Shown here: positions 1 to 64,000 of the stretch, piece after piece
How the letters are laid out: every line of letters begins with the position of its first letter
Position numbering within the stretch: the stretch's first letter is position 1
NCBI GenBank assembly: GCA_027327085.1
Contig: DAHWAT010000001.1
Span: 3,867 to 67,866 of the forward strand
Direction: 5' to 3'
DNA: 64,000 nt
Source: Candidatus Saccharimonadota bacterium
GTDB taxonomy: Bacteria; Patescibacteriota; Saccharimonadia; Saccharimonadales; UBA4665
The notes under the pieces: generated by a model
The model's database searches: none
The model's input: only the letters and a program-made list of their open reading frames with translations
What the model was told of the DNA's origin: nothing
Position numbers and translations under genes: made by a program

Positions 1-602
1 ACTATTCTAAAAAAAGCTTTTTTATCAAGATCAAACAATGGTTCATGTCGATAGTTGAGGATTACTAGCTGTGAATCAACTTTTGGCGGCGGTTCAAATA
101 AGTACGACGGCACTGTTAGGCCCAAACTTACTTGCCAGTAGACTTGAGCGGTAACTCCTAAAATTGACAGGTTATTAGGTTTAGCCGCTAGACGCTCGGC
201 TACTTCCTTTTGAACAAGTAGTACAGCCATTTCGGGTGGATGGCTTGACTGGCTGATGACTCTAATAAAATTGCTAGTTAGATAGTATGGTAAGTTAGCT
301 ACAATTTTATAAGGATATTTAATTTGGTTAAAGTTAAACTGTAATATATCCTGATTTATAACTTCTAAATTGTTAGCTTTAACTCGGCTTTTTAAATTGC
401 TGGCTAGAACTTTATCTAACTCAACCGCTATAACTTGTTGGCAGTCTCTGACTAAGTGGCTTGTTAGTTGGCCTAGGCCTGGACCAACTTCTAAAATAAC
501 ATCGTTTTTATGAAGATCAGCTGCCTGGGTAATTAAGCTTAGGCTAGTTTCGTCTTTCAGCCAGTGTTGGCCAAGACTTTTGTTAGCTTTTGGTTCCTCC
601 AT
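1..602 (-). CDS. rsmA: 16S rRNA adenine dimethyltransferase RsmA/KsgA, N-terminal part (gene runs off the left edge)
   Basis: Reverse-strand ATG at 600-602. My own translation reads MEEPKANKSLGQHWLKDE...VILEVGPGLGQLT, which matches the KsgA SLGQNFL and GPGxGxLT SAM motifs. The frame stays open to position 1. It is absent from the ORF track because the window truncates it. Confidence 0.85.
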   Translation of the reverse strand, partial: MEEPKANKSLGQHWLKDETSLSLITQAADLHKNDVILEVGPGLGQLTSHLVRDCQQVIAVELDKVLASNLKSRVKANNLEVINQDILQFNFNQIKYPYKIVANLPYYLTSNFIRVISQSSHPPEMAVLLVQKEVAERLAAKPNNLSILGVTAQVYWQVSLGLTVPSYLFEPPPKVDSQLVILNYRHEPLFDLDKKAFFRI

Positions 603-603
603 C

Positions 604-1881
604 TTAATTGCTCGGCGGAAAGGCTGAGATGCCAGTTTTATAATAGCAACCAGGATTCTGAGAAGCTAAACCTGCTGCTGAACTATTAGTATTAAGAACA
701 ATCATCATGTCTTGTTCGGCCGGCGTAGCCTGACTGGGCAAGACGCCAATTAAGTTATTATAGCCATAAAGAGCAGCGATTCTATTCCAAGAACCTGGCA
801 AGAATTGATAGGCCCCGTAAAAGCCGTTGCCGGTATCCTCTGAGTAATTACCGCCTGACTCACAATCTCTTAGAGTGAGCAGCCAGTTAGCTAAGCTGCT
901 GCTTTGCGGTACGGGGGCGGTACCCTTGGCGATAATCTCAGGTACGGGTGTCTCAACTTCAACTGCCTGGATCTGGGTTTTAGCTCCAGTCTTGCTGTTA
1001 ACAAAGTAGGTAATCAGTAGCTGGCCTGGTGAACCTGTCTGGTCTATAGCGCTCGTTCCAACAGTTAGTGATGGGTCATTAACGTATTGTACTGGTTCCG
1101 GAATGGTTTGGGTGGTGGTTGACACGACTTCTCCGGCATGAAGAATGAAAATATTTTGATTAGCCACTATTGGCGTATTAAGGCTTGGCTGGACGCTGTC
1201 TCCAGGACGCAAAACTATGTGCTTTTCTTGAAGCATCTCAGCTACCGTATTAGAGTGTGACCGAGTAACTATCGGTACACCATAAAGTATTAAATGAATT
1301 GGTACAGATGGTTTAATGTAGACAACTTTGCCAATTGGGCCACCGTCAGTAAAATTATTAGAGAGAGAGCTGGTTACCAAATCTTCAGGATACAAATTAA
1401 TACCAGCTTGCTGAGCTATACTGCGCGGTGTTTTAGCGGCGCTATAAGTAAAGGTTTTTTGACCGTTATAGTCTATCTCGACCGGTAAAGCCCTATAAAT
1501 ATTAATGCGGAATTTATCTTGATTAATTTTGGCGTCTAGGGCCGGTTGAACCAAGTCGCCTTGGTGTAATTTAATATTTAGTTTATCGAGTAAGGCTCCA
1601 ACCGTTGGTTCAATACTAGGCACAACTTGCGTAATACCATCATGTTTAATAATAACGACATAGGGTTGGGGCTGATGTGAGCTATTAGCTCTAAGGACAA
1701 AGAAGCCTATGATCGTTAGCATAATTAGGATAGTAAAAGTTATAAATGGAACAGCGTATGGATGACGACTGGCTCGCTTAACTTTTTTTAGTCTTTTTGG
1801 CAACAAACGCTTAAATCGATATATTTTGTAATGCCACCTATGAAGATGTTTGTGCATAAGTATGAGGCCTAATTGTAGCAA
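604..1881 (-). CDS. RpfB-like secreted peptidoglycan hydrolase (DUF348 repeats + G5 + Rpf/transglycosylase-like domain)
   Basis: N-terminal membrane anchor, repeated DUF348-like segments and a G5-like segment. The C-terminal motif CESGGNYSEDTGNGFYGAYQF is typical of resuscitation-promoting-factor domains. The stop codon lies 1 nt from the rsmA start. The true start may be an internal Met. Confidence 0.75.
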   Translation of the reverse strand: MLQLGLILMHKHLHRWHYKIYRFKRLLPKRLKKVKRASRHPYAVPFITFTILIMLTIIGFFVLRANSSHQPQPYVVIIKHDGITQVVPSIEPTVGALLDKLNIKLHQGDLVQPALDAKINQDKFRINIYRALPVEIDYNGQKTFTYSAAKTPRSIAQQAGINLYPEDLVTSSLSNNFTDGGPIGKVVYIKPSVPIHLILYGVPIVTRSHSNTVAEMLQEKHIVLRPGDSVQPSLNTPIVANQNIFILHAGEVVSTTTQTIPEPVQYVNDPSLTVGTSAIDQTGSPGQLLITYFVNSKTGAKTQIQAVEVETPVPEIIAKGTAPVPQSSSLANWLLTLRDCESGGNYSEDTGNGFYGAYQFLPGSWNRIAALYGYNNLIGVLPSQATPAEQDMMIVLNTNSSAAGLASQNPGCYYKTGISAFPPSN

Positions 1882-1909
1882 AAATTAGGCAATTAAGCTA
1901 GCTTCACCT

Positions 1910-4054
1910 CTATATTTGGTCAATCTTTTCAATTTGTGCAAAGCCTAAATTCAGTTTTTTGGTGCCCTTGCCTTTAAAATAAATTACAGCGTCTTCACCG
2001 TCCAGCTCAACGATAGTACCTATACCAAAAAGTTTATGTCTGATGGCGTCACCGGTAGAAACTTCGGGTAGATAACGTGGCTCATTGGATGAATTGTCCT
2101 TAGCTAAAACCCTAGCCGCTTCTAAATTGGAAGTTGTTTCTTGTGCGCCATCAATTTCTGCTAGAAAACGGCTTGGTGGGTTGTACTGAACTCCACCATA
2201 CAGCATACGGGATTGAGCATGTAATAAATAAAGTTCTTGTCTGGCTCTAGTGATTCCTACATAAGCTAGGCGTCTTTCTTCCTCCATCTCAGAGTTATCG
2301 TAAAAACTGCGTGAATGTGGCAAAATTGATTCTTCTAGGCCAGGGATGAAAACTACTGGAAATTCTAACCCTTTAGCCGAATGAAGGGTCATAAGTGTGA
2401 CACTATTAGAGTTATTGTCTAGACTATCGACATCGCTGATGAGAGAGACCTCTTCAAGAAAACCGCTTAGCCCAACCTCGTTATATTCTTGGGCTACACT
2501 TAATAATTCTTTAACATTTTCGGCCCTTGATTCACCTTGGGGGGTGCCATCGTTTAATAAATTAATGTAATCTAATCTTTTTAATAGAGCTTCAATCAGA
2601 CCGCTAACACTGACTTCGTCGCTCATTTTGCGGCATGAAACTAGGATATCGTTGAGCTCAAGTAAGCCATTCTTAGCTTTGCTTGTTAAATTTAAGCAAG
2701 CTTCAACTTGGCTTAGGGCTGCTGCTAGGCTTAAATTGTTTTGATTTTTCCAGTCAAAAAAATTAGCTAAACTTTTTAAACCTATGCCACGGCTGGGGAC
2801 ATTCACCACACGGTTAAAACTAACTTCATCGTTAGGCTGATAAATTAGACGCAAGTAGGCCATTACATCTTTGATCTCTTTACGGTCATAAAACCTAACC
2901 CCTCCGATAACTCTATAAGGTAAATTATGTCTGATTAATGATTCTTCAATGGTTCTTGATTGGGCGTTGGTTCTGTATAAGACTGCAAAGTCTTTGTATC
3001 GCCTGAGGCCACTATCTATACCAAGCTTAATCCGTCTTGTTATGGCTTCGGCTTCTTCTCTTTCAGAACTACTAGCCAGTATTTGAACTGGCAGGCCTAA
3101 AGCCTCCGCCGTCCACAGCTTTTTATCTGAACGCTGGGTATTGTTTAAGATTAAAGAGTTAGCAGCCGTGAGGATTGCTCCGCTAGAGCGGTAGTTTTGT
3201 TCCAATTTTATGACTGTGGCGTTTTTATAGTCTGATTCAAATTTTAGAATGTTTCTAAAGTCAGCTCCTCGCCAGCCATAAATACTTTGAGCGTCATCCC
3301 CACAAACTGCGATATTGTTGGTTTTAGGGTTAGTCAGTAGCTTGACTAACTTATATTGAGCGGCGTTGGTGTCTTGGTACTCATCAATAATCACGTATTT
3401 AAATTGATTCTGCCATTTGCGTCTAACGTCCTGATTAATTTCTAGTAGCCTTACGGTCTTGTTGATTAAATCGTCAAAGTCTAAGGCGTTGTTAGTTTTA
3501 AGAGTTGTTTCATAAACAGGGTAAACTTTAGCAGCCGTGTCTTCTGCCGGTGAACTACTAACTGCGCTATAGTCATCTGGGCTTAAAAGTTCATTCTTAG
3601 CATTACTTATCAGGCTAGAAATAAGTCTAGGCGGAAAGGTTTTCTCATCAATCGATAATTTTTTTATAACTTGTTTAATAGCGGCCAGACGGTCGCTTTC
3701 GTCAAAAATGACAAAGTTTCTAGGAACATTGACGTATTCTGCATCAATTCTTAATAACCGGACACAAATGCCGTGGAAAGTACCCATGTAGGGCATGAAG
3801 CCACGGTTATTGGGTGCTTGATTTAATAATTTGGCAATGCGACTACGCATCTCTTGGGCAGCTTTATTGGTAAAAGTTACCGCTAGTATTTGCTCGCTAT
3901 TAGCTTTATGCGTAGTTAGTATATAGGCAATACGGTGGGTTAGTGTTTTGGTCTTACCGCTACCGGCACCGGCTAGTATTAAAAGAGGACCTTCAGTGGT
4001 TTCGGCGGCCTTTTTTTGCTCTGGATTTAAACCCTTGAGAATGTCTTCATGCAC
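1910..4054 (-). CDS. pcrA: ATP-dependent DNA helicase PcrA/UvrD (SF1)
   Basis: Walker A GAGSGKTKTLTHRIAY, plus DEYQDTN, QNYRS, TLHSAKGLEFP and YVGITRA helicase motifs. Confidence 0.9.
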   Translation of the reverse strand: MHEDILKGLNPEQKKAAETTEGPLLILAGAGSGKTKTLTHRIAYILTTHKANSEQILAVTFTNKAAQEMRSRIAKLLNQAPNNRGFMPYMGTFHGICVRLLRIDAEYVNVPRNFVIFDESDRLAAIKQVIKKLSIDEKTFPPRLISSLISNAKNELLSPDDYSAVSSSPAEDTAAKVYPVYETTLKTNNALDFDDLINKTVRLLEINQDVRRKWQNQFKYVIIDEYQDTNAAQYKLVKLLTNPKTNNIAVCGDDAQSIYGWRGADFRNILKFESDYKNATVIKLEQNYRSSGAILTAANSLILNNTQRSDKKLWTAEALGLPVQILASSSEREEAEAITRRIKLGIDSGLRRYKDFAVLYRTNAQSRTIEESLIRHNLPYRVIGGVRFYDRKEIKDVMAYLRLIYQPNDEVSFNRVVNVPSRGIGLKSLANFFDWKNQNNLSLAAALSQVEACLNLTSKAKNGLLELNDILVSCRKMSDEVSVSGLIEALLKRLDYINLLNDGTPQGESRAENVKELLSVAQEYNEVGLSGFLEEVSLISDVDSLDNNSNSVTLMTLHSAKGLEFPVVFIPGLEESILPHSRSFYDNSEMEEERRLAYVGITRARQELYLLHAQSRMLYGGVQYNPPSRFLAEIDGAQETTSNLEAARVLAKDNSSNEPRYLPEVSTGDAIRHKLFGIGTIVELDGEDAVIYFKGKGTKKLNLGFAQIEKIDQI

Positions 4055-4073
4055 TGATCTATTTTAACAGAGA

Positions 4074-4847
4074 TTAGGCTTTAACTTTAGCGGCAGCTTC
4101 AATAATCTTTGTAAACATTGAGTAGTTAAGGCTGGCTGCCCCAGGCAGTAGTCCATTAACACCTTCTAGACTAAGAATGCTGCTGACAAATTCTGGTTCT
4201 ACGCTAGCACCGTAAATAACTGTTTGATCTTTTGATGCGCCATAGCCATAAAGGTCAGCCAAAATTGACCTAATCCAATCGATAGAGCTTTTGATTTCTT
4301 CCGGTTTTGCCGGTCGATTACCGCCAAAGGTTGATATTGCCCACACCGGTTCATAGGCAATAACGACCTTATCTATCTCTTCGGCTGTTAAATTAGCTAG
4401 GGCCGTGGTTACTTGATCATGTAAAACTCGTTTAGTTTCATTGTCTTTTCTTTCTTGAGCAGTCTCACCTACACAAAGTATCGGCTTTATGTCGTTACGA
4501 ATAGCTGCAGCCACCTTGTCTCGAACTACTTCTAAACTTTCGTTAAAATAGATCCGACGTTCGCTATGGCCAACCAAACAATACTCAACGATGTGTCTGA
4601 GCATGGTAAAGCTGACTTCTCCGGTATAGGCTCCTTCATCTACAAAGTAAGCGTTTTGGGCGGCCAATTTAAACTTGCGCTTGTCTATTTCCCTAGATAA
4701 GGGCTGTAAAACTAATAAATTGGGGGCAAGGACTATTTCAACGTTACGCTGTATCTTAATATTATCGTCTAAGCGTTTAACTAAAACCGAAGCTTCATGA
4801 ACATTGAGGTTCATCTTCCAGTTACCGACTATCAAAAATTTCTTCAT
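4074..4847 (-). CDS. tpiA: triosephosphate isomerase
   Basis: VGNWKMN, GHSERR and AYEPVWAIS motifs, with the expected length. Confidence 0.92.
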   Translation of the reverse strand: MKKFLIVGNWKMNLNVHEASVLVKRLDDNIKIQRNVEIVLAPNLLVLQPLSREIDKRKFKLAAQNAYFVDEGAYTGEVSFTMLRHIVEYCLVGHSERRIYFNESLEVVRDKVAAAIRNDIKPILCVGETAQERKDNETKRVLHDQVTTALANLTAEEIDKVVIAYEPVWAISTFGGNRPAKPEEIKSSIDWIRSILADLYGYGASKDQTVIYGASVEPEFVSSILSLEGVNGLLPGAASLNYSMFTKIIEAAAKVKA

Positions 4848-4862
4848 GCTTATGCTATTTTA

Positions 4863-6149
4863 CTACTTTTTATCCTCTAATGCTTCGACTCCAGGCAATT
4901 TATGGCCGCTCATTAGTTCTAAGCTAGCCCCACCACCGGTAGAAACGTGATCAAAACTAGCCGTTAAACCTCTTGATTCGATATAGCCAACCGTGTCACC
5001 ACCACCAACCACGCTAAAAGGTTTATGGCCAAACTGGCCAATACTCGCCTCAATGACTGTCTCAGTAGCATGAGCAAAGGGGCCAATCGGGCCACGTAAA
5101 CTAGGCACCTCGGTTACACCTAAAGTACCGTTCCAAATAACCATCTGCGACTGATTGATTGCCCCGGCTATAAAAGAGGCGCTAAATGGACCAATATCTA
5201 AAATTTTTTCTCCGTCTTTTAGAGATACAGCTGTTATAGGCACGGCCTTAGGGTAATAAGCAATATCGGCAAAACTATTACTGGCAAAGTCAACAACTCT
5301 GGTAGGAGAGGCTTTGTCGATTGAACTAGCTACCACTACATCGTGAGGTATAAAAAAACTAAAAGCTCTTAAGTGGCTTTCTTTTTCAGCTGAGTGAATT
5401 ATGTCTTTAGCGACAGATAGTTCACCTGGATCAAATAGGCTATCTTTAATGTCTACCCCTTGGGCTTTTAGAAAGGGGTTAGCTAGAGCTCCACCGATTG
5501 CTAGAAAGTCAGCGATATGAATCAGCCGCTTTAAAATTTCAATTTTATCTTGGACTTTAGCACCGCCAACAATAGCCGACAAAGGTCTTTTTGGAGTGGT
5601 CATAGCATCAGTTATGGTGTCGACTTCTTTTTCTAGTAACAAGCCGGCAACACTAGGCAAAAAGTATGTCACTCCTTCTGTACTGGCATGAGCTCGGTGG
5701 ACTACACCGAAACCATCTTGAACGAAAACGTCCTTGCCATTAGCCAATTGTTTAGAAAATGCCTGATCATTTTTTTCTTCTTCAGGATGAAAACGCAGGT
5801 TCTCAAGTAGTAAAATTTGGCCCGGTTTTAGTTTTTTAATTTGCTGTTCGGTTTTAAGGCCAACACAATCATCGGCGAATTCAACCGGCCGATTTAAAAG
5901 CTTAGACAGCTGCTTAGCGACCGGTTTTAAGCTGAAAGCAACTGTAGGAACACCATCTGGGCGACCTAAGTGAGAACAGATGACTAGCCTTACTTTTTGA
6001 TCAAGTAAATACTCTATTGTTTCTAAACTTTGCTTAATACGATAGTTATCGGTAATGCGACCGTCAGTAATTGGCACATTATAGTCAGCTCTGAGTAAGA
6101 CAGTTTTGGAAGTCAGATTAATATCTTTAATCGTTTTTTTACTAAACAA
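4863..6149 (-). CDS. pgk: phosphoglycerate kinase
   Basis: RADYNVP N-terminal motif, GGAKVQDKI, and C-terminal GGGDTV / STGGGASLE. It lies in tandem with tpiA. Confidence 0.92.
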   Translation of the reverse strand: MFSKKTIKDINLTSKTVLLRADYNVPITDGRITDNYRIKQSLETIEYLLDQKVRLVICSHLGRPDGVPTVAFSLKPVAKQLSKLLNRPVEFADDCVGLKTEQQIKKLKPGQILLLENLRFHPEEEKNDQAFSKQLANGKDVFVQDGFGVVHRAHASTEGVTYFLPSVAGLLLEKEVDTITDAMTTPKRPLSAIVGGAKVQDKIEILKRLIHIADFLAIGGALANPFLKAQGVDIKDSLFDPGELSVAKDIIHSAEKESHLRAFSFFIPHDVVVASSIDKASPTRVVDFASNSFADIAYYPKAVPITAVSLKDGEKILDIGPFSASFIAGAINQSQMVIWNGTLGVTEVPSLRGPIGPFAHATETVIEASIGQFGHKPFSVVGGGDTVGYIESRGLTASFDHVSTGGGASLELMSGHKLPGVEALEDKK

Positions 6150-6216
6150 ATTGCCCTCCCTTTTATTTTATTGATTATGCTTATGGCTATTTTAGCATAA
6201 ACAGTTTGCTTAGGTT

Positions 6217-6570
6217 TTAAGAGCTCTTTTGTCTTAATTTTCTTAAACTGAATAAGTGATAACTAATGCCGGATATGATACTTACGACAGTAAACAGTCC
6301 GACAACATCACCTGGGCCGGTATTGGTTAGGCTGGTAGTGGAGCTGGAGGCTGAATTTGGTTGACTAGGGGGTTGCGTCGTATCTGCTTGAGTATTAGAA
6401 CTACCCGATGGCCTAGGAACAACTTTAGATTGCGCTACCTTTGGATGAACGCTTGAAGGTTGTTTTGGTTTAGTAGAAGACGAATTAAAGGCCAGATATA
6501 TAACAACTACCAGAGCGATGATAACAATTGCGTAGACTCCGTAAATAATTTGTTTTGGGTACTTTGCCAT
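6217..6570 (-). CDS. small S/T/P-rich surface protein with LTNTGPG sortase-like sorting signal
   Basis: N-terminal TM anchor and a low-complexity S/T/P/Q-rich middle. The C-terminus is LTNTGPG + hydrophobic helix + RKLRQKSS basic tail. Confidence 0.6.
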   Translation of the reverse strand: MAKYPKQIIYGVYAIVIIALVVVIYLAFNSSSTKPKQPSSVHPKVAQSKVVPRPSGSSNTQADTTQPPSQPNSASSSTTSLTNTGPGDVVGLFTVVSIISGISYHLFSLRKLRQKSS

Positions 6571-6803
6571 AATTAAATCCCTTTTACTTAATTTGACTAT
6601 ACCACAAATGAATTATAAAAGCAGGACTCAATCAACTAATACAGAACAAGTAGTCTGTAGAAAAATAAATGGGTTGTAAAAAATTTCTGGTTGGTTTCGC
6701 CCTGCCATCCATTCATTTAAGATGAGCTGTAAACAGTTTGAGCTTGAGATAGGCAAGTTTATTTAAAAAATAGAGGCAAATCTTACGATCTTATTAACCC
6801 AGG

Positions 6804-6820
6804 GTACGCTCGTAACGTAC
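6804..6820. promoter_or_regulatory. GTAC-type palindrome upstream of first yefM-like gene (candidate operator)
   Basis: GTACG-CTCGTAA-CGTAC lies 37 nt upstream of the ATG at 6857. E. coli YefM operators are built on TGTACA cores. Confidence 0.4.
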
Positions 6821-6856
6821 CAATATATTGTAATTAAAATTTCTTAGGAGATCACT

Positions 6857-7111
6857 ATGACTACGAAAACAATTGATGCCAGTACCATGCGCAAGAATCA
6901 GTCTGAAGTACTTGATTCTGTTCGCGATGATAAAGATATTATTCTAGTGAGAAGACACGGCCATGTAGAATCCGCTTTAGTAGATATCGATACACTTGAA
7001 GACCTGCTTGCAGTACAAGACCCTAAGTACTTAAAGAGTATTGCTGAGGCACGTTCCAGCAAGGAATGGTATTCTCCAGAAGAAGTCTTTGGTGACATTT
7101 GGACTGATTAA
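6857..7111 (+). CDS. Phd/YefM-family antitoxin (copy 1)
   Basis: 84 aa. It has the N-terminal T-I-x-A-S-x-x-R-x-N pattern, an LVDIDTLEDLL segment and an acidic C-terminus. A RelE-like ORF follows 2 nt later. Confidence 0.8.
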   Translation: MTTKTIDASTMRKNQSEVLDSVRDDKDIILVRRHGHVESALVDIDTLEDLLAVQDPKYLKSIAEARSSKEWYSPEEVFGDIWTD

Positions 7112-7113
7112 AA

Positions 7114-7374
7114 ATGCCTTATAGGTTGAAAATTGAAAGTCTAGCAAAGAAAGACATCAAGTCATTAGAGTTAACTGTTCAGAAACGTATTGTTAAGAAG
7201 CTAAAGTTTTTCTTAGAAAAACCCGACCCACTAATGTATGCAAAGAAGCTTGTTGACAGTTCAGGTGGAGATTACAGGTGGCGTATCAGTAACTATCGAT
7301 TAATTTTCGATTTAAAGGACTATGAAATATTGTTGCTACGGGTTCAGCATAGAAAAGATGTTTACAAAAAATAA
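7114..7374 (+). CDS. RelE/ParE-superfamily toxin (copy 1)
   Basis: 86 aa. The YRWRISNYRLIFDL...ILLLRVQHRKDVY pattern is typical of RelE/StbE/ParE toxins. Confidence 0.8.
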   Translation: MPYRLKIESLAKKDIKSLELTVQKRIVKKLKFFLEKPDPLMYAKKLVDSSGGDYRWRISNYRLIFDLKDYEILLLRVQHRKDVYKK

Positions 7375-7389
7375 TCTTTAGACTTTACA

Positions 7390-7418
7390 CTAATTTGTAA
7401 ATGGTGAACCACACGAGA
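7390..7418. repeat. Copy of the tRNA-Glu 3' end plus flank (att-like junction)
   Basis: CTAATTTGTAAATGGTGAACCACACGAGA aligns with 8083-8111 CTAATTTGTCAATGGTGACCTCACGGAGA. The latter is 12 nt of flank plus the last 17 nt of tRNA-Glu, read on the + strand. Confidence 0.7.
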
Positions 7419-7518
7419 TTTTCCTGGAACTCTGTTCTCTCTTCCCTTCTTAGCTTCAATGATAAGCTCATAGCGCTGGAAGGTGGCTAATTAATATTGA
7501 TTTAAGTACATCCATAAT

Positions 7519-7535
7519 GTACAATTAAATTGTAC
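7519..7535. promoter_or_regulatory. Perfect palindrome GTACAAT-TAA-ATTGTAC abutting a TATAAT box (operator/promoter of second yefM-like gene)
   Basis: 7-bp perfect arms at 7519-7535, with a further GTACA at 7506-7510. TATAAT is at 7536-7541, a GGAG RBS follows, and the ATG is at 7558. Confidence 0.55.
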
Positions 7536-7557
7536 TATAATATATTAGGAGAAAACT

Positions 7558-7800
7558 ATGGGCACCACAACTATTCCGGCATCAGATCTAAGAGCAAACT
7601 TAGCTGAGACTCTAGATGCAGTTAGTTTAGACAATATCATTGTCGTAACTCGTCGAGGGAAAAAAGAAAGAGCCATTATAGACCTAGATCAACTAGAGGA
7701 TCTATTGGCTGCCAGTGATCCTGCTTATCTAGCTAAAATCAAAGAAGCTAGAGAAAGTAAGGAATACTTAAGCCATGAGGATGTATTTAGGGATCTTTAA
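7558..7800 (+). CDS. Phd/YefM-family antitoxin (copy 2)
   Basis: 80 aa and collinear with copy 1 (IIDLDQLEDLLAASDPAYL vs LVDIDTLEDLLAVQDPKYL). Confidence 0.8.
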   Translation: MGTTTIPASDLRANLAETLDAVSLDNIIVVTRRGKKERAIIDLDQLEDLLAASDPAYLAKIKEARESKEYLSHEDVFRDL

Positions 7801-7802
7801 AG

Positions 7803-8066
7803 ATGTCAAAATATACTCTGGTATACAAAAAGCCAGCAGCTAAAGAAATTAGCAAATTGCCAGACCATATAAAAAAACGCCTGAAAGCTAAGTTAGAGTG
7901 GTTTATAAGCCAGGATAAGCCTTTAGAATTTGCGCAGCTGCTCACTAAACCTGCTGATGGGCAGTACAGGTTTAGAATAGGCAATTACAGATTACTTTTT
8001 GACGTTGAGGATAATAAGATAGTGGTTCTGCACATTCAGCATCGAAGAGAAGTTTATAGACGATAA
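7803..8066 (+). CDS. RelE/ParE-superfamily toxin (copy 2)
   Basis: 87 aa. YRFRIGNYRLLFDV...VVLHIQHRREVY is collinear with copy 1. Confidence 0.8.
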   Translation: MSKYTLVYKKPAAKEISKLPDHIKKRLKAKLEWFISQDKPLEFAQLLTKPADGQYRFRIGNYRLLFDVEDNKIVVLHIQHRREVYRR

Positions 8067-8094
8067 TTCATATAATATTATCCTAATTTGTCAA

Positions 8095-8169
8095 TGGTGA
8101 CCTCACGGAGAATCGAACTCCGATTGCCAGGATGAAAACCTGGTGTCCTAGCCGTTAGACGATGAGGCC
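8095..8169 (-). tRNA. tRNA-Glu (anticodon UUC), CCA encoded
   Basis: The reverse complement folds as GGCCTCA/TGAGGTC acceptor, 3-bp GTC/GAC D stem, CCAGG-TTTTCAT-CCTGG anticodon arm and CGGAG-TTCGATT-CTCCG T arm, then A-CCA. Confidence 0.9.
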
Positions 8170-8210
8170 ATAATCAAAATTTATCCTGTAAATATTACCA
8201 TAACAGAGAC

Positions 8211-8245
8211 AAAATAAAAATCCCCTTCACCTCACCTGAAGGGGA
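8211..8245 (-). terminator. Rho-independent terminator of the surface-protein gene
   Basis: A 9-bp stem TCCCCTTCA/TGAAGGGGA (8221-8245) is followed on the minus strand by TTTTTATTTT. Confidence 0.75.
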
Positions 8246-8358
8246 CTTCTATGTTTTGCTTTTGGTGTTAGAGCGGTCAGTCATGAGCTCTTTAACTTCT
8301 TAACCATAGCACATAACTGAGTTAAACGCTAGTGTTTATCCACACTTAAGTCTCAAGC

Positions 8359-9330
8359 TTACTGACGGCTCAAACGTCGACCAATTACAAAACGATACGC
8401 TACTGTACTGATTGCTACAACTGCAGCAAAGATACCAATAGTGCTACCAGGACCTGTGTTAACCAATTGAGTTGGCGCAGCGGGTGGAGTAACAGTTGGA
8501 GGAGTTGTGCTAGTGAAAGACACTTGTTGTTCACAAGTAGCACTGGTTGCTGTTTGATTCTGCCCGTTAACATTAAAGTTAGCTGTGGCAGTAATCGTGT
8601 AAGTACCGTCACTAGTGTATGTATGGCTTTGACCAACTACATTACTGGCTGTTGTTGGGGTAGAATTATCGCCCCAGTTAATTGTAGCGTTAGTAAAGGT
8701 TGCGCCATTTTGAGCAGTAGTGTTAAGACCGCTTACTGTTATAGTCTTGTTGTCGCCCGCAGTAACTGTTAAAGCGTTACAAGTATATACAGGAGCTGCT
8801 GGAGTAGGACAACCTACTTTAGCTTCAAAATTAACATATTCTACACCAGAACCATTAATGCTGCCGATGTTATCACCAGAAGTCATTAGGTTGTCTGAAA
8901 GAGAGCTAATTTTGTTACCATTTACGTCTAATAGTTCGGCTGAGCCAGGAACGTATGAAACAGTTTGAGCACTACTAAGGTCTAGTTCGGTGCTTCCACT
9001 GACGCTATTAGCTACACCGCCACCATAGGTAGCGTTGAATGTTGAAACGTTTTTTACGCTTGAAGTGTTAGGTAAATTAACACTTACAGTAACGTTAGTT
9101 GCAGCAACATAAGCCGTATTATGAAGTTGGATACTATATTCAAGCTCATCGCAAGCGTTAGCGCTAGCAGGATTAGCGTAGTTAACATTTTGTGTAAGAT
9201 TTTTGATTTGATATATGTTACCGCCAGCTATATCGGCTGGGCTGTCAGCAAAAACCGCTGGACTTAGAGCTGCAAATGACAAGCCGATAAAGGCTACGCC
9301 GGTTACAAGAGCTTTATTTAAAGCTTTCAT
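8359..9330 (-). CDS. secreted cell-surface protein with PKD-like domain and LVNTGPG sorting signal
   Basis: Signal peptide ending AVFA-DS. The INWGDNS...HTYTSDGTYTITATANF segment resembles a PKD domain. The C-terminus is LVNTGPG + hydrophobic helix + GRRLSRQ. Confidence 0.65.
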   Translation of the reverse strand: MKALNKALVTGVAFIGLSFAALSPAVFADSPADIAGGNIYQIKNLTQNVNYANPASANACDELEYSIQLHNTAYVAATNVTVSVNLPNTSSVKNVSTFNATYGGGVANSVSGSTELDLSSAQTVSYVPGSAELLDVNGNKISSLSDNLMTSGDNIGSINGSGVEYVNFEAKVGCPTPAAPVYTCNALTVTAGDNKTITVSGLNTTAQNGATFTNATINWGDNSTPTTASNVVGQSHTYTSDGTYTITATANFNVNGQNQTATSATCEQQVSFTSTTPPTVTPPAAPTQLVNTGPGSTIGIFAAVVAISTVAYRFVIGRRLSRQ

Positions 9331-9386
9331 ATTGTTCTCCTTTCTAAAAAGAACTTATTTAAAAACATCTATTATCTTCTTCTCTA

Positions 9387-9411
9387 AAACTAGATAGTCA
9401 TTGGGCTTTGA
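9387..9411. repeat. left terminal inverted repeat of the GC-rich insertion
   Basis: See the mobile_element entry. Confidence 0.6.
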
Positions 9412-9423
9412 ATTGGGGTAAAA

Positions 9424-9479
9424 CGACTGCTTGAGATGGGTTGCCTAAAGGGGCAATGCATCGCTTTCTCAAGCAGTCG
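9424..9479 (-). terminator. long hairpin (13-bp stem) + T-run downstream of the island gene
   Basis: CGACTGCTTGAGA...TCTCAAGCAGTCG. On the minus strand it is followed by TTTTACCCC. Confidence 0.5.
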
Positions 9480-9576
9480 GTTTCAGGGAGCGTGGTACGC
9501 TAAATTGAGCTTAAAGCTCTCAGTAAGCGCACCAGCACTCCCTTAACCGACTACGTTTCTCCTTTCCTGGTAAGTC

Positions 9577-10686
9577 CTACATAAATGTAGGAGAGGTTGT
9601 CCAGGTCAGCGGCAAAGTGCCGGAGGCTGAATAGCCTGAACCGTCACTGGCCGTGGCCTGAACAAACGAGGTGTTGTTCGGAGGCATATCCGAACCGGTT
9701 GCAAAGGTACTGTCACACCACATGCTCGGCGAACCGGGCTGAGGCGAAGTGACAAGACCGCCGTCCAGGAAAGCTCCGTACTGATCGGAACTAAACTGAA
9801 CGGACTTAACGTCCTGGTATGCGCCACCGATGGTGACACAAACCATTAGGTTGGTCTCATTGGGCCAGTACTCCTGTGGCTGGGTGCCACCGGAGATATT
9901 AAAAGTGTAGCAATTGGGATAGATACCCCCTTCGCTTTCACTCTGGCAAGTTGGAGCTGTGGTTGAACCACTGCTCTGACTCTGGCCTTGCTGCTGCCCC
10001 TGGTTCACAGTCACCTGAGTCGTCTGGTTAACGTTGATCACGGGTGAACCCTGACCGGACGTTGTCCCAGACTGGCTTGTGGTGTTGGAGTTAGTCTGGC
10101 AGACTGCCTGACCATTGACAACAACCACTGTCCCGGCACAGGAAGCTGGCTTTGGGGCCTGCTTACGCCTGCGCTCAACGACATGACGGCGGACAGGAAT
10201 CCACAGCCAGTAGCAGAAAGTACCCGTTTCTGGGTTGGTACAATTCTGCTTGCCCGCTGCGTTACTGCAGACAGCAATCCTCTTATAGCCCTTGCGAGCA
10301 TGGAGGGAGATCCTGTTCTTCGCGTACCTTAGCGGCAATACTGCGAACACCGGCGTTCCCGCTGGTAGTTCACGGTGACCTACGCTGAAGATGGTGCCGG
10401 GATGGCAACCATAATCAACGGGGTCAGCCGGCCTCCTGAGATCGACTGCGATGACTCGCTGAGCGACCCAAGAGTAATAACTTCCGTCCATCCTGTGAAA
10501 GCCATTCCTGGCCATCAACGCTTCCGTCTGCTTGAGGACGCCCATCTTGGCCAACTGGCTTACCCACACTCGTGGATTGTTGGTTCCAATACCACACTGC
10601 CCGTAGGCGAATGCGGGGGAGGCGGCCACGCTCATGAAAAGCGCAACGACAAACGGCACGAACAACAGATAGAACTTCTTGAACAA
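9577..10686 (-). CDS. secreted Cys-rich protein of unknown function (compositionally foreign)
   Basis: TTG start preceded by AAAGAGGTGAT. Signal peptide ...SPAFA-YGQCG, about 14 Cys, and a central Q/S/T-rich linker. Sampled lines are 55-65 % GC. Many overlapping stop-free frames fit a high-GC insert. Confidence 0.6.
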   Translation of the reverse strand: MFKKFYLLFVPFVVALFMSVAASPAFAYGQCGIGTNNPRVWVSQLAKMGVLKQTEALMARNGFHRMDGSYYSWVAQRVIAVDLRRPADPVDYGCHPGTIFSVGHRELPAGTPVFAVLPLRYAKNRISLHARKGYKRIAVCSNAAGKQNCTNPETGTFCYWLWIPVRRHVVERRRKQAPKPASCAGTVVVVNGQAVCQTNSNTTSQSGTTSGQGSPVINVNQTTQVTVNQGQQQGQSQSSGSTTAPTCQSESEGGIYPNCYTFNISGGTQPQEYWPNETNLMVCVTIGGAYQDVKSVQFSSDQYGAFLDGGLVTSPQPGSPSMWCDSTFATGSDMPPNNTSFVQATASDGSGYSASGTLPLTWTTSPTFM

Positions 10687-10974
10687 CTAAATCACCTCTT
10701 TGCTGTGAATCGTAGTTTTTTCGGGGTATGCTTAAAAGACTTTGGGCAAGGTCGTATAATAACCGTGCTTTTGTCTTTTGATATCGCTACAGCGACAATT
10801 TGCTTCACCTTCTTTCTTCATTGTTAGGAGAATAAGACAACCTAAACGACAATTTATTTATCATCTAAATTGCCTTATCCTCGAAACATTTTTAGTTACC
10901 AAATAAGGAAAAAATTATGTAATCGGTTGATATGGATCTGATTCCTTGCGAGTTCAAAAGAACTCAAGCAGGCC

Positions 10975-10999
10975 TCAAAGACCCATGACTATCTAGTTT
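10975..10999. repeat. right terminal inverted repeat of the GC-rich insertion
   Basis: See the mobile_element entry. Confidence 0.6.
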
Positions 11000-11203
11000 A
11001 TTGAATAAGAAATAAACTTTACTTTTTAAGTATTTGTTTATCTACTTCAACAACTAGCATTTTAGACTCAATTGTGAAAGTACCTCCCCATAAGTTCTGA
11101 TTTTACTCATCGCTTATTTCGATAAACATTAGTATATCAAGAAATTGTGCTTATGTCAATACTTTATGCAATAGTTTAATCTGTTGAGCAAATTGCTTAT
11201 GTT

Positions 11204-13735
11204 TTATCTCAAAAAGATAGTATGCTCGCTATCTGAGTCTAAGTTATCATTTACGGGCGATGCCTGATTATTAGTCGATTTACTACGTCGTCGGCGTAGT
11301 CTTTTTCGTTTTTTAGGCTTGATTGCCACGTCAGCAGCTTTAACGGCTGCTACCCCCATTTTGATAGAAGGCGGCTTAAGAGCTGGGTTTAGGTCTTTTG
11401 GCTCTGTAGTGCGACTAGGCTCTGGCTTTACTTCGTTAGCTGGAATTGAAGTGTTATTTTTTAAGTTGTACCGATCAGATACAAAACTTTCAACAGAAGC
11501 TTTATCTAGTGCATACTGCTGTCTTGAATTAGCAATTATGGCTTCACTATTATCGGTTTCATAGGCTGGTAAATCTAGAGTGATAGCTGAAAATGCCTGG
11601 GTTTTTTCACCATAGATGGTCATTGAAATGACTAAATGACGGTTGTGCATGTGTACAAGGTCATACTCTTCGAATTTAGGTTCGAAGTAACGTAACATAC
11701 TCCTAGCATCATCAGCACCCATCCTGAAGGCTATAATTGAGCCGACGTTGCCAAATACGGCATCCTTAACTTCAAGAGGCATTTGTGCAATGTATTGGTT
11801 GGCGACCGTCAGATTAAGGCCGTACTTTCTGGCTTCAGACAGGATAGTGGCAAAGCTATCTGTTGCAAAGTTTTGGAATTCGTCAACGTACAGATAGAAC
11901 GGCGTACGCTCTTGACTAAGTATATCTGCTCTACTCATAGCCGCTAATTGCATCTTGGTAACCAACAGAGCGCCAAGTAAAGCGGCATTGTCTTCGCCAA
12001 CAAGACCACGGCTAAGATTAACAATTAGTATCTTGCGCTCATCCATTATTTGACGGATATTAAAGCTGCTTTTCGGTTGACCGATAATATTTCTGACAAG
12101 TGGATTAGCCGTAAAGGCACCGACTTTGTTTAGTACCGGCGCAACGGCTTCAGCGGCAAATTTATCATTCCAGGATTCAAATTCGACTATCCAGAAGTTA
12201 CGGACTACCGGATCTGATACATTTTCTAAGACTTTTTTCCTAAAACTCTTATCTGTTAGTATTCTGGTGATATCTAGCATAGTTGACTCAGGATACTCTA
12301 GTAGCGCTAGCAGACTGTATCTAAGAATATACTCCAGCCTTGGCCCCCAAGAATCGAACATCCTTTTTAGGACCCCTATAAGTTCAGATACAGTATGGGT
12401 TATCAGCTTAGGGTCAGTTACCTCCATAGGATTAAAGGCTATAGGGTGATCAACATCGGCCGGATTAAAGTAGACCACATCTTTAATTCTTTCTGGCGTA
12501 ATCCGCCTTAAAATACCTAGAGCATAATCACCATGTGGATCTATAACAGCGAACCCATAAGGAGAGTAGATGTCTGATATAGTTAATAGCTCTAAAAGAG
12601 CTGACTTACCGACCCCGGTTTGACCTAAAATATATAGGTGTCGACCTCTGTCAGGACGAGGGAGACCGAAGGCGGTATTATGACCCCTGAAATTAGCAGC
12701 CGCTATAGGGCTGATGGTCAAAGGATCAACTTCACCTACAACTGGTAAATTTGCTGGCGGTTCAGCAGTTTGCGATAAGGCCCATAAGATAAAAGGAGTC
12801 TCCACGTTAGTATGGGGTAAGTGATAAAGCGTGGCAACTTCCTCAATATTGAGCACGATAGGCGATCGACTTAAACTCCTTAACAGGTACTCATTTAAGT
12901 ATTCCGGGGTTGAAAAAACTTTGGTTTGCGTGAAACCGTTAAGGTAGGTGGTATTAAACTGTTTATAGCTGGCAACAATTGATTGTAGCCTGAGATTTGC
13001 TTCAGCAGCGGTCTTACTGCCCCTATAGACTATCCGAAGTGTAGCTTCAAAGGCTAGTTTGTGACTCTTTTCCTCAGCCGATGATGCTCTAGATTGCTCA
13101 TATTCAGTTAGGGTCACCCCTTTAGACTGATCTTCTGGGGCTTTCCAGACAGCCGATAATACACCGAGAGCTCCGTTTCGGGAGTTATTACGCAAAGAAT
13201 TAATATATTTTTCGCTTTTTTTATGCCAATTGGCGGCCGCTGGTCTAATAATTAGCTGAATCCAAGCTTCTTCATCTTCGCTAAATTTGGCTAAAGTAGC
13301 CGTAATAGCAGCTAGAGGATCGACTTCAAAACTTTGGAAGGTTTTAATTGGTAACGCTTGGTTAGCAATCAGATTAAGCTCAGTGCTTAGGTTATTAGCG
13401 TAACCAACCTCTGAAGAGTTAGCATAGTCCTCTACTTCAGTTATCTGTACCATAGGGTACTGCGCGTATATCTGTTCTTCAACAAAACCCTTAAGATACT
13501 CGGGTACGGTTACGTAAAAACCAATTCTCCTCTTTAAAACAGCTATTTCAAAACTAACTCTAACGCGTTTTGACGCACCCATAAAACGTTCTGGTGCAAA
13601 GGTTAACAGCCCATGGAGCGAGGCAAACATCTGTTCAGCGGCCAACTCTTTTTTATCGTTGGTTCTAGGTACCTGTAGCAACAAGACGACTGTGTCATCT
13701 TCGGGTCGATCTACGCTATTTTTTTGATTGGACAT
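11204..13735 (-). CDS. VirD4/TraD/TraG-like P-loop ATPase (T4SS coupling-protein-like) with unknown about 350-aa N-terminal region and poly-basic tail
   Basis: Walker A ILGQTGVGKSALLELL, DPHGDY, and Walker B-like LYVDEFQNF. The C-terminal tail is KPKKRKRLRRRRSKS. Confidence 0.6.
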   Translation of the reverse strand: MSNQKNSVDRPEDDTVVLLLQVPRTNDKKELAAEQMFASLHGLLTFAPERFMGASKRVRVSFEIAVLKRRIGFYVTVPEYLKGFVEEQIYAQYPMVQITEVEDYANSSEVGYANNLSTELNLIANQALPIKTFQSFEVDPLAAITATLAKFSEDEEAWIQLIIRPAAANWHKKSEKYINSLRNNSRNGALGVLSAVWKAPEDQSKGVTLTEYEQSRASSAEEKSHKLAFEATLRIVYRGSKTAAEANLRLQSIVASYKQFNTTYLNGFTQTKVFSTPEYLNEYLLRSLSRSPIVLNIEEVATLYHLPHTNVETPFILWALSQTAEPPANLPVVGEVDPLTISPIAAANFRGHNTAFGLPRPDRGRHLYILGQTGVGKSALLELLTISDIYSPYGFAVIDPHGDYALGILRRITPERIKDVVYFNPADVDHPIAFNPMEVTDPKLITHTVSELIGVLKRMFDSWGPRLEYILRYSLLALLEYPESTMLDITRILTDKSFRKKVLENVSDPVVRNFWIVEFESWNDKFAAEAVAPVLNKVGAFTANPLVRNIIGQPKSSFNIRQIMDERKILIVNLSRGLVGEDNAALLGALLVTKMQLAAMSRADILSQERTPFYLYVDEFQNFATDSFATILSEARKYGLNLTVANQYIAQMPLEVKDAVFGNVGSIIAFRMGADDARSMLRYFEPKFEEYDLVHMHNRHLVISMTIYGEKTQAFSAITLDLPAYETDNSEAIIANSRQQYALDKASVESFVSDRYNLKNNTSIPANEVKPEPSRTTEPKDLNPALKPPSIKMGVAAVKAADVAIKPKKRKRLRRRRSKSTNNQASPVNDNLDSDSEHTIFLR

Positions 13736-13850
13736 TACTAATATAATTCTACTTTATCTTTTTAAACATGAGCTTTATCTAGCCATATTATAACAATAAA
13801 GTTTTATAGTCAATATTAATCAATCTTTTTTAAATCTTGTCAATTAAAGT

Positions 13851-15149
13851 TTAGTTTTTAGGGAATATAAAGCCAAATGTACTACCCTTGCCTTCATGGC
13901 TTTCGAAAATTATAGCCCCACCAAGACTAATAATGACTTTTTTAGCCATGAACAAGCCTAAACCAGTACCGTCAGGGCGGGTTTTTCGAGCATTACTGGC
14001 TCGGTAGAATTTGGTAAACAAATGGCGTTGTTCACTCCTAGGCACACCTATGCCATTGTCTTTAACTCTTAGTTCAATAGCCGAAGCTTTATTATTTAGA
14101 GATATATCTATGGTGCCACCGGCCGGGGTGTAGTAAAGGGCATTGTCAATAAAGTTCATGATAACTTGACGGATCTTGGTTTCGTCTAGATTAAGCAGGG
14201 GTAGATTTGGCTTAGTTTCATAGTTAATACTGACAGAGTGAGCTTTGGCTATCTCGCTTAATTGGTCGATTTCATCTTGAACAATTTCGTCTAAATTGAC
14301 TGGTGTTAAAGACATCACAAATTTACCGCTGTTAAGCCGCGATACATTAAGTAAGTCTGAAATTATATATACCATGCGTTGACAACTGGCAAAAGCCTGA
14401 GTCAGCATTACTTTTTGGTCATGATTAATGTTGCCGGCATCGCCTTCTAAGATCATGGAAATATAGCCTTTAACGCTTGTTAGAGGAGTTCTGAGCTGAT
14501 GTGAGGCCATACTAATAAAATCATCCTTAATTTCGTCGAGTGCCGTCATTTTATGGCTATAGTCATTCAAGCGCTTTTTATAGTAATGGCTATTTTGCTC
14601 AGCTATAAGACCGCTTAATTGAGCGGCAATTAGGCCTTGAACAGTGTTTATGACGGCTACTGCTGGATCACTAGACTGAGTAGCATAATTGAAGCCAACT
14701 GCTATTATGCCGACAAAATGGCCACGACTTTTTAGACAAATAACTAAAATAGTTTCTACGCCCAGTTTTTGATCGTTATGTTCTAGGCGATCGATTGACC
14801 AATCAAGGAATTTAGCCGCAGCTTGAGCGTTAATTGTGTTTGAGTCAAGCATCAGACTTTGGTTTTTACTGAACCAATGGTCACTAAACTTAAAATGCAA
14901 AGGTTTGGCTAGACTGATTGGTTTATCTGAGTAATAACCGCTTAAACTAAGGTAGTCACTATCTTCAGGCTTAATAAATATTGCTGCCAGAACCACCCCA
15001 GGCAGACCTCCGATAATATCGGCTATGTTTTTGGATAAACTATTTAGTGAACTCTCCGGCTGAGAGGCTAATTTACCTAAAGACTGACTAATTTCTAGGG
15101 TAGCTTGATCGACACTAAAGGCATTAAAATCATGAACCGGATCTGACAT
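13851..15149 (-). CDS. cytoplasmic sensor histidine kinase with GAF-like N-terminal domain
   Basis: H box SHQLRTPLTSVKGY, N box NFIDNALYYTP, and G boxes DNGIGV / GTGLGLFMAKK. No TM segments. Confidence 0.8.
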   Translation of the reverse strand: MSDPVHDFNAFSVDQATLEISQSLGKLASQPESSLNSLSKNIADIIGGLPGVVLAAIFIKPEDSDYLSLSGYYSDKPISLAKPLHFKFSDHWFSKNQSLMLDSNTINAQAAAKFLDWSIDRLEHNDQKLGVETILVICLKSRGHFVGIIAVGFNYATQSSDPAVAVINTVQGLIAAQLSGLIAEQNSHYYKKRLNDYSHKMTALDEIKDDFISMASHQLRTPLTSVKGYISMILEGDAGNINHDQKVMLTQAFASCQRMVYIISDLLNVSRLNSGKFVMSLTPVNLDEIVQDEIDQLSEIAKAHSVSINYETKPNLPLLNLDETKIRQVIMNFIDNALYYTPAGGTIDISLNNKASAIELRVKDNGIGVPRSEQRHLFTKFYRASNARKTRPDGTGLGLFMAKKVIISLGGAIIFESHEGKGSTFGFIFPKN

Positions 15150-15224
15150 CTAATGCTCCCCCCTAGCTTTAGCTTCTAATACATTTTATACTGCTTATAT
15201 TAGTATACTTTTAAATGGAGTAAT

Positions 15225-15590
15225 ATGCCTAAAATTGCCATAATCGAAGACGACGAAACTATCTCACAAATGTATCGTTTTAAGTTTGAAAGCGAAGGCT
15301 ATGAAGTACAAACAGCCGGTAACGGTAAATTAGGGTTAGAATTAGCCGAGAAAATGCAACCGGATATAATCCTTTTAGATTTAATGATGCCAGAGATGAA
15401 CGGTGACCAAATGCTTAAGCAATTAAGGCAGACCGAATGGGGTAAAAACATTAAAGTTATTGTCTTAACTAACATGGGTGAGCAGGAAATACCCAGTAGT
15501 GTTAAAGAAATGGGCGTAAACGGTATTATTCTTAAGGCCGATATGACACCACGACAAGTCGCTGAACTGGTAAAGAAGACAGTGAGCTGA
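15225..15590 (+). CDS. single-domain response regulator (CheY-like receiver only)
   Basis: IEDDE, ILLDLMMPEMNG (phospho-Asp) and VLTN...K. At 121 aa it has no output domain. Confidence 0.85.
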   Translation: MPKIAIIEDDETISQMYRFKFESEGYEVQTAGNGKLGLELAEKMQPDIILLDLMMPEMNGDQMLKQLRQTEWGKNIKVIVLTNMGEQEIPSSVKEMGVNGIILKADMTPRQVAELVKKTVS

Positions 15591-15594
15591 TAGC

Positions 15595-16902
15595 GTGAAG
15601 GTTGCGATTGCAGGCTTTGGCATAGAAGGACAGTCCTCGCTTGAATACTTTTCAGCTTTAGGTCATGAAGTAGTCGTGTTAGACGAAAAGCCAGATTTAG
15701 TGTTGCCAAATAAGGTTAAGTCAGTTTTAGGTAGTCAAGCCTTCCGTAATTTGTCTTCATATGATCTGATTGTTAGAAGCGCCGGTTTACCACCTAATAA
15801 GCTGACTGAGTTTAATGACAATATTGATCACTTAATCACTACTCAACTAAATGAGTTTTTAAAAGTATGCCCTAGCCAAAAAATAATTGGGGTAACTGGT
15901 ACTAAAGGCAAAGGGACAACTGCTACTCTGATTGCCAAGATGTTGGCGGCCAGCAACTGTCAGGTTGTCCTAGGCGGCAACATTGGCGTAGCTATGCTAA
16001 GTCTATTATCGTCAATCAGTCCTGAGACATTTGTGGTGTTAGAGCTTTCGAGTTTCCAGTTAAGCGATCTCAAGGTTAGTTCACCTAAAACGGCAGTTTG
16101 TTTAATGGTGGTGCCTGAACATTTGGATTGGCACGGTTCGTTGTCAAATTATATTGCGGCTAAAACTAATCTTTTTGCATACCAACCCAAAGACAGTTTG
16201 GCGATATTTTATCCTAAAAGTGAGTTTTCAAGGCAGATTGCAGCCGCTAGTCAGGGACAGAAAATCCCCTTTTTTGAACCTCCTGGAGCCGAAGTTAAAA
16301 ACAACCAGATTGTTATTGACGATAAAACTATCTGTTCCGTAAGTGATCTAAAACTGATTGGCGAGCATAGCTGGCAAAACATTTGCGCGGCAGTGACAGC
16401 CGTCTGGCAACATGTTCAGGACGTTCAGGCTGCTCACCAAGTGCTGACTTCTTTTAGTGGCCTAAAGCACCGCTTAGAATTTGTTAGAGAAGTAGACCAC
16501 GTTAAGTACTACAACGATTCTTTTGCCTCTCAGCTAAAGGCGAGCGAGGCAGCCATTTTGGCCATCAAACAGCCTAAAGTACTAATCATCGGCGGTTTTG
16601 ACCGGATGTTGGAGCTTGAATCGTTTTGTCAGTTAGTCAAAAGGGAGGCTACTTCCATTCGTAAACTTATGTTAATTGGGGCAAGTGCTGAAAGATTGGC
16701 TAAGGCTTTGGCAAAAGTTGGTTATACTGATTTTTATATGGGTAATCACTTAAAGACCATGGCTGATATCGTTAATCAAGCTAAGGCTTTAGCTAAAGCA
16801 AATGATGCCGTAGTGTTATCGCCTGGCTTTCCCAGTTTTGATATGTTTAAAAACTTTGAAGATAGAGGTAATCAGTTTAAGGACTGTGTTAAGGCCTTAT
16901 GA
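15595..16902 (+). CDS. murD: UDP-N-acetylmuramoyl-L-alanine--glutamate ligase (MurD family; possibly MurD2-type)
   Basis: GTG start. GVTGTKGKGTTATLIAKML P-loop, LELSSFQL, GLKHRLEF, YNDSFAS, IIGGFDR, and C-terminal SPGFPSFDMFKNFEDRGNQF. The protein is collinear with MurD. Confidence 0.85.
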   Translation: MKVAIAGFGIEGQSSLEYFSALGHEVVVLDEKPDLVLPNKVKSVLGSQAFRNLSSYDLIVRSAGLPPNKLTEFNDNIDHLITTQLNEFLKVCPSQKIIGVTGTKGKGTTATLIAKMLAASNCQVVLGGNIGVAMLSLLSSISPETFVVLELSSFQLSDLKVSSPKTAVCLMVVPEHLDWHGSLSNYIAAKTNLFAYQPKDSLAIFYPKSEFSRQIAAASQGQKIPFFEPPGAEVKNNQIVIDDKTICSVSDLKLIGEHSWQNICAAVTAVWQHVQDVQAAHQVLTSFSGLKHRLEFVREVDHVKYYNDSFASQLKASEAAILAIKQPKVLIIGGFDRMLELESFCQLVKREATSIRKLMLIGASAERLAKALAKVGYTDFYMGNHLKTMADIVNQAKALAKANDAVVLSPGFPSFDMFKNFEDRGNQFKDCVKAL

Positions 16903-18185
16903 GTAAATACGTAAGCTTTGTCTTTAAAAACTACTATTTTGATCCGAATACCGGTTTATTAGATCTGGTTTATGGTTATGACGATGTACTTGAGTTTCAC
17001 GAAACCTACAAATTTAATTTTAAATTCCAAGCTTACGATGAAGCTATTTTGGATAGAGCCATCCAGCTGCTTTTTTTCCTGGCTGGTGTATCGTATTACA
17101 AACTTTACTTAAGCCCTAATATTAAAGTTGATAAGGGTAAAATTGACCAACAATTCGGTCTTTTTTTGAATAAAACGTACCAAAAGGGCCTAGGAGAATT
17201 TTTTTATGTTAACTCGCTTGATCCTAACAGCCAAATTAGCTTCCCAGTTAACAGCCCAGATTTTCAAGCTTTAGAGTTAAGTAATTTATCTGGTCAGTTA
17301 ATCGGTCTGGGTGGCGGTAAGGATAGTTTACTATCGGTAGAAGTTTTAAGAGATCTACAGAAAGTAGCAACCTGGAGTCTAAACCACCAAACTAAGCTTC
17401 AACCACTAGTCGATCAGGTTGGGCTAAATCATTTTTGGGTAGAAAGAACCTGGGATCCACTGATTATGCAGCTTAACCAGCAAGATGCCCTTAATGGGCA
17501 CATACCCATTTCGGCCATTTTTGCAGCTACTGGCGTTATTGTAGCTATCTTGAGCGGTTATAGGGAGGTTATAGTCTCTAATGAAAGTTCGGCTAGTGAA
17601 CCGAGTCTACTGTATGAAGGGGTGGCAATTAATCATCAATACTCTAAGTCCTTAGAATTTGAAAAGGATTTTCAAACTATCTTAACTGTTTTATTTGGTG
17701 ATAGTGTAGCCTACTATTCACTGCTTCGGCCTTTCAGTGAATTGAGAATTGCCGAATTTTTTGCCAGTTTTTTTGATAAATACAGCCCCTATTTCAGTAG
17801 TTGCAACCGAGCTTTCACCTTGCATCAAGATCATTTATTCTGGTGTGGCCAATGTCCAAAATGTGCTTTTGTGTTTTTGATACTAACACCATTTATTGAA
17901 CGCCTAAAACTGGAAAAACTATGGCATGGACACAATTTACTACTAGATGATTCGGTTAAGCCTACCTACCTAAAACTGCTTGGCATAGAGGGCGATAAGC
18001 CCCTGGATTGCGTTGGCGAAGTTAAAGAAGCTCGAACGGCCATGCGTTTAGCTACAAACATTTACCCCGAGCTGAAACAGTATCATTTCGATATACCCCC
18101 AGATTATGATTACAAAGCATGGCACGAACACGCTATGCCTCAAGCTATGTACGATCTATTAAAAAGTCGTTTTGGGAATTTATGA
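16899..18185 (+). CDS. PP-loop (SGGKDS-like) ATP-pyrophosphatase-fold protein, candidate MurL-type UDP-MurNAc-L-Ala-L-Glu epimerase
   Basis: ATGA start/stop overlap with murD. GLGGGKDSLLS PP-loop motif and a downstream Cys cluster CGQCPKC. The functional call rests on synteny only. Confidence 0.4.
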   Translation: MSKYVSFVFKNYYFDPNTGLLDLVYGYDDVLEFHETYKFNFKFQAYDEAILDRAIQLLFFLAGVSYYKLYLSPNIKVDKGKIDQQFGLFLNKTYQKGLGEFFYVNSLDPNSQISFPVNSPDFQALELSNLSGQLIGLGGGKDSLLSVEVLRDLQKVATWSLNHQTKLQPLVDQVGLNHFWVERTWDPLIMQLNQQDALNGHIPISAIFAATGVIVAILSGYREVIVSNESSASEPSLLYEGVAINHQYSKSLEFEKDFQTILTVLFGDSVAYYSLLRPFSELRIAEFFASFFDKYSPYFSSCNRAFTLHQDHLFWCGQCPKCAFVFLILTPFIERLKLEKLWHGHNLLLDDSVKPTYLKLLGIEGDKPLDCVGEVKEARTAMRLATNIYPELKQYHFDIPPDYDYKAWHEHAMPQAMYDLLKSRFGNL

Positions 18186-18992
18186 TTCAAGCTGTTTTTG
18201 GCAGGCACGTATAACATTTTCAAACAGAGCGCAAACCGTTAAAGGGCCGACTCCTCCCTTTAGGGGAGTAATTGTTAAATCGTCTCTTGTGTCATAAACA
18301 CTAACATCTACATCGCCAAATATCTTAGCTTCTTCACTGGCTACACCGGCATCAACAACAATAGCCCCCGGCTTTAACATATCTGAGGTTATGAGACCTT
18401 TGGTCCCTGTAGCAGTAATAATTAAATCGGCCTGTAGGCTTAGGCTTTTTAAATTTTGAGTGCTTTTATCGGCTACCGTTGGTTCTATGCCTGAACTATT
18501 AAGTATTTTGAGCAAAGGGGCGCCGACGAGTTTACCTTGTCCCACAAGTAGAATATTTTTATTGTTGAGCTCAATATTGTAACCACCAAGTAGCCAAAGT
18601 ATCGCCATAGGCGTAGCTGATTCAAACTCTGATTTTAAACTTAAGCCATCAACGTCCTTAGATGGGTTAATGAGGTTAATTATTTGATCGGTTTCAAGCG
18701 GGTTAGCGAGAGGCAATTGTATAATAATGGCTTGTACTTTACTAGACTGATTTAGTTGTTTAAGGGTTTCGTTTACTTGTTCTTGTTGAATTTTATAGAC
18801 GTCTACATCGACTAGTATGTCCTGACCATAAGCCTGTTTAAGACGAACATAAGTTTCTATAGCAGGATGATCAATCGTAACTATTATTGCTAATTTTGGG
18901 TATATATTAAAAGCTTGTCTTAAAGATCTTACCTGTTTAGCTTGACGTTCTTTAATATACCCGGCAAGTTCCAGGCCATTTAATAATTTCAT
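18180..18992 (-). CDS. folD: bifunctional methylenetetrahydrofolate dehydrogenase/cyclohydrolase
   Basis: MKLLNGLELAGYIKERQ N-terminus, VGQGKLVGAPL Rossmann motif and GGVGPLTVCALFENV. Confidence 0.88.
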   Translation of the reverse strand: MKLLNGLELAGYIKERQAKQVRSLRQAFNIYPKLAIIVTIDHPAIETYVRLKQAYGQDILVDVDVYKIQQEQVNETLKQLNQSSKVQAIIIQLPLANPLETDQIINLINPSKDVDGLSLKSEFESATPMAILWLLGGYNIELNNKNILLVGQGKLVGAPLLKILNSSGIEPTVADKSTQNLKSLSLQADLIITATGTKGLITSDMLKPGAIVVDAGVASEEAKIFGDVDVSVYDTRDDLTITPLKGGVGPLTVCALFENVIRACQKQLES

Positions 18993-19067
18993 TTTGTTAA
19001 AATTATATACTAGGTAGTCTTATCTTGCCAAAACAGGCCTATTTTGATACTGTTTTTTGGTAGTTAT

Positions 19068-19144
19068 GGGCCAGTAGCTCAGCTGGTTAGAGCACCTGCC
19101 TCTTAAGCAGGGTGTCGAGGGTTCAAGTCCCTCCTGGCCCTCCA
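19068..19144 (+). tRNA. tRNA-Lys (anticodon CUU), CCA encoded
   Basis: GGGCCAG/CTGGCCC acceptor, GCTC..GAGC D arm, CCTGC-CTCTTAA-GCAGG anticodon arm and GAGGG-TTCAAGT-CCCTC T arm, then T-CCA. Confidence 0.92.
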
Positions 19145-19153
19145 ATAAATATA

Positions 19154-19182
19154 TTGACTAACTTAGTCCGTTTTGCTATTAT
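19154..19182 (+). promoter_or_regulatory. sigma70-like promoter of phd/vapC (TTGACT-N17-TATTAT), probably leaderless mRNA
   Basis: TTGACT at 19154-19159 and TATTAT at 19177-19182. The ATG at 19189 is only 6 nt after the -10 box, and there is no SD sequence. Confidence 0.5.
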
Positions 19183-19188
19183 TAACTT

Positions 19189-19425
19189 ATGTCAGATGTA
19201 ATAAACGTTCACGACCTCAAGACAAATTATTCTAAGTATCTAGACAAGGTTGCTAGTGGCCAGGAAATACTACTTGGCAAACACGGCAAGATTGTTGCTA
19301 AGATTGTTCCCTTGGCTCAAGCTCAACAACCACGAGTACCTGGTGCTCTTAAGGGTAAAATTTGGGCAAGTGATGACTTCGACGCTCCAATGATTGGTCT
19401 CTGGGATACAGTAAAGGCCAAGTAG
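19189..19425 (+). CDS. Phd/YefM-type antitoxin (VapB partner)
   Basis: 78 aa. The N-terminus INVHDLKTNYSKYLDKVASGQEILLGKHGKIVAKIVPL is typical of prevent-host-death antitoxins. A PIN toxin follows 1 nt later. Confidence 0.8.
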   Translation: MSDVINVHDLKTNYSKYLDKVASGQEILLGKHGKIVAKIVPLAQAQQPRVPGALKGKIWASDDFDAPMIGLWDTVKAK

Positions 19426-19426
19426 A

Positions 19427-19825
19427 GTGGTTATTCTTTTAGATACCAACGCTTTTATATGGTGGGTGTCTGATGATAAACGTTTAGGCACAAGAGCACG
19501 AGGAGTTATAGCAAACCCTTCAAATAAAGTCTATGTATCAAATCTAAGCATATTTGAATGTAGCATTAAGGTTAGGCTGGGTAAATTAGAAATAGAGTTT
19601 AGTGATGTTGATAAAGAAATTTCTGAAGGCAGGCTTTTAGAGCTAAGATACGACACGTTGGCTGCAAGACAATTTGTGAAGCAGAAAAATATGCCTCAAG
19701 CAGATCCATTCGACTTTGCTATTACTGCTCTGGCGATTTCTAGGCACATGACACTCATAACAAGCGATGGCAATATCCTTAACTCAGGATTAGATGGGCT
19801 TAATATCATAGATGCACAAACTTGA
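19427..19825 (+). CDS. vapC: PIN-domain toxin VapC
   Basis: GTG start. ILLDTNAFIWW (first acidic PIN residue) and ...ITSDGNIL near the C-terminus; 132 aa. Confidence 0.8.
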   Translation: MVILLDTNAFIWWVSDDKRLGTRARGVIANPSNKVYVSNLSIFECSIKVRLGKLEIEFSDVDKEISEGRLLELRYDTLAARQFVKQKNMPQADPFDFAITALAISRHMTLITSDGNILNSGLDGLNIIDAQT

Positions 19826-19843
19826 TCCGAAGTTCTTTATTTC

Positions 19844-19873
19844 AGTTGCGATAGCGTGCACGGTGGCCCTCCA
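19844..19873 (+). repeat. cassette-end repeat R1 (ends in the last 10 nt of tRNA-Lys)
   Basis: AGTTGCGATAGCGTGCACGGTGGCCCTCCA. TGGCCCTCCA is identical to tRNA-Lys 19135-19144. Confidence 0.8.
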
Positions 19874-19928
19874 TAACGCTTATGTTTAAACTCTGTTTCA
19901 AGGAGTTTTTTATTGTTAAGATGTACTT

Positions 19929-20459
19929 ATGAAAACAGTCTTTCTTGACCGAGATGGCACACTAATAGTTGACCCCGCTGATGAGCGTGTAGATAGTATT
20001 GAAAAAATAGAATTATTCCCGGATAGCATAGAAGCACTTAGATATTTAGCTGACAATGACTTTAACGTAGTTATTATCACTAACCAAGCAGGTATTGCCG
20101 AAGGACGAATTAGCGAAGAAGACTTTTGGAAAATACACTCTGTAGTATTAGATAAATTCTCAGAAAGTGGAATTCATATACTTAAAACGTATATGAATAA
20201 TGAAGCGCCTGGAGCAATAAGTGATTTGCGTAAACCCGCACCGGGTATGTTATTACAAGCTGCTAAAGATTTTAATTTAAACCTATCTGAAATATATATG
20301 GTTGGCGATAGTCAATCTGACATACTAGCAGGGATAAATGCGGGTTGTAAGGGCAGTATTTTAGTTAAGACAGCTCCAAATCACGACGTTATCTCGCCGG
20401 ACGCAATATACACAGCTCGTGATTTATTAGAAGCTGTTGTGTTTGTTGTTGAAAACTGA
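19929..20459 (+). CDS. HAD-IIIA phosphatase, GmhB/histidinol-phosphatase-like
   Basis: VFLDRDGTL (DxD nucleophile), ITNQAGI, RKPAPGM and VGDSQSDILAG motifs. Confidence 0.8.
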   Translation: MKTVFLDRDGTLIVDPADERVDSIEKIELFPDSIEALRYLADNDFNVVIITNQAGIAEGRISEEDFWKIHSVVLDKFSESGIHILKTYMNNEAPGAISDLRKPAPGMLLQAAKDFNLNLSEIYMVGDSQSDILAGINAGCKGSILVKTAPNHDVISPDAIYTARDLLEAVVFVVEN

Positions 20460-20464
20460 ATTGT

Positions 20465-20494
20465 AGTTGCGATAGCATCTACGATGGCCCTCCA
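20465..20494 (+). repeat. cassette-end repeat R2
   Basis: AGTTGCGATAGCATCTACGATGGCCCTCCA is 26/30 identical to R1. It has the same 10-nt tRNA-Lys terminus. Confidence 0.8.
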
Positions 20495-20510
20495 AGTATA
20501 AGCAATATAA

Positions 20511-20533
20511 AAAACTTCTTCGGGAGTTTTTTT
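20511..20533 (+). terminator. hairpin with TTCG loop and T-run after R2
   Basis: AAAACTTC-TTCG-GGAGTTTT followed by TTT. A related but weaker hairpin (AAACTC...GAGTTT + T5) sits at 19888-19910 after R1. Confidence 0.5.
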
Positions 20534-20545
20534 AGATTTAGCCAG

Positions 20546-20583
20546 TTGACACGATATACTACAGGTAATATACTCTGTAGTAT
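20546..20583 (+). promoter_or_regulatory. promoter TTGACA-N17-TATACT overlapped by a 9-bp perfect inverted repeat (operator) of the relB/dinJ-like operon
   Basis: TTGACA at 20546-20551 and TATACT at 20569-20574. ATACTACAG (20556-20564) pairs with CTGTAGTAT (20575-20583), and the second arm overlaps the ATG. Confidence 0.6.
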
Positions 20584-20851
20584 GAATACAGTCATAAGCG
20601 TAAGAATCGATAAAGACGTAAAAGCTTCTGCTCAGGAAGTGGCCAATAGCGCCGGGCTCACTCTGAGCACACTAGTTAACGCTTACCTGCGGCAAGTATC
20701 AGCCACTCGTCGTATTGAGCTGTATGCTCCTGAACAAATGACTCCTAAGTTAGAGAAACTCATAGAAGAGGTTGAAGCTGAGCTTAAGGGGGGTAAAGCA
20801 AGCAAAGAGTTTGATAGTGTCGAAGAGTTTCTCGCTGACCTTAAAAAATAG
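20582..20851 (+). CDS. RelB/DinJ-family antitoxin
   Basis: The internal ATG at 20582 gives MNTVISVRIDKDVKASAQEVANSAGLTLSTLVNAYLRQV, a ribbon-helix-helix DinJ/RelB pattern. The track start at 20546 coincides with the -35 box. Confidence 0.75.
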   Translation: MNTVISVRIDKDVKASAQEVANSAGLTLSTLVNAYLRQVSATRRIELYAPEQMTPKLEKLIEEVEAELKGGKASKEFDSVEEFLADLKK

Positions 20852-20855
20852 AGCT

Positions 20856-21116
20856 ATGACTATTCGCTATTTGCCCAAGTTCAAAAAGCAGTATAAAAAA
20901 CTACCTCATAAACTACAGCTGCAATTTGATGAGCGAGTACGATTATTTGCTTTAGATCCCACACTACCAATGCTTAAGGTTCATCCGCTTAAAGGCAAAT
21001 ATAAAGGTTATTGGAGCATGAGTGTAAGTGGGGATATTCGGGCACTATATATAATGGATGGGGATACGATAGTTATTTTTGCACTTATAGGTTCGCATAG
21101 CCAATTGTACGGTTGA
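20856..21116 (+). CDS. RelE/YafQ-type mRNA-interferase toxin
   Basis: The ATG at 20856 gives MTIRYLPKFKKQYKKLP...LKVHPLKGKYKGYWSMSVSGDIRALY...IFALIGSHSQLY. The track start at 20772 overlaps the antitoxin. Confidence 0.75.
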   Translation: MTIRYLPKFKKQYKKLPHKLQLQFDERVRLFALDPTLPMLKVHPLKGKYKGYWSMSVSGDIRALYIMDGDTIVIFALIGSHSQLYG

Positions 21117-21136
21117 GCTTAATCAAAGTTATGATA

Positions 21137-21175
21137 GCTAGAAATCACTACGATAGAACCGTCCAATAATGTCAC
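21137..21175 (+). repeat. degenerate third copy (R3) of the cassette-end repeat
   Basis: AGTTATGATAGCTAGAAATCACTACGATAGAACCGTCCA aligns with R2 through AGTT..GATAGC, CTACGAT and TCCA blocks, with an 8-nt insertion. Confidence 0.45.
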
Positions 21176-21302
21176 GCCTCTTTAATATTTCATCCAACAT
21201 GGGCATTGTCATTAGGCCTATGCAGTCTCCTAACTACTGCACGCCCTGTTTTCCTACTTATAACTCCCCTGTTATGGAGAGTTTGTTTGATATACTGTTG
21301 CT

Positions 21303-21644
21303 ATGAAAGTTGTCAAAAGTATAAGTGTGTCCGAGTTGTCTGAAATGGCCGAGCAAATGTATGGCAGCTTGGTGAAAGCTGATATCGATATCGTCAAAAA
21401 TATTTTTATCATTGATATGGGCATGCATGCAGATGGTGAGGCATACCTTCTTGAAAACGGTTCCGATCAAAAAGATATTTGGGGTATAAACTTGCATCCT
21501 TCTGAGTACGGAACTGACGATTTCATAGAGTTTGAGTCTATGATTAATATACGGCCCAGGCAAGGCAATACTTCGACAAATATCCTAGACCCGAAGGTTA
21601 GGCAACAAGTTATTGCAATCGTGGAAGAGGTTGTCCATGATTGA
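21303..21644 (+). CDS. small conserved hypothetical protein (I recall similar CPR proteins as DUF5674-type; unverified)
   Basis: 113 aa. Preferred over the antisense ORF 21258-21563 because of its coding-like composition and its 8-nt overlap with the next same-strand ORF. Confidence 0.45.
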   Translation: MKVVKSISVSELSEMAEQMYGSLVKADIDIVKNIFIIDMGMHADGEAYLLENGSDQKDIWGINLHPSEYGTDDFIEFESMINIRPRQGNTSTNILDPKVRQQVIAIVEEVVHD

Positions 21645-21957
21645 GCATAGATTTGACGCTAAGAAATGGGCTGAGATGAGTCTGTTCGATCAGATGGGTA
21701 ATATTGGTTTAGAGGTCAAACGTGCCCTAAACGCCAAACGTCAAGGCAAGACTAAACAATCTCAAGCTGCCTTTTATCGCGGGCTAGACTTAATCGACGA
21801 AACTGCACGACTTTGGGCAATTAAACAACAAGCTGGCTTAAAGGAACTCTTGTACGCACGAGAGCTATTTGCAGAGTCAATAACAACCAGCAAAATTGAT
21901 CCAACTTTAGAAACCTATTTTATGCAGTACGCTATTGCCGCTAGGCTTAAGCGATAA
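21637..21957 (+). CDS. hypothetical helical protein, translationally coupled to the previous ORF
   Basis: The ATG at 21637 overlaps the upstream stop (ATGATTGA). The protein is 106 aa with no recognisable motif. Confidence 0.4.
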   Translation: MIEHRFDAKKWAEMSLFDQMGNIGLEVKRALNAKRQGKTKQSQAAFYRGLDLIDETARLWAIKQQAGLKELLYARELFAESITTSKIDPTLETYFMQYAIAARLKR

Positions 21958-22280
21958 CTTCACTATAGGTAGTAACGTCTATGTTGATCTTCATTGGTTG
22001 CAGGATAAGAATTAGCCTTTAAGTTAGTGGTTGAGGTAAAGGTAGCGGCTGCAATTTACATATTGTTTGCGTTTATTGGCACGGCTTTTGCCGGATTGCT
22101 TAATATGCCTCTATCTTTTATTTATCAGTCTAAACAAATAGCTTTTTAGCTATATAGGAACATCAGAAGAAGGTTTTTGTTTTCAGTACGTAAAAGCCTG
22201 CTCTTAAGTTAAACTAGCACCATACTAGGCATAATTAAGGCATATAAATAGGGGGCTATGTAGCTCTAATTTAGACTCGC

Positions 22281-22556
22281 CTATTTCGTATTGCGTAAAG
22301 CTTTAGCTTGCTGAGATTGCTTGATTTGCCTATATTTTTGAATAGCTAAAATTGACCAAAATACAAAATTTAAAAAGGCCGATATAGCCGCTATCGGTAG
22401 GCTCATAGTCGTATATGTAACCGCGATACTGAGCGCAACAAGACCGGTAATAATCGATGTCCAGATCTCTGGTTTATCGCTGCTAAATACTGATGGCAAA
22501 AGTGCCACAATAAACACCACCTGGCCCAGTGCAAGTACGGTTTGTTGCCAATGCAT
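22281..22556 (-). CDS. small integral membrane protein (3 predicted helices)
   Basis: 91 aa, hydrophobic throughout, with a basic C-terminus. Confidence 0.45.
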   Translation of the reverse strand: MHWQQTVLALGQVVFIVALLPSVFSSDKPEIWTSIITGLVALSIAVTYTTMSLPIAAISAFLNFVFWSILAIQKYRQIKQSQQAKALRNTK

Positions 22557-22630
22557 GTTAATAAGTATAGCCTATGCCGTTTGTGTTATGCCAACCTGGC
22601 TGTTATCATACTGTCGGATAAGCAGCAATC

Positions 22631-23413
22631 ATGGAGATAACATTAACCGGTAAACGAGCGCTAGTGACTGGAGGCAATTCAGGCATCGGTGCAGCCATTG
22701 CCCTGGAGCTAGCCAAGGCAGGCGCTAAAGTAGCAATTAACTACGTTAGTCACCCTGAAATTGCCGAACAAATAGTGCATGATATACAAAATAGTGGTGG
22801 CGAAGCAATCAGCATTGAAGCCGATGTATCAAGTTACGATTTAGTTGCTAAGATGTTCACAACGCTTGATGAAGCCTGGGGAGGTATCGACATTCTTATC
22901 AACAATGCCGGAATAGACGGAGTAAAAGCCGATAGCTGGGATGTAGAGATTAAGGATTGGGAAACAGTAATGAACATTAACTTGATGGGCAACTTTTACT
23001 GCGCCCGTCAGGCGTTAAAGCGAATGGTCCCCCAAAAGAGCGGGGTTATCCTAAGCACTTCTTCGGTCCATGAACTGATTGCCTGGACTGGCCACAGCGC
23101 TTATACCACCAGCAAGGCCGGCATAAGTATGTTGACTAAAACGCTGGCTCAGGAAGCCGCACCATACAATGTTCGAGTTCTGGCTTTAGCACCAGGCGCT
23201 ATCAAGACAACCATTAACCAGAATGTCTGGAATAACCAGGCAGGCTTGGATGACTTGCTAGAAAAAATTCCACTGCATCGTATTGGTGAGCCAGAAGAAG
23301 TCGCACGTATGGCGGTAGTATTAGTAAGTGATGTAGCATCTTATGTAACTGGGCGCACAATATTCGTTGATGGCGGCATGACTGATTACCCGGATTTTGC
23401 ACACGGCGGTTAA
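22631..23413 (+). CDS. SDR-family oxidoreductase (FabG/glucose-1-dehydrogenase-like)
   Basis: TGGNSGIGAAIA, NNAG, and the catalytic S...YTTSK triad. Confidence 0.85.
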   Translation: MEITLTGKRALVTGGNSGIGAAIALELAKAGAKVAINYVSHPEIAEQIVHDIQNSGGEAISIEADVSSYDLVAKMFTTLDEAWGGIDILINNAGIDGVKADSWDVEIKDWETVMNINLMGNFYCARQALKRMVPQKSGVILSTSSVHELIAWTGHSAYTTSKAGISMLTKTLAQEAAPYNVRVLALAPGAIKTTINQNVWNNQAGLDDLLEKIPLHRIGEPEEVARMAVVLVSDVASYVTGRTIFVDGGMTDYPDFAHGG

Positions 23414-23500
23414 GCTATCAGTTACTTGGGTTAAATACTAGACAGTCTAATTTCTCTGAAGTAATATATTTATGTTGATTAATATACAAAGGAATAAATC

Positions 23501-24052
23501 ATGGCAAAAACAGACAGAAAAATAATAGATAAAGTATTTGTACTGCTTGGCGTAGTAATGGCAGTGGTGCTGGTCATAATTGGCGGATTAGCTTGGAAAG
23601 CTAGTTCCTTTGCCAAGTCCAGTGTTGAGACGCAATTGAAATCTCAGCAAATATTCTTCCCTCCAAAGGGTAGCGCTGCCATCGCTGAACTACCTGCCAA
23701 CGACCAAAAACAGATGAATAAGTATGCTGGCCAGCAGCTTGTTAACGGCACTCAGGCAAAAGTTTATGCAGATAATTTTATTGCTTATCACTTAACTAAA
23801 GTTGCGGATGGACAGACCTATGCTCAAGTCAGTAACGAAGCTTTAGCTAACCCAACCAACAGCCAATTAAAGGCTGAAGAGCAAACTTTGTTCCAGGGAG
23901 AGACTTTACGTGGGTTGCTTCTTGGTGATGGATATTCATACTGGACCTTTGGCCAGATAGCTGAATGGGTATCGATTACAGCTTTTGTAGGTGCAGTTGT
24001 TATGGCTATACTGGTTTTAATCGGGGTTGGACGTCTTTCAAAAGCAAAATAG
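23501..24052 (+). CDS. membrane-anchored hypothetical protein (N- and C-terminal TM helices)
   Basis: Hydrophobic segments at residues about 12-33 and 155-178. No motif recognised. Confidence 0.5.
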   Translation: MAKTDRKIIDKVFVLLGVVMAVVLVIIGGLAWKASSFAKSSVETQLKSQQIFFPPKGSAAIAELPANDQKQMNKYAGQQLVNGTQAKVYADNFIAYHLTKVADGQTYAQVSNEALANPTNSQLKAEEQTLFQGETLRGLLLGDGYSYWTFGQIAEWVSITAFVGAVVMAILVLIGVGRLSKAK

Positions 24053-24181
24053 TTTTTGGTGTCTTGTTAATCAAGCTATCAACAGATAACCTAAAATCAG
24101 TTTAAATTTTTGCTACACTTTAATTTTAGTGTGCCTAAATTAAAAATGTGTTTGTCAAAAAAAGTATGCTTAAATAATACT

Positions 24182-24664
24182 ATGAGCGTCTTAAAACCAA
24201 ACGATAATGTCATACACCCCAATAAACTACTCCAAAGAGACTTAAACGGCCTTAATAAAATTAATAGCGAGGTAGCCGTTAAGATTACTAAGGGAATAGG
24301 TTCAATGTGGACAGCTTACATATTCGTTTTACTAACGTTTGTTTCCCTACCCGCAGTCTTATCGGGTGTCTTTCCAGCGCTTCAACACACCTTCCCCACT
24401 TGGCTTATTTCAGCCAGTTTAATTGCTTTAATCTCTTGGATAGCCCAAACCTTTTTCCAGCTAGTTTTATTACCAGTAATTATGGTAGGTCAAAACGTGA
24501 TTCAGCAACAGCAAGACGCTAAAGCTGAAACCGACCATAAGACTCTTACCTACCTGGCTAACTTACAGGAAAAACAGATGGAAGAACTGCAAAGCCAAGC
24601 TTTAGAGCTAAAGAATCAGACCAAAATACTAGAACTGCTTAAGCAAAAGATTAAGGCCGACTAG
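24182..24664 (+). CDS. two-TM membrane protein with C-terminal coiled coil (DUF1003-like, tentative)
   Basis: The internal ATG at 24182 is preferred. It has two TM helices, the VGQNVIQQQQDAKAE segment, and a coiled-coil tail. Confidence 0.4.
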   Translation: MSVLKPNDNVIHPNKLLQRDLNGLNKINSEVAVKITKGIGSMWTAYIFVLLTFVSLPAVLSGVFPALQHTFPTWLISASLIALISWIAQTFFQLVLLPVIMVGQNVIQQQQDAKAETDHKTLTYLANLQEKQMEELQSQALELKNQTKILELLKQKIKAD

Positions 24665-24863
24665 CTGTCTCGTCTAAAATTAGTCAAGCTATTTTTTAAC
24701 GGTTTTAAAGCTCTGGTTTATTGAGAACTAAGCCGATTGGTTTATGGATGTAAAAGCAAACTATAATTATGTGTTTGTTATTGTCAGTTATATTTATACT
24801 TGACAGAATATATGCTTAAGCTTAAAGTTTGAAATATAATAATTTAAAAGGATATTAAAGGTC

Positions 24864-25538
24864 ATGAAAAGATATTCTCGCAAAATTGGTATTTTAGGAA
24901 CTATTTTAGGCCTAGTACTAATTGGCACAGCCTCAGCAATGGCTTTGCCGCCTCAGGCTAGCGCCAAAGCTCAGGCTGGCACTAGCGTATCTGCCCACAC
25001 TAGCGCTGCCTCTACGTCTGGCAGCCTATCGGCTAATGTAAGCGCAAATAGTAATAGTCACGCTTCTAATAATGCTGCTCAAGCTAGTAGTAATGGTCAA
25101 ACGCACTTAGCGGCAGCTCAGCTTAGAGCCTGTCAAAACCGTCAAAACGCGGTTACTAACATCATTAACCGAATTAACACTCGCACCCAGAATCAACTCA
25201 CGCTGTTTAGTACCATTGCGGTGAGGGTCGAAACTTTTTACACCACCAAGAGCAAAACTGTTAGCAACTACAATCAGTTAGTTGCTAATATAGCCAGTGC
25301 TAAGACTCAAGCAAATAGCGACCTTGCGATCATGAAGAATAATAGTAGCTTTAACTGCTCATCGGTTAATCCTAAGGGTATGGTTGAAGCATTTCAGGGT
25401 TATTTGAAAGCTTCGATCGCCGACCTTCAGAACTTTAGGACTGCGGTTAAGAACCTTATAGTAGCTGTTGCTACGGCTAATGGCGTATCCGTATCTGGAT
25501 CAACTCAAACCAGTAACACACAAGGGGGTACTAACTAA
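24864..25538 (+). CDS. secreted A/S/N-rich protein of unknown function
   Basis: Signal peptide ...GTASAMA. TAATG stop/start overlap with the downstream pilin-like gene. Confidence 0.5.
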   Translation: MKRYSRKIGILGTILGLVLIGTASAMALPPQASAKAQAGTSVSAHTSAASTSGSLSANVSANSNSHASNNAAQASSNGQTHLAAAQLRACQNRQNAVTNIINRINTRTQNQLTLFSTIAVRVETFYTTKSKTVSNYNQLVANIASAKTQANSDLAIMKNNSSFNCSSVNPKGMVEAFQGYLKASIADLQNFRTAVKNLIVAVATANGVSVSGSTQTSNTQGGTN

Positions 25539-25834
25539 TGAAAAAGTTAAATAAATCCGGTTTTGCTCTTTTTGAGGCAATCATAATCGTGGTAATTATA
25601 GTAGCGATAGTAGCAGTTGGTTACTTAGTGATTAAGGGTCATAAAAGTAGTGGCTCAAATACTGCCCTCAATAATGGATCGACTTATCAGTCTCCTACAA
25701 CCTCAACTCCGGCAGCACCCCAGATTAATAGTGCCTCTGACTTAAATAGTGCTATGTCAGCACTCAACCAAGCGGGTATTAGCTCCAACACTACCGATAG
25801 CAATCAGCTTAGTAGCCAAACTAGCAGCTTCTAA
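25538..25834 (+). CDS. prepilin-type (type IV pilin-like) protein
   Basis: Class III signal KSG-FALFEAIIIVVIIVAIVAV (G/F-x-x-x-E). Confidence 0.65.
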   Translation: MKKLNKSGFALFEAIIIVVIIVAIVAVGYLVIKGHKSSGSNTALNNGSTYQSPTTSTPAAPQINSASDLNSAMSALNQAGISSNTTDSNQLSSQTSSF

Positions 25835-25842
25835 AAACACTT

Positions 25843-26343
25843 TTAAATAGACTTATTTTGTCGCCTTAAGTGTTTGATTCTGAATGGTACGAATCTAGGC
25901 ACTGTCTTTGAGTAGTGTTTATAGCCTACAAATTTTTCCTGCAAAAAGCTTTCTTCATATTGGGATTTGTAGTAAAACAAGATTAGAAGCATTAAGAACA
26001 GTAGATATTTGTATGCTTCGCCGCTCTGTAAACTTAAGCCTAAACTAAAAGCTAGAACACTGGCATACATTGGGTGCCGCGAGAATCTGTATAGCCCGGT
26101 TGTTACCAAAGTACTGTCTTGTTTTGGGAGAGGCATTACTGTCAGTGAATGCTTTAGGCTGAAAGCTGAGGCTAAAACACCTAAAGCCCCAAGAATTTCT
26201 AGCCCAATGCCAACTGGAGTAAACGAAACTAGACTAAGTTCTATTGGTGAACGACTAAAGATTAACAGTAGAAGAAGTATTGCTTGCCCAAAAACGAATA
26301 GTTTAGCTTTTGTTAATTTTAGTTGAGTGTCAAAGTTATTCAC
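25843..26343 (-). CDS. ICMT/PEMT-family membrane methyltransferase
   Basis: TTGLYRFSRHPMYASVLAFSLG motif within a multi-TM protein. Confidence 0.65.
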   Translation of the reverse strand: MNNFDTQLKLTKAKLFVFGQAILLLLLIFSRSPIELSLVSFTPVGIGLEILGALGVLASAFSLKHSLTVMPLPKQDSTLVTTGLYRFSRHPMYASVLAFSLGLSLQSGEAYKYLLFLMLLILFYYKSQYEESFLQEKFVGYKHYSKTVPRFVPFRIKHLRRQNKSI

Positions 26344-26361
26344 TGAAGTTATTTTTTGACA

Positions 26362-26607
26362 CTACTTTGTCAAGAGACTTTCAAATCTTTGACGATCAAA
26401 ACCGACAATCTTCTCTAATCGTCCATCGTCATACTCAATCGTACTAAAGGGTACACCTAATTGACCGCTCAAATTTATCATCATTTGAGCAGCAAACGGA
26501 TTTTCGTCAACACTATAGTTTGTAAATTCGATAGATTGTTCTTTTAACCAACTCTTTAACATTTGGCACCACCCGCAAGTTTTAGTACTATATACTGTTA
26601 TTTTCAT
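26362..26607 (-). CDS. glutaredoxin/NrdH-like thioredoxin-fold protein
   Basis: 81 aa. VYSTKTCGWCQMLKSWL carries the CxxC motif, and GVPFS follows. Confidence 0.7.
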   Translation of the reverse strand: MKITVYSTKTCGWCQMLKSWLKEQSIEFTNYSVDENPFAAQMMINLSGQLGVPFSTIEYDDGRLEKIVGFDRQRFESLLTK

Positions 26608-26623
26608 ATATCCTCCTTATTTT

Positions 26624-27019
26624 TTAGGTTAATTGACAGCTATGACAACGGCCAGCAATAGTTAATCGGCTAGATAAGCTAAAACCTTTTAACGATTGTT
26701 CTAGTAAAGGCTGTAGTTGATCCTTTATATCAATATCTACTAATCTATCGCAGGCTTGACACAAAAAATGATCATGTTGACTAGAGTTAATGTCATAACG
26801 AGTTGAGCCGCGTTTATTAGCTGGGGCAATACCAATTTGATCGCGACTGGCTAATCTGGCAGTAGCTCTGTGAACAGTCGTAGCGCTTAGATTAGGGTAG
26901 AGCTGCCGTAGGTCTTGTAGAAGTTCAAGATTAGTAGCATGTCCCATTTTAGTTAAAGACTCAACCAGAGCCTTACAATATTTGGTTTGACGACTGTTGC
27001 CTATTTTATAATCGACCAT
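26624..27019 (-). CDS. Fur-family metalloregulator (Fur/Zur/PerR)
   Basis: Winged-helix N-terminus ...SATTVHRATARL, then HDHFLCQACDRLVDI and C-terminal CHSC metal-site motifs. Confidence 0.8.
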   Translation of the reverse strand: MVDYKIGNSRQTKYCKALVESLTKMGHATNLELLQDLRQLYPNLSATTVHRATARLASRDQIGIAPANKRGSTRYDINSSQHDHFLCQACDRLVDIDIKDQLQPLLEQSLKGFSLSSRLTIAGRCHSCQLT

Positions 27020-27049
27020 AAAAGCATTATATATATTTTATTTGCTATT

Positions 27050-27086
27050 GTAAATGATTTACATTAAACTAATTATAAATCATTTA
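27050..27086. promoter_or_regulatory. two Fur-box-like palindromes in the divergent fur/rhodanese intergenic region
   Basis: GTAAAT-G-ATTTAC (27050-27062) and TAAAT-C-ATTTA (27076-27086). The two are reverse complements of each other. Confidence 0.5.
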
Positions 27087-27098
27087 AGAAAGGGTAGT

Positions 27099-27359
27099 AT
27101 GGCAAAATTAATTATCGACGTTAGGGAACCAATCGAATTTAAAATCAGTCATGTTAAAGGAGCTGTTAATCTACCTTTATCAAAGCTTAGTAGGGAGCAT
27201 GATTTGCTTACTCAAACGCCGAAAGATACAGAGATTATTCTATACTGCCATAGCGGTAACCGATCACATCAAGCTATGATGTTCTTTCAAAGTCTAGGCT
27301 TTACTAATTTAAAAAACGGTATCAATAAGCGTCATACCGAAGCAAATCATTTATCCTAA
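27099..27359 (+). CDS. single-domain rhodanese-like sulfurtransferase
   Basis: The ATG at 27099 follows AAGAAAGGG. IDVREPIEFKISHVKGAVNLP and the active-site loop YCHSGNRS are present. Confidence 0.8.
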   Translation: MAKLIIDVREPIEFKISHVKGAVNLPLSKLSREHDLLTQTPKDTEIILYCHSGNRSHQAMMFFQSLGFTNLKNGINKRHTEANHLS

Positions 27360-27406
27360 ATAGATCAATTATCTATAAACTTAACAGGTTAAGGGTGGCT
27401 TAAGTT

Positions 27407-28864
27407 TTAGTTAAATTTAAAATTAATCGCTAACCTACCAACTAAAAGATAGGCTTGATTTCTTGATGACACACCATAGATAAAACTATTTTTAAACTTT
27501 TTAGCCTCATGTGTGCCTAATTTTTCTAAATCAACAATATCTACACTTAATCCTTTTTTAGTTTGAGCGACTTTGTTTTGGCATAAAACAATAAATTGTT
27601 TAATATCTTCTTCTTTATAATCTAGCTTAAGACTATTAAATAAATGCTTGATTTTAGCTTCGACTAGGCTGACTTCGTCTGCTTTTTCATCAACCGGATC
27701 ATCTTCTTTTAGTATGCCCAGTCGATTCAGGCTGGTATTAATATCTAGTAGTAGCTCGGACTGGTTAGGCTCTAAGTCCTCTATCGTTTCTATTAATTCC
27801 CCTATTTTGACTTTGACTTGATTTTCCTCTAGTGAAACAATATAGGCTGCTTCTTGTTCGGCTGTAGCGTCTAAGCTGTCTGCCTTTATCGCGCTCGTTA
27901 GATCACCCTCAGGAGCAAGATGAGTTTCATCGGTTGACTGATATGGCTCTACTAGCCATTCTTTTTGGTTAAAACTTAAGTCGATGGGCAGATTATCACT
28001 TGCTACCTCAGCAGCTTCAGCAGTCATAGGACTAGCTAAATTGATGTCTATAGACTTTTCTAATAAGTCTGGCTTTTCAATTAAAATTTTTGGTTTAAAC
28101 ACATTGGCTATAGGTTTAACTGCAATTTGCTTAAGCCAAGAGAAAGCTGGTTGGAAGTTTTGCTTAGCCGGCTTACTGTTAGGCCGTATTGCCCCTAATT
28201 GTTCTTTTACCTTACTAGTAGGTTTGGCGATTAAGTTTGGCTTAGATATACTGCTCTCTTCTTTGGGCTTAGTCTTGGCTACATTGGGACCATTTGGTTG
28301 CTGCATAGGTCGTTTTGAAATATCCATGGTTTTCTTTAATTGTTCGTTTGCCTGATTAGGTTTGGCTGTCAATTTTTGCTCACTAGAACCAATGATTTTA
28401 GATGGTTCATCTGAAATTTTATGGCTTAAGTGGTCAATTTCAGCTTGTCGATGGCCTATATCAATAAGTTCTTGCTTAATCTTAGATGGTTTAACGGTCA
28501 TGGTGTCACTGACTTTATTAGTCTGTAGTCTGACTATCGGATCTATTTGAGCTTTACTGCCCTCGTTAGATAAGCTTTTTTGTTTAGCTGATTCCGCCAA
28601 GTTATCGATCAATGACTTAAAACCTTTTAAATCACCCTGTTCTATTATTTGATAAGATTCTCTCATAGCTTCTATGGCAGTATTGCCTAAGCCGTTCAAG
28701 AAGGGACACTCGCCTTTTGCGACTGCCTGATCAAATTCTGAAGTTGTAACATTTAGAAATTGAGGGTGATTATCTGGCTGACTAAGCCCAGCTAAATAAT
28801 TGCCAGATTCAATTGCTTGATTAACTTCTAAATCTAGCCCAGTTAATGCTTCAGCTTGGGCCAT
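27407..28864 (-). CDS. hypothetical, largely low-complexity K/E/Q/P-rich protein
   Basis: Long uninterrupted ORF with no recognisable motif. Confidence 0.45.
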   Translation of the reverse strand: MAQAEALTGLDLEVNQAIESGNYLAGLSQPDNHPQFLNVTTSEFDQAVAKGECPFLNGLGNTAIEAMRESYQIIEQGDLKGFKSLIDNLAESAKQKSLSNEGSKAQIDPIVRLQTNKVSDTMTVKPSKIKQELIDIGHRQAEIDHLSHKISDEPSKIIGSSEQKLTAKPNQANEQLKKTMDISKRPMQQPNGPNVAKTKPKEESSISKPNLIAKPTSKVKEQLGAIRPNSKPAKQNFQPAFSWLKQIAVKPIANVFKPKILIEKPDLLEKSIDINLASPMTAEAAEVASDNLPIDLSFNQKEWLVEPYQSTDETHLAPEGDLTSAIKADSLDATAEQEAAYIVSLEENQVKVKIGELIETIEDLEPNQSELLLDINTSLNRLGILKEDDPVDEKADEVSLVEAKIKHLFNSLKLDYKEEDIKQFIVLCQNKVAQTKKGLSVDIVDLEKLGTHEAKKFKNSFIYGVSSRNQAYLLVGRLAINFKFN

Positions 28865-28868
28865 AAAT

Positions 28869-29111
28869 TTACGATTTTCCTTCTTCTGAAACTATAGCTA
28901 CTAAATAGCTCATGAACATCTTTGGCCAATCCTTTGTCAAATGTTCAATTTTGCATTTAGTTATAAGCTCAGGTACATTTCCCTCTTCCCCCCTAAAAGA
29001 AGTGTCTACGTCCTTTACAGAACTAAGACCAAACACATCTAGGGCGTTATTGACTGATTCCAGGGTAGGATAGCCTGAACCGTTATCAACAAATGGAATT
29101 TCGGGGTTCAT
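28869..29111 (-). CDS. hypothetical small protein, tightly coupled upstream of 27407-28864
   Basis: 80 aa with a 4-nt gap to the next gene. Confidence 0.4.
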   Translation of the reverse strand: MNPEIPFVDNGSGYPTLESVNNALDVFGLSSVKDVDTSFRGEEGNVPELITKCKIEHLTKDWPKMFMSYLVAIVSEEGKS

Positions 29112-29171
29112 ATTGTTATTCTAGCCTATTTTACGGTTCTTAACCAAATTCTAGTATTGAAGTAAAGCTGA

Positions 29172-30701
29172 TTAAGCGTAGCCAGAGAAGAAGTCCATCT
29201 TTATATTATGGTGGTGAACTCCCATGCTGAGCAGCGCCAGTTCAACGCTCTCGACCATATCATGAGTACCGGATATGTAAAACAGGCACTCCTCATAATC
29301 CGGTACTGCTCTTTGTAATAAACGTTTATTGATAAGGCCATTGATCATATTTTTTTGATTGGCCTCTTCTTTACCAGATAAAACATAGAGTGTTTTCATA
29401 CCGATAGCACTTCTAGCCTCTTCAAATACGTCTTTATAGGCTATATCGGCTTTAGTTTTAACGGCATAAAGCATTCTGACTGACCGATTTTCCCGATTAT
29501 CGATTAAGTATTTAACCATGCTCCTAAAAGGTGTAACACCTATGCCCCCGGCAATAAAAACCAGTTTTTGTGCTGGATCATTTGGCAAGACAAAGTCACC
29601 GGCAATTTGAGCGGCTACAATTTGTGAGTTTTGATTTATGTCTAGCATAGCCTCTTTAAAACTACTCGATTGCTCATAAAACTTAACACCTATTTTTAGA
29701 GTTGGCTCGGTAGGTGAAGAAGCAATGGTAAACCAACGCCTACTACCCCGATTATCCGGATTCTCATGAGGTAAGGTAAACTCCATATATTGCCCAGGTT
29801 CAAAAGCGAATTGCTTGCCTGGTAAGAACTCAAATTCAACTGTATCTCTAGCTATTTGGATCTTATTTTTCAGTATTGGGAACAGCTTGGTTTTTGAAGA
29901 TACCAGGTAGGCAAAGATGTTACCTATTACTAACCCTATCTCTGGAGTTGTATATACCGAACCGAGATGGACCTGTGGCGCAATTAGAAAGCCCACTATA
30001 CCAGCATAGACAAGTTGTTTATTGCGCGTCGTTGGCGAAGTGTACGGCTCAGTTAGCATTACAAAAGCTAAAAAGAAAGCCGGTGAGCTTAGTGTCATGT
30101 TTTTCAAGTTTAGCAGCACGCCTGATTTATCTATTACAGAATATACAGCAGTAGTTATAGCCGTAACAACTAAGAAAGTGATGACCATGTGCTCTTTTCT
30201 AAGCTTTCTAGTTATTAGTATGCCGCCAATTAACACAAACGGTAACATCATTGCTGTGCCCATCCACCAGCTTGCACCCTGATTAGAACCAAAATAGGTT
30301 AAAACTACCGCTATGGCTGCAGGGTTAAAAATGTGTTTTTGGCCGATTGTTAAAATATATTTTGAGGCAATTGCCAGCCCTGAAGCTGCTAAAACGAATA
30401 GGATACCGAAGTTGTTAAGAGTTGGCGGTATAATCAGGGCAATTATAAGCCCGGTTAAAATCGACGACTCCGGATTAATAGGAGCCTCAAAAATACGGGC
30501 AAATACTAAATTAATAATCCAACAAGCAATTACGGCAATGATAGCACTAAGGCCTATTTGGATTGGACTATAATGCATGTCTTTAACAGCGCTAAGTCCA
30601 ATCGCTACAATAAGTAAGCCTACAAGATAGTAAAGCAGTAGCCTATACATTGATACGCCATTAATCAATTTGTCTATGGGATTAAAAAACTTAAGAAACA
30701 T
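29172..30701 (-). CDS. fusion of RnfD/NqrB-like membrane domain with FNR-type FAD/NAD(P)-binding reductase domain
   Basis: The N-terminal multi-TM region carries TGLIIALIIPP and FNPAAIAVV, both RnfD/NqrB-like. The C-terminal domain carries RRWFTIASSP (RxYS-type FAD motif) and GGIGVTPF. Confidence 0.7.
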   Translation of the reverse strand: MFLKFFNPIDKLINGVSMYRLLLYYLVGLLIVAIGLSAVKDMHYSPIQIGLSAIIAVIACWIINLVFARIFEAPINPESSILTGLIIALIIPPTLNNFGILFVLAASGLAIASKYILTIGQKHIFNPAAIAVVLTYFGSNQGASWWMGTAMMLPFVLIGGILITRKLRKEHMVITFLVVTAITTAVYSVIDKSGVLLNLKNMTLSSPAFFLAFVMLTEPYTSPTTRNKQLVYAGIVGFLIAPQVHLGSVYTTPEIGLVIGNIFAYLVSSKTKLFPILKNKIQIARDTVEFEFLPGKQFAFEPGQYMEFTLPHENPDNRGSRRWFTIASSPTEPTLKIGVKFYEQSSSFKEAMLDINQNSQIVAAQIAGDFVLPNDPAQKLVFIAGGIGVTPFRSMVKYLIDNRENRSVRMLYAVKTKADIAYKDVFEEARSAIGMKTLYVLSGKEEANQKNMINGLINKRLLQRAVPDYEECLFYISGTHDMVESVELALLSMGVHHHNIKMDFFSGYA

Positions 30702-31425
30702 ATTGGTTAAATCCTGAAGTTAAAGTTGCTATGCCTTTAGTATTAATCATATAAGCCTCATATCCTTTAAGCCTTTCAATAAAATTAATGCCTACCTCGC
30801 CCATAGCGAAGGCAGCTGTTGCTAAACGATCTGCATGGTAAACATTGGGGCCTATGACTGTTAGACTGGCGATACCGACTGGTGACTTATAGCCATCTAA
30901 GGGATTATAGATATGACTACCTCTTATGTAGTTACCTGAGGTTGCCACACCGGCATTAGTTAGCCTAATCACCTTAACAATTTCTGCAATATTAAATGGG
31001 TTACGAATACCAATTTCCCAGGGCTGTCTTTGCTGATTCAAGCCATAGACTTGAATGTCTCCACCTGCTTCAATGTAGAAATCGGTTAACTTGTTAAGCA
31101 ATAGTTGATTAGCGGCATTTTGGATTGCCCAACCCTTTACCAGGCCTGAAGGGTCTATGGTATCGTCTTTTTTATATATTTGAAAAAATCCGTTGGTTTG
31201 CCTTGCGGTCTTATCGCATAAATCTAGGACAAGTTGCATATCTAAAGATAAGTTGGTTTTATGACCCTGATTTAGTAAACTGACCTCACTAGTTTTTTTG
31301 TAGGTACTAAACCGACTATCTATATCTTTAAAATAGTTGAAGCAGTCTTTAATCTTAGCGCTGCTATTTTTATGATTGACTTCGATAGTTATAGGCATTC
31401 CCATTATAATTCTTGTGGCCTTCAT
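30691..31425 (-). CDS. apbE: FAD:protein FMN transferase (ApbE family)
   Basis: MGMPITIE, DPSGLVKGWA, EAGGDI, WEIGIRNP, ATSGNY and ADRLATAAF motifs. Confidence 0.8.
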   Translation of the reverse strand: MKATRIIMGMPITIEVNHKNSSAKIKDCFNYFKDIDSRFSTYKKTSEVSLLNQGHKTNLSLDMQLVLDLCDKTARQTNGFFQIYKKDDTIDPSGLVKGWAIQNAANQLLLNKLTDFYIEAGGDIQVYGLNQQRQPWEIGIRNPFNIAEIVKVIRLTNAGVATSGNYIRGSHIYNPLDGYKSPVGIASLTVIGPNVYHADRLATAAFAMGEVGINFIERLKGYEAYMINTKGIATLTSGFNQYVS

Positions 31426-31426
31426 T

Positions 31427-31918
31427 TTAAGCCTGTCTTAATGCCGCCTGAAGTGATTGAACAAATGCTTGTGAAGTAAAAGTAGCTCCCGTAATCAGTT
31501 GTACGTTTGCGCTTTGAGCTTGAATTGTTTCTTGTTTTAAATAAGGCATGACTTGTTGGTTAATGATCACTGATGTTGTGTGAGAATTTGGGTATTGCAG
31601 GAATTTAACATCAGTTATTTTGCCGCCACTGATAATCACCCGAACCTGGACATTACCGTAGTAGGCGTTAGCCACACTGCCGGTGTATGTGCCGTCCTTA
31701 TATGTTGCAGAGCTAGACTGACTAGATGTAGTATTAGCATTACTATTACCATTAGCAGGGGGTGTACCCGAGCCGGAAGATGCGCTATTATTGGCACTGG
31801 CTTTTTTTAGAGAAGCTGGTTTTGTTAAAACTGGAGCCACATGCCTTATGCCAACACTATAGATACCAAAGATAATCAGCACAGCGAAACCAATCGTAAC
31901 TTTTTTTGCTAAATTCAT
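31427..31918 (-). CDS. membrane-anchored FMN-binding-domain protein (ApbE substrate type)
   Basis: N-terminal TM anchor and an S/N-rich linker. The FMN_bind-like domain ends in ITGATFTSQAF, a flavinylation-type [ST]GAT motif. Confidence 0.7.
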   Translation of the reverse strand: MNLAKKVTIGFAVLIIFGIYSVGIRHVAPVLTKPASLKKASANNSASSGSGTPPANGNSNANTTSSQSSSATYKDGTYTGSVANAYYGNVQVRVIISGGKITDVKFLQYPNSHTTSVIINQQVMPYLKQETIQAQSANVQLITGATFTSQAFVQSLQAALRQA

Positions 31919-31985
31919 AAATTTTCCGTCTTAATTTGTAATAATGAGGCTATTATCTGGTAAATTCCTGTAATTTTTCTGATTA

Positions 31986-32969
31986 TTAAGCCTTTTTTAA
32001 TTTGATGGTAACGGTTGTGCCTTTAGACTGCACACTAGTAACATAGATGCTGCCACCGTAGTGCTCAGCAATGTCTTTAGCCAGAGGCAAACCTAAGCCG
32101 TATCCACTAGCGTTGGGTCCTTCACTACTAGAAGAACGGTAAAAGTGCTCAAATATATGGGGCATGTCTTTAACGGAAATGCCGATTCCCTCATCTATAA
32201 CTTTTATGACTATAGCTTCATTAGAGGCTTCAACATTAATTTTAATCGGTTGATCGGCTAGACTATATTTGTAAGCATTATCTACAACTATTGTCAGTAA
32301 TTGCTCTAAAGCAGTTGGATCAATCTTAGCCTTTAAGCCTTTAGGGCAACTAATCTTTAGTCTGTTTTTATCCTTTTGTTGACGATTAACTAGGTTAGTC
32401 ACTCCATTTAGGGCTTCCTTTAAGTCAGTTATCTGGCCATTAACCGGTTTGGTGAATTTGAATTTACCCATATATAGCAGGTGTTCCGTTAAGGCTTGTA
32501 GCCGGTCAATGTCTTTGAGATTATTTTGTAGAGTCTCCTCTAGCTGTCTATATGAAGGATGTTTTTGTAATAATATCGATTCTGTATCGGCCTTCATAGC
32601 CGTTATGGGTGTTCTCAGTTCATGGCTGGCTTCCGCCGTAAATCTCAACTGCTGATTATGTGTTTCCTCGATTGGTTTTAAAGTGCGTTTAGCTAAAAAG
32701 AAGCCTAGCCCTATCGATCCACCTAAAACAACCAGATTAAAATAGATAAGATCCTTTTTTAAGATATTGCTTCGATCGCTAAATTCATTTTGCGCAGGCA
32801 GGCTAGTATTGTCGTGATCAAAATCAACTAATTGCTGAAATTGGCTATTTAAGCCTTCACTTAATTCATGGGTAGCAAAGTGGTAAAACACAAAACTAAA
32901 GATAAGACTTAAGGCCATTGTTAAGACTACGTAAACAGTGGTTAATTTAACTATTGCCGAACGAAACAC
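31986..32969 (-). CDS. membrane sensor histidine kinase
   Basis: Two TM helices, H box EASHELRTPITAM, N box DNAYKYS, and G boxes DEGIGI / GYGLGLPLAK. Confidence 0.85.
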   Translation of the reverse strand: MFRSAIVKLTTVYVVLTMALSLIFSFVFYHFATHELSEGLNSQFQQLVDFDHDNTSLPAQNEFSDRSNILKKDLIYFNLVVLGGSIGLGFFLAKRTLKPIEETHNQQLRFTAEASHELRTPITAMKADTESILLQKHPSYRQLEETLQNNLKDIDRLQALTEHLLYMGKFKFTKPVNGQITDLKEALNGVTNLVNRQQKDKNRLKISCPKGLKAKIDPTALEQLLTIVVDNAYKYSLADQPIKINVEASNEAIVIKVIDEGIGISVKDMPHIFEHFYRSSSSEGPNASGYGLGLPLAKDIAEHYGGSIYVTSVQSKGTTVTIKLKKA

Positions 32970-33649
32970 TAATCATCTCCAAGCTTATAGCCAAAGCCAT
33001 GAACAGTATTAATTAATCGTTGGCTACCTGGCAAAACCTTATTGAACTTCTTTCTTAAGGCAGCAATGTAGACTTCTACCGTATTGGGCAAAATGTCGGC
33101 ATCGTCATCCCAAGCATGTAGGATTATGCTATCTTTTGACACAATTTTATCCTTATTATGAGCCAGGTAGGCTAAGAGTTTGAATTCGCGAGGCGACAAT
33201 TTAACGTCAAGCTCTTTTAGGGTGACTCTAAAGGTCTCTAAATTAATTTCAAGATCGCCAGCTTTAACAACTGGACCAATTGAACTCTTTGGTCGTCTAA
33301 GTAGAACTTTTGTCCGCATAATTAGTTCTGCCATTGAAAAAGGTTTAACCATATAATCATCAGCCCCATTTTCAAGGCCGGTCAGTTTATCTGTCATAGA
33401 GCCTAAGGCTGTTAGCATTAAGATCGGCGTTGTTATCTTGTTTTGCCTAACTTTTCGACAAATGGTCAGACCATCAATATCACCCGGCAGCATTCTGTCT
33501 AAAATAATAAGATCGTACTCTGGGCTAAGGGCATAACTTAGGCCGCTATCGGCATCGGCTACAACATCAACAGCAAAATGCTCAGTCATTAAAGACCTCT
33601 TGATGGCCTGGGCAATTCGAGCTTCATCCTCAATCAGTAATATTCTCAT
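32969..33649 (-). CDS. OmpR/PhoB-family response regulator
   Basis: Receiver domain (ILLIEDE, LIILDRMLPG) plus a winged-helix output domain (LSPREFKLLAYL..., GFGYKL). Confidence 0.88.
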   Translation of the reverse strand: MRILLIEDEARIAQAIKRSLMTEHFAVDVVADADSGLSYALSPEYDLIILDRMLPGDIDGLTICRKVRQNKITTPILMLTALGSMTDKLTGLENGADDYMVKPFSMAELIMRTKVLLRRPKSSIGPVVKAGDLEINLETFRVTLKELDVKLSPREFKLLAYLAHNKDKIVSKDSIILHAWDDDADILPNTVEVYIAALRKKFNKVLPGSQRLINTVHGFGYKLGDD

Positions 33650-33678
33650 GACTTTACAGAGTATAACGTATTTTTAGT

Positions 33679-34428
33679 TTAAGCTATATCTCGCTTATTA
33701 AAAAGTAGCCAAGCTAGCGTTAGTGAGACAAATAGATAAGCCAGAAAAACCAGCATGGCATGAGCATGAGAAAGACTAGCATTAGCCACATTGATACCAG
33801 CACCTAGCGTTTGATGAAGAGCACTAAAAGGTAAGTAAACTGTATTCTTTTTAAGCCAGATGCTTAGTAGTCCTTCGACTGTATCAGGCACTATAAAAAG
33901 AGTGACGATTGCACCAATTTGATTGCGGATGATCGCAGCAATAACTAAACCAGCCATTGACATCCCCCAGCCGAACATTAGCCCTCGCCAAATTATTGCA
34001 CCATAGTAGAAATGTTGATATACCAGGTGAACATGATTCACGTTCATGCCAAGTTTGGTCAGTAATGGGGCAAGCAAGCCAACGATGGCCGTCACGGCTA
34101 AACTTAGAACGCTAATGACCAAGAGCTTAGCCAAAAACACCTTGTTACGGTTGTTACTTAAACTAATTGTGTAAGCTGACATATCGTACCTAAACTCATG
34201 CGTAAACAATAATACGCCTATTAGAGCTGGGAATATAGCTAGTGCATTGATAGCTTGTAAATCAACATTAAACAAGTGAGTTGGGTCTAATAAATCAATC
34301 TTGTTGGTATGCCACCCGCCGACATAGAACCCCAGAAGGACTAAAAGAGCTAGCATGATGGCAAAGATAATGTAAGTCGAACGGATAGTAAAAACTTTTC
34401 TAAATTCTGCTATTAATTGTCGGTTCAT
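33679..34428 (-). CDS. ABC-2-type transporter permease
   Basis: Six hydrophobic segments. It lies immediately downstream of the ABC ATPase with a 1-nt gap. Confidence 0.65.
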   Translation of the reverse strand: MNRQLIAEFRKVFTIRSTYIIFAIMLALLVLLGFYVGGWHTNKIDLLDPTHLFNVDLQAINALAIFPALIGVLLFTHEFRYDMSAYTISLSNNRNKVFLAKLLVISVLSLAVTAIVGLLAPLLTKLGMNVNHVHLVYQHFYYGAIIWRGLMFGWGMSMAGLVIAAIIRNQIGAIVTLFIVPDTVEGLLSIWLKKNTVYLPFSALHQTLGAGINVANASLSHAHAMLVFLAYLFVSLTLAWLLFNKRDIA

Positions 34429-34429
34429 C

Positions 34430-35335
34430 TTAGCCTAACCTTCTTCCTGCAAACTCTTCGCTACCAGCGGTTACTTCCAAAAACGCCTCTTCTAAAGATG
34501 CTCTCTGGTTAGCCAGCTCCAGAATTAAAATCTTATTTTCATAAGCTAATTTACCAATGGTGTCAGTTTTAGTCTTATAGACTTCCAGCCCTTTATCTTT
34601 CGGTTCAAAGGCAATTTTTTGCTCGTTTAATAGCCTTTTAAACTTATCTAGTTGATCTACTCTAACATAAACATGGCTAGCTACGTTTCCGGCAATAAAG
34701 TTCTTCATCGAAGTGTTAGCCAGCAGCTTACCCTTACCTATAACTACTACATTGTCAGCTAGTTGTGACATTTCGCTAAGCAAATGAGACGACACAAAAA
34801 CTCCATGGTCCTTATCGGCGTAGTTTTTTAAGAAATCTCTTAACCAAACGATACCTTCTGGATCAAGACCATTAGCCGGCTCGTCTAAAATTAAATACTT
34901 AGGGCTCGCTAAAAGAGCAGCAGCTAAACCTAAGCGTTGACTCATACCTAAAGAGAATTTAGCTGGGCCTTTTTTGGCTTCGCTGCTTAAACCAACTATT
35001 TCCAGAACTTCATCTACTCGACTCGTAGCGGTGCCGGCTTCAATTGCTAAAATTTTTAGATGTTGGCGAGCACTGCGAGTGGGGTGAAAAGCCTTAGCCT
35101 CTAACAGTATGCCTACCATATCCGATGGTTTGGTGTAAGCATGAAGTGGCTGGCCCTCATATAGTACACTGCCCTGTCCACTATTTAGCCCTAGCATCAT
35201 CCGCATAGTTGTCGATTTACCGGCACCATTAGGCCCTAAAAAGCCCGTCACTTTGCCTGGTTCAACATTGAAAGAAATATCATCAACAGCAAGTTTGTTT
35301 TTATAGGTTTTCGATAGTTTTTTAACCTCAATCAC
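34430..35335 (-). CDS. ABC transporter ATP-binding protein
   Basis: GPNGAGKSTT Walker A, LSLGMSQRL signature and LILDEPANGLD Walker B. Confidence 0.9.
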   Translation of the reverse strand: MIEVKKLSKTYKNKLAVDDISFNVEPGKVTGFLGPNGAGKSTTMRMMLGLNSGQGSVLYEGQPLHAYTKPSDMVGILLEAKAFHPTRSARQHLKILAIEAGTATSRVDEVLEIVGLSSEAKKGPAKFSLGMSQRLGLAAALLASPKYLILDEPANGLDPEGIVWLRDFLKNYADKDHGVFVSSHLLSEMSQLADNVVVIGKGKLLANTSMKNFIAGNVASHVYVRVDQLDKFKRLLNEQKIAFEPKDKGLEVYKTKTDTIGKLAYENKILILELANQRASLEEAFLEVTAGSEEFAGRRLG

Positions 35336-35374
35336 AGTCTAATTGTACGCTAGTATGACCGATATTACCTAGTC

Positions 35375-35925
35375 TTAGTAGCGGAAACAAGTTTTAAGAT
35401 GATCGTTCACCATTCCGCACGACTGCATAAAAGCATAACAAATTGTCGGTCCAATAAATTTAAAACCTCTTCTTTTTAAATCTTGGCTCAAGCGTATAGC
35501 TGTGGCGTCGAAACTAGGTACTTCTAAAACACTAGAAAAATGATGTTTAATCGTTTTATTATCGACAAATTGCCAAAAATAATTATCTAAGCTGCCAAAT
35601 TCTTCTTGTAGTTTGACTGCCAAACGCGCGTTATTGATAACCGATTCTATTTTTAGTCTATTACGAATTATGGCTTGGTTATTCATTAAGCTACCTATCT
35701 TATGTTCATCATAGTTAGCAATTTTATGAATATTAAAGTTATCAAAAGCAGCTCTATAGGCTTCGCGTCTTTTTAATATAGTTAACCAGTTAAGACCGGC
35801 TTGTGCCCCTTCTAAACAGAGTAATTCAAATAGTAAGCTATCACATGAACTGGGACTCCCCATTCCAGATCATGATAGCGAATATACAAATCGTCGTTTT
35901 TGGCCCATGGGCAACGTTGCTTCAT
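35375..35925 (-). pseudogene. tag: DNA-3-methyladenine glycosylase I (tag) interrupted by a 1-nt frameshift
   Basis: From the ATG at 35925 the frame reads MKQRCPWAKNDDLYIRYHDLEWGVPVH, then hits a stop. The track ORF (35375-35863) resumes in another frame with DSLLFELLCLEGAQAGLNW... Only GT (35843-35844) lies between CAT (His) and GAT (Asp). Confidence 0.75.
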
Positions 35926-35951
35926 CTAAACTACACTGCTTGAATAATCAA

Positions 35952-37613
35952 CTACATTGTATCAGGTGCTTCGATACCAAGTAGACTTAGACCTTTTTTT
36001 AGGGTGTCGGCATATACTTTAACTAGACCTAATCTGGTAGCCTGTCTAGGGTCGTCAATTACTCTTGCTTTCTCATAAAAACGATTAAAGGTTTGGGCAA
36101 GCTCATATAGATAGGTGCAAATATGATGCGGCGATAAATCATGAATCGCTCGTTCAACAACCTCGTTATATTCTGTTAATTTACTGATTAAAGGTCGCTC
36201 CAAATCATCAAAGTTTGTTAAATTATTTTTCTCAAACGGCTCAGCTTTCCTTAAAATTGATCGGGCTCTAGCATGAGAATATTGAATGTAGGGACCGCTA
36301 TTGCCTTCTAGGCTAACCGATTCCTCTGGATCATAGATAATATCTCCACCAATACGATTTTTGGTAAAGGCATACTTAATTGCACCGAGAGTTATTCTTT
36401 TATCGTCTTTAGCGGTTGCTGCAAAATTAGCTTTATTGGCAGCATCAATAATATCACTAGCTTTGACAATGTTGCCTTTGCGACTGCTCATTTTTGAGCC
36501 ATGAGCTAGTTTAACTATACCGTGCGTTATATGAAGAGTCTTTTTGGGTAGATCTGGCATGAATAATTCAATGCTTTTAAGAACTACCTTCATATAATCA
36601 ATGATGTCGTTGGCGGTTATAATAATCGATAAGTCAAAGTGGTAATCTTGCCATTTTTTCATGATTAAGCCCACGTCTTTAGCTTCATAGGTTGGCAAGC
36701 CTTCAGAATTAATAAACACCCTAGTGTGTAAATTATATTTATCGCCATTAAATATCACTGCACCCTGACTCTCTTCGTAAACCTCACCTATATGTTGCTT
36801 TACTGTTAAAAGACCCAAGCTGGAGGTTTCGCTTTCTGGGTAAAACTTTTCAAACTCGATACCGATTTGGTTGTAAAAAGACCTGAAGTAATCATAGCTC
36901 CATTGCCTGGTCTCCCAGTAAATTTGAGCAAAGGCTGATTCATGATCGTTTTGGTCATGCAAACCATAGATTTTTTTATTGAACGCAATGATTTGTTGTT
37001 TTACTGCTGCATCTTCTTCATAAGCTTTATTGCCAGCCACATAAGCCTCACTCAACCATTTAGCTCGATCCGCCTGATTAACCGTACTAAGTTTTTCAGG
37101 ATACTCACCACCTAGTTTTTGCATAATGCCCCACATAGCTTTAGCTACATGTAAACCAACATCTCCACCAAAATTTACTCGGTGTACATCAGCACCAACC
37201 AGTTCTAGTAAATTGGCAATGGCATCCCCGATAATACTGGTATAAAGATGCCCGGCATGAAGTATTTTAAATGGATTAGGGTCAGAGTATTCTACGACTA
37301 TTAACTGGTTTTTTAGGCTAGTTGGCGGCTGAGTATTTATAGCTTTGATTAGAGCCTCGTCGGACAAACTTAAGTTAATAAAGCCCGGTCCAGCAATCGA
37401 TACTGTCTTAATTTCGCTTAATTTATTAATTTCCGGAGTTAATTGATCGGCTATTGCCTTAGGGCTTTGACCTATAACACCAGCTAATTTTAAGCAGACA
37501 TTAGTTGAATAATCACCAAATTTTTCATCAGTTCGATCAATCTCGACCTCTATTTTTTGGTTAAATAACTCATTACAAATATCGGCAATATGCTTTTCAA
37601 GTAAGGCTTTCAT
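35952..37613 (-). CDS. argS: arginine--tRNA ligase
   Basis: HAGHLYTSIIGD (HIGH) and KMSSRKG (KMSK-like). The N-terminal Arg-tRNA-synthetase domain and C-terminal DALR-type end are also present. Confidence 0.9.
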   Translation of the reverse strand: MKALLEKHIADICNELFNQKIEVEIDRTDEKFGDYSTNVCLKLAGVIGQSPKAIADQLTPEINKLSEIKTVSIAGPGFINLSLSDEALIKAINTQPPTSLKNQLIVVEYSDPNPFKILHAGHLYTSIIGDAIANLLELVGADVHRVNFGGDVGLHVAKAMWGIMQKLGGEYPEKLSTVNQADRAKWLSEAYVAGNKAYEEDAAVKQQIIAFNKKIYGLHDQNDHESAFAQIYWETRQWSYDYFRSFYNQIGIEFEKFYPESETSSLGLLTVKQHIGEVYEESQGAVIFNGDKYNLHTRVFINSEGLPTYEAKDVGLIMKKWQDYHFDLSIIITANDIIDYMKVVLKSIELFMPDLPKKTLHITHGIVKLAHGSKMSSRKGNIVKASDIIDAANKANFAATAKDDKRITLGAIKYAFTKNRIGGDIIYDPEESVSLEGNSGPYIQYSHARARSILRKAEPFEKNNLTNFDDLERPLISKLTEYNEVVERAIHDLSPHHICTYLYELAQTFNRFYEKARVIDDPRQATRLGLVKVYADTLKKGLSLLGIEAPDTM

Positions 37614-37627
37614 GATACTTATTCTAA

Positions 37628-39970
37628 CTAATTATCTTGTTCTACCCAAGAACCATGCCGAGTTGGCCACCAATTCCATTTGCCTAGTATGGTTACAAAT
37701 GACGGGACAATCAGAGTTCTAACCAAGAAAGTATCCATCAGTATACCAATGGCTAGGCCGAAACCTATTTCTCTAACCTCCTGGTTAGCTGCTCCAGTAG
37801 AAATTACTCCCAGCACAGCAAATGTACCGGCTAAAACTAAGCCAGCTGAGGTAACTGTTGTACTAGTCGTATTTAGTGCTTCAATAACAGCTTGCTTTAA
37901 GCTTTTAGAGTGAGCTTCTTCACGAATTCGAGTCATAACTAAGATGTTATAATCCTCGCCTAGTGCTAGTAGAAAGATAAACATCAGAAATGGCAGTATA
38001 AAGACTACGCCACTGTTATGTTGAATATGCATAAAAATTATAACTGACACACCTAAAGATGCTAGATAAGATAGTACTACTGAAACAACGAGATAAATTG
38101 GGGCTATGAGTGACCTCATCAAAAAGGCCAGTATTATGCCTATAACTACTACGGCAATAGGAATAACTCTTATTAAATCATGATTAGAAGCATAACTAAT
38201 GTCATAGAATGCTGAGGCCTTGCCATAAATACCACTATCGACTGTGCCAGCTTTTTTAGCAATGACAGCTATAGCATTTCTGATAGTCGGCGTAGCGTTC
38301 ATAGCAGCCGTTGAACTAGCATTACCAGCCGATAAACCAACCGAAAACTGAACAGTTTGACCATTAGAACTAATGTAGCCAGAAGTTGCTCTATATAGCT
38401 GATAAATTGTCGGTTTAATAAAGCTTAGATTTTTGGGCTGCTCGGCCGGTAGTCGCCAAGGTGAACCAATTTTAGTATATAAACTACTTATTAGGCTTGG
38501 GCTAAGACTAAACCCGTTTGGTCGGAGTGGCCCAGTAACATGATTGAATTCACTACTGCTATCCATCAAGCTGGTTAATCTTTCTAGCTTCTGCGGGTTT
38601 TGCCAGGCAGAATAATTTAACTTAAATAAAACTGCCGTTGGGTTAGATGACTCACTCGGGAAATGTTTATTAAGCAAGGCAGTACCCTTGGCCGAGTCAC
38701 TACCGCTTGGTGGAGTGCTGCCCCCACTAAAGCCGCTAGCTTTATAGCCAGGCGCGAAGGCTGCCAAAACGGCAAAGAATATTACCCCAATAATTAAAAC
38801 ATGTACTGGTTTTTGAACTACTCTAGCGCTAACCTTACCCCAAAAACCAATTCGTCGGCTTTTATGATTTTGCGGTTTAGTAGGCCAAAAAACCGCTTTC
38901 TTAAAGACTGCTAGTAAAGCCGGCAGCAAAGTCAGTCCAGCTAAAAGCATTAGTGCTACACCAATTGCTAGGGGTAAGCCTAAGTTTGAATAAATCTTGA
39001 AAGTTGCAAATAGTAGCGATAATAAAGCGACAATAACGGTTGCTGCTGAAAAAGTAATCGATTCACCAACCCGACTTAAGGCTTTAATTATGGCCTCATA
39101 ACTATCTAAGCCATTTTCTAATTCCTCTCTAACTCTAAAAATCAGGAATAGTCCATAATCTGTGCCTGCGCCTAGTATCAGCACTGTTAGCAAAAGTTGA
39201 GCTAGAGACGAAACTTGCAGACCGTGCTTGGCGGCTTCAGCAATTAATGGACCGGCTGCTGTTACTACCAAAAGGGGTGGTAACAAAGTTATTAGTGGCG
39301 CAAGTGGCGCCCTAAATATAACGATTAGAAGTATTATTATGAAAATAACAGTCCCGATCTTAAGTTCTGAGTTCTGCTGACCTGAGCTTTTGGAGTTATC
39401 TACTTGAGTTGCTAAATTGCCTGTTAAATGAGCTTGTAGATCTGCCGGTAAATTAGCTTGCTTGATAGCCTGCCTAAGATTATCAATAAAAGTAGCTGGG
39501 TCGCTTGAGACTTTGCCTGAGGCATCTATTTCGATTATTTCCGCCTGATTATCTACGGAACGCCCCCTATTGGTGACTTTTTCGACATATTGAATACTGC
39601 TGAAATGTTGTTGAAGATTGTCGATCAAGTTTTGATCTTTGACGCTCAAGCCACTATTATTGGCAAAAATAACCGGCACAACTACAACATCAGATGGCTG
39701 AAAAGCATTTTCTAATTTAAGAGCCTTTTCAGTTGGAGAACTGGAAGGTAAAAAATCGGTATTATTAGATTGAGTAACACTGCCCAGACTTGGTAAGTTA
39801 TTTACAATAACGGCTACACCGATTATCCAAACGACTATTACTAGCCACCGAAAACGAACCGAAAAACGGCCAATTCTTTCAAAAAGCTTAAAGCCTAAAG
39901 ACTCGAGGTTAGAATCTATTTTGTTTTTTTTCACTCGCATTATTATCTCTAAACAGCAAATATATTGCAA
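37628..39970 (-). CDS. MMPL/RND-superfamily membrane transporter
   Basis: Two 6-TM blocks separated by soluble loops, with GTDYGLFLIFRVREE and GEDYNILVMTRIREE motifs. The start is more likely the internal Met at 39940. Confidence 0.8.
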   Translation of the reverse strand: MQYICCLEIIMRVKKNKIDSNLESLGFKLFERIGRFSVRFRWLVIVVWIIGVAVIVNNLPSLGSVTQSNNTDFLPSSSPTEKALKLENAFQPSDVVVVPVIFANNSGLSVKDQNLIDNLQQHFSSIQYVEKVTNRGRSVDNQAEIIEIDASGKVSSDPATFIDNLRQAIKQANLPADLQAHLTGNLATQVDNSKSSGQQNSELKIGTVIFIIILLIVIFRAPLAPLITLLPPLLVVTAAGPLIAEAAKHGLQVSSLAQLLLTVLILGAGTDYGLFLIFRVREELENGLDSYEAIIKALSRVGESITFSAATVIVALLSLLFATFKIYSNLGLPLAIGVALMLLAGLTLLPALLAVFKKAVFWPTKPQNHKSRRIGFWGKVSARVVQKPVHVLIIGVIFFAVLAAFAPGYKASGFSGGSTPPSGSDSAKGTALLNKHFPSESSNPTAVLFKLNYSAWQNPQKLERLTSLMDSSSEFNHVTGPLRPNGFSLSPSLISSLYTKIGSPWRLPAEQPKNLSFIKPTIYQLYRATSGYISSNGQTVQFSVGLSAGNASSTAAMNATPTIRNAIAVIAKKAGTVDSGIYGKASAFYDISYASNHDLIRVIPIAVVVIGIILAFLMRSLIAPIYLVVSVVLSYLASLGVSVIIFMHIQHNSGVVFILPFLMFIFLLALGEDYNILVMTRIREEAHSKSLKQAVIEALNTTSTTVTSAGLVLAGTFAVLGVISTGAANQEVREIGFGLAIGILMDTFLVRTLIVPSFVTILGKWNWWPTRHGSWVEQDN

Positions 39971-40083
39971 GTTAAACTAAACCGATGCCATTTAGCCATA
40001 ATAAAAATTTAAAATTGTTTTCAATCGTTAATTAGATAAGGTATAAGTCGTCTATTAATAATTTATTGATCTACTTTTTGCTG

Positions 40084-40749
40084 TTAGTGTTCTTCATTAG
40101 AATCTCCGACCTGAGGAATTGGTTGTTGTGGCTGAGTCGGTGTAATAACCTGAGGCTGGGGAACGTCTGGTTGAGTTATTTGTAAGGGTTGTTGAGCTAT
40201 AACGGGATTGGTAGGTGAAACTGGCATAGTTGGTTGAGAAGGTTTGATTATAGACGCATTTACATTTGGCTGATAAATAGGCTGGGGTTGGATGCCATTA
40301 GAGGGGTTTGAAGCTGGCGATAAATTAGCCGTAGGAGACACTCTCTGTTTTTTATTAATAAGGAAGGTAGCTAAAATTGTTATTAAAACCAGTAAGCCAT
40401 CTACAAAAATCCATAAAACTGAATACCCGCTTATGTCAAAATTTGATGATCCACCATGACTATTAGAGCCAACGCTTCTACTAAAATAAGCGCCAAAAGG
40501 AAAGCCCCTAAAAGTCGCACCTATGCTCACATAAGTGGCTAGATTAACAGATTGAGCTGCTTGAGCATTTGACCCTGGCGTGATGCTGCCGAGACTGCCA
40601 GAAAACGACATATTTTCACTAGCTATTTGCCAATGGCTAGGCGTAAGAGAGTCAATGGTATTAAGTTTAATGGTGTCTTTATACAAAGAAAAAGGTAAGA
40701 CATTAAGTACAATGAGTAAAAGTGGTATTAAATAAAGTAGTTTCTTCAT
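40084..40749 (-). CDS. membrane protein with P/Q-rich C-terminal tail, unknown function
   Basis: Signal/anchor sequence, a second TM helix, then the repetitive QPxxxxP tail. Confidence 0.45.
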   Translation of the reverse strand: MKKLLYLIPLLLIVLNVLPFSLYKDTIKLNTIDSLTPSHWQIASENMSFSGSLGSITPGSNAQAAQSVNLATYVSIGATFRGFPFGAYFSRSVGSNSHGGSSNFDISGYSVLWIFVDGLLVLITILATFLINKKQRVSPTANLSPASNPSNGIQPQPIYQPNVNASIIKPSQPTMPVSPTNPVIAQQPLQITQPDVPQPQVITPTQPQQPIPQVGDSNEEH

Positions 40750-40752
40750 GGC

Positions 40753-41268
40753 TTAGTTTTGTGATGACACACTATTAATAACAGCTCCATTACTGGTTTG
40801 AATAGCTTTCAAGATGTAGTTCTGGCAAGTCTTACTCGCAGTTGTACAGCCAGAAGGTGTTGCGCTATAAACGTATTTCACGCCAGCTGGAGGAGTAAAG
40901 ATACTTGCAAGTTGTTGTCCGCTTTCGGTTACCCCATTACTGCTGATTTGGAAATTACCAGATTGGTTAATCAGTTGAGTTGGTGATAAATCACTGGGGT
41001 AGTAAGAATTATTGGAAAAATAGGATTGAAGCATAGTTTGGATCATGGATAAATTTGCTAAAGTCTCACCCTGTAGCTTTGACGAGACATTACTATTGGT
41101 AGATGAGCCAGAAGAGGATAATGATGCCCTTATTTGTGCCGCTGTAAGCTTGGGTGCAGATTTTTTAACGCTACTATCCATTAAAATGCCTGCAACAGAT
41201 GCTATCAGAAACACTACTACTAATAAACTAGTGATTAAAGGTAACAAGGAAGTAATTTTTTGTTTCAT
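40753..41268 (-). CDS. membrane-anchored secreted protein, unknown function
   Basis: N-terminal hydrophobic helix and an S-rich linker, with a 3-nt gap to the next gene. Confidence 0.45.
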   Translation of the reverse strand: MKQKITSLLPLITSLLVVVFLIASVAGILMDSSVKKSAPKLTAAQIRASLSSSGSSTNSNVSSKLQGETLANLSMIQTMLQSYFSNNSYYPSDLSPTQLINQSGNFQISSNGVTESGQQLASIFTPPAGVKYVYSATPSGCTTASKTCQNYILKAIQTSNGAVINSVSSQN

Positions 41269-41857
41269 ATTTATTGTTATTCAATATTATCCTAATAATA
41301 GCATACTGTTTATTTGCAGAAAACTTTACCTGCTTGGACCATGCCCAACGTACCAACCTACTATTTATAACAGCCTATCCTCTGCATTAGTAAGCCCTGA
41401 CTAACTGGTTTATAAGCTTAACCACTTCACGCTTAATACCTCTTGGCTCCGGAGTTATAAGCCAAAGGCTTACTGTAATTGTACATAAGCTTATCTTAGC
41501 CAAGAAATTTGCTTCTTAAGTAGACAAGTTGTGTTTAATAAGGTTCTTGTGGGTATTAACTGAATTTCGCCGTAATGTTATGGTAAGCAAGCAGTATGCT
41601 CATTCTTAGCATATACAAAAGAATGGTGTTAGAGTATTAAGCCTCGTATAGTAGTAACAGACACAAACAGTGACTATCGAATAATTTAACAGGGGATGTT
41701 GTTTAATTGGTAACCCCTTCAGTTGCCGCTTTCAACCACCCCAAAAGTGCAGCGTTACGGTTGCACACAACCTCTGAAGCATAACCTCTGCCAAGTCTAA
41801 TGCAGCAACTAGCCTACTGGGCTAGAGCCATATTGTATGTTGTCGACGTGCCTTGGT

Positions 41858-42832
41858 TTAGCTGTTTAGGGCCTCATGTAGTTTAGCTGCTTGAACCGCC
41901 ATCTCATGAAGTTCACTAGGTAACTGATTTACTGGTGCTGGAGCATTATCGCCCTTAATTTTATTCAATAAATCATTACCATAAGTTGCTATACCAACCA
42001 GACGATTAGCCGACAAGCTTGCCGATGCGGCAGCTATAGTCCGTGATGGTCTGTAGGTCCCACTAGTAACATGGACCAATGGGGAACTAAAATCACCACT
42101 AGCGTTAGTGACTTCGTTGACAATACTAATTACAGCAGCAGTCCCGGGTTGCCTGTCATATTTGCCCCCTTCTAAGTCCCTACGATTAATCTGCATAAGC
42201 ACAACGGGTGTACCGCTTATTTCACCAATAGCCTGGAATTGTCCAGATGGATCTTGAGAAACAGAATTATTATTATTTATATCATAGGCAGCGTTTAAGA
42301 CTATTGGCTCTGGATACTCAGTAAACCCAGGTAAAGCACGTGCTACATCACCAGCTACTTCATACTCAGTTCTTCCTACCCTTCCAAATAATCGTTGCGC
42401 ACTTGCAATCTCAGCTTCGTTTTTAAGCTCTCTATGCGGACTTGCACTTATTATAATAGATTTAGGCTGGGCAGACTCATCATCAACCACCATCCTTGCT
42501 TCGGCCAACATTTTATGAGGTTGTCCGCCCTCAATGATTGCTATAGCGCCAATAAAACCTTGTTCGCTCAAAGTAACATTCTCGGCTCTTCCAAAACCTA
42601 ATTCATTAGCTTTGGATAACAAAGCTGCCTTGCGATCATCGGTCAATTCAGGTATACCGGGACTTTCTGCTCGAACTTCTGTTGGCTTTGGGAACGCCTG
42701 TACAGGATCTGCATCAGGTGTCTCTGGGAAAGCTATAGCTACAGCTTCGCTTAATATACTTTCTGAATATGCCAATACTTGCTCTGCATATTGGCGTGGG
42801 GTTGGAGTTGTTTCGTAACCTTCTTTAGTCAT
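41858..42832 (-). CDS. hypothetical cytoplasmic protein (no motif recognised)
   Basis: 324-aa uninterrupted ORF with an RBS-like AAGGAAGGA upstream. It is divergent from the TrmB-like regulator. Confidence 0.5.
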   Translation of the reverse strand: MTKEGYETTPTPRQYAEQVLAYSESILSEAVAIAFPETPDADPVQAFPKPTEVRAESPGIPELTDDRKAALLSKANELGFGRAENVTLSEQGFIGAIAIIEGGQPHKMLAEARMVVDDESAQPKSIIISASPHRELKNEAEIASAQRLFGRVGRTEYEVAGDVARALPGFTEYPEPIVLNAAYDINNNNSVSQDPSGQFQAIGEISGTPVVLMQINRRDLEGGKYDRQPGTAAVISIVNEVTNASGDFSSPLVHVTSGTYRPSRTIAAASASLSANRLVGIATYGNDLLNKIKGDNAPAPVNQLPSELHEMAVQAAKLHEALNS

Positions 42833-42910
42833 AATAACGGTCCTTCCTTTATTGAAAACTTAACTAAATAAGATCTTATTATACATAATATATTAATATA
42901 GTCAATACAT

Positions 42911-42976
42911 TATTCACAAATAATACAAAGTTATAGGTGTAGAAATAATATTGTGAAATTGCTATTCACAAATAAT
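42911..42976. promoter_or_regulatory. repeated TATTCACAAATAAT boxes (candidate operator set) in divergent intergenic region
   Basis: A 14-nt direct repeat occurs at 42911-42924 and 42963-42976. TTGTGAA (42951-42957) forms an inverted repeat with TTCACAA of the second box. Confidence 0.45.
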
Positions 42977-42999
42977 TAAAAGTGTGGTAGTATACCTAT

Positions 43000-43791
43000 A
43001 TGGAAAAAACATTAATTGAAGCAGGACTTTCTAGATTACAGGCCCAAGTATATTTATATATGCTTGATAATGGTCCTGTTTCTCCGACTATTCTTACAAG
43101 TAATCTCAGCATAACGAGAACGAATGCGTATAAAGTGCTGGAATCGCTTGAAAAATTAGAGTTAGTAAAGCGTAGAACACAGAATAAAAAGGCTACCTAT
43201 TATCCTGAAAATCCAACTGCGCTAATCTCACTTATTGCTGAAAAACGAAACGACGTGATAGCTCTTGAGAAAAGTATCGATAAAGCAATGCGTACTCTTC
43301 AGAACAAGTACAGAAAGCAGAAAACAGACGTTTACGCAGAAGTATTGGTAGGGAAACAAGCCATTGTGGAGTCGTATAATAAGCAATCTCAACAGAGACA
43401 ACCAATATATTTTGTAAAAAGCAGATCCGATATACCTTTTATGGGGTTTGAGGTAATGGATGAAGTTCGACAAAGACAAGGCCAGCTTTCGACGGGTAGG
43501 TACGGCATAACTACCGACTCAGCCGAAGCCGCTAAAAATAAAGCCCTCGACAGAAGTACTAATTTAAGGAGGACTTGGATTAATGAAAATGATTATACCG
43601 TACCCATTGAGTGGTCGGTAAGTGGCGACATGTTAGTTATTCAAGTTTTTGAAGACGAAGGCAAAAGTGTAGTTATTAGAAGTGATTTAATTGCTAAATC
43701 GTTTATTCAGCTATGGCATTTAACAGATAAGGCATTGAGAAGCTCCATGGATTATAAAAAGCATCCTGTTAAGGCCTCAAGAGAAATTTAA
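43000..43791 (+). CDS. TrmB-family transcriptional regulator
   Basis: The N-terminal wHTH LIEAGLSRLQAQVYLYMLDNGPVSPTILTSNLSITRTNAYKVLESLEKLELVKR is typical of TrmB proteins. Confidence 0.7.
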   Translation: MEKTLIEAGLSRLQAQVYLYMLDNGPVSPTILTSNLSITRTNAYKVLESLEKLELVKRRTQNKKATYYPENPTALISLIAEKRNDVIALEKSIDKAMRTLQNKYRKQKTDVYAEVLVGKQAIVESYNKQSQQRQPIYFVKSRSDIPFMGFEVMDEVRQRQGQLSTGRYGITTDSAEAAKNKALDRSTNLRRTWINENDYTVPIEWSVSGDMLVIQVFEDEGKSVVIRSDLIAKSFIQLWHLTDKALRSSMDYKKHPVKASREI

Positions 43792-43960
43792 TAAGTTGGA
43801 TGTTTTCCAGACCCTGCTTATAGCCACCTCAAGAACGAGTTGCTTCACTGGCACTAGACATTTGACGCAACACCTCTACCATACCTAACATAGTAACTAC
43901 CGTACTTGCTTAGAAGTTTTAAAAACGTCGTCAATATACGACAAAGTTTGATACTATTTA

Positions 43961-44593
43961 ATGCAAATGGATGATTTAAATAATCAGACTGTAAAAGGCT
44001 ACGATAAGACAGTAGCAAAATACATAGATACATCTCCGCAGAAAGTAAATGGCCAACTTAAGGCCTGGATCAATAAAAACCTAAAACAAATCGATAAGAC
44101 AGCTAAAATCCTAGAGATTGGAAGCGGCTCTGGTAAGGATGCGGCTTACTTTGAATCACTAGGCTACAGGATGGAATTATCAGACGCCAGCCAAGGGTTC
44201 GTTGATTACCTGATAAAAAACGGTAAATCCGCTCGATTATTTAACGCTATTACCGATGAATTAGACGGTGACTATGACATGGTCTTTGCAGACGCAGTCT
44301 TTCTGCATTTTAATCCTGAACAACTAGAGAAAGTACTGCGCAAGGTTTTTAAAGCTCTAAAACCTAAAGGGCTCATAGTGTTCAGCTTGAAAGCTGGAAA
44401 TGGTGAAGAAGTGACAGACAGAAAGCTAGGTGTTAACCGTTACTTTTGTTATTGGCAAGCTGATGATATCAAAAAGCTTTTATTAAAAAATGGTTTTACC
44501 AACATTGAAATACAAACAATTGATGACTATAGGGGAAAAGATCGCCCAGATTGGCTATTAGTTAACGCCAACCGAGATAAAAACGATGTCTAG
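43961..44593 (+). CDS. class I SAM-dependent methyltransferase
   Basis: ILEIGSGSGKDAAYF (motif I) and VFADAVFLH (motif II region). Confidence 0.75.
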   Translation: MQMDDLNNQTVKGYDKTVAKYIDTSPQKVNGQLKAWINKNLKQIDKTAKILEIGSGSGKDAAYFESLGYRMELSDASQGFVDYLIKNGKSARLFNAITDELDGDYDMVFADAVFLHFNPEQLEKVLRKVFKALKPKGLIVFSLKAGNGEEVTDRKLGVNRYFCYWQADDIKKLLLKNGFTNIEIQTIDDYRGKDRPDWLLVNANRDKNDV

Positions 44594-44755
44594 TAGACCT
44601 CAAAGCTAGTCAAGGTAAGATATTTAAGTTGTATATATTTTGAGAATTGACCTAACTGGATTCTAACCAATTTTAAGAAGTAAATGCTCTAAATTAGCCA
44701 GAATCATTAAATATTTAGAACTGCACAAACAGGGGTTGTCGTTATAAAGTCTTGA

Positions 44756-44832
44756 TGGTACCCCGGGAGGGATTCGAACCCCCGACCTTGAGCTTAGAAG
44801 TCTCCTGCTCTATCCAACTGAGCTACCGGGGC
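44756..44832 (-). tRNA. tRNA-Arg (anticodon UCU), CCA encoded; weak anticodon stem
   Basis: The reverse complement reads GCCCCGG TA GCTC AGTTGGATA GAGC A GGAGA CTTCTAA GCTCA AGGTC GGGGG TTCGAAT CCCTC CCGGGGT A CCA. Only 3 Watson-Crick pairs form in the anticodon stem. Confidence 0.75.
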
Positions 44833-44843
44833 TAGGATACTGC

Positions 44844-44918
44844 TGGTGCGGGTGGCGGGAATCGAACCCGCAACTCAATCTTGGAAGGATTGCATGAGAG
44901 CCATTTCACCACACCCGC
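44844..44918 (-). tRNA. tRNA-Gly (anticodon UCC), CCA encoded
   Basis: The reverse complement has GCGGGTG/CACCCGC acceptor, CAATC-CTTCCAA-GATTG anticodon arm and GCGGG-TTCGATT-CCCGC T arm. Confidence 0.9.
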
Positions 44919-44949
44919 GATAAACTAACAGAGGCGATTATATCACAGT

Positions 44950-46479
44950 CTAAATATCATGTAGAACTGTTATTTGAGCTCCTAAGCTATTAAGCCTTTT
45001 GGCTAAATCTTCATAACCTCTGTTTATAGTGTATACGTTTCGCAAAATGGACTGTCCCGGAGCCGCTAGCATGCCTATAAGAAGCATAACTGCTGGTCGT
45101 ATGCCGCTTGGACAAACTAGATCAGCACTTTTCCAACGAGTTGGTCCTTCTATAAAAACTCGATGGGGATCGGCTAACTCTAGATTAACACCTATCTTTT
45201 TAATCTCGGTGTACATGAGAGCTCTATCCTCGTAAACCCAATCGTGAATCAAAGTTCTACCGTTAGCCACCGCGGCAATTGGCACAAAATAGGGTAAATG
45301 ATCAATATTAAGCCCAGGGAAAATGTTAGGATGTATTTTTTCGACAGGAGCAACCAGTTTACCGTTATGTTTATGAATAGTTATGTCTACTAAATCAGTC
45401 TGTCCATTATCTGATTTATATTTACTGCTAATATCTGATTTAAGGCCCATTTTTTCAAGTTTTAATAGTTCCAGTTCAAGAAAATCTATAGGAGCTCTTT
45501 GTATGGTTATAGAAGAGTTAGTAGTAACCGCAGCAGATATAAAAGTCATAGCTTCGACCGGATCTTCTGCCGGAGAATAAGTTACGTTTCTAGAGATATC
45601 TTCTAAGCCTTGAACTTTAAGAGTACTGGTGCCTATCCCATCAATTTTGACACCTAGTTTTGTTAAAAAGAAACACAGATCTTGAACCATGTAATTAGCA
45701 CTGGCCATCTTGATGATAGTTTGACCAGGGGTACGTGCGGCTGCCATTAATATATTTTCGGTAGTTGTATCACCTGATTCATATAAAACAACATCTCTAA
45801 CAGGTAGTTGTCTATTGACACTAATTTCGTACTGACCTGACTTAGTTAAAACACCAACACCAAACTCTTCTAAGCCATAAAGGTGTGGTAAAACAGTTCG
45901 CCTACCTAGATCACAACCACCCGAATATGGGATATTAAACTGCTTAAAAAAATGCATCAAAGGCCCTATCAGCATTAAAACAGATCTTGTTTTAGTGGCA
46001 GCAGCTTTATCGATGTTCGTAAGGTCTAGCTTATTGGGTTGTTTAATTTCAAGGTCATTTTCGCTTGTCCATTTTATGCTAACCCCAATACTTGTTAACA
46101 CTTCAATGATACGGTTAACCTCTTCTATTCTGGCTACGTTTTTTAATCTCGTTACTCCACGATTTAAGAGGCTGGCGCATAATAAAGCAACTGTTGCATT
46201 TTTACTGGTTTTTAAGGTGATAGACCCGCTTAATTCATGTCCACCTTCAATTCTTAGATTAATTGCCCCTTCAGATAGGCTAATTAATTGTTTATTTAAG
46301 ACATCGCTTACCCGACCTAAGGTTTCCAAGCTAAGGTTCTGTCTACCGTGTTCCATGCGATTAACTGCACTTTGGGAGGTATTAAGTTGCCGGGCAAACT
46401 CGGCTTGAGTATAGCCTTTGTCTTGTCTTATTTGAGCAATTAAATGACCAATCTTTTCGTTAGTTGTCGGCATATGCAA
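44950..46479 (-). CDS. murA: XRE-type HTH domain fused to UDP-N-acetylglucosamine 1-carboxyvinyltransferase (MurA)
   Basis: Residues about 8-65, IGHLIAQIRQDKGYTQAEFARQLNTSQSAVNRMEHGRQNLSLETL, form an XRE HTH. The rest is collinear with MurA: GSITLKTSKNATVALLCASLL and the active-site Cys loop YSGGCDLGRRTV. Confidence 0.8.
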   Translation of the reverse strand: MHMPTTNEKIGHLIAQIRQDKGYTQAEFARQLNTSQSAVNRMEHGRQNLSLETLGRVSDVLNKQLISLSEGAINLRIEGGHELSGSITLKTSKNATVALLCASLLNRGVTRLKNVARIEEVNRIIEVLTSIGVSIKWTSENDLEIKQPNKLDLTNIDKAAATKTRSVLMLIGPLMHFFKQFNIPYSGGCDLGRRTVLPHLYGLEEFGVGVLTKSGQYEISVNRQLPVRDVVLYESGDTTTENILMAAARTPGQTIIKMASANYMVQDLCFFLTKLGVKIDGIGTSTLKVQGLEDISRNVTYSPAEDPVEAMTFISAAVTTNSSITIQRAPIDFLELELLKLEKMGLKSDISSKYKSDNGQTDLVDITIHKHNGKLVAPVEKIHPNIFPGLNIDHLPYFVPIAAVANGRTLIHDWVYEDRALMYTEIKKIGVNLELADPHRVFIEGPTRWKSADLVCPSGIRPAVMLLIGMLAAPGQSILRNVYTINRGYEDLAKRLNSLGAQITVLHDI

Positions 46480-46614
46480 TAAATCTTACCATATATGGTG
46501 TTAAATTCAATAAAGTTTTTTGTTTTTGTAAATCTCTAATGTCTAATATAGCACGAATCGTCCAAGACAAGTCAAACTTTTAAGTCTATAATAAGTTCAT
46601 ATTGAGGAGGATTT

Positions 46615-47895
46615 ATGGTAGATAAACAAGTCGCTGATCTTATAGTCGCTGAAGAAAAACGACAACGAGAGGGGTTAGAATTGATTCCTTCCGAAAACTA
46701 CGTCAGCCGTGATGTATTAAATGCAATGGGGAGTGTCTTTACTAATAAATACTCCGAGGGCTTCCCTGGTAAAAGATATTATGGAGGCCAGGTAAATACC
46801 GACAAAGTAGAGCAACTAGCAATAGATCGTGCCAAAAAGCTCTTTAAAGCCGACCACGCTAATGTTCAACCACATAGCGGAGCACCAGCCAATGAAGCTG
46901 TTTATAGCGCCTGGTTAGAGCCGGGTGATACGGTTTTAGCTATGGATCTAAGTCATGGTGGGCATCTTACACATGGCGACCCAAGAACTCGTTCAGCTAA
47001 ACTATATAATTTTATCCCTTACAAAATGAAAGATCCGAATACTGGCGAAATAGACTATGAAAACTTAAGGAAATTAGCTAAAACTCATAAACCAAAAATT
47101 GTACTAGCCGGTTTCAGTGCCTATCCTCAGGAATTAGATTATGCTAAGTTCTCAGAGATTGGTAAAGAGGTTAATGCCTTGTTAGTGGCCGACATGGCTC
47201 ACATAGCCGGTTTAATAGCAGCAGGTGTTGCCAAAAATCCATTTGATTATGGCTTTCATGTCATAACTACAACTACCCATAAAACCCTTAGGGGGCCAAG
47301 AGGCGGCTTAATATTAAGCAAGGGTATTGTCGGCAACCCACTGCAGGCTCCACCAGAAAAAACTATTGAGAATATACCTACGTTAATTGATAGAGCGGTA
47401 TTCCCTGGGATGCAAGGCGGACCTCATGAGCATATCATTGCCGCTAAAGCAGTGGCTTTTGGAGAAGCTATGAAACCTGAATTTAAAACTTATGCCCAAC
47501 AAATACTGCTTAACGCTAAAACTTTAGCCGACGAGATGATTAAGCAGGGATTTATACTAGTTACAGGTGGGACAAGCAATCACCTAATACTAGCAAACGT
47601 AAAAGCCAGTTTTAATTTGGATGGCAGTCAGGTTGAAAACGTACTAGACAAAATTGGTTTAACTCTTAATAAAAACATGATTGCTGATGATCCTTTGCCG
47701 CCCTATAGACCTAGCGGTATTAGATTAGGGACTCCAGCTGTTACAACCAGGGGATTAAAAGAAAAAGATATGATCACCATAGCTAAGTGGATGAGAGCTG
47801 CTATAGATAATATTGATAACGAGCATAAACTTAATAATATAGCCAAAGAAGTACGTAATTTTGCTCTAAAGTTTCCTCTGCCTAGCGATCAATAA
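46615..47895 (+). CDS. glyA: serine hydroxymethyltransferase
   Basis: LELIPSENY, YYGG and TTTTHKTLRGPRGG (PLP lysine). Confidence 0.93.
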   Translation: MVDKQVADLIVAEEKRQREGLELIPSENYVSRDVLNAMGSVFTNKYSEGFPGKRYYGGQVNTDKVEQLAIDRAKKLFKADHANVQPHSGAPANEAVYSAWLEPGDTVLAMDLSHGGHLTHGDPRTRSAKLYNFIPYKMKDPNTGEIDYENLRKLAKTHKPKIVLAGFSAYPQELDYAKFSEIGKEVNALLVADMAHIAGLIAAGVAKNPFDYGFHVITTTTHKTLRGPRGGLILSKGIVGNPLQAPPEKTIENIPTLIDRAVFPGMQGGPHEHIIAAKAVAFGEAMKPEFKTYAQQILLNAKTLADEMIKQGFILVTGGTSNHLILANVKASFNLDGSQVENVLDKIGLTLNKNMIADDPLPPYRPSGIRLGTPAVTTRGLKEKDMITIAKWMRAAIDNIDNEHKLNNIAKEVRNFALKFPLPSDQ

Positions 47896-48535
47896 TTTTC
47901 TTAGTCGCGTAGGCACCTAAGGCTATACCGCCAATCCCGGTAGCTAAAAGGCCTACCGCCAAAGGCTTAATTGGACTTTCAAGTTTTTTAGGATGCCAGT
48001 AAATAATTTGGTTATGAGCCTGTACTAATTGCTCTAGGTCTTTATTTAAATCCTTTGAGTAATCGCTCGACATTAGAGATCTTAACCTTAACCTAGCCCA
48101 CTCTGTTCTTACCGATTCGGGCACGGCATTAGGCAAAAATATTTTATCGCTTAGTTTGGTGGTTAAGCACTTATCTGAGTCGTGTTGGCTAAACGTTTCT
48201 GGTCGACCGTAAGGAGAGAAATGCTCTTCTATTACAGCTTGCCTGTGAGATAAAACAATACTTCTAACTTGGACAACTTGGGGAATTATAGTGCTTGGAG
48301 GATAATCGTCATGCTCTATAACACCCGATAAAAGCTCACCATAACCTCTTATTAGTTCCTGCTGCTGCCTGTGTATCTTTGCTGGCAGGATACGCTGGTT
48401 AGTTGACAACCAGGTTTTTATTCCTCCAACCAGAAACTCAGCTTCATTGGTTAGGTGTAAATCTAATACTGACTCTAAACCAGCAGGACCAACGGGGTCC
48501 ATAAACTCCGGAGTTGATAAGTTATCCACACTCAT
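47882..48535 (-). CDS. tail-anchored hypothetical protein
   Basis: 217 aa with a single C-terminal TM helix (PLAVGLLATGIGGIALGAYA). Its 3' end overlaps glyA convergently by 14 nt. Confidence 0.45.
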   Translation of the reverse strand: MSVDNLSTPEFMDPVGPAGLESVLDLHLTNEAEFLVGGIKTWLSTNQRILPAKIHRQQQELIRGYGELLSGVIEHDDYPPSTIIPQVVQVRSIVLSHRQAVIEEHFSPYGRPETFSQHDSDKCLTTKLSDKIFLPNAVPESVRTEWARLRLRSLMSSDYSKDLNKDLEQLVQAHNQIIYWHPKKLESPIKPLAVGLLATGIGGIALGAYATKKIIDR

Positions 48536-48595
48536 AGAAGATAATAATAGTCATATATTATAATAATTTCAACACTTTTTTGTTAATTTAATCAG

Positions 48596-49633
48596 CTATG
48601 GCAATAGTTCAGGTTCTTGCTGAAGCTCAATGCCAAACCTTGCTTGAACTACAGAGACAATTTTTTCCTTAAATAACAACAGGTCATTAGTTGATTTGGC
48701 GTGTTCGTTGACAAGAACTAATGGCTGATTTTCCCAAGTCGCCATACCGGTTTCTTGGTCATGGTAATTCTTATAACCGGCTTTTTCAATTAACCAGGCA
48801 GCTGATACTTTAAACAGTCCGTTGTCGGTTGGCCAACTAACTAAATCTGGGAAAAGAGTCTTTAGCTGTTGCTCACTTTCCTGACTTATTAAGGGATTAG
48901 CAAAGAAAGAACCACAATTATGGATTGTCTTTGGGTCAGGTAATTTATGTTTTCTTATTTGAATAACAGCCTGGCGAACAGTTTCTGGTGTAAAATCAGT
49001 TATCTTTTGATCGTTAAAATAATTAGTTACATCTTTATAGAATGGTGGTTCAGGGTTTGTCTTTTTAAGCCTAAGCTTTAACTTGGTAATATAGAAACGA
49101 CCACGCTCAGAAGTTTTAAAGCGACTAGTTCTATAGCCAAATCCACAGTCTGCGTTATCGATTGTAAAAAATTTATTTTCTAAAGCATCATAGACTCTGA
49201 TATTAACTAGACTTTGAGATATCTCTTGGCCATATGCTCCAACATTTTGAATAGGCGTAGCTCCTGTTTTGCCCGGTATTAAACTCAAGGCTTCTATGCC
49301 GCTAAGCTCTTCGCTAGTAGATTGTTCAACAATTTTGTCCCATATCTCCCCAGCTCCAACAGTTAATAGATAACTATTGCTAGTTTCTTTATGTATATCA
49401 AAATAATTAATATCATTTACAATGACTAAACCTTCAAAAAGACCGTCTTGCCAAACGATATTACTCCCCTCGCCGATAATTATGCTATGGAGCTTATTGG
49501 CTTTAGCAAAACTCATCGCCTCAACTAATTCAGTTTCGTTCGAAACGCGCACTAAATATCTGACTTTACCACCTAGAGCCATGGTAGAAAAATTGGCTAG
49601 ATCAACATTTTCTTGAAACCGCATTAGCCTCAT
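48596..49633 (-). CDS. murB: UDP-N-acetylenolpyruvoylglucosamine reductase
   Basis: FAD-binding N-terminus with ANFSTMALGG and IIGEGSNIV. C-terminal MurB domain with GSFFANP and SAAWLIEKAGYK. Confidence 0.88.
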   Translation of the reverse strand: MRLMRFQENVDLANFSTMALGGKVRYLVRVSNETELVEAMSFAKANKLHSIIIGEGSNIVWQDGLFEGLVIVNDINYFDIHKETSNSYLLTVGAGEIWDKIVEQSTSEELSGIEALSLIPGKTGATPIQNVGAYGQEISQSLVNIRVYDALENKFFTIDNADCGFGYRTSRFKTSERGRFYITKLKLRLKKTNPEPPFYKDVTNYFNDQKITDFTPETVRQAVIQIRKHKLPDPKTIHNCGSFFANPLISQESEQQLKTLFPDLVSWPTDNGLFKVSAAWLIEKAGYKNYHDQETGMATWENQPLVLVNEHAKSTNDLLLFKEKIVSVVQARFGIELQQEPELLP

Positions 49634-49679
49634 TATACAAGCGTGGTTAAGCTTGCACTAGAGTTATAACAAGCTTAAA

Positions 49680-50252
49680 ATGTTTAGTATGCTCAATAGA
49701 GAAAGACCCTATTTCAAATTAGGCGATAAACTTAAACAGTTTAGAGAGAGATCTAAATTAAGTTTATCTGAAGTTTCCGATGCACTTGAAATAGACGAAA
49801 AACGATTGCAAAAAATTGAAGCTGGTGCGGTCAGGCCGGATGAAGATTTAATGCTTCTTATGATCAACTACTTTAATATGTTGGATCAAGAAGCCTTGAA
49901 GGTATGGCAATTAGCTGATTATGATACAGAATTAGGGGATCATCTTATGTTTGAAGAAAATGTAATAGATAATACGTCTCAAGCAAAACCAGTCATAGTT
50001 TTAATTGCTAATGAGCCCAAAACTATGTATACAGATGGGGTATCGGTCGGTTGGAATAAAGCCGGTTTAACCATGGAATTTACACAGGCTACTCCTAAAG
50101 GCCAAATCAGTATTGCAAAATTAGGCATGAGTTACGAACAGTCCATAGAAGTACTAAAGTGCTTAGAATCAGCTATACTCAAAGCTAAATATACTGAAAA
50201 GTTTAAACTACTCCCGCCAAAGATTGATCAGCAAAATAGTAAGGGTAAGTGA
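49680..50252 (+). CDS. XRE-family HTH protein with unknown C-terminal domain
   Basis: LGDKLKQFRERSKLSLSEVSDALEIDEKRLQKIEAG. It is divergent from murB. Confidence 0.65.
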   Translation: MFSMLNRERPYFKLGDKLKQFRERSKLSLSEVSDALEIDEKRLQKIEAGAVRPDEDLMLLMINYFNMLDQEALKVWQLADYDTELGDHLMFEENVIDNTSQAKPVIVLIANEPKTMYTDGVSVGWNKAGLTMEFTQATPKGQISIAKLGMSYEQSIEVLKCLESAILKAKYTEKFKLLPPKIDQQNSKGK

Positions 50253-50500
50253 GGTAATAATTCTTACTGCATCAAACCTTGCCTAGTTGTATTCTAGCCA
50301 CATAATTTAAAAAATAAGGATGCTTTATGACAATTGAAAGTATGTTAGGCAATTTACAGGTTTTAGCCAGTCGTAACGCTAAAAAACTTAAGGCCAAAAA
50401 TAAACTGACTAAAATAGTTTAAGTATTTTAGAAAAATGCTAAAAATATAGCCTGATTTATGTCTTTATGAATCATGATCTCTGATACAATATAGCCATCA

Positions 50501-50577
50501 GCGCCCGTAGCTCAGCGGATTAGAGCGTCTGTCTTCGGAACAGAAAGTCGGGGGTTCGAATCCCTCCGGGCGTACCA
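50501..50577 (+). tRNA. tRNA-Arg (anticodon UCG), CCA encoded
   Basis: GCGCCCG/CGGGCGT acceptor, TCTGT-CTTCGGA-ACAGA anticodon arm and GGGGG-TTCGAAT-CCCTC T arm. Confidence 0.9.
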
Positions 50578-50665
50578 ATTTAAGGCTTCCCTTCTTATTG
50601 AAAATAGTCCTGAATCACAACATATAGTTGCTCAAGTTCTCTAGATTATTTTATAATTCTAAGTA

Positions 50666-51256
50666 ATGAGCAAGGAGAAAATAGCTGTTGATGTTGATGA
50701 GGTTTTGTTCCCTTTTGTTGAAGAATTCATTAAAGACCATAACATTCGTTTTGCAACTGGCTTAAACAAGAGCCAATTTCATAGTTACGACTTTTCTGAA
50801 CCACTAGGGCTTGATGCACCCAAGACAGCAGAAAAAGTGTATGCTTTCCAAAAACAACTAGGCAGTAAAGGCGTTAAGCCATTGGATAAATCAATAGAGG
50901 CAGTTGCTAAATTATCCAAGCACTATGATTTAGCGATAGTGACAGCAAGACACCCCCAATTTGAACCTATGACTACTAAATGGCTAAGGGAGCATTTTGA
51001 AGATAGTTTTGCCAGCATAACCCATATTGGTTATGCGCAAGTAATGGAAAAGCCAAGGACCAAAGCTGAAGTTTGTTTAGAGCTAGGGGCAATCGCGTTA
51101 ATTGATGACACAATAGACCATATTGTTGAGTGTTCGCAATCAGGTGTCAAAGGAGTATTATTCGGTAATTATCCTTGGAATCAAACTGAAGTTTTGCCGC
51201 CTAATGTAACTCGCTGTTCTAACTGGCAAGAAGTATTAGAAAATTTTGGCCTTTAG
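50666..51256 (+). CDS. HAD-superfamily 5'(3')-deoxyribonucleotidase-like hydrolase
   Basis: IAVDVDEVLFPF (DxDxV nucleophile motif), IVTAR and LIDD motifs. Confidence 0.55.
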   Translation: MSKEKIAVDVDEVLFPFVEEFIKDHNIRFATGLNKSQFHSYDFSEPLGLDAPKTAEKVYAFQKQLGSKGVKPLDKSIEAVAKLSKHYDLAIVTARHPQFEPMTTKWLREHFEDSFASITHIGYAQVMEKPRTKAEVCLELGAIALIDDTIDHIVECSQSGVKGVLFGNYPWNQTEVLPPNVTRCSNWQEVLENFGL

Positions 51257-51575
51257 GTTATGGTCATTCTTTAAATAGTTCTTAATAGTGTGAAGCTCTC
51301 GTGAAATTCCAATAATAAATTGATAATATTTATTTCTAATCATAACTAATAGAGTGCACCGGCAAGGAAATAATTATATAGCCATAGAGGTTGTAGTTAT
51401 TGATGCTCATATTTATCAGTTACTTAACGGCTTTTGTTTGGTACAATCTGCATTAAACCAGGGTCAGCGACCCTAAAATTGCTGGTATTACTAATTGTTA
51501 TAATACTTTTACATAAATGAGTAAAATTAGAAAATTCATGGGAATATATCAGAAAGCAATGGTACAGTATTAACT

Positions 51576-52712
51576 ATGCCTAGGCAAAACTTAGTAAATT
51601 ATGAAGTTAACCGAACTATTGCTGCACCTTTAAAGAGTTCGGGTAGAGCAGCTGTTAGGCCTAAAAAGTCAAAGTGGTCACGAAAAAGGAAGGTTTTAAC
51701 TTCAGTGCTAATTACTCTAGCGATAATCGTCGGTGTAGGTATTTGGTTTGGTGCTGGTATTATTGGTAATTTAGACAAACTGTTCCATGGCAACATATTT
51801 AGCGATATTCACGCTTTCTTTTCTACAACTCAACTAAAAGGCGAGAATGAAGGTCGAGTAAATATCCTTTTAGCAGGCTATCAAGGTAAAAATAGTGATG
51901 AAGGGCCATTAACCGACTCGATAATGATAGTCAGTTTGGATACGAAAAATAATACTGCTTTTACTATGAGTATTCCCCGTGATCTATGGGTAAAAATACC
52001 GGGTATTGGTCAACAAAAAATAAATGCAGCTAATACTAATACCAGTTTTAATGAACCAGGTTATTTTAAAGGAGGCATGGGGGATCTACAATCAATCATT
52101 GAACAAGATTTTCATATTCCTATTGATTATTACGCCCTGATTGATTACAACGCCTTTGAAGGTGCGGTTAATGCAGTCGGTGGCATAACAGTTGATATCA
52201 AAAGCCCCGATCCAAGGGGTTTATATGACCCTAATGTCGATAAGGCTGACGGCGGTCCCTTAATTTTACCTAACGGACCAGTTAATTTAGACGGTAAGCA
52301 AGCTTTGGCTTTGGCTGTAGCAAGAGGTGATTCACCTTACGCATACGGATTTCCCTTAAGTGATATTAACCGTACTCAGCATCAACGCCAAATGCTGATT
52401 GCTTTAGAGCAGAAGGCCTCAAGTACAGGCGTGCTAACCAACCCCATAACTATAACTCAGCTAGTTAATAGTTTTGCTAGTAATGTAAAAACAAACTTAA
52501 GTCTGCCTGACGTACTTGAGCTAGCTAGACTTATAAAACACGTGAATTTCAATAATATTAAGTCGTACGGATTAACATACTCCGGTAATGGACCGGAGGC
52601 TTTACTGACTACTTTTTATGCTCCAAACGGATCAGACGCTTTAATTCCAAGAGCTGGTGAGTTTAATTACAGTGCCATTCAGGCCTACTATAATCAAATA
52701 ACCGGTAACTAA
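51576..52712 (+). CDS. LytR-CpsA-Psr (LCP) family cell-envelope phosphotransferase
   Basis: N-terminal TM anchor, NILLAGYQG...LTDSIMIVSLD, SIPRDLWVKIPG and QALALAVARG. Confidence 0.8.
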   Translation: MPRQNLVNYEVNRTIAAPLKSSGRAAVRPKKSKWSRKRKVLTSVLITLAIIVGVGIWFGAGIIGNLDKLFHGNIFSDIHAFFSTTQLKGENEGRVNILLAGYQGKNSDEGPLTDSIMIVSLDTKNNTAFTMSIPRDLWVKIPGIGQQKINAANTNTSFNEPGYFKGGMGDLQSIIEQDFHIPIDYYALIDYNAFEGAVNAVGGITVDIKSPDPRGLYDPNVDKADGGPLILPNGPVNLDGKQALALAVARGDSPYAYGFPLSDINRTQHQRQMLIALEQKASSTGVLTNPITITQLVNSFASNVKTNLSLPDVLELARLIKHVNFNNIKSYGLTYSGNGPEALLTTFYAPNGSDALIPRAGEFNYSAIQAYYNQITGN

Positions 52713-52800
52713 TCCAGTCAGTCTTGCCTTTATATAGACTTGCCGGCTAAAAGATAATTAACTTATCAGTTAAACTGCTTGACTAAGTTATAATTAAAAT

Positions 52801-53637
52801 ATGTCGCCTCTGGATTTTGTTGTATCTCTTGGAATTATCTCGATTGCGGCCGGTCTGTTAGGTTCTTTGGTTGGTCTGGGAGGTGGCATTATTATAGTGC
52901 CAGTACTGACACTTATCTATCATATTGATATTAGATTAGCCATTGGTGCCTCAATTCTATCAGTTATTGCTACATCTTCAGGAGCAGCTGTTACATATAT
53001 ACGCGAGCATCTGACAAATCTAAGAGCTGGCATGTTTCTGGAAATAGCCACCACAACCGGGGCTGTTACCGGTGCATATATTACTACCCTTATAGGCAGC
53101 AAATCTTTATTTATCCTTTTTGCAATTGTCTTAATCTACTCTGCCTTTTCGATGTTTCACAACCGCCATAAATCAGTTATTCTAACCGATTCTAAAGATA
53201 GGATCGCTAATTATTTAAACTTGCATGGTTCATACTACGATCAAACTGAACATCAGGAGATTAGTTATAAAGTTTCTGGTACTAAATTAGGGCTTGGCTT
53301 AATGTATATAGCCGGTATGATTTCAGCTTTGTTGGGGGTTGGTTCTGGCGCTTTAAAAGTCCCTGCTATGGATATTGCCATGCATATACCGATTAAAGCT
53401 TCGGCCGCTACGAGTGATTTTATGATTGGCGTAACAGCAGCAGCTAGTGCTGGAGCTTATTTTGCTCGAGGACAAATTAATCCTATTATTGCCGCCCCAA
53501 TCGTTATTGGTGTATTAATTGGAGCGGTAATTGGATCGCGTTTACTGAGTCATGTTACTTCTCGTTACGTTCAAGGCTTATTTATCTTAGTACTAATTGT
53601 TGTAGCTATAGAAATGTTGCAAAGGGGTCTTTCATGA
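52801..53637 (+). CDS. TauE/SafE (TSUP) family anion exporter
   Basis: About 8 TM helices with internal duplication (GLGGGIIIVP / GVGSGALKVP). Confidence 0.75.
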   Translation: MSPLDFVVSLGIISIAAGLLGSLVGLGGGIIIVPVLTLIYHIDIRLAIGASILSVIATSSGAAVTYIREHLTNLRAGMFLEIATTTGAVTGAYITTLIGSKSLFILFAIVLIYSAFSMFHNRHKSVILTDSKDRIANYLNLHGSYYDQTEHQEISYKVSGTKLGLGLMYIAGMISALLGVGSGALKVPAMDIAMHIPIKASAATSDFMIGVTAAASAGAYFARGQINPIIAAPIVIGVLIGAVIGSRLLSHVTSRYVQGLFILVLIVVAIEMLQRGLS

Positions 53638-54011
53638 GTAGTCAACAATCCATGAAGAAGGCTGAGCTTATAGTAAGCACGGTTTTACAGGTTGGTGTTA
53701 TTTTAAGCACCTTGACTATTTTAGCTGGGACCGTGTTGCTGTTTTCTAACATGGGTAATGGTCAAAGTTCTTATCGCCGATACGTGACAGTTAATTATTC
53801 TTTCCCTCATACAATTTCAACACTTAAATCAGCCTTGTTGGCTGGTTCAGGTACCGGTTTTATAGAAATAGGGGTATTTCTTTTAATACTGACGCCTATC
53901 CTAAGGGTCGCAACTTCAATTTTGATATTTAAACGTCAAAAAGACACGCCGATGACTTTAGTTACTTTATTTGTTCTCCTGGTCCTGATAAGCTCATTTG
54001 TTTTAAAGTGA
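53634..54011 (+). CDS. DUF1634-type small membrane protein (usual TSUP partner)
   Basis: ATGA overlap with the TSUP gene. It has 3-4 TM helices and is 125 aa long. Confidence 0.55.
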   Translation: MSSQQSMKKAELIVSTVLQVGVILSTLTILAGTVLLFSNMGNGQSSYRRYVTVNYSFPHTISTLKSALLAGSGTGFIEIGVFLLILTPILRVATSILIFKRQKDTPMTLVTLFVLLVLISSFVLK

Positions 54012-54054
54012 GTTCTTTATAATTTAACCCTAGTATATAGGCTATAATTAAAGT

Positions 54055-54549
54055 ATGGATCAAGTGCAAGTTGTATATCTAGCTGGCGGCTGTTTTTGGG
54101 GATTAGAAGAACTATTTAAGCATGAACATGGGGTTACCGAAACCGAAGTTGGTTATTGTGGTGGCAGTAACGATAATCCGACTTATGAATACCATCCAGG
54201 TCATGCCGAGACTGTGGCAGTCTATTATGATCCTAGTAAAACTAGCTTGGATAAACTGTTGGATTTTTTCTTTCGAGTGCATGATCCAACTACTTTGAAT
54301 CGGCAGGGTAACGACAAAGGCTCATCTTATCGCTCAGCAATATTTTATACAAATGAATCAGAGCTAAAAATTGCCCAGTCTATCATTGACAAAGTTAACG
54401 CTTCAGGACTGTATAAAGATCCAGTGGTAACGAGCTTAGAAAAATATAAGCAGTTTTTTCTTGCCGAAGACTATCACCAAGACTATCTGGAAAAACACCC
54501 CGGAGGCTACACTTGTCATTATTTAAGAACTGATGCTAGTTTTATTTGA
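54055..54549 (+). CDS. msrA: peptide-methionine (S)-S-oxide reductase
   Basis: GGCFWG active site, GHAETV and DYHQDYL. Confidence 0.92.
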   Translation: MDQVQVVYLAGGCFWGLEELFKHEHGVTETEVGYCGGSNDNPTYEYHPGHAETVAVYYDPSKTSLDKLLDFFFRVHDPTTLNRQGNDKGSSYRSAIFYTNESELKIAQSIIDKVNASGLYKDPVVTSLEKYKQFFLAEDYHQDYLEKHPGGYTCHYLRTDASFI

Positions 54550-54604
54550 GTGTCGTCCTGGTATTAAGGTATAATTAACGGCCGAGAGGTAAAATATAAG
54601 TTAT

Positions 54605-54682
54605 GGTGCCTGTAGCTCAGTTGGTTAGAGCGTCGGGTTGTGGTCCCGAAGGCCGTGAGTTCAAGTCTCATCAGGCACCCCA
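54605..54682 (+). tRNA. tRNA-His (anticodon GUG) with genome-encoded G-1 and CCA
   Basis: G-1 precedes GTGCCTG/CAGGCAC, the discriminator is C, and the anticodon arm is TCGGG-TTGTGGT-CCCGA. Confidence 0.9.
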
Positions 54683-54838
54683 AGCTTAAGCGATATTTAG
54701 TTTTATAGTTTAATTAGCACAAGTGGTTTGACTTAGAATAAATCATTCATTAGAATTTATGATTATGTTTAACTTGTTAAGAGTTGTGGTTTTGCTGAAG
54801 CGTCTATTATCTCGTGGATTACTTTTGTTGCTACATGA

Positions 54839-55765
54839 TTAGGCTTTAACTTGTATAACTACTTTACCTTTGGGATGATCATTTTTAAGATAATCTAAAG
54901 CTAAACTGGTTTCCGCCAGATTAAACTGCCTATCTATATTAACTGAAATCCTATGTTGGTTAACAAGTTCAGCAATGAAGTTTAACTTTTCTGTGGACAC
55001 TTGCGTGAATTGATGGATTGAGGTTACTTCAAATTTGGCGTCAAGCTGAGGATTAGTCTCATTAACCATAGATATAATTTTTCCACCCGGTTTTAAAACT
55101 TCATATGATTTTGTGAAACTTTGACCACCCACCAAATCAAAGACGTAATCATAATCCTTAACAAGTTTAGTAAAGTCTTCTTTATGATAATCAATTGCTA
55201 AATCGGCACCAAGAGATTTAACATAAGCTTTATCATTTTGACTAACTGTAGTGGCAATGTTGAGGCCAAAATACTTGGCTATTTGTATAGCCATACCGCC
55301 GATGCCGCCAGCTCCGCCATGAATTAAAATATTTTGGTGTGGCTTTACTTCTAAATGACTGAGGGCTTGATAAGCACTACAGGCCACTAGAGGTAAAGCT
55401 GCTGCAGTTAAATAATCAGTTTTAGGCATTAGAGCCATCTGCGAAATATCTACTATTGTATACTCAGCGAACGATCCTTGTTTAGTTGCATTAGCTTGAC
55501 CATATATTTTGTCACCGATACTAAAATCGGTTACTCCTTCACCTAGAGCTGTGATTATACCTGCAACATCGCCACCTAGAATGATAGGTAACTCTAAGGG
55601 CATAGTTTGTTTCATTAAACCATCTCTAACTTTATAGTCAAACGGGTTAGCACTGGCTGCGTAAACTTCTACTTGCACCTGGTTGACTGAAGGTTCTGGG
55701 ACATCAACTATATCAATTTGTACTGAACCTACACTGGCGTATTTTTTTAATAATGCCGCCCTCAT
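54839..55765 (-). CDS. NAD(P)H:quinone oxidoreductase / zinc-type alcohol dehydrogenase-like (MDR family)
   Basis: GGDVAGII, the IHGGAGGIGGMAIQIAK Rossmann motif, and C-terminal GKVVI. Confidence 0.8.
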   Translation of the reverse strand: MRAALLKKYASVGSVQIDIVDVPEPSVNQVQVEVYAASANPFDYKVRDGLMKQTMPLELPIILGGDVAGIITALGEGVTDFSIGDKIYGQANATKQGSFAEYTIVDISQMALMPKTDYLTAAALPLVACSAYQALSHLEVKPHQNILIHGGAGGIGGMAIQIAKYFGLNIATTVSQNDKAYVKSLGADLAIDYHKEDFTKLVKDYDYVFDLVGGQSFTKSYEVLKPGGKIISMVNETNPQLDAKFEVTSIHQFTQVSTEKLNFIAELVNQHRISVNIDRQFNLAETSLALDYLKNDHPKGKVVIQVKA

Positions 55766-55848
55766 AATTTTCTCCCTAACTACTAAATATCATTATACTT
55801 CTATATGTAAAAAGCTAAAAATTGCTATACTGTACTTAAGTCTTCAAT

Positions 55849-57675
55849 ATGAAAAAAGTTTTGCATTTTTTTAGAAACTACTATTTGTTTAGCTTTGCTT
55901 TAATAGCTGGGCTGACTGGATTAATTTTAGATTTACTGCATTACTCTTTAGCGGCAAATATAGTGATAGCCAGCATAGCTTTAGTTGAGGCATTGCCACT
56001 AATTTGGGAGATGTGGCAAGATTTTCGTTCAGGCAAATACGGTATCGATATCTTGGCAGCAACAGCTATTATAAGTTCGATTGTTCTAAAACAATATTGG
56101 GCAAGTTTAGTAGTTGTTTTAATGTTAACCGGTGGCAAGTCGCTTGAAGATTTTGCTGAAAGAAGAGCTAAAAGCGAGTTGAGCTCTCTACTGAGTAGAG
56201 TTCCGCTAGTTGCCCATGTCATTAAAAAGAATACTGTCTTAGAAGTAAAACTAGAAGATATAAAACCTGGCGATAAGCTAATAATAAAGGCGGGTGAAGT
56301 TGTACCGGTTGATGCCGAAATTATAGAAGGACAATCTAGCTTTGACGAGTCTTCGATAACAGGCGAAGGCTTACCAGTACAAAAAGACTTAAAAGCGATT
56401 ATCTTAAGTGGCTCATTAAACATTGACGGGGTAGTTACTGCTAAGGCAATTGCTTCAGCTAACGACAGTCAATATCAAAAAATTATTAAGCTAGTGAAAA
56501 ATGCAGCGTCTTCTCAAGCGCCTTTTATCAGATTAGCCGATAAATATAGCGTGCCCTTCAGCTTAGCTTCTTTTGCTATTGCTGGGGCAGTTTGGGTATT
56601 ATCTGGTCACGCCATACGCTTTTTGGAAGTTATCATTGTAGCAACACCCTGCCCCTTACTCTTAGCTGCTCCTATAGCTTTAATAAGCGGTATGTCAAGA
56701 GCCAGTCGTTATGGCATTATTGTTAAAAATGGGTCGGCCCTAGAAAAACTTGCTTCAGCTAGAACTATTGCTTTCGATAAGACTGGCACCTTAACTAAGG
56801 GGCATTTAAATGTTAGGGAGGTTACATCTTTTAGTGGTCTTGATGAAGCTAAGCTCATAAAACTGGCTGCCAGTGTTGAGCAGAACTCGAACCATGTTCT
56901 AGCAAAATCTATCATTAAATATAGCCAATCTAAAAAGATAAAGTTAGAAAAGGCTAAAAACATTGAAGAGATAGCTGGTCGAGGCATTAAGGCTAGCGTC
57001 AAAGGAGATACTGTTTGGGTAGGTGGCTATAGTCTTATAAAAGACCTTGCTGGTCCTGAAGCAAAAAATGTCAAACCAGATTATACCTCAACCTATATAA
57101 TTGTTAACGGAAAACTTGAGGGACAAATAAAATTCAGTGATTCAGCTAGACAAGAAGCTAAAAAAACCATATCGATACTACATAAACTAGGCATTAAAAA
57201 TATAGCTGTTATTAGTGGAGATAACTTACCTGCGGTTAAAATAGTTGCCGATGAATTAGGCATAGATCAAATTTTTGCCGATCAACTACCTGCCGATAAG
57301 TTACACACCTTAACTAAGCTCAAACCAAAACCGGTTGTTTTTGTAGGTGACGGCATTAATGATGCACCAGTTTTGACTTCAGCTGATGTCGGTATAGCTA
57401 TGGGAGCAAAAGGCTCAACAGCCGCCAGCGAATCAGCCGATATGGTTATCATGTTAGACGATTTAAGCCGGGTAGCTATGGCTGTGGAGATTGCTAAGAA
57501 AACTTTTAAGGTCGCCGATCAAAGCATACTAATTGGTATTGGTCTAAGCTTTATGCTGATGGCTATATTCGCAACTGGCAAGTTTCCTCCAGTTGTTGGC
57601 GCTGTTTTACAAGAAGTTGTTGATGTCGTGTCGATTCTTAACGCGCTTAGAGCGCACCGTATTAAGCTTACTTAA
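55849..57675 (+). CDS. heavy-metal-translocating P1B-type ATPase without N-terminal metal-binding domain
   Basis: ITGEGLP, DKTGTLT and VGDGINDAP. The TM6 motif is ATPCPLL. Confidence 0.85.
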   Translation: MKKVLHFFRNYYLFSFALIAGLTGLILDLLHYSLAANIVIASIALVEALPLIWEMWQDFRSGKYGIDILAATAIISSIVLKQYWASLVVVLMLTGGKSLEDFAERRAKSELSSLLSRVPLVAHVIKKNTVLEVKLEDIKPGDKLIIKAGEVVPVDAEIIEGQSSFDESSITGEGLPVQKDLKAIILSGSLNIDGVVTAKAIASANDSQYQKIIKLVKNAASSQAPFIRLADKYSVPFSLASFAIAGAVWVLSGHAIRFLEVIIVATPCPLLLAAPIALISGMSRASRYGIIVKNGSALEKLASARTIAFDKTGTLTKGHLNVREVTSFSGLDEAKLIKLAASVEQNSNHVLAKSIIKYSQSKKIKLEKAKNIEEIAGRGIKASVKGDTVWVGGYSLIKDLAGPEAKNVKPDYTSTYIIVNGKLEGQIKFSDSARQEAKKTISILHKLGIKNIAVISGDNLPAVKIVADELGIDQIFADQLPADKLHTLTKLKPKPVVFVGDGINDAPVLTSADVGIAMGAKGSTAASESADMVIMLDDLSRVAMAVEIAKKTFKVADQSILIGIGLSFMLMAIFATGKFPPVVGAVLQEVVDVVSILNALRAHRIKLT

Positions 57676-58288
57676 TCAGTATTAAGACTATCAGCGGCAC
57701 AAGTAAGTTGTCTAAGCCTTGAATCGATATATTTTCAATGATTGTAGCAATTAAACTAACTAGCAGTAGATAAAAATAGCTAAAAGTTAAGTGACCTAGA
57801 AGATGAAAAACTATAAGTAAACCGAGCGATGTCACAAAAAAAGTTAATGTTCCAATGATGCTTTTGGTGCTGCCGTTAATTTTGTACTGATTGGATTTAC
57901 CGTATTTAGTTCCAAGTACCGCCGCTAAGCCATCAGCCAAAGACATTTGTAACAAACTAGTAGCATAAAGCCATTTATTGTTAGTTATAAATGCTAATAG
58001 GCCTACACTAATTGCAAAAAATACTTCTCCCAAGGTATGTCTTTCAACTTGATGAATAGATTTAAAGAGGCTGAAATGTTTTGAAATAATAACTACACCT
58101 AAATAGGCTAGGCTTAGATACTTAATTGTTTGAAAAGGCAAGAAAAACGGCCAAAAAGCCGAAAAAGTTCCAATTAAAATGTGAACTAGTTTACGATTTA
58201 ACTCGTTATGCTTGTTGCGTTTACGCCAATATAGCTCATTGAGGCAAAGTACTATAAAGATTGTAATTAAAGTAATAAGTATTTTCAC
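57668..58288 (-). CDS. CTP-dependent polyprenol/diacylglycerol kinase-like (CdsA/dolichol-kinase family) membrane protein
   Basis: Multi-TM protein with LADGLAAVLGTKYGK, a motif typical of this family. It overlaps the ATPase 3' end convergently by 8 nt. Confidence 0.55.
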   Translation of the reverse strand: MKILITLITIFIVLCLNELYWRKRNKHNELNRKLVHILIGTFSAFWPFFLPFQTIKYLSLAYLGVVIISKHFSLFKSIHQVERHTLGEVFFAISVGLLAFITNNKWLYATSLLQMSLADGLAAVLGTKYGKSNQYKINGSTKSIIGTLTFFVTSLGLLIVFHLLGHLTFSYFYLLLVSLIATIIENISIQGLDNLLVPLIVLILIK

Positions 58289-58543
58289 TACTGCTTATTT
58301 TAACTGTATTTTAGATTTTATTTAGAATAATCTTTTAAAACTGATTTTTAGTTTAATCAGACGACTTGCTTTAACTAAAGAGTCTTTTGTGCTTAAGTCC
58401 TCAAATATCAGTTTAACCCTAGAGAAATCCTGGCCAGTTTTTAAAGAATACACGCCAATCGATACATTGTTTAGGCAGAGCAGTTACTTATTATAACTAT
58501 ATCGATAAGTCACAGTTAGTAAGTGTCTAAATTGTGCCATAAA

Positions 58544-58566
58544 GGCTTCTCTGCTAAGCAGAAGCC
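58544..58566 (-). terminator. hairpin downstream of tRNA-Pro(CGG)
   Basis: GGCTTCT-N9-AGAAGCC, followed on the minus strand by TTTATGG. The T-tract is weak. Confidence 0.4.
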
Positions 58567-58573
58567 ATGGACT

Positions 58574-58650
58574 TGGTCGGGGTGAGAGGACTTGAACCTC
58601 CGACCTCAGCGTCCCGAACGCTGCGCGCTACCAGGCTGCGCTACACCCCG
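58574..58650 (-). tRNA. tRNA-Pro (anticodon CGG), CCA encoded
   Basis: The reverse complement has CGGGGTG/CACCCCG acceptor, CAGCG-TTCGGGA-CGCTG anticodon arm and GGAGG-TTCAAGT-CCTCT T arm. Confidence 0.9.
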
Positions 58651-59526
58651 TTAGAGATTAAAGAATACCATAAATAAGCCAAAAGCAATGCAGTAGACTG
58701 CAAATGGCTTCAGCCTTTTAGTCTGGAAGTATTTATCTAGGAAACGTACCGATAAATAACAGGCCAAAAAAGCCAGGATAGCGCCCACCAAGACTTGTCC
58801 TCGGACGCCATTACCATTATGCCCAATCAGATCTGGTAATTTATAAATACCAGCCGCAAGTATAATTGGGGTAGCTAGAAGGAAAGAGAATCTAGCTGAA
58901 TCTTCATAATCAAGACCGCTGTATAATCCACTTACCATAGTTATACCTGATCGACTTATGCCAGCAATAAGAGCAAAAACTTGAGCTACACCAATAAGCC
59001 CGGCTCTGGTTTTAGTAATACTTTTAGCCGTATGAGCGACTGTCGAATTCAAGTTAAAATCTTTACGTCTTTCTGATTGTTTTCTAACATATGCATCTCC
59101 CGCTAACAGTATTAGTCCATTTACTACCAAGAAAACTGCAGCTGCTAGAGGTTTTGCAAACTGGGACCGTAAAATTTTTTCTAATGCTAAAGCTGTTATA
59201 CCGGCTGGTATGGTAGCAATGATTAGTAACCAAATTAAGCGTTCATGGCTGTTACTAATCCTTCTATTTTTAACAGACGAAAAGAAGCCTTGGATTAACT
59301 TATACCACTGTTTTCGATAAAAAACGAAGAGTGCTAATGCGGTTGCTACGTGTAGGGCTATTATAAATGTTAGGAAAAATGATTGGCTTTTAGGTTCATT
59401 GTTAACAATATTAGTCCAGCCTAAAAGGTTCGGGATAAGTACATTATGGCCTAAGCTAGATATAGGAAAGGGCTCAGTTATGCCCTGAACTATGCCTAGG
59501 ATAATAGCTTGGATATAGGTTAGCAC
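58651..59526 (-). CDS. uppP: undecaprenyl-diphosphate phosphatase
   Basis: N-terminal GIVQGITEPFPISSLGH (BacA motif), a multi-TM body, and GISRSGITM. Confidence 0.88.
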   Translation of the reverse strand: MLTYIQAIILGIVQGITEPFPISSLGHNVLIPNLLGWTNIVNNEPKSQSFFLTFIIALHVATALALFVFYRKQWYKLIQGFFSSVKNRRISNSHERLIWLLIIATIPAGITALALEKILRSQFAKPLAAAVFLVVNGLILLAGDAYVRKQSERRKDFNLNSTVAHTAKSITKTRAGLIGVAQVFALIAGISRSGITMVSGLYSGLDYEDSARFSFLLATPIILAAGIYKLPDLIGHNGNGVRGQVLVGAILAFLACYLSVRFLDKYFQTKRLKPFAVYCIAFGLFMVFFNL

Positions 59527-59640
59527 TGCTATATTCTAGCATATCAGTAATATTTAGGTAATTCAGGTTTATTAGTTTTTAACGATTGATAATAGTGAGA
59601 CTATAAATCATACTATAACCATTAGTATTAGTGAATTTTT

Positions 59641-61398
59641 ATGATAATAAAAACTTTAGCCAGTCTCATTAACTTAAATCACCCCCAACAATATTTTCAC
59701 TGGTCTATCTTCACTATATCGGTTGCTAATCTTATTATTATTGCTTTAATGTTTATCATTTTTGGTCTAGCCATTATTCTGCCATTTCCTAAGTCTAAAA
59801 TATTTGCTGCTCAAGAAGAGCCAAAATTAGACAATAAACCAGTAGATGAAGAAGATAAGAAAATGTGGACTTATCGGCTAAGAGGTTTATTTGTAAGAAT
59901 TTTACCCCCTGGTAAGTTGCTCCCAGATAGGCAGCCAGCCTACGTAGCCTCCTGGATATACGTGTTTGGCGTTGCCACCCTGGCCGCCTTTGGGCTAGTT
60001 ACCTTATCGGGTATTGCTTTAGCCATAGGTGGAGTAAATTGGTGGCATGAAAGCTCTTTAGGCCATTTTGTTAATAGTATTCACTTATGGAGTGTTGAGC
60101 TATTTATGGCTTTCATGGTTATACATCTTTGGGGTAAGTTTTGGATGGCTGCATGGCGCGGTAAGCGGGCTTTAACCTGGATGACAGGTGTATTAGCTTT
60201 TGGCATATCCATTATAGAGTGCTTTACCGGATATCTATCGCAGCAAAATTTTGATTCTCAATGGATTGCAACTAACGGTAAAGACGCTATTAATGCTACT
60301 GGGCTGGGGTCATTTTTCAACTTAATGAATTTTGGACAGATGTTAACCTGGCACATTGTTGTTATACCTGTTTTATTAATATCCTTTATTGTCATTCATG
60401 TAGTTTTAGTAAGAGTTAAGGGAGTATCTCATCCAATTCAAAAAGCAAAAGGCAAAACTGCCAAAAAGGCCTTAAAAGTGGCTGAGGCATCTTCGTGGCG
60501 TGGCCCAACAAGGCGTTACGACATCTTAAAGGAAGGTTTCACTGCCGTCATTATTGTTGCTATCCTAGCTTTTTTACTGGCCAGCACTTTATCGTCACCT
60601 GATTCACCGCCAATTAGTATTGCCACATGGGCTAAAATAGCCCCGGCCGACTTTATTGGTACTGCTGCTAGTGAGTTAGCTGGAACGAGCATGACGGCTA
60701 ATTATGGTCCTCCCTACAATCATGGTACTAGGTATGCTCAAAAACTTATTGTGTCGTGGCAAACAATTGGCGGTGTTCATGAGCCTATCAATACAGCCAA
60801 AACTTTCGTAATTGAGCCTCTTACGGCTGATTCTTCCGATAACCCAAAACTCGCTCGAGCAATTAAGCAATATGTGGATGCGCCAAAAGCGCAACAACAA
60901 ATCTGGGTAAATAATTATCTAAAGGTTATTCCTAAGATTACCTTCAAAAACTCAGTGCCTTTAGTCCCCAAAGCTAACGATGGTCCAGTACCAATAATGC
61001 TGTCCGACGAGCTGGCTCTTGCTCAAAGTGGAGCGATTGACTCAAACTTACTAGCACAACAACCCTTCTATAACACCAATTACACAAAACCTTTGTTGTT
61101 TATAGAGGACGGCAGCTATTTCTCATCAGTAGCACAATCGGAACATCTAACGGGGTCACAGTGGGGAGTTATGAACGAAACTGGCTCTTACCCGGGACAA
61201 CCTTGGCTATGGCTATATACGCTTTGGTATCAAATACCAAGTTTTAGTAAATCAGCTAACGTTGATCTTATAGCTATTTACTTAACAGGAACAGCAACTC
61301 TACTATTACTACTTGTGCCTTTTATACCCGGCGTAAGGGATATTCCAAAAATAATACCTATATATAAGCTGATTTGGAAAAAACCTAAAAAAGTATAA
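59641..61398 (+). CDS. QcrB-like di-haem cytochrome b with about 300-aa C-terminal extension
   Basis: Helix B: SIHLWSVELFMAFMVIH, with the two His 14 residues apart. Helix D: WHIVVIPVLLISFIVIH, with the two His 15 residues apart and Pro at +5, as in b6/actinobacterial QcrB. WRGKR also follows helix B. Confidence 0.65.
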   Translation: MIIKTLASLINLNHPQQYFHWSIFTISVANLIIIALMFIIFGLAIILPFPKSKIFAAQEEPKLDNKPVDEEDKKMWTYRLRGLFVRILPPGKLLPDRQPAYVASWIYVFGVATLAAFGLVTLSGIALAIGGVNWWHESSLGHFVNSIHLWSVELFMAFMVIHLWGKFWMAAWRGKRALTWMTGVLAFGISIIECFTGYLSQQNFDSQWIATNGKDAINATGLGSFFNLMNFGQMLTWHIVVIPVLLISFIVIHVVLVRVKGVSHPIQKAKGKTAKKALKVAEASSWRGPTRRYDILKEGFTAVIIVAILAFLLASTLSSPDSPPISIATWAKIAPADFIGTAASELAGTSMTANYGPPYNHGTRYAQKLIVSWQTIGGVHEPINTAKTFVIEPLTADSSDNPKLARAIKQYVDAPKAQQQIWVNNYLKVIPKITFKNSVPLVPKANDGPVPIMLSDELALAQSGAIDSNLLAQQPFYNTNYTKPLLFIEDGSYFSSVAQSEHLTGSQWGVMNETGSYPGQPWLWLYTLWYQIPSFSKSANVDLIAIYLTGTATLLLLLVPFIPGVRDIPKIIPIYKLIWKKPKKV

Positions 61399-61482
61399 TG
61401 ATTATTGTTCTTAAGATTCAGTTTTCTATCTTACGAGCAAAATATACCTAACCAGGTTAGTTAGACCTTAGCGACGTTATGC

Positions 61483-62292
61483 TTAAAGATAGTTTACGCT
61501 ACTTAAAATTTTTACAGCAGTTTTTACTTCACTATTACCAAACCAGGCTTGAGCAGCTGAAGTCGTGCTAAAGTTTAAGTAATTACTGCCCGTACTATTA
61601 TTAAGTGAGCCGACATTAATACACTGTAAATTACTTGGGTTGGTAGATTTTGAGTTCATAAAGAAACCAGCTGTGGCTTCATCGGTGATACCCGTAGTGT
61701 TAGTTTGTACACCAGGAGTGATATTGTTTTGTGTTACAACCGAAGTGGATGTAAGGTATAAGTTTTCTGAAATATTACTGCTACTACTGCCTTGATACGA
61801 CGATATGGCCTCTACAATCTTAAAGTTTGAATTTGAGCTAGGGGATGTTACTGACAATATATCATCTGTGTATGTTCCTGGAGCTGGTGCCATTAATTCT
61901 GTGCAATAAGGCTGGTACTGAACTACTACATTACCTGAAGGACTCATAATGTTGGCTTCGTGTGTATTAAGAGAATTTGAAACTGGCTCTACCGTAGTTT
62001 TAAGTATCCAGTTAGATGGATATTTTAGACAAAGCCCTCCGAACTTAGAGCAATAAGTATCCCAACCCGCGTATAAATTAGCTACAGATTCTGGTTTTGA
62101 AGTAGTTGACTTAGTCGAATTTGGAGATGAGCTGGTCATTTTATTTGCAGTATTTGATGTTACGGTTGTCTTAGTTTTATGATTAGTGTGATAAACATAA
62201 TAACCGCCAAAGCCTATGACAGCCAATATAAGCACTATTAACATAGCTTCTACTGCGGTAAAACCTAATTCATTTTTATTTAATTTGCCCAC
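61483..62292 (-). CDS. prepilin-type (type IV pilin-like) protein
   Basis: N-terminal NELG-FTAVEAMLIVLILAVIGFGGYYV class III signal, with an S/T/N-rich body. Confidence 0.65.
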   Translation of the reverse strand: MGKLNKNELGFTAVEAMLIVLILAVIGFGGYYVYHTNHKTKTTVTSNTANKMTSSSPNSTKSTTSKPESVANLYAGWDTYCSKFGGLCLKYPSNWILKTTVEPVSNSLNTHEANIMSPSGNVVVQYQPYCTELMAPAPGTYTDDILSVTSPSSNSNFKIVEAISSYQGSSSSNISENLYLTSTSVVTQNNITPGVQTNTTGITDEATAGFFMNSKSTNPSNLQCINVGSLNNSTGSNYLNFSTTSAAQAWFGNSEVKTAVKILSSVNYL

Positions 62293-62951
62293 TACTTACT
62301 CCCTTGCCGATTATTACCTAAATTATCCAGTTTATTTTATTTAAAAACAAGCATTTTTCTCAATTGCCTTTGACGACTGGTCATTATAATAGTCCTAATA
62401 CCAACTAGTAGGCACAAATCTCAAAAAGTAAAAGTCTTATCTCATTGCCGCCGTACACAGCTTGCGTTCTCGCATAAGTGTTAATCCAGCAAAAACGCTT
62501 GGTTTTTAAGTAATAAACGAAAATGCTAGAAAGTTCTTTATAAACTTCAATATTAAGTCTGTTGGTAAGGGTCAAAAACAGAGCTATCTGAAATTACTGA
62601 TTTGCTCAAGAAACCTTGGTATGACTTCGTATAAAGCCAAACGGTCCGTTAAGAGGAGTTGTTTTTGTATGGGATGAGGTATCATAGAAACACCCACAAA
62701 TAATATTAATTTGCTCTCTTAGTTCATCTTGTAAGAGTAGTAATGGCCATCATCATTAAGCCAGTTTAGTTCCAAGCCTTCATCAATATCTACAAATCTT
62801 CCATACGACTGAGTGCGTTATTGCCACCAGTCTGTTGAGGATGTAACGTAATTAAACTTCGCTCCGTCACTTCAACCCCAAGCATCAAATCTTGTCTGCA
62901 AATATCTTACAGAACAAAGCCGCTGTCTTTACGATACTCAGGCTCAATTTC

Positions 62952-63500
62952 TTAGCTTTTAATGGCTTCTGTCATGCGAGCCTCAAAACTTCGTACAGCT
63001 TCTTCTATAAACGGTACTTGGGTGTCTACAATACTTTCGGGAAGGTTGTCTGCTGGATAAAAACTACCGACAGACGGTTCGCCAAGCACTTCTGAATAAA
63101 ATACCAAGGCCGACTCCATGCCTCTGTTGCCTTTATGTAAGGTATTATTTACAAACTGCGGCCTTGCGGTGTTTACGTCACCAAGTTCGTTGGCGATTCT
63201 CTGAAAGGCACTTTCATAGCTGTTTTCTTCGTCTGTTGCCAACACAACCGTGCCAGGAGTGTGCAGCATACCAGGCCAGTTAGGGTCATCCTCTTCTCTC
63301 TTAGTTAATAAGACTTCCGTTTTACCAGATGCTCCTTTGCGTAATGGCACAACCTCAACTATGGGCGTTACCACTAGTCTGGTTACTTCATAAAAAACTT
63401 CTTTTGGCAGGAAACCAGGTTGAAGTTTACTCAAAAGGCTTGCTATTGTTTGTGCTTCTTCGGTTTCTAATTGTTCGTTCATATCTAAATAGTATAGCAA
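62952..63500 (-). CDS. Nudix-fold-like protein with degenerate Nudix box
   Basis: WPGMLHTPGTVVLATDEENSYESAFQRIANELG resembles G-x5-E-x7-REUxEExGU. It lacks the RE/EE acidic residues and is one residue short. Confidence 0.35.
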   Translation of the reverse strand: MLYYLDMNEQLETEEAQTIASLLSKLQPGFLPKEVFYEVTRLVVTPIVEVVPLRKGASGKTEVLLTKREEDDPNWPGMLHTPGTVVLATDEENSYESAFQRIANELGDVNTARPQFVNNTLHKGNRGMESALVFYSEVLGEPSVGSFYPADNLPESIVDTQVPFIEEAVRSFEARMTEAIKS

Positions 63501-63564
63501 CTATTCATCAGTTCATGGACAGTTAAAATACAATATTATACATACCTAATAATCAAATTTACCG

Positions 63565-63641
63565 TGGTCGGGGTGAGAGGACTTGAACCTCCGACCTCCG
63601 CGTCCCAAACGCGGCGCGCTAGCCAACTGCGCCACACCCCG
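63565..63641 (-). tRNA. tRNA-Pro (anticodon UGG), CCA encoded
   Basis: The reverse complement has CGGGGTG/CACCCCG acceptor and CCGCG-TTTGGGA-CGCGG anticodon arm. The T arm is identical to that of tRNA-Pro(CGG). Confidence 0.9.
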
Positions 63642-63701
63642 AAGTATCTGTAGATTATACAAAATATTTAAAGACTATACCAATAAATATTATGTAGTTA
63701 A

Positions 63702-64000
63702 TCAAATTAAGAATTGTATGGGCTGAATACTTTTAGACTTATTAGAGGTTTCAGTTTCAATTAAAACAGCGTTAAATTGTTTTGGTCCAGTTGTTTCAAT
63801 TTTATTTCTGGTTGCTATACCGTCTCGCCATCTAGTGATTACACTATCAAACGAAACACCTAGAGAACTGTTAAGTGTGCCGCACATGCCTACATCAGAT
63901 ATGTGAGCAGTCCCATTTGTCAAAATACGCGCATCGGCTGTAGGCACATGCCAATGATCGCCTATTACGGCACTAACTCTACCGTCAAGATAATACCCTA
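63702..64000 (-). CDS. ymdB: YmdB-like metallophosphoesterase (TIGR00282 type), C-terminal part; gene continues past the right edge
   Basis: The frame read beyond the track Met gives ...GDHWHVPTADARILTNGTAHISDVGMCG, the YmdB HxPTAD / DxGMxG pattern. There is no stop before position 64000. Confidence 0.7.
   Translation of the reverse strand, partial: GYYLDGRVSAVIGDHWHVPTADARILTNGTAHISDVGMCGTLNSSLGVSFDSVITRWRDGIATRNKIETTGPKQFNAVLIETETSNKSKSIQPIQFLI

Follow-up and report, generated by a model that had tools for sequence, protein, structure and literature searches.

The 3′ end of a tRNA-Glu(UUC) gene in a Candidatus Saccharimonadota bacterium (GenBank assembly GCA_027327085.1, contig DAHWAT010000001.1) adjoins two toxin-antitoxin (TA) cassettes, and between them lies a copy of the junction that the tRNA forms with its flank. 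How did two cassettes come to be stacked at a single tRNA gene, and what does the copy between them record? The locus was analyzed within a window of 64,000 nt (positions 3,867 to 67,866 of the forward strand), and all coordinates below are those of the window. The array at tRNA-Glu(UUC) and its surroundings comprise the following features:

6217-6570, minus strand: p117, a conserved gene for a membrane-like protein of 117 aa, which bounds the array distally, with pgk further out
6624-8094: strain-variable cassette slot, occupied in the window by cassette 1 and cassette 2
6624-7401, plus strand: cassette 1 (distal), with antitoxin at 6857-7111 and toxin at 7114-7374
6803-6821, plus strand: palindrome GGTACG-N7-CGTACC, the operator-like element of cassette 1, whose GTAC cores are spaced by 13 nt
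7390-7418: inner junction, a 12-nt flank (7390-7401) plus the tRNA-end-like TGGTGAACCACACGAGA (7402-7418)
7402-8094, plus strand: cassette 2 (tRNA-adjoining), with antitoxin at 7558-7800 and toxin at 7803-8066
7506-7541, plus strand: putative operator/promoter of cassette 2, with GTAC cores at 7506, 7519 and 7532, spaced by 13 nt
7519-7535: perfect palindrome of cassette 2, GTACAAT-TAA-ATTGTAC (GTACAATTAAATTGTAC)
7536-7541: TATAAT, directly after the cassette 2 palindrome
8095-8169, minus strand: tRNA-Glu(UUC), called by ARAGORN (ttc), with a gene-encoded CCA; its 3′ terminus, ...GAGGTCACCA, is the anchor of the array and the join point

Read in the sense of the tRNA, cassette 1 starts with TTTACAAATTAG and cassette 2 with TTGACAAATTAG (8094-8083; the start is also given as TTGACAAATTAGG), while the distal end of cassette 2 reads ...GTGTGGTTCACCA. 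Both TA operons are antisense relative to tRNA-Glu, and the flank at 7390-7401 consists of the first bases of cassette 1 in the tRNA sense.

The open reading frames of cassette 1 encode an antitoxin of 84 aa and a toxin of 86 aa, and those of cassette 2 an antitoxin of 80 aa and a toxin of 87 aa, with a gap of 2 nt between antitoxin and toxin in each cassette. Both antitoxins contain the Phd/YefM domain that is characteristic of type II TA systems (PF02604; 30.9 and 40.0 bits; cut-off, 29.8), and TIGR01552 matches that of cassette 2 only. Directly downstream in the same operon, both toxins match the ParE toxin family of the ParE/RelE fold (PF05016; 30.9 and 42.4 bits; cut-off, 23). The reading frames and domain matches thus place the junction copy between two antitoxin/toxin pairs, as had been described in the original prediction. 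Its estimate that the proteins of the two pairs are 35-45% identical held for the toxins (40%; 34/84) but was too low for the antitoxins (54%; 44/81). A search of the contigs of this genome with the cassette 2 toxin returned unrelated distant homologues only. The pairs would serve as autoregulated addiction or defence modules that stabilize the array.

A GTAC-core palindrome had been described for each cassette, and both were confirmed, at 6803-6821 and at 7519-7535, the latter followed by TATAAT. The palindromes overlap promoter-like hexamers, and in cassette 2 a promoter scan returned TTGATT-17-TACAAT at 7497-7525. YefM systems have paired TGTACA motifs 12 bp apart (PMC1802561). The proposed match to operators of this type is supported by an approximately 9-fold enrichment of GTAC upstream of 19 orthologous antitoxin genes, at a spacing of 13 or 26 nt, and the palindromes are regarded here as putative operators. 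As in the E. coli YefM system (PMC1802561), a Phd/YefM-fold antitoxin comes first and a RelE/ParE-superfamily toxin second after a gap of 2 nt, and repeated (T)GTAC(A) cores lie over the promoter, no more than 80 nt from the start codon. Unlike that system, the cores at this locus are spaced by 13 nt rather than 12 bp, and the toxins, whose function is putative, score as ParE/RelE (PF05016) and not as YoeB.

When further copies of the junction sequence were sought, the 18-mer CTAATTTGTNAATGGTGA was found solely at 7390-7407 and 8083-8100, and 0.01 matches to it would be expected by chance with two mismatches allowed. Alignment confirmed the longer copy at 7390-7418, in which 29 nt correspond to the last 17 nt of the tRNA plus 12 nt of its flank, with approximately 26 matches and two 1-nt indels. 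The flank portion matches at 11 of its 12 positions. In the tRNA portion, TGGTGAACCACAC-GAGA aligns with TGGTG-ACCTCACGGAGA; this tRNA-like part of the inner copy has diverged (15/17 aligned, 2 indels), is marginal alone (p ~0.06) and by itself constitutes weak evidence. Over their full length the two units align collinearly, at a period of 693-701 nt. The junction had been claimed to be far better conserved than the genes around it. It is indeed the best 30-column window of the full unit alignment (0.77-0.80), ahead of the promoter/RBS region (0.70-0.73) and of coding sequence (0.40-0.67), but the toxin 3′ end also reaches 0.70-0.73, and the excess conservation at the junction is real but modest. 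No copy of the tRNA body past the first 17 nt was detected in 7419-7510 (p = 0.6), which rules out a decayed whole tRNA in that interval. Classical att logic would call for a core copy at the distal boundary (6623/6624) as well, but none was detected, and neither the tRNA end nor the site was found a third time at the distal end of cassette 1 (6600-6810; p = 0.93 and 1.0). Cassette 2 lies between the tRNA end and the inner copy; cassette 1 lacks a detectable distal copy.

Collinear units that align end to end, with the inner copy positioned where a duplicated tRNA end would be, would be expected if a TA cassette and the 3′ part of tRNA-Glu had been doubled in place long ago, after which the inner tRNA decayed and the two pairs diverged. 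A phylogenetic tree of concatenated antitoxin and toxin sequences, in which all rows other than the two cassettes of the window are from other genera, gave a different picture of their ancestry. Cassette 1 was placed in a clade supported at 96/96 with L064, L068 and L070, and cassette 2 in a clade of 15 rows supported at 100/99. Each cassette shares 69-82% amino-acid identity with its orthologues in other genera, versus 40-54% with its neighbor, and the two fall in separate starred clades. They are not each other's closest relatives, as the products of a local tandem duplication would be; cassettes 1 and 2 are of separate ancestry and are not recent tandem duplicates. The tree largely refutes tandem duplication, which we regard as very improbable. 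Also against it are the lack of a copy of the tRNA body past 17 nt, the 26/29 matches at a non-coding junction, which are anomalous given the age implied by the proteins, and the finding, described below, of a near-identical cassette 1 proximal end joined to an unrelated cassette instead of to cassette 2.

The orthologues of the two cassettes often occur singly at the 3′ ends of tRNA-Glu, tRNA-Gln or tRNA-Arg, or at copies of these ends. L042 (cassette 2 type) and L068 (cassette 1 type) adjoin tRNA-Glu(CTC), L053 and L091 adjoin tRNA-Gln, and L063 and L117 adjoin tRNA-Arg, while copies of the tRNA-Gln end (TGGCTG...) follow L092, L094, L095, L097, L099, L100, L103 and L104. TGGTGA... copies flank L043, L044 and L046; L042-L044 have TGGTGA... 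on both sides, and L042 has a clean 30-nt tRNA-end repeat approximately 245 nt upstream of its antitoxin gene.

Cassette counts were compared on metagenome contigs of the same species, because the species-representative relatives all belong to other genera and none has TA pairs within 1.5 kb of tRNA-Glu(UUC). Contigs encoding an identical p117 protein carry different arrays. When relatives were checked for 0, 1 or 2 cassettes, variant contigs were found in which both cassettes (6624-8094) are replaced by an unrelated insert of 601 nt, termed cassette X; to its left, through 6623, they share 99.5-99.6% identity with the window, and the match returns at 8095, the last base of the tRNA. Both haplotypes are present within the same samples, and the strain-level replacement has exact boundaries. 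Samples in which several haplotypes coexist are JGI 3300033990, ERZ27237009, ERZ27236945, ERZ27236973, SRR13188939 and SRR13221994. In some contigs the left flank matches the window at only 94.7% and the slot block at 100%; the differences end at 6438. One homologous-recombination breakpoint lies within p117 (6438/6439) and the other at or beyond the tRNA. The exchanges actually demonstrated are homologous recombination, since their breakpoints lie in flanking genes.

One join point has been reused by different partners. Cassette X directly follows the tRNA itself in L079, and in L084, L086 and L087 it follows the site of an Mrr-nuclease cassette (...TTGGGTCACCA). In L088 and L089, the same Mrr cassette site is followed by a near-identical cassette 1 start, and the join again falls on the same nucleotide behind ...CACCA. 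Of this cassette 1 copy, 22-112 tRNA-proximal nt are visible, with 3 differences in approximately 112 nt, and it is the sole exception in the species to cassettes 1 and 2 being seen together. With three partners, namely the tRNA, cassette 2 at its distal arm and the Mrr cassette site, the junction to a cassette falls exactly after CACCA. The separate clades with other-genus orthologues, the single orthologues at tRNA-Glu, tRNA-Gln and tRNA-Arg ends, the strain variants that replace exactly 6624-8094, and a near-identical cassette 1 proximal end with a different upstream partner at the same join nucleotide all favor the view, put forward in the original prediction, that the junction is a recombination-derived site rather than the trace of a simple old tandem duplication.

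The 12-nt flank belongs to this cassette family in particular and not to a general site, because cassette X starts with GAAGCACTG after CCA. The differing start of cassette X also argues against the flank and tRNA end being kept for a regulatory function in both operons instead of for recombination, whether as an antisense promoter (TTGACA/TTTACA after CCA) or as an element governing the 3′ end or stability of the toxin mRNA. On the tRNA strand the flank opens with a perfect -35-like hexamer (TTGACA at 8094-8089, TTTACA at 7401-7396), and a related TTTGTCAA lies near the junction of L093, a distant cassette 1 type copy, as a regulatory element might. A consensus scan, however, predicted neither a minus-strand promoter nor a terminator at either 12-nt flank, and both candidates were rejected; most orthologues, moreover, have only 6-10 unrelated nt between the stop codon and TGGTGA. 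We regard the regulatory explanation as very improbable.

The arrangement recurs at other tRNA genes. In the same genome, 10 tRNA-tail copies lie downstream of tRNA-Lys, Met, Asp, Gln, Leu and Glu, and none lies upstream; arrays at tRNA-Glu(CTC) are present on contigs C37 and C41. Among relatives, tRNA-end repeats of 17-20 nt were found at 5 of 29 tRNA-Glu loci, all on the 3′ side, and L003 retains the synteny of pgk, other cargo, tRNA-Glu and DUF87. At the tRNA-Glu(CTC) arrays, a site of approximately 75 nt ending in GGGTCACCA is kept across genera between unrelated cargo. The inner site of the window was not detected as a member of this site family by an nhmmer profile that does find C37 and C41. 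A common mechanism that loads TA modules onto tRNA 3′ ends had been suggested; the four findings that favor a recombination-derived site also support a common mechanism at these ends, but it is not specific to TA modules, because other cargo occupies the same slot.

In light of these data, the locus is probably a small cassette array at the 3′ end of tRNA-Glu(UUC), built by joining after the terminal (G)GTCACCA and then exchanged between strains. Each cassette would form a self-contained operon of the Phd/YefM-ParE/RelE type, equipped with a promoter and a GTAC-repeat operator of its own, and the two would have been acquired separately. Incoming DNA would be joined right after the terminal ...(G)GTCACCA of the tRNA and would displace older cassettes outward, so that cassette 2 would be the newer and cassette 1 the older of the pair. 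The 29-nt inner copy would then be a junction remnant, made up of a tRNA-end-like core and the 12 nt with which cassette 1 begins; cassette 2 would begin with 12 homologous nt, because the two cassettes belong to related families with a shared proximal end. Homologous recombination in the conserved flanks, at p117/pgk and at the tRNA, would subsequently swap whole arrays between strains.

The joining step is hypothesized to be a site-specific recombination, catalyzed in trans, that takes place inside the terminal 5-8 nt of the tRNA gene. Because no recombinase is adjacent, we infer this step rather than observe it: a tblastn search with the Xer-like protein of this genome found no recombinase adjoining the array or any of the approximately 80 fetched loci. 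PF00589 has one match in the genome, on contig C48, and this Xer-like protein scores far below integron-integrase cut-offs (133 vs 265). The Xer-like tyrosine recombinase and one large serine recombinase, which the genome also encodes (contig C23), are candidates for the trans-acting enzyme. A search of the genome with a dif-like core pattern, as a test of Xer involvement, yielded matches dominated by noise and identified no dif-like site at the junctions.

The same lack of a nearby integrase would be expected if no dedicated site-specific system existed and the region were instead a tRNA-adjacent hotspot, where homologous recombination through the flanks swaps segments after DNA uptake and microhomology joins at the GC-rich tRNA end produce the copies. 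The mosaic breakpoints in p117 (6438/6439) and at or beyond the tRNA are of this kind, as are the breakpoint of the L088 inversion, which shares only microhomology, and the distal boundary without a core copy. Such a hotspot fits poorly with three partners joined at the exact base after CACCA and with tRNA-end copies downstream of at least five tRNAs in the genome and never upstream. Nor does it fit with the conservation of the approximately 75-nt site across genera between unrelated cargo, which points to selection on a site. We judge an explanation by hotspot alone unlikely.

In its overall form the locus may be described as tandem tRNA-targeted integration resembling an integron. Like the tRNA genomic islands, or tycheposons, of Prochlorococcus (bioRxiv 10.1101/2020.12.28.424599), it has a tRNA gene as its target, newcomers that displace older units and a strain-variable content. 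It differs from them in that its units are 0.6-0.8 kb without integrase, excisionase or replication genes, share approximately 5-17 nt of tRNA-like sequence and are joined at the last bases (CCA), and in that an integrase adjoins no locus examined; a classical tRNA-targeting element would have an integrase inside the element beside the tRNA. With chromosomal (sedentary) integrons it shares arrays of small cassettes, a boundary site for each, TA cassettes with their own promoters, strain-variable content, and the same cassette with different neighbors at a fixed point. In contrast to integrons, which are defined by an IntI with adjacent attI and Pc, the locus has none of the three; its anchor is the tRNA 3′ end, and its boundary is derived from the tRNA end. 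The dif modules of Acinetobacter plasmids (PMC6449649) are likewise small modules of one to a few genes, often TA, that carry no recombinase themselves and whose movement is attributed to host Xer enzymes, and the sole tyrosine recombinase in the present genome is Xer-like. Those modules, however, are plasmid-borne and flanked by inverted 28-nt XerC/XerD sites (PMC6449649).

More tentatively, the locus could belong to an integrase-less, integron-like, tRNA-anchored cassette system in small-genome bacteria, a broader reading that we hold to be possible. At several tRNA genes, a recombinase acting in trans, perhaps the housekeeping Xer-like enzyme or a large serine recombinase, would attach short self-expressed cassettes (TA pairs, nucleases and further defence-type genes) precisely behind the CCA. 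Cassette-end sites would form a separate family for each tRNA, and the tRNA-Glu(UUC) stack in the window would be one small array of the system. Nothing relevant was found in the literature on a tRNA-anchored cassette system in Saccharibacteria, which is weak evidence of absence.

Bacteria of this kind, with very small genomes, are thought to be poor in mobile elements, and their strains still differ in their sets of defence-type and TA genes. The locus shows an entry point for such genes, a fixed join at the last bases of a tRNA gene, with cassettes reused in different orders and whole arrays swapped between strains that have approximately 5% flank divergence. For studies of specificity it also provides naturally paired, diverged operators and antitoxins of the YefM type. 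If a trans-acting recombinase is responsible, the system would represent a compact means of gene capture that differs from integrons, and possibly a tool for site-specific insertion in genetically intractable organisms.

Two toxin-antitoxin (TA) gene pairs lie on the 3′ side of a tRNA-Glu gene called by ARAGORN, and each is preceded by an operator-like palindrome:

8095-8169, minus strand: tRNA-Glu(ttc), with the CCA encoded in the gene
7558-7800 with 7803-8066, plus strand: gene pair of cassette 2 (tRNA-proximal)
7519-7535: palindrome of cassette 2, GTACAAT-TAA-ATTGTAC, abutting TATAAT
6857-7111 with 7114-7374, plus strand: gene pair of cassette 1 (distal)
6803-6821: palindrome of cassette 1, GGTACG-N7-CGTACC

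The first gene in each pair matched the Phd/YefM antitoxin family above the curated Pfam cut-off, and the second matched the ParE toxin of the ParE/RelE superfamily. The toxins of the two cassettes are 40% identical, within the 35-45% originally predicted by eye for the proteins of both pairs; the antitoxins, at 54%, are somewhat more similar than that. The proposal that the GTAC palindromes are YefM-type operators was strengthened by 19 orthologous upstream regions, which have a GTAC frequency of 2.4 per 75 nt (background 0.26) with spacings of 13 or 26 nt. YefM of E. coli binds paired, promoter-overlapping TGTACA motifs located 12 bp apart (PMC1802561). On this comparative evidence, the palindromes are well supported as putative operators.

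The cassette-2 toxin was searched against 300 genomes of the same family, yielding many homologous pairs, and a maximum-likelihood tree was constructed from the concatenated antitoxin and toxin. Cassette 1 groups with L064, L068 and L070 (support 96/96) and cassette 2 with 14 other rows (support 100/99), all three and all 14 coming from other genera. Each cassette shares 69-82% identity with its orthologues, compared with only 40-54% with its neighbor. Local duplication of the cassettes was therefore rejected, as the original prediction had argued. The orthologues bear the same relation to tRNA ends as the cassettes of the window (L-numbers denote loci of other genomes or metagenome contigs, except L130 below, which is on contig C23 of this genome):

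L042 (cassette-2 type) and L068 (cassette-1 type): stop 6-10 nt short of the tRNA-Glu(CTC) 3′ end; L042 also has a 30-nt direct repeat of this tRNA end ~245 nt upstream of the antitoxin gene
L043, L044, L046: bounded by TGGTGA... copies, without a tRNA
L053: adjoins tRNA-Gln
L063: adjoins tRNA-Arg
L091 (metagenome, cassette-1 type): at tRNA-Gln
L092, L094, L095 (metagenome, cassette-1 type): beside TGGCTGAG... copies of the tRNA-Gln end
L093 (metagenome, cassette-1 type): at tRNA-Glu(CTC); its flank, TTTGTCAATAA|TGGTGACC, is similar to that in the window
L097, L099, L100, L103, L104 (metagenome, cassette-2 type): followed by TGGCTGGG... copies

The copy of the tRNA end and its flank between the two pairs is genuine. 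The 64-kb window has just two occurrences of CTAATTTGTNAATGGTGA, 7390-7407 and 8083-8100 (0.01 expected), and the full repeat can be aligned across 29 nt, with 26 positions matching and two single-base indels. As claimed at the outset, it is better conserved than the surrounding genes, if modestly so: when the two units were aligned end to end and scanned in 30-column windows, the junction was the most conserved stretch (0.77-0.80), followed by the promoter/RBS region (0.70-0.73), with coding sequence at 0.40-0.67 and up to 0.70-0.73 at the toxin 3′ end. Such conservation of non-coding DNA between genes so diverged needs an explanation. Past its first 17 nt, the tRNA body is not significantly similar to 7419-7510 (p = 0.6), and the distal side of cassette 1 yielded no additional tRNA-end copy (p = 0.9). 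The best-supported reading is that the inner 29-nt copy is the junction of the distal arm of cassette 2 with the start of cassette 1. The 12-nt flank would owe its conservation to being the proximal end, homologous between the two related cassettes; it does not belong to a universal site, as an unrelated cassette of other strains, cassette X, has a different start.

Where contigs from other samples encode exactly these toxins, both cassettes are present in unchanged order. Contigs with exactly the same pgk and p117 (a 117-aa membrane-like gene at 6217-6570, minus strand, bounding the array distally) can hold a different insert in place of the two cassettes; these follow the window at 99.5-99.6% identity through base 6623, beyond which all similarity is lost. 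Identity returns in L079 and L080 at exactly base 8095, the last tRNA base, and the unrelated 601-nt segment between the equivalents of 6623 and 8095 is cassette X. Both haplotypes are present in the same samples. Cassette X also occurs away from the tRNA (L076-L078, L084-L087), where it is preceded by the site ...CATGTTTGGTCAACTTGGGTCACCA that closes an Mrr-type nuclease cassette and starts at the same nucleotide as it does behind the tRNA. Behind this Mrr site, L088 and L089 have TTTACAAATTTGTGTAAATTCTAAA..., with which a near-identical copy of cassette 1 begins (3 differences from the window in ~112 nt); in the window, cassette 1 is preceded by ...GTGTGGTTCACCA. Each of these two cassettes thus occurs with two different partners ahead of it, joined in every case immediately after CACCA. 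Because of this, and because the partners share only 5-8 nt, any crossover would lie within the terminal (G)GTCACCA.

Other features of these haplotypes were also observed. By eye, the cassette X frame (L079 2194-2794) is open through the CCA junction with no obvious start codon, and cassette X may be not an intact cassette but a gene fragment truncated at its 5′ end. One metagenome contig has the Mrr cassette and the last 85 nt of a cassette-1-type toxin gene inverted relative to the neighboring 288-aa gene (L088 2281-3072 versus L084 10634-11458), with only microhomology at the L088 breakpoint (AGATTTGAA versus CGATTTAAA). L084 1-11458 (GCA_021829605.1, contig JAKBPJ010000010.1) represents the cassette-X/Mrr haplotype and has defence-type genes beyond the array: a GIY-YIG/DUF4357 protein, a 1350-aa ResIII/Eco57I-like enzyme, a 795-aa DUF87/TrwB-like ATPase, an HTH protein with a 288-aa protein, and Mrr. 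It has no tRNA-Glu within 20 kb, and a further tRNA-like end, ..GGAGTAGGTCGCCA, lies ahead of its Mrr cassette.

Some contigs match the window at only 94.7% in the pgk/p117 flank but at 100% across bases 6624-8094; the flank differences stop at a breakpoint inside p117 (6438/6439). To the left of it, the window agrees with the cassette-X strains (99.5%), and most TA-array strains differ from the window by 5.3%; to the right, the window is 100% identical to most TA-array strains. L034 has the TA array with a right flank of the 94% type. This mosaic indicates that whole arrays moved between lineages by flank recombination. The window's own combination recurs in an independent contig (L038), confirming that it is not an assembly artefact. 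The main rival explanation is that homologous recombination with occasional microhomology joins suffices; the exchange events demonstrated here are homologous, and no core copy was seen at the distal boundary. We consider this rather unlikely, and favor separate acquisition of the cassettes, with joining at the final bases of the tRNA gene.

All 33 tRNAs in the genome were scanned over 6 kb on either side for copies of their last 20 nt including the 3′ end, excluding genuine tRNAs. Ten copies were found downstream and none upstream of any tRNA (C-numbers denote contigs of this genome):

tRNA-Lys: two, window 19864-19873 and 20485-20494
tRNA-Met: two of 20 nt, C32, 1111 and 4044 nt after the tRNA
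tRNA-Asp: three, C47, 560, 1816 and 2961 nt after the tRNA
tRNA-Gln: one, C44, 1391 nt after the tRNA
tRNA-Leu: one
second tRNA-Glu: one

Copies listed at tRNA-Lys, -Asp, -Met and -Gln are the last 9-20 nt of their own tRNA, at spacings of 0.6-3 kb. The units at tRNA-Lys contain a Phd-PIN pair, a HAD phosphatase and a RelB-YafQ pair, and the similar architecture anticipated there is borne out. Among relatives, 17-20-nt tRNA-end repeats occur at 5 of 29 tRNA-Glu loci, always on the 3′ side. L003 keeps the synteny pgk, cargo, tRNA-Glu, DUF87, its cargo being a different 92-aa ORF. At tRNA-Glu in other genera (L007, L008, L009, L010, L012), the tRNA is separated from the first tRNA-end repeat by very short units (146-200 nt); those in L007, L009 and L010 start with ATGAAA, a terminator-like hairpin was seen by eye in all five, and L009 has the unit and repeat twice.

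C37 carries tRNA-Glu(CTC) with two TA cassettes, and C41 begins inside the same tRNA, followed by different cargo. Contigs beginning in or at a tRNA that has a different downstream region on another contig were noted for tRNA-Glu(CTC) (C41/C37), tRNA-Met (C32/C49) and tRNA-Thr (C38/C47), and C6 begins at tRNA-Leu; this suggests assembly forks at tRNA-anchored variable regions. In tRNA-Glu(CTC) arrays of this genome and several genera, a conserved ~75-nt site ending in TAGGGTCACCA separates unrelated cargo (C37 near 413-513 and 1190-1287; C41 816-915 and 1494-1574; L002, L044, L046, L062, L065-L070). Its pattern is ..ATTCCAyCTAATAATTTC..N12..TTATAAAyCGr-N6-TAGGGTCACCA, often with TTACAGATAAG 8 nt further on. 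The 6-7 variable bases ahead of TAGGGTCACCA tend toward complementarity with it, which suggests a possible hairpin or inverted repeat at the site end. The inner site of the window was not detectable as a member of this family, and is therefore not assigned to it.

No recombinase is adjacent to the array. The 82%-complete genome encodes one tyrosine recombinase (C48, 304 aa; top matches XerC, XerD and XerA), which had no tblastn match in any fetched locus, and one large serine recombinase (C23, 496 aa; Resolvase, Recombinase and zinc-ribbon domains). The latter gene (L130 1845-3335, minus strand) is convergent on a tRNA 3′ end, with the end of the contig immediately beyond the recombinase gene. 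This tRNA gene (L130 ~1446-1757) is split by a group I intron (1479-1708; Rfam RF00028, 92.5 bits) and received no ARAGORN call; the ORF just before it resembles smpB by eye. The tRNA and serine recombinase together look like an element integrated at a tRNA end. Either recombinase could act in trans on the cassettes, both being candidates only. A search for dif-like sequences gave matches dominated by noise.

Taken as a whole, the locus is best read as a small array of cassettes at the tRNA-Glu 3′ end. Tycheposons (bioRxiv 10.1101/2020.12.28.424599) are one known example of units that accumulate in tandem at tRNA genes, separated by partial copies of the tRNA. In contrast, the units here are 0.6-0.8 kb, have no recombinase inside or beside them, and are joined at the extreme tRNA 3′ end; the cassettes are also reused in different combinations, a feature in which the array resembles integrons.

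Follow-up and report, generated by a model that had tools for sequence, protein, structure and literature searches.

Downstream of a tRNA-Lys gene in the 64-kb stretch of DNA analysed here (the window) lie short gene units, the first two of which are closed by a repeat, R, whose last nucleotides copy the 3′ end of the tRNA. This organization probably represents a tRNA-anchored, integron-like array of site-specific cassettes, with the 3′ end of tRNA-Lys serving as docking site and a recombinase acting in trans. The tRNA-Lys gene here plays the role of attB or attI. An earlier note on this DNA had offered, as separate readings, serial integration into the tRNA 3′ end and an integron-like array. 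The two merge into one, namely integrase-less cassettes at a tRNA 3′ end, each of which would retain a conserved element arm and a short core.

Organization of the array in the window

The tRNA-Lys gene was located by both ARAGORN and Rfam and ends, as the earlier note had it, in TGGCCCTCCA. This decamer is found exactly three times in the window, at the tRNA end and as the last 10 nt, CCA included, of R1 and R2, while the ends of the other 7 tRNAs in the window are not repeated downstream. R1 and R2 are exact matches to AGTTGCGATAGC-N4-ACGRTGGCCCTCCA and are identical at 26 of 30 positions. They are the only matches to this pattern in the 64 kb on either strand, and 100 shuffles gave none. 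The pattern, identity, coordinates and unit-closing position first described for the two repeats all hold.

Pfam agrees with the initial gene calls of Phd-VapC, HAD and RelB-RelE units. Both toxin-antitoxin units were said to be leaderless and to carry their own promoter, and the corresponding elements could indeed be placed upstream of Phd and RelB. The HAD unit had been described as having no obvious promoter; its extended −10 has the position and layout typical of the cassette family. The hairpin and T-run reported after R1 and R2 were also confirmed. RelB/RelE is the commonest cassette family, being present in 7 arrays, and the head of the Phd-VapC cassette is found in two other loci (L085 and L018) after an R and not after the tRNA. 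Exact look-ups of the window HAD and RelE recovered only the same arrangement, and that of the window SDR protein returned no record.

A degenerate third repeat had been placed at 21137-21175. A degenerate copy is retained, weakly, but its position is not, since the better fit is 21127-21165. This R3 is the best match in the window besides R1 and R2, with a score of 31 against a background maximum of 28, and its alignment takes three gaps (9 inserted bases); that it is a decayed R copy is plausible but weak. Beyond it lies a DUF5674 gene pair (clusters 20 and 31), which is probably an old, fixed fourth cassette lacking a recognisable R. Elsewhere the same pair occurs within R-bounded cassettes; in L024, for instance, an intact R begins 18 nt past the end of the gene. 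A candidate fourth R after the pair in the window (21956-21996) was not significant. The array in the window thus consists of the Phd-VapC, HAD and RelB-RelE cassettes and, probably, the fixed DUF5674 pair.

Table 1. Features of the tRNA-Lys array (positions in the window).
Feature	Positions	Strand	Content or basis
tRNA-Lys(CUU) gene, CCA encoded	19068-19144	+	ARAGORN; Rfam 72 bits; array anchor
Docking core TGGCCCTCCA	19135-19144	+	3′ end of tRNA-Lys; cassette junction directly after final A
Cassette 1	19145-19873	+	promoter, leaderless Phd, PIN/VapC, R1
TTGACT, cassette 1	19154-19159	+
TATTAT, cassette 1	19177-19182	+
Phd	19189-19425	+	Pfam
PIN/VapC	19427-19825	+	Pfam
R1	19844-19873		exact pattern match; profile match 19835-19873
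Cassette 2	19874-20494	+	H1 head, terminator, extended −10, leaderless HAD, R2
H1 head, TAACGC + TTATGTTTAAA	19874-19890	+
Terminator hairpin, cassette 2	19888-19908	+	followed by T-run
Extended −10, TGtTAAGAT	19914-19922	+	ends 6 nt 5′ of HAD ATG
HAD phosphatase	19929-20459	+	Pfam
R2	20465-20494		exact pattern match; profile match 20456-20494
Cassette 3	20495-21165	+	H2-like head AGTATAAGCAATAT, terminator, promoter, RelB, YafQ/RelE, putative decayed R3
UUCG-loop terminator hairpin, cassette 3	20509-20532	+	followed by T-run
TTGACA, cassette 3 promoter	20546-20551	+
TATACT, cassette 3 promoter	20569-20574	+	leaderless RelB
RelB	20582-20851	+	Pfam
YafQ/RelE	20856-21116	+	Pfam
DUF5674 gene and partner	21303-21957	+	Pfam; gene 21303-21644, overlapping 106-aa partner 21637-21957

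Recurrence of the array in other genomes

Searching with a 28-nt R pattern gave 99 stretches of genome contigs and at least 120 of metagenome contigs, compared with about 0.3 expected by chance. Nearly all the genome contigs are labelled Saccharibacteria; the metagenome contigs carry no taxon label. An R remnant was found in Ktedonospora. Among viral contigs the strict pattern had 0 matches and a looser one a single unrelated high-GC match, and a search of phage and plasmid collections for R plus head yielded chance matches only. The layout anchored at tRNA-Lys recurs in more than 200 other assemblies, the anchor being tRNA-Lys(CTT) or tRNA-Lys(TTT), and tRNA-Lys is the first tRNA upstream in 52 of 53 metagenome loci. 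The prospect raised at the outset of a 30-mer scattered genome-wide without any link to tRNA-Lys is therefore not borne out. A generic intergenic repeat of the REP, BIME or MITE kind was likewise rejected, the window copies R1, R2 and the decayed R3 lying only at tRNA-Lys and those elsewhere being tied to it.

The conserved site is about 38 nt long and extends some 9 nt further 5′ than the 30-mer originally delimited, with the consensus taATTtcAG-TTGC-N-AY-AGC-N4-ACGR-TGG-CCCTCCA. The shared end, first taken as 10 nt, reduces across genomes to a functionally shared core of 7 nt, CCCTCCA: this is common to tRNA and R in 163 of 174 tRNA-R pairs and the full 10-mer in 109, although the locus-finding pattern fixes the R core, so that the invariance of the core and some of the polarity statistics are partly ascertainment effects. 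R profile matches are co-oriented in 253 of 255 cases in genomes and 278 of 278 in metagenomes (531/533 together), and R lies downstream rather than upstream of tRNA-Lys in ratios of 114:2 and 83:3. The R profile score drops with rank from the tRNA, from 36.8 to 29.9 and 26.8 bits (Spearman −0.28, p = 0.003).

Junctions are spaced by a median of 773 bp in genomes and 838 bp in metagenomes, and one-gene cassettes number 87 and two-gene cassettes 44 out of 162. The 248 cassette ORFs, 78% in array orientation and 22% reversed, fall into 205 protein clusters; the cargo includes HAD, NUDIX, methyltransferases, toxin-antitoxin pairs, Fic and MFS, among others. Many cassettes carry a terminator at the head, and the usual opening is this hairpin followed by an extended −10 promoter giving a leaderless mRNA. 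A TANNNT element 4-10 nt (mode 6) 5′ of the start codon is present in 69% of cassettes compared with 38% of other ORFs, and a TG-extended −10 in 48% compared with 18%.

Structure of the R site

In an alifold analysis of 124 aligned R sites, the consensus folds with only −0.9 kcal/mol and no complementary covariation; R1 is less stable than its shuffles (z = +1.8) and R2 alone folds well. A hairpin or attC-like structure in R was rejected, none being conserved across sites, as was pairing of the variable bases of R with the following head, where by inspection the commonest variants merely coincide without covariation. The flanks of the core lack the inverted-repeat symmetry usual for tyrosine-recombinase core sites (same alignment, and by eye), and an Rfam scan of the window together with a permissive scan of 19000-21400 returned tRNAs only.

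These data bear on the remaining reading of the earlier note, in which the tRNA-end mimic acts at the RNA level as a 3′-processing, CCA-related or stability determinant of cassette transcripts. R does end in the acceptor 3′ strand, discriminator and CCA of the tRNA; it usually lies a few nt past a stop codon and is followed by a terminator, and 32 of 87 upstream co-oriented ORFs terminate inside it. However, R has no conserved fold, no Rfam match and no 5′ acceptor partner, it keeps the orientation of the tRNA over reversed genes (such as LMWPc in L005, L008 and L035), and it segregates between strains as a DNA junction. The lack of a conserved fold and the orientation kept over reversed genes argue against an RNA role, which we regard as highly improbable.

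Cassette turnover between strains

The window and strain L005 have identical FolD and tRNA and are 99.87% identical as far as position 19145, beyond which they diverge. In place of cassettes 1 and 2, L005 carries an LMWPc cassette and a HicB-HicA/95-aa cassette. Cassette 3 (RelBE) is common to both and 96% identical, and the R before it differs at 13 of 40 positions. Contigs L006 and L117 also break from the window at the end of tRNA-Lys. In a second comparison, L008 has one additional cassette exactly between the tRNA CCA and the LMWPc cassette, which in L035 abuts the tRNA directly. Gene order is thus polymorphic at the level of single cassettes among strains with the same folD and tRNA; an invariant order was the other outcome that the earlier note had weighed against its proposal.

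Forty-one junction pairs were homologous on one side, and both sides were homologous in only 1. R showed 2 mismatches when the upstream side was 96-97% identical, compared with 13 when only the downstream side was shared. Between L020 and L040, whose core genes are about 80% identical, the cassette end is 100% identical over 112 nt. R moves together with its upstream gene. Variant bases at −6 (L005) and at −8 and −12 (L008) remain with the cassette, and variants of the tRNA-Lys end at −10 to −7 are not reproduced in R. The breakpoints lie exactly 3′ of the tRNA CCA, and the crossover maps to the last 5-7 nt (CCCTCCA).

Cassettes could in principle be exchanged without any dedicated recombinase, RecA swapping them via R/tRNA-end blocks of about 40 nt after natural transformation and R being kept for exchangeability. 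Saccharibacteria are reported to be naturally competent, no recombinase was found near about 220 arrays, and identity between the window and L005 drops from 99.9% in the flanks to 96% in the RelBE cassette, as if a block had been imported by homologous recombination; the difference between these two strains could therefore be a homologous replacement of the whole proximal array. We nevertheless consider this mechanism unlikely. Breakpoints fall at the 3′ edge of R, not within it, in three independent comparisons, R is co-inherited only with the upstream gene, and the available homology, 38 nt on one side but 7-10 nt in the tRNA, would be marginal for RecA. It would also leave unexplained how unrelated genes gained R and why the core equals the tRNA end.

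Search for a recombinase

In agreement with the first inspection, no tyrosine recombinase was detected in the window (motif regex; Pfam on ORFs of at least 150 aa), nor did phmmer with E. coli XerD or Pfam searches of 145 flanking ORFs find any in the 99 genome and 120 metagenome loci. With IS608 TnpA as phmmer query, no Y1 transposase was detected either, in the window and across about 220 array loci. Pfam searches for recombinases covered the window ORFs and 295 locus ORFs and gave nothing linked to the arrays. The 150 cassette protein representatives match 117 Pfam families, and no recombinase is present among the families matched by at least 2 representatives (best 25 of the 117). The window contains neither a Xer gene nor dif-like sites. 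The searches, which also used the N-terminal domain of a large serine recombinase as query, turned up only two or three large serine recombinases, in a tRNA-Gln-associated element near an R (L073, L183 and L049).

Since no recombinase is linked to the arrays, the enzyme must act in trans. We infer the cassette mechanism from array anatomy only; a tyrosine recombinase is our guess, given a shared core as long as a typical overlap region, and a host Xer-type enzyme is a candidate.

The same searches bear on the possibility that the units are remnants of integrase-bearing islands or prophages accreted in tandem at the tRNA-Lys 3′ end, with integrases lost and R left as attR scars. Such elements are recognised by just this location, a tRNA 3′ end whose terminus recurs in direct repeats, and tycheposons, which form tandem arrays with partial tRNA copies between units (bioRxiv 10.1101/2020.12.28.424599), provide a precedent; large serine recombinase elements also occur near R in the three loci above. 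Those elements, however, belong with tRNA-Gln and not tRNA-Lys. More than 300 cassettes with a median of about 0.8 kb are free of integrase fragments, the arm and the head/terminator/promoter layout are intact and stereotyped, unlike the products of random decay, and the repeat matches the tRNA over 7-10 nt only. This origin is very unlikely in our view.

Discussion

In the cassette mechanism that we favour, R would be the recombination site of the cassette, made of a conserved arm and the 7-bp crossover core CCCTCCA, which is identical to the last nucleotides of tRNA-Lys (acceptor end, discriminator and CCA). A circular cassette would recombine core-to-core with either the tRNA end or the R site of a cassette already in the array, landing exactly after the CCA and leaving the tRNA intact. 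New insertions would shift older cassettes distally, where their R sites would decay, and cassettes would be released when two directly oriented cores recombine. No cassette circle and no empty-site molecule turned up in the analysis.

Integrons are the textbook dedicated system for gene-cassette capture. Sedentary chromosomal integrons share with R arrays long co-oriented series of short cassettes of one or two genes, a fixed docking site with older cassettes distal, an end site that moves with the upstream gene and that ORFs often enter, and very diverse cargo rich in toxin-antitoxin pairs and small enzymes. R arrays differ in having no adjacent intI (in the window and in the 99 genome and 120 metagenome loci), in docking at a tRNA 3′ terminus instead of attI, and in their hosts, Saccharibacteria (CPR/Patescibacteria). 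Most R cassettes carry their own terminator and promoter, unlike integron cassettes, which depend on Pc. R is asymmetric, about 38 nt long, and is neither an imperfect palindrome nor equipped with GTTRRRY boxes, which GTTGCNA does not fit; the observation that the repeats lack classical attC cores thus stands.

Prochlorococcus tycheposons and CIME/ICE accretion resemble R arrays in tRNA 3′-end insertion that regenerates the tRNA, in the displacement of earlier insertions by newer ones with variability peaking beside the tRNA, and in tRNA-terminus repeats between units. Yet those elements measure several kb and bring their own integrase, whereas R cassettes measure about 0.8 kb and no integrase or remnant was found in them. 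Their repeats comprise about 20-40 nt of tRNA; R matches the tRNA over 7-10 nt only and has a 28-nt arm, unrelated to the tRNA, that is conserved across species.

Xer-exploiting elements (IMEX; Acinetobacter pdif modules) are, like R cassettes, small recombinase-less cargo modules, often toxin-antitoxin, which in their case are moved by a host enzyme. Cassette heads are heterogeneous, but 20-24% of junctions read N6 + TTATGYTTAAA after the CCA, with TTATG at +7 or +8 in 60 of 254 heads in genomes and 50 of 251 in metagenomes. The motif is similar to the dif XerD arm (E. coli, TTATGTTAAAT; B. subtilis, TTATGTAAACT; PMC3025954), lies at the canonical 6-nt spacing and matches the E. coli arm at 8-9 of 11 positions, although most heads lack it. 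Speculatively, this spacing would put XerC-type cleavage exactly after the CCA. The left arm of R, ATGGCCCTCCA, in contrast, is unlike any XerC arm, and R sites lie at a tRNA gene, not at dif, as direct repeats, whereas pdif sites alternate in orientation. Xer involvement in R arrays is speculation.

The broader proposal, which we regard as about as likely as not, is that Saccharibacteria possess a hitherto unrecognised class of gene-capture platform parallel to integrons in function without descending from them. It would use a 7-bp dock in tRNA-Lys, hundreds of self-expressed mini-cassettes with the 38-nt site in common and an array-unlinked recombinase, either a host chromosome-maintenance enzyme or an undiscovered one. 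It would give these reduced epibiont genomes one of their main routes for gaining and exchanging genes and would occasionally reach other phyla, as the Ktedonospora remnant may indicate. If true, an independent solution with another site, dock and enzyme linkage would mean that cassette platforms evolved more than once, and that they work in the ultra-small and host-dependent CPR bacteria, for which little is known of how genes are exchanged. The arrays would explain where strain-specific accessory genes of Saccharibacteria sit, including toxin-antitoxin pairs, HAD/NUDIX hydrolases, methyltransferases and transporters. The 38-nt motif offers a handle for PCR mining of cassette metagenomes, as with attC, and a tRNA-safe natural landing pad combined with a compact terminator/leaderless-promoter unit could serve to engineer the few cultivable Saccharibacteria. 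Finding the recombinase is the clear problem that the arrays pose.

A literature search, which included the R motif itself, found no earlier description, and the tRNA-Lys-anchored cassette layout looks new. Egan and Landy are said to have described in 1978, at E. coli tyrT, 178-bp repeats downstream of tRNA-Tyr that each contain the 3′ terminal 19 nt of the tRNA. There too a tRNA gene is followed by direct repeats of its own 3′ end, but in that case one unit has been duplicated in tandem within one species, and neither varied cargo nor exchange of cassettes is involved.

Repeats closing gene cassettes downstream of tRNA-Lys

The tRNA-Lys(CUU) gene of the window is followed by gene cassettes closed by a repeat, named R here (see the table of features). 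When both strands of the 64 kb were searched with up to 3 mismatches, the motif AGTTGCGATAGC-N4-ACGRTGGCCCTCCA was found in exactly two copies, R1 and R2, and it had 0 matches in 100 shuffles. The sequence TGGCCCTCCA is present three times in the window, at the end of tRNA-Lys, in R1 and in R2, and none of the 7 other window tRNAs has a downstream repeat of its own terminus. These searches confirmed the coordinates of the two repeats ending in the tRNA-Lys terminus that the earlier note had described, and Pfam agrees with the identities it had given to the units (Phd-VapC, HAD and RelB-RelE). The repeat is real but longer than the 30 nt first proposed, the conserved site extending over about 38 nt: taATTtcAG-TTGC-N-AY-AGC-N4-ACG-R-TGGCCCTCCA. 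A degenerate third copy, R3, had also been claimed, and is better placed at the position given in the table. Its alignment to the R consensus needs three gaps (9 inserted bases) and its score of 31, the best in the window besides R1 and R2, barely exceeds the background maximum of 28. R3 is thus a plausible rather than a proven decayed copy of R.

Features of the tRNA-Lys locus in the window
Feature	Position	Strand	Remark
folD	18180-18992	minus	upstream of tRNA-Lys
tRNA-Lys(CUU)	19068-19144		CCA encoded
Phd	19189-19425		Pfam
PIN/VapC	19427-19825		Pfam
R1	19844-19873
HAD cassette head	19874-19890		TAACGC + TTATGTTTAAA
HAD cassette hairpin, then T-run	19888-19908
HAD cassette extended -10	19914-19922		TGtTAAGAT
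HAD cassette ATG	19929
HAD phosphatase	19929-20459		Pfam
R2	20465-20494
RelB	20582-20851		Pfam
YafQ/RelE	20856-21116		Pfam
R3, plausible decayed copy	21127-21165		11 nt past RelE stop
DUF5674 + overlapping 106-aa ORF	21303-21957		Pfam

Distribution of R and its link to tRNA-Lys

The motif was relaxed to TTGCNAYAGCNNNNACGNTGGCYCTCCA to take in a sister-strain variant. It then matched 99 stretches in one-genome-per-species contigs, where about 0.3 are expected by chance, and at least 120 stretches in metagenome contigs, with no match in viral contigs. Nearly all genome matches are labelled Candidatus Saccharibacteria or Saccharimonadales. A 40-column R profile, built from 124 distinct copies, gave 255 matches in genome loci and 278 in metagenome loci; matches on the opposite strand numbered 2 and 0, respectively. 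R lies downstream and not upstream of the tRNA-Lys gene, by 114 to 2 in genome loci and 83 to 3 in metagenome loci, and the nearest upstream tRNA on the same strand is almost always tRNA-Lys(CTT) or tRNA-Lys(TTT) (52 of the 53 metagenome loci whose slices contain a tRNA). A single locus holds up to 9 sites, and successive junctions, the boundaries between a CCA and the next cassette start or head, are separated by a median of 773 bp in genome loci and 838 bp in metagenome loci. In 27 loci folD precedes tRNA-Lys, which makes the array an insertion zone beside a conserved flank. With its copies tied to tRNA-Lys in genome and metagenome loci, R is clearly not a generic scattered repeat; a 30-mer spread genome-wide without linkage to this tRNA was the outcome that the earlier note had named as contradicting it.

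The possibility that R acts as an RNA 3'-processing or stability signal, also raised previously, is rejected. R has no Rfam match, its 124 copies reveal neither a consensus structure nor complementary covariation, and it stays in the orientation of the array even next to a reversed cassette gene. Shuffled versions of R1 fold better than R1 itself, and of R1 and R2 only R2 folds well.

The metagenome contig L205 (5752-14815) has an array of at least 8 cassettes spanning 9 kb. Its anchor is a tRNA-Lys gene reduced to a 3' fragment, which runs from about 6 nt past tRNA-Trp (5752) to 5791. The left arms of its R copies are strongly diverged (TAGATATAAC...CACGG); the core TGGCCCTCCA + A is invariant. 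In the cultured Chloroflexota isolate Ktedonospora formicarum SOSP1-1 (L080, NZ_BNJF01000002.1, 4469-4758), one full-length R (43.5 bits, 5' flank consensus included) is located in a local GC dip, directly 3' of an 83-aa ORF that by eye resembles a truncated nucleotidyltransferase. This R may be a cassette remnant moved across phyla.

Content and expression signals of the cassettes

Successive junctions delimited 162 cassettes, of which 87 contain one ORF and 44 contain two. Their 248 ORFs fall into 205 sequence clusters, 78% of them being co-directional with the tRNA, and 150 representative proteins match 117 Pfam families. The commonest cassette is RelB-RelE; cargo families include HAD hydrolases, NUDIX, SAM methyltransferases, DUF1801, ROK, MFS, Fic, Phd/PIN, RelB, YoeB and peptidase M23. 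ORFs often end within R (32 of 87 stops, at three in-frame positions). At the other end, the first head base after CCA is A in about 63% of the metagenome set. About a quarter of heads are of the N6-TTATG(C/T)TTAAA type, with TTATG at +7 in 52/254 heads from genomes and, for metagenomes, at +7 or +8 in 50/251; about a tenth begin with AGCATAAGC..., the inverse of the 12-mer of this type, and many of the remaining ones form a hairpin and T-run straight away. Such a terminator would be useful, as insertion right after the tRNA must end the tRNA transcript.

Cassettes contain their own expression signals. A TANNNT hexamer ends 4-10 nt before the start codon in 69% of them, with a sharp mode at 6 nt, versus 38% of other ORFs of the same loci; its TG extension is found in 48% versus 18%, and a Shine-Dalgarno-like motif in 7% versus 15%. 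The HAD cassette had been described as having no obvious promoter, but the signals listed in the table fit the layout of the family exactly, showing that this remark was wrong. Genes outside cassettes often have the leaderless layout as well (38% of 402 ORFs, all fetched loci), with a -10 hexamer whose end lies about 6 nt from the start codon and rarely a Shine-Dalgarno motif; this layout appears to be a general trait of array-bearing genomes.

Comparisons indicating that cassettes move with their R and insert after CCA

Exact look-up of the window FolD gave 8 contigs, 7 of the 8 being listed. Over folD and the tRNA, as far as position 19145, the contig L005 (GCA_021844085.1) matches the window at 99.87% identity; beyond this point it carries other cassettes. 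The first, a reversed LMW phosphatase gene, ends with ...GTAGAAGTAAATTCTACGATGGCCCTCCA; the second, a HicB-HicA/95-aa unit, starts with TAACGCTTATGCTTAAA and ends with TGTTGCAACAGCATGCACGTTGGCTCTCCA, and the match between L005 and the window resumes at the RelBE cassette (96%). Several contigs from metagenomes stop precisely at one of two places, the tRNA end or R3, which is what a branch in the assembly graph would produce. The HicA-like frame after HicB in L005 (1240-1420, minus strand of the locus) seems by eye to be interrupted (49-aa call, stop, further ORF) and may be a decaying toxin gene. Two other loci, L008 and L035, have 100% identical tRNAs and a common LMWPc cassette (97%). This cassette abuts the tRNA in L035 (...GATGGCCCTCCA|AGCATAAGCG...). 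In L008 the two are separated by a 563-bp cassette, complete with an R of its own (...AGTTGCGATAGCTTCGCACATGCCCCTCCA), which is inserted precisely there, immediately after the CCA.

Comparison of all junctions yielded 12 pairs with homology restricted to the upstream side, 28 with homology restricted to the downstream side and 1 with homology on both. Two copies of R mismatch at 2 of 40 positions if they follow sequences that are 96-97% identical, but at 13 of 40 if homology is confined to the downstream side, the case of window R2 versus L005. R thus belongs with the gene in front of it. The earlier note had reported 10 nt identical to the tRNA terminus in R1 and R2, but the full 10-mer is common to tRNA and R in 109 of 174 pairs, and only its last 7 nt, CCCTCCA, hold across them (163/174). 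The cassette retained the core variants that it carried at -6 in L005 and at -8 and -12 in L008. Conversely, where the tRNA-Lys end deviates between -10 and -7 (GGGCCCTCCA in tRNA-Lys(UUU), and also AGCCCCTCCA, TGACCCTCCA and TGTCCCTCCA), the R sites that follow still keep TGGCCCTCCA. Exchange is thus located inside CCCTCCA or at its 3' edge. The main rival explanation is that homologous recombination alone exchanges cassettes, R serving as portable homology. The excess divergence of the RelBE cassette of L005 hints that block replacement also occurs, but homologous recombination alone would explain neither why breakpoints lie at the 3' edge of R nor how unrelated genes came to carry an R.

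Loci L020 and L040, whose core genes are about 80% identical, share 112 nt of cassette end and R at 100%, and L012 and L093 share 517 nt at 97.7%, their downstream neighbours being unrelated; this sharing points to cassette transfer between species. The R profile score drops with rank from the tRNA (36.8, 29.9 and 26.8 bits; Spearman -0.28, p = 0.003). The window fits this polarity, with R1 and R2 intact, R3 apparently decayed and the DUF5674 pair devoid of R; in L024 and further loci, this pair forms a bona fide cassette bounded by R. Separately, strain L001 (14470-15180) contains an extra pair of RelB-like (93 aa) and YafQ-like (88 aa) genes between histidine-kinase and DUF87/TrwB-like ATPase genes. 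The corresponding window site (13780-13850) is without it. As neither edge of the pair has an R, there is a second route by which toxin-antitoxin pairs move here.

Recombinase search and possible mechanism

The homology searches used approximate XerD and TnpA query sequences, and Pfam tallies of cassette and flank proteins covered the 25 most frequent families. No tyrosine recombinase was found in the window, in line with the absence of integrase previously claimed there, nor in the array loci searched (about 0.8 Mb from genomes and 0.6 Mb from metagenomes), which led us to reject decayed integrase-bearing islands; neither small serine recombinase nor Y1 transposase was found in array loci. 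Recombinases close to the arrays were limited to a 583-aa large serine recombinase, associated with a Replic_Relax gene and tRNA-Gln (L073, L183), and a partial one in L049. In these loci (L073 2199-6204, L183, L049 5970-7958), the recombinase, Replic_Relax and HTH genes adjoin tRNA-Gln, a few kb from an R. Between tRNA-Gln and the recombinase gene of L049 there is a PhzF cassette, whose head and R are typical and which follows a bare core TTGTGGCCCTCCA; R cassettes can thus occur away from tRNA-Lys.

We consider it probable that R arrays are cassette platforms. Cassettes would pass transiently through circles in which R abuts the head, and a recombinase acting in trans would carry out strand exchange inside CCCTCCA, with R on one side and either the tRNA end or a second R on the other; recombination between two cores in direct orientation would excise a cassette. 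The conserved 28-nt left part of R, missing from the tRNA partner, would constitute an attP-type arm, and the length of the shared core would suit the overlap region of a tyrosine recombinase. CCA-N6-TTATGYTTAAA resembles the centre and XerD arm of dif (GGTGCGCATAA-TGTATA-TTATGTTAAAT in E. coli, with the end TTATGTAAACT in B. subtilis; PMC3025954), so that XerC-type cleavage would fall exactly at the observed junction. The left arm of R does not resemble XerC arms, and the dif-like motif is missing from three quarters of heads; from this comparison, Xer involvement in cassette movement seems rather unlikely.

Serial integrations at the tRNA end and an integrase-less integron-like array, two readings of the earlier note, merge and hold as mobile cassettes, its overall interpretation being partly supported. 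The arrays are not canonical integrons, being without attC-type palindrome, GTTRRRY box and adjacent intI. Sedentary chromosomal integrons are functionally closest, although the tRNA-Lys array matches only their array feature and no other defining one. Tycheposons, a case of tRNA-island accretion (bioRxiv 10.1101/2020.12.28.424599), have tRNA docking logic and proximal-to-distal ageing in common with R arrays, whereas R units are about ten times smaller and lack an integrase. IMEX and pdif modules share with R cassettes the idea of recombinase-less modules. No description of R arrays was found in the full-text literature on Saccharibacteria/Patescibacteria or on the motif itself, subscription journals being outside this coverage. 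We place R arrays among the site-specific gene-cassette arrays, as a variant, with a real chance that identification of the enzyme will show them to be a class of their own.

Other genes of the window

An 843-aa DUF8128/DUF87/TrwB-like ATPase (11204-13735, minus strand) is encoded near tRNA-Glu (8095-8169, minus strand). Two accompanying ORFs of 369 aa (9577-10686) and 323 aa (8359-9330), both on the minus strand, have no confident Pfam family, the latter showing a weak PKD match. A 509-aa fusion of an XRE-type HTH with an EPSP-synthase/MurA-like domain (44950-46479, minus strand) is kept in several Saccharibacteria loci, including L023 and L083 (cluster 54). Just upstream of folD, the plus strand encodes a MurD-like ligase and a MurL-type epimerase (15595-18185; Pfam MurL_N, MurL_epimerase_C). 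The 435-aa MurD-like ligase (cluster 2) is present in 16 fetched loci and FolD in 27, while the MurL cluster is present in only 3.
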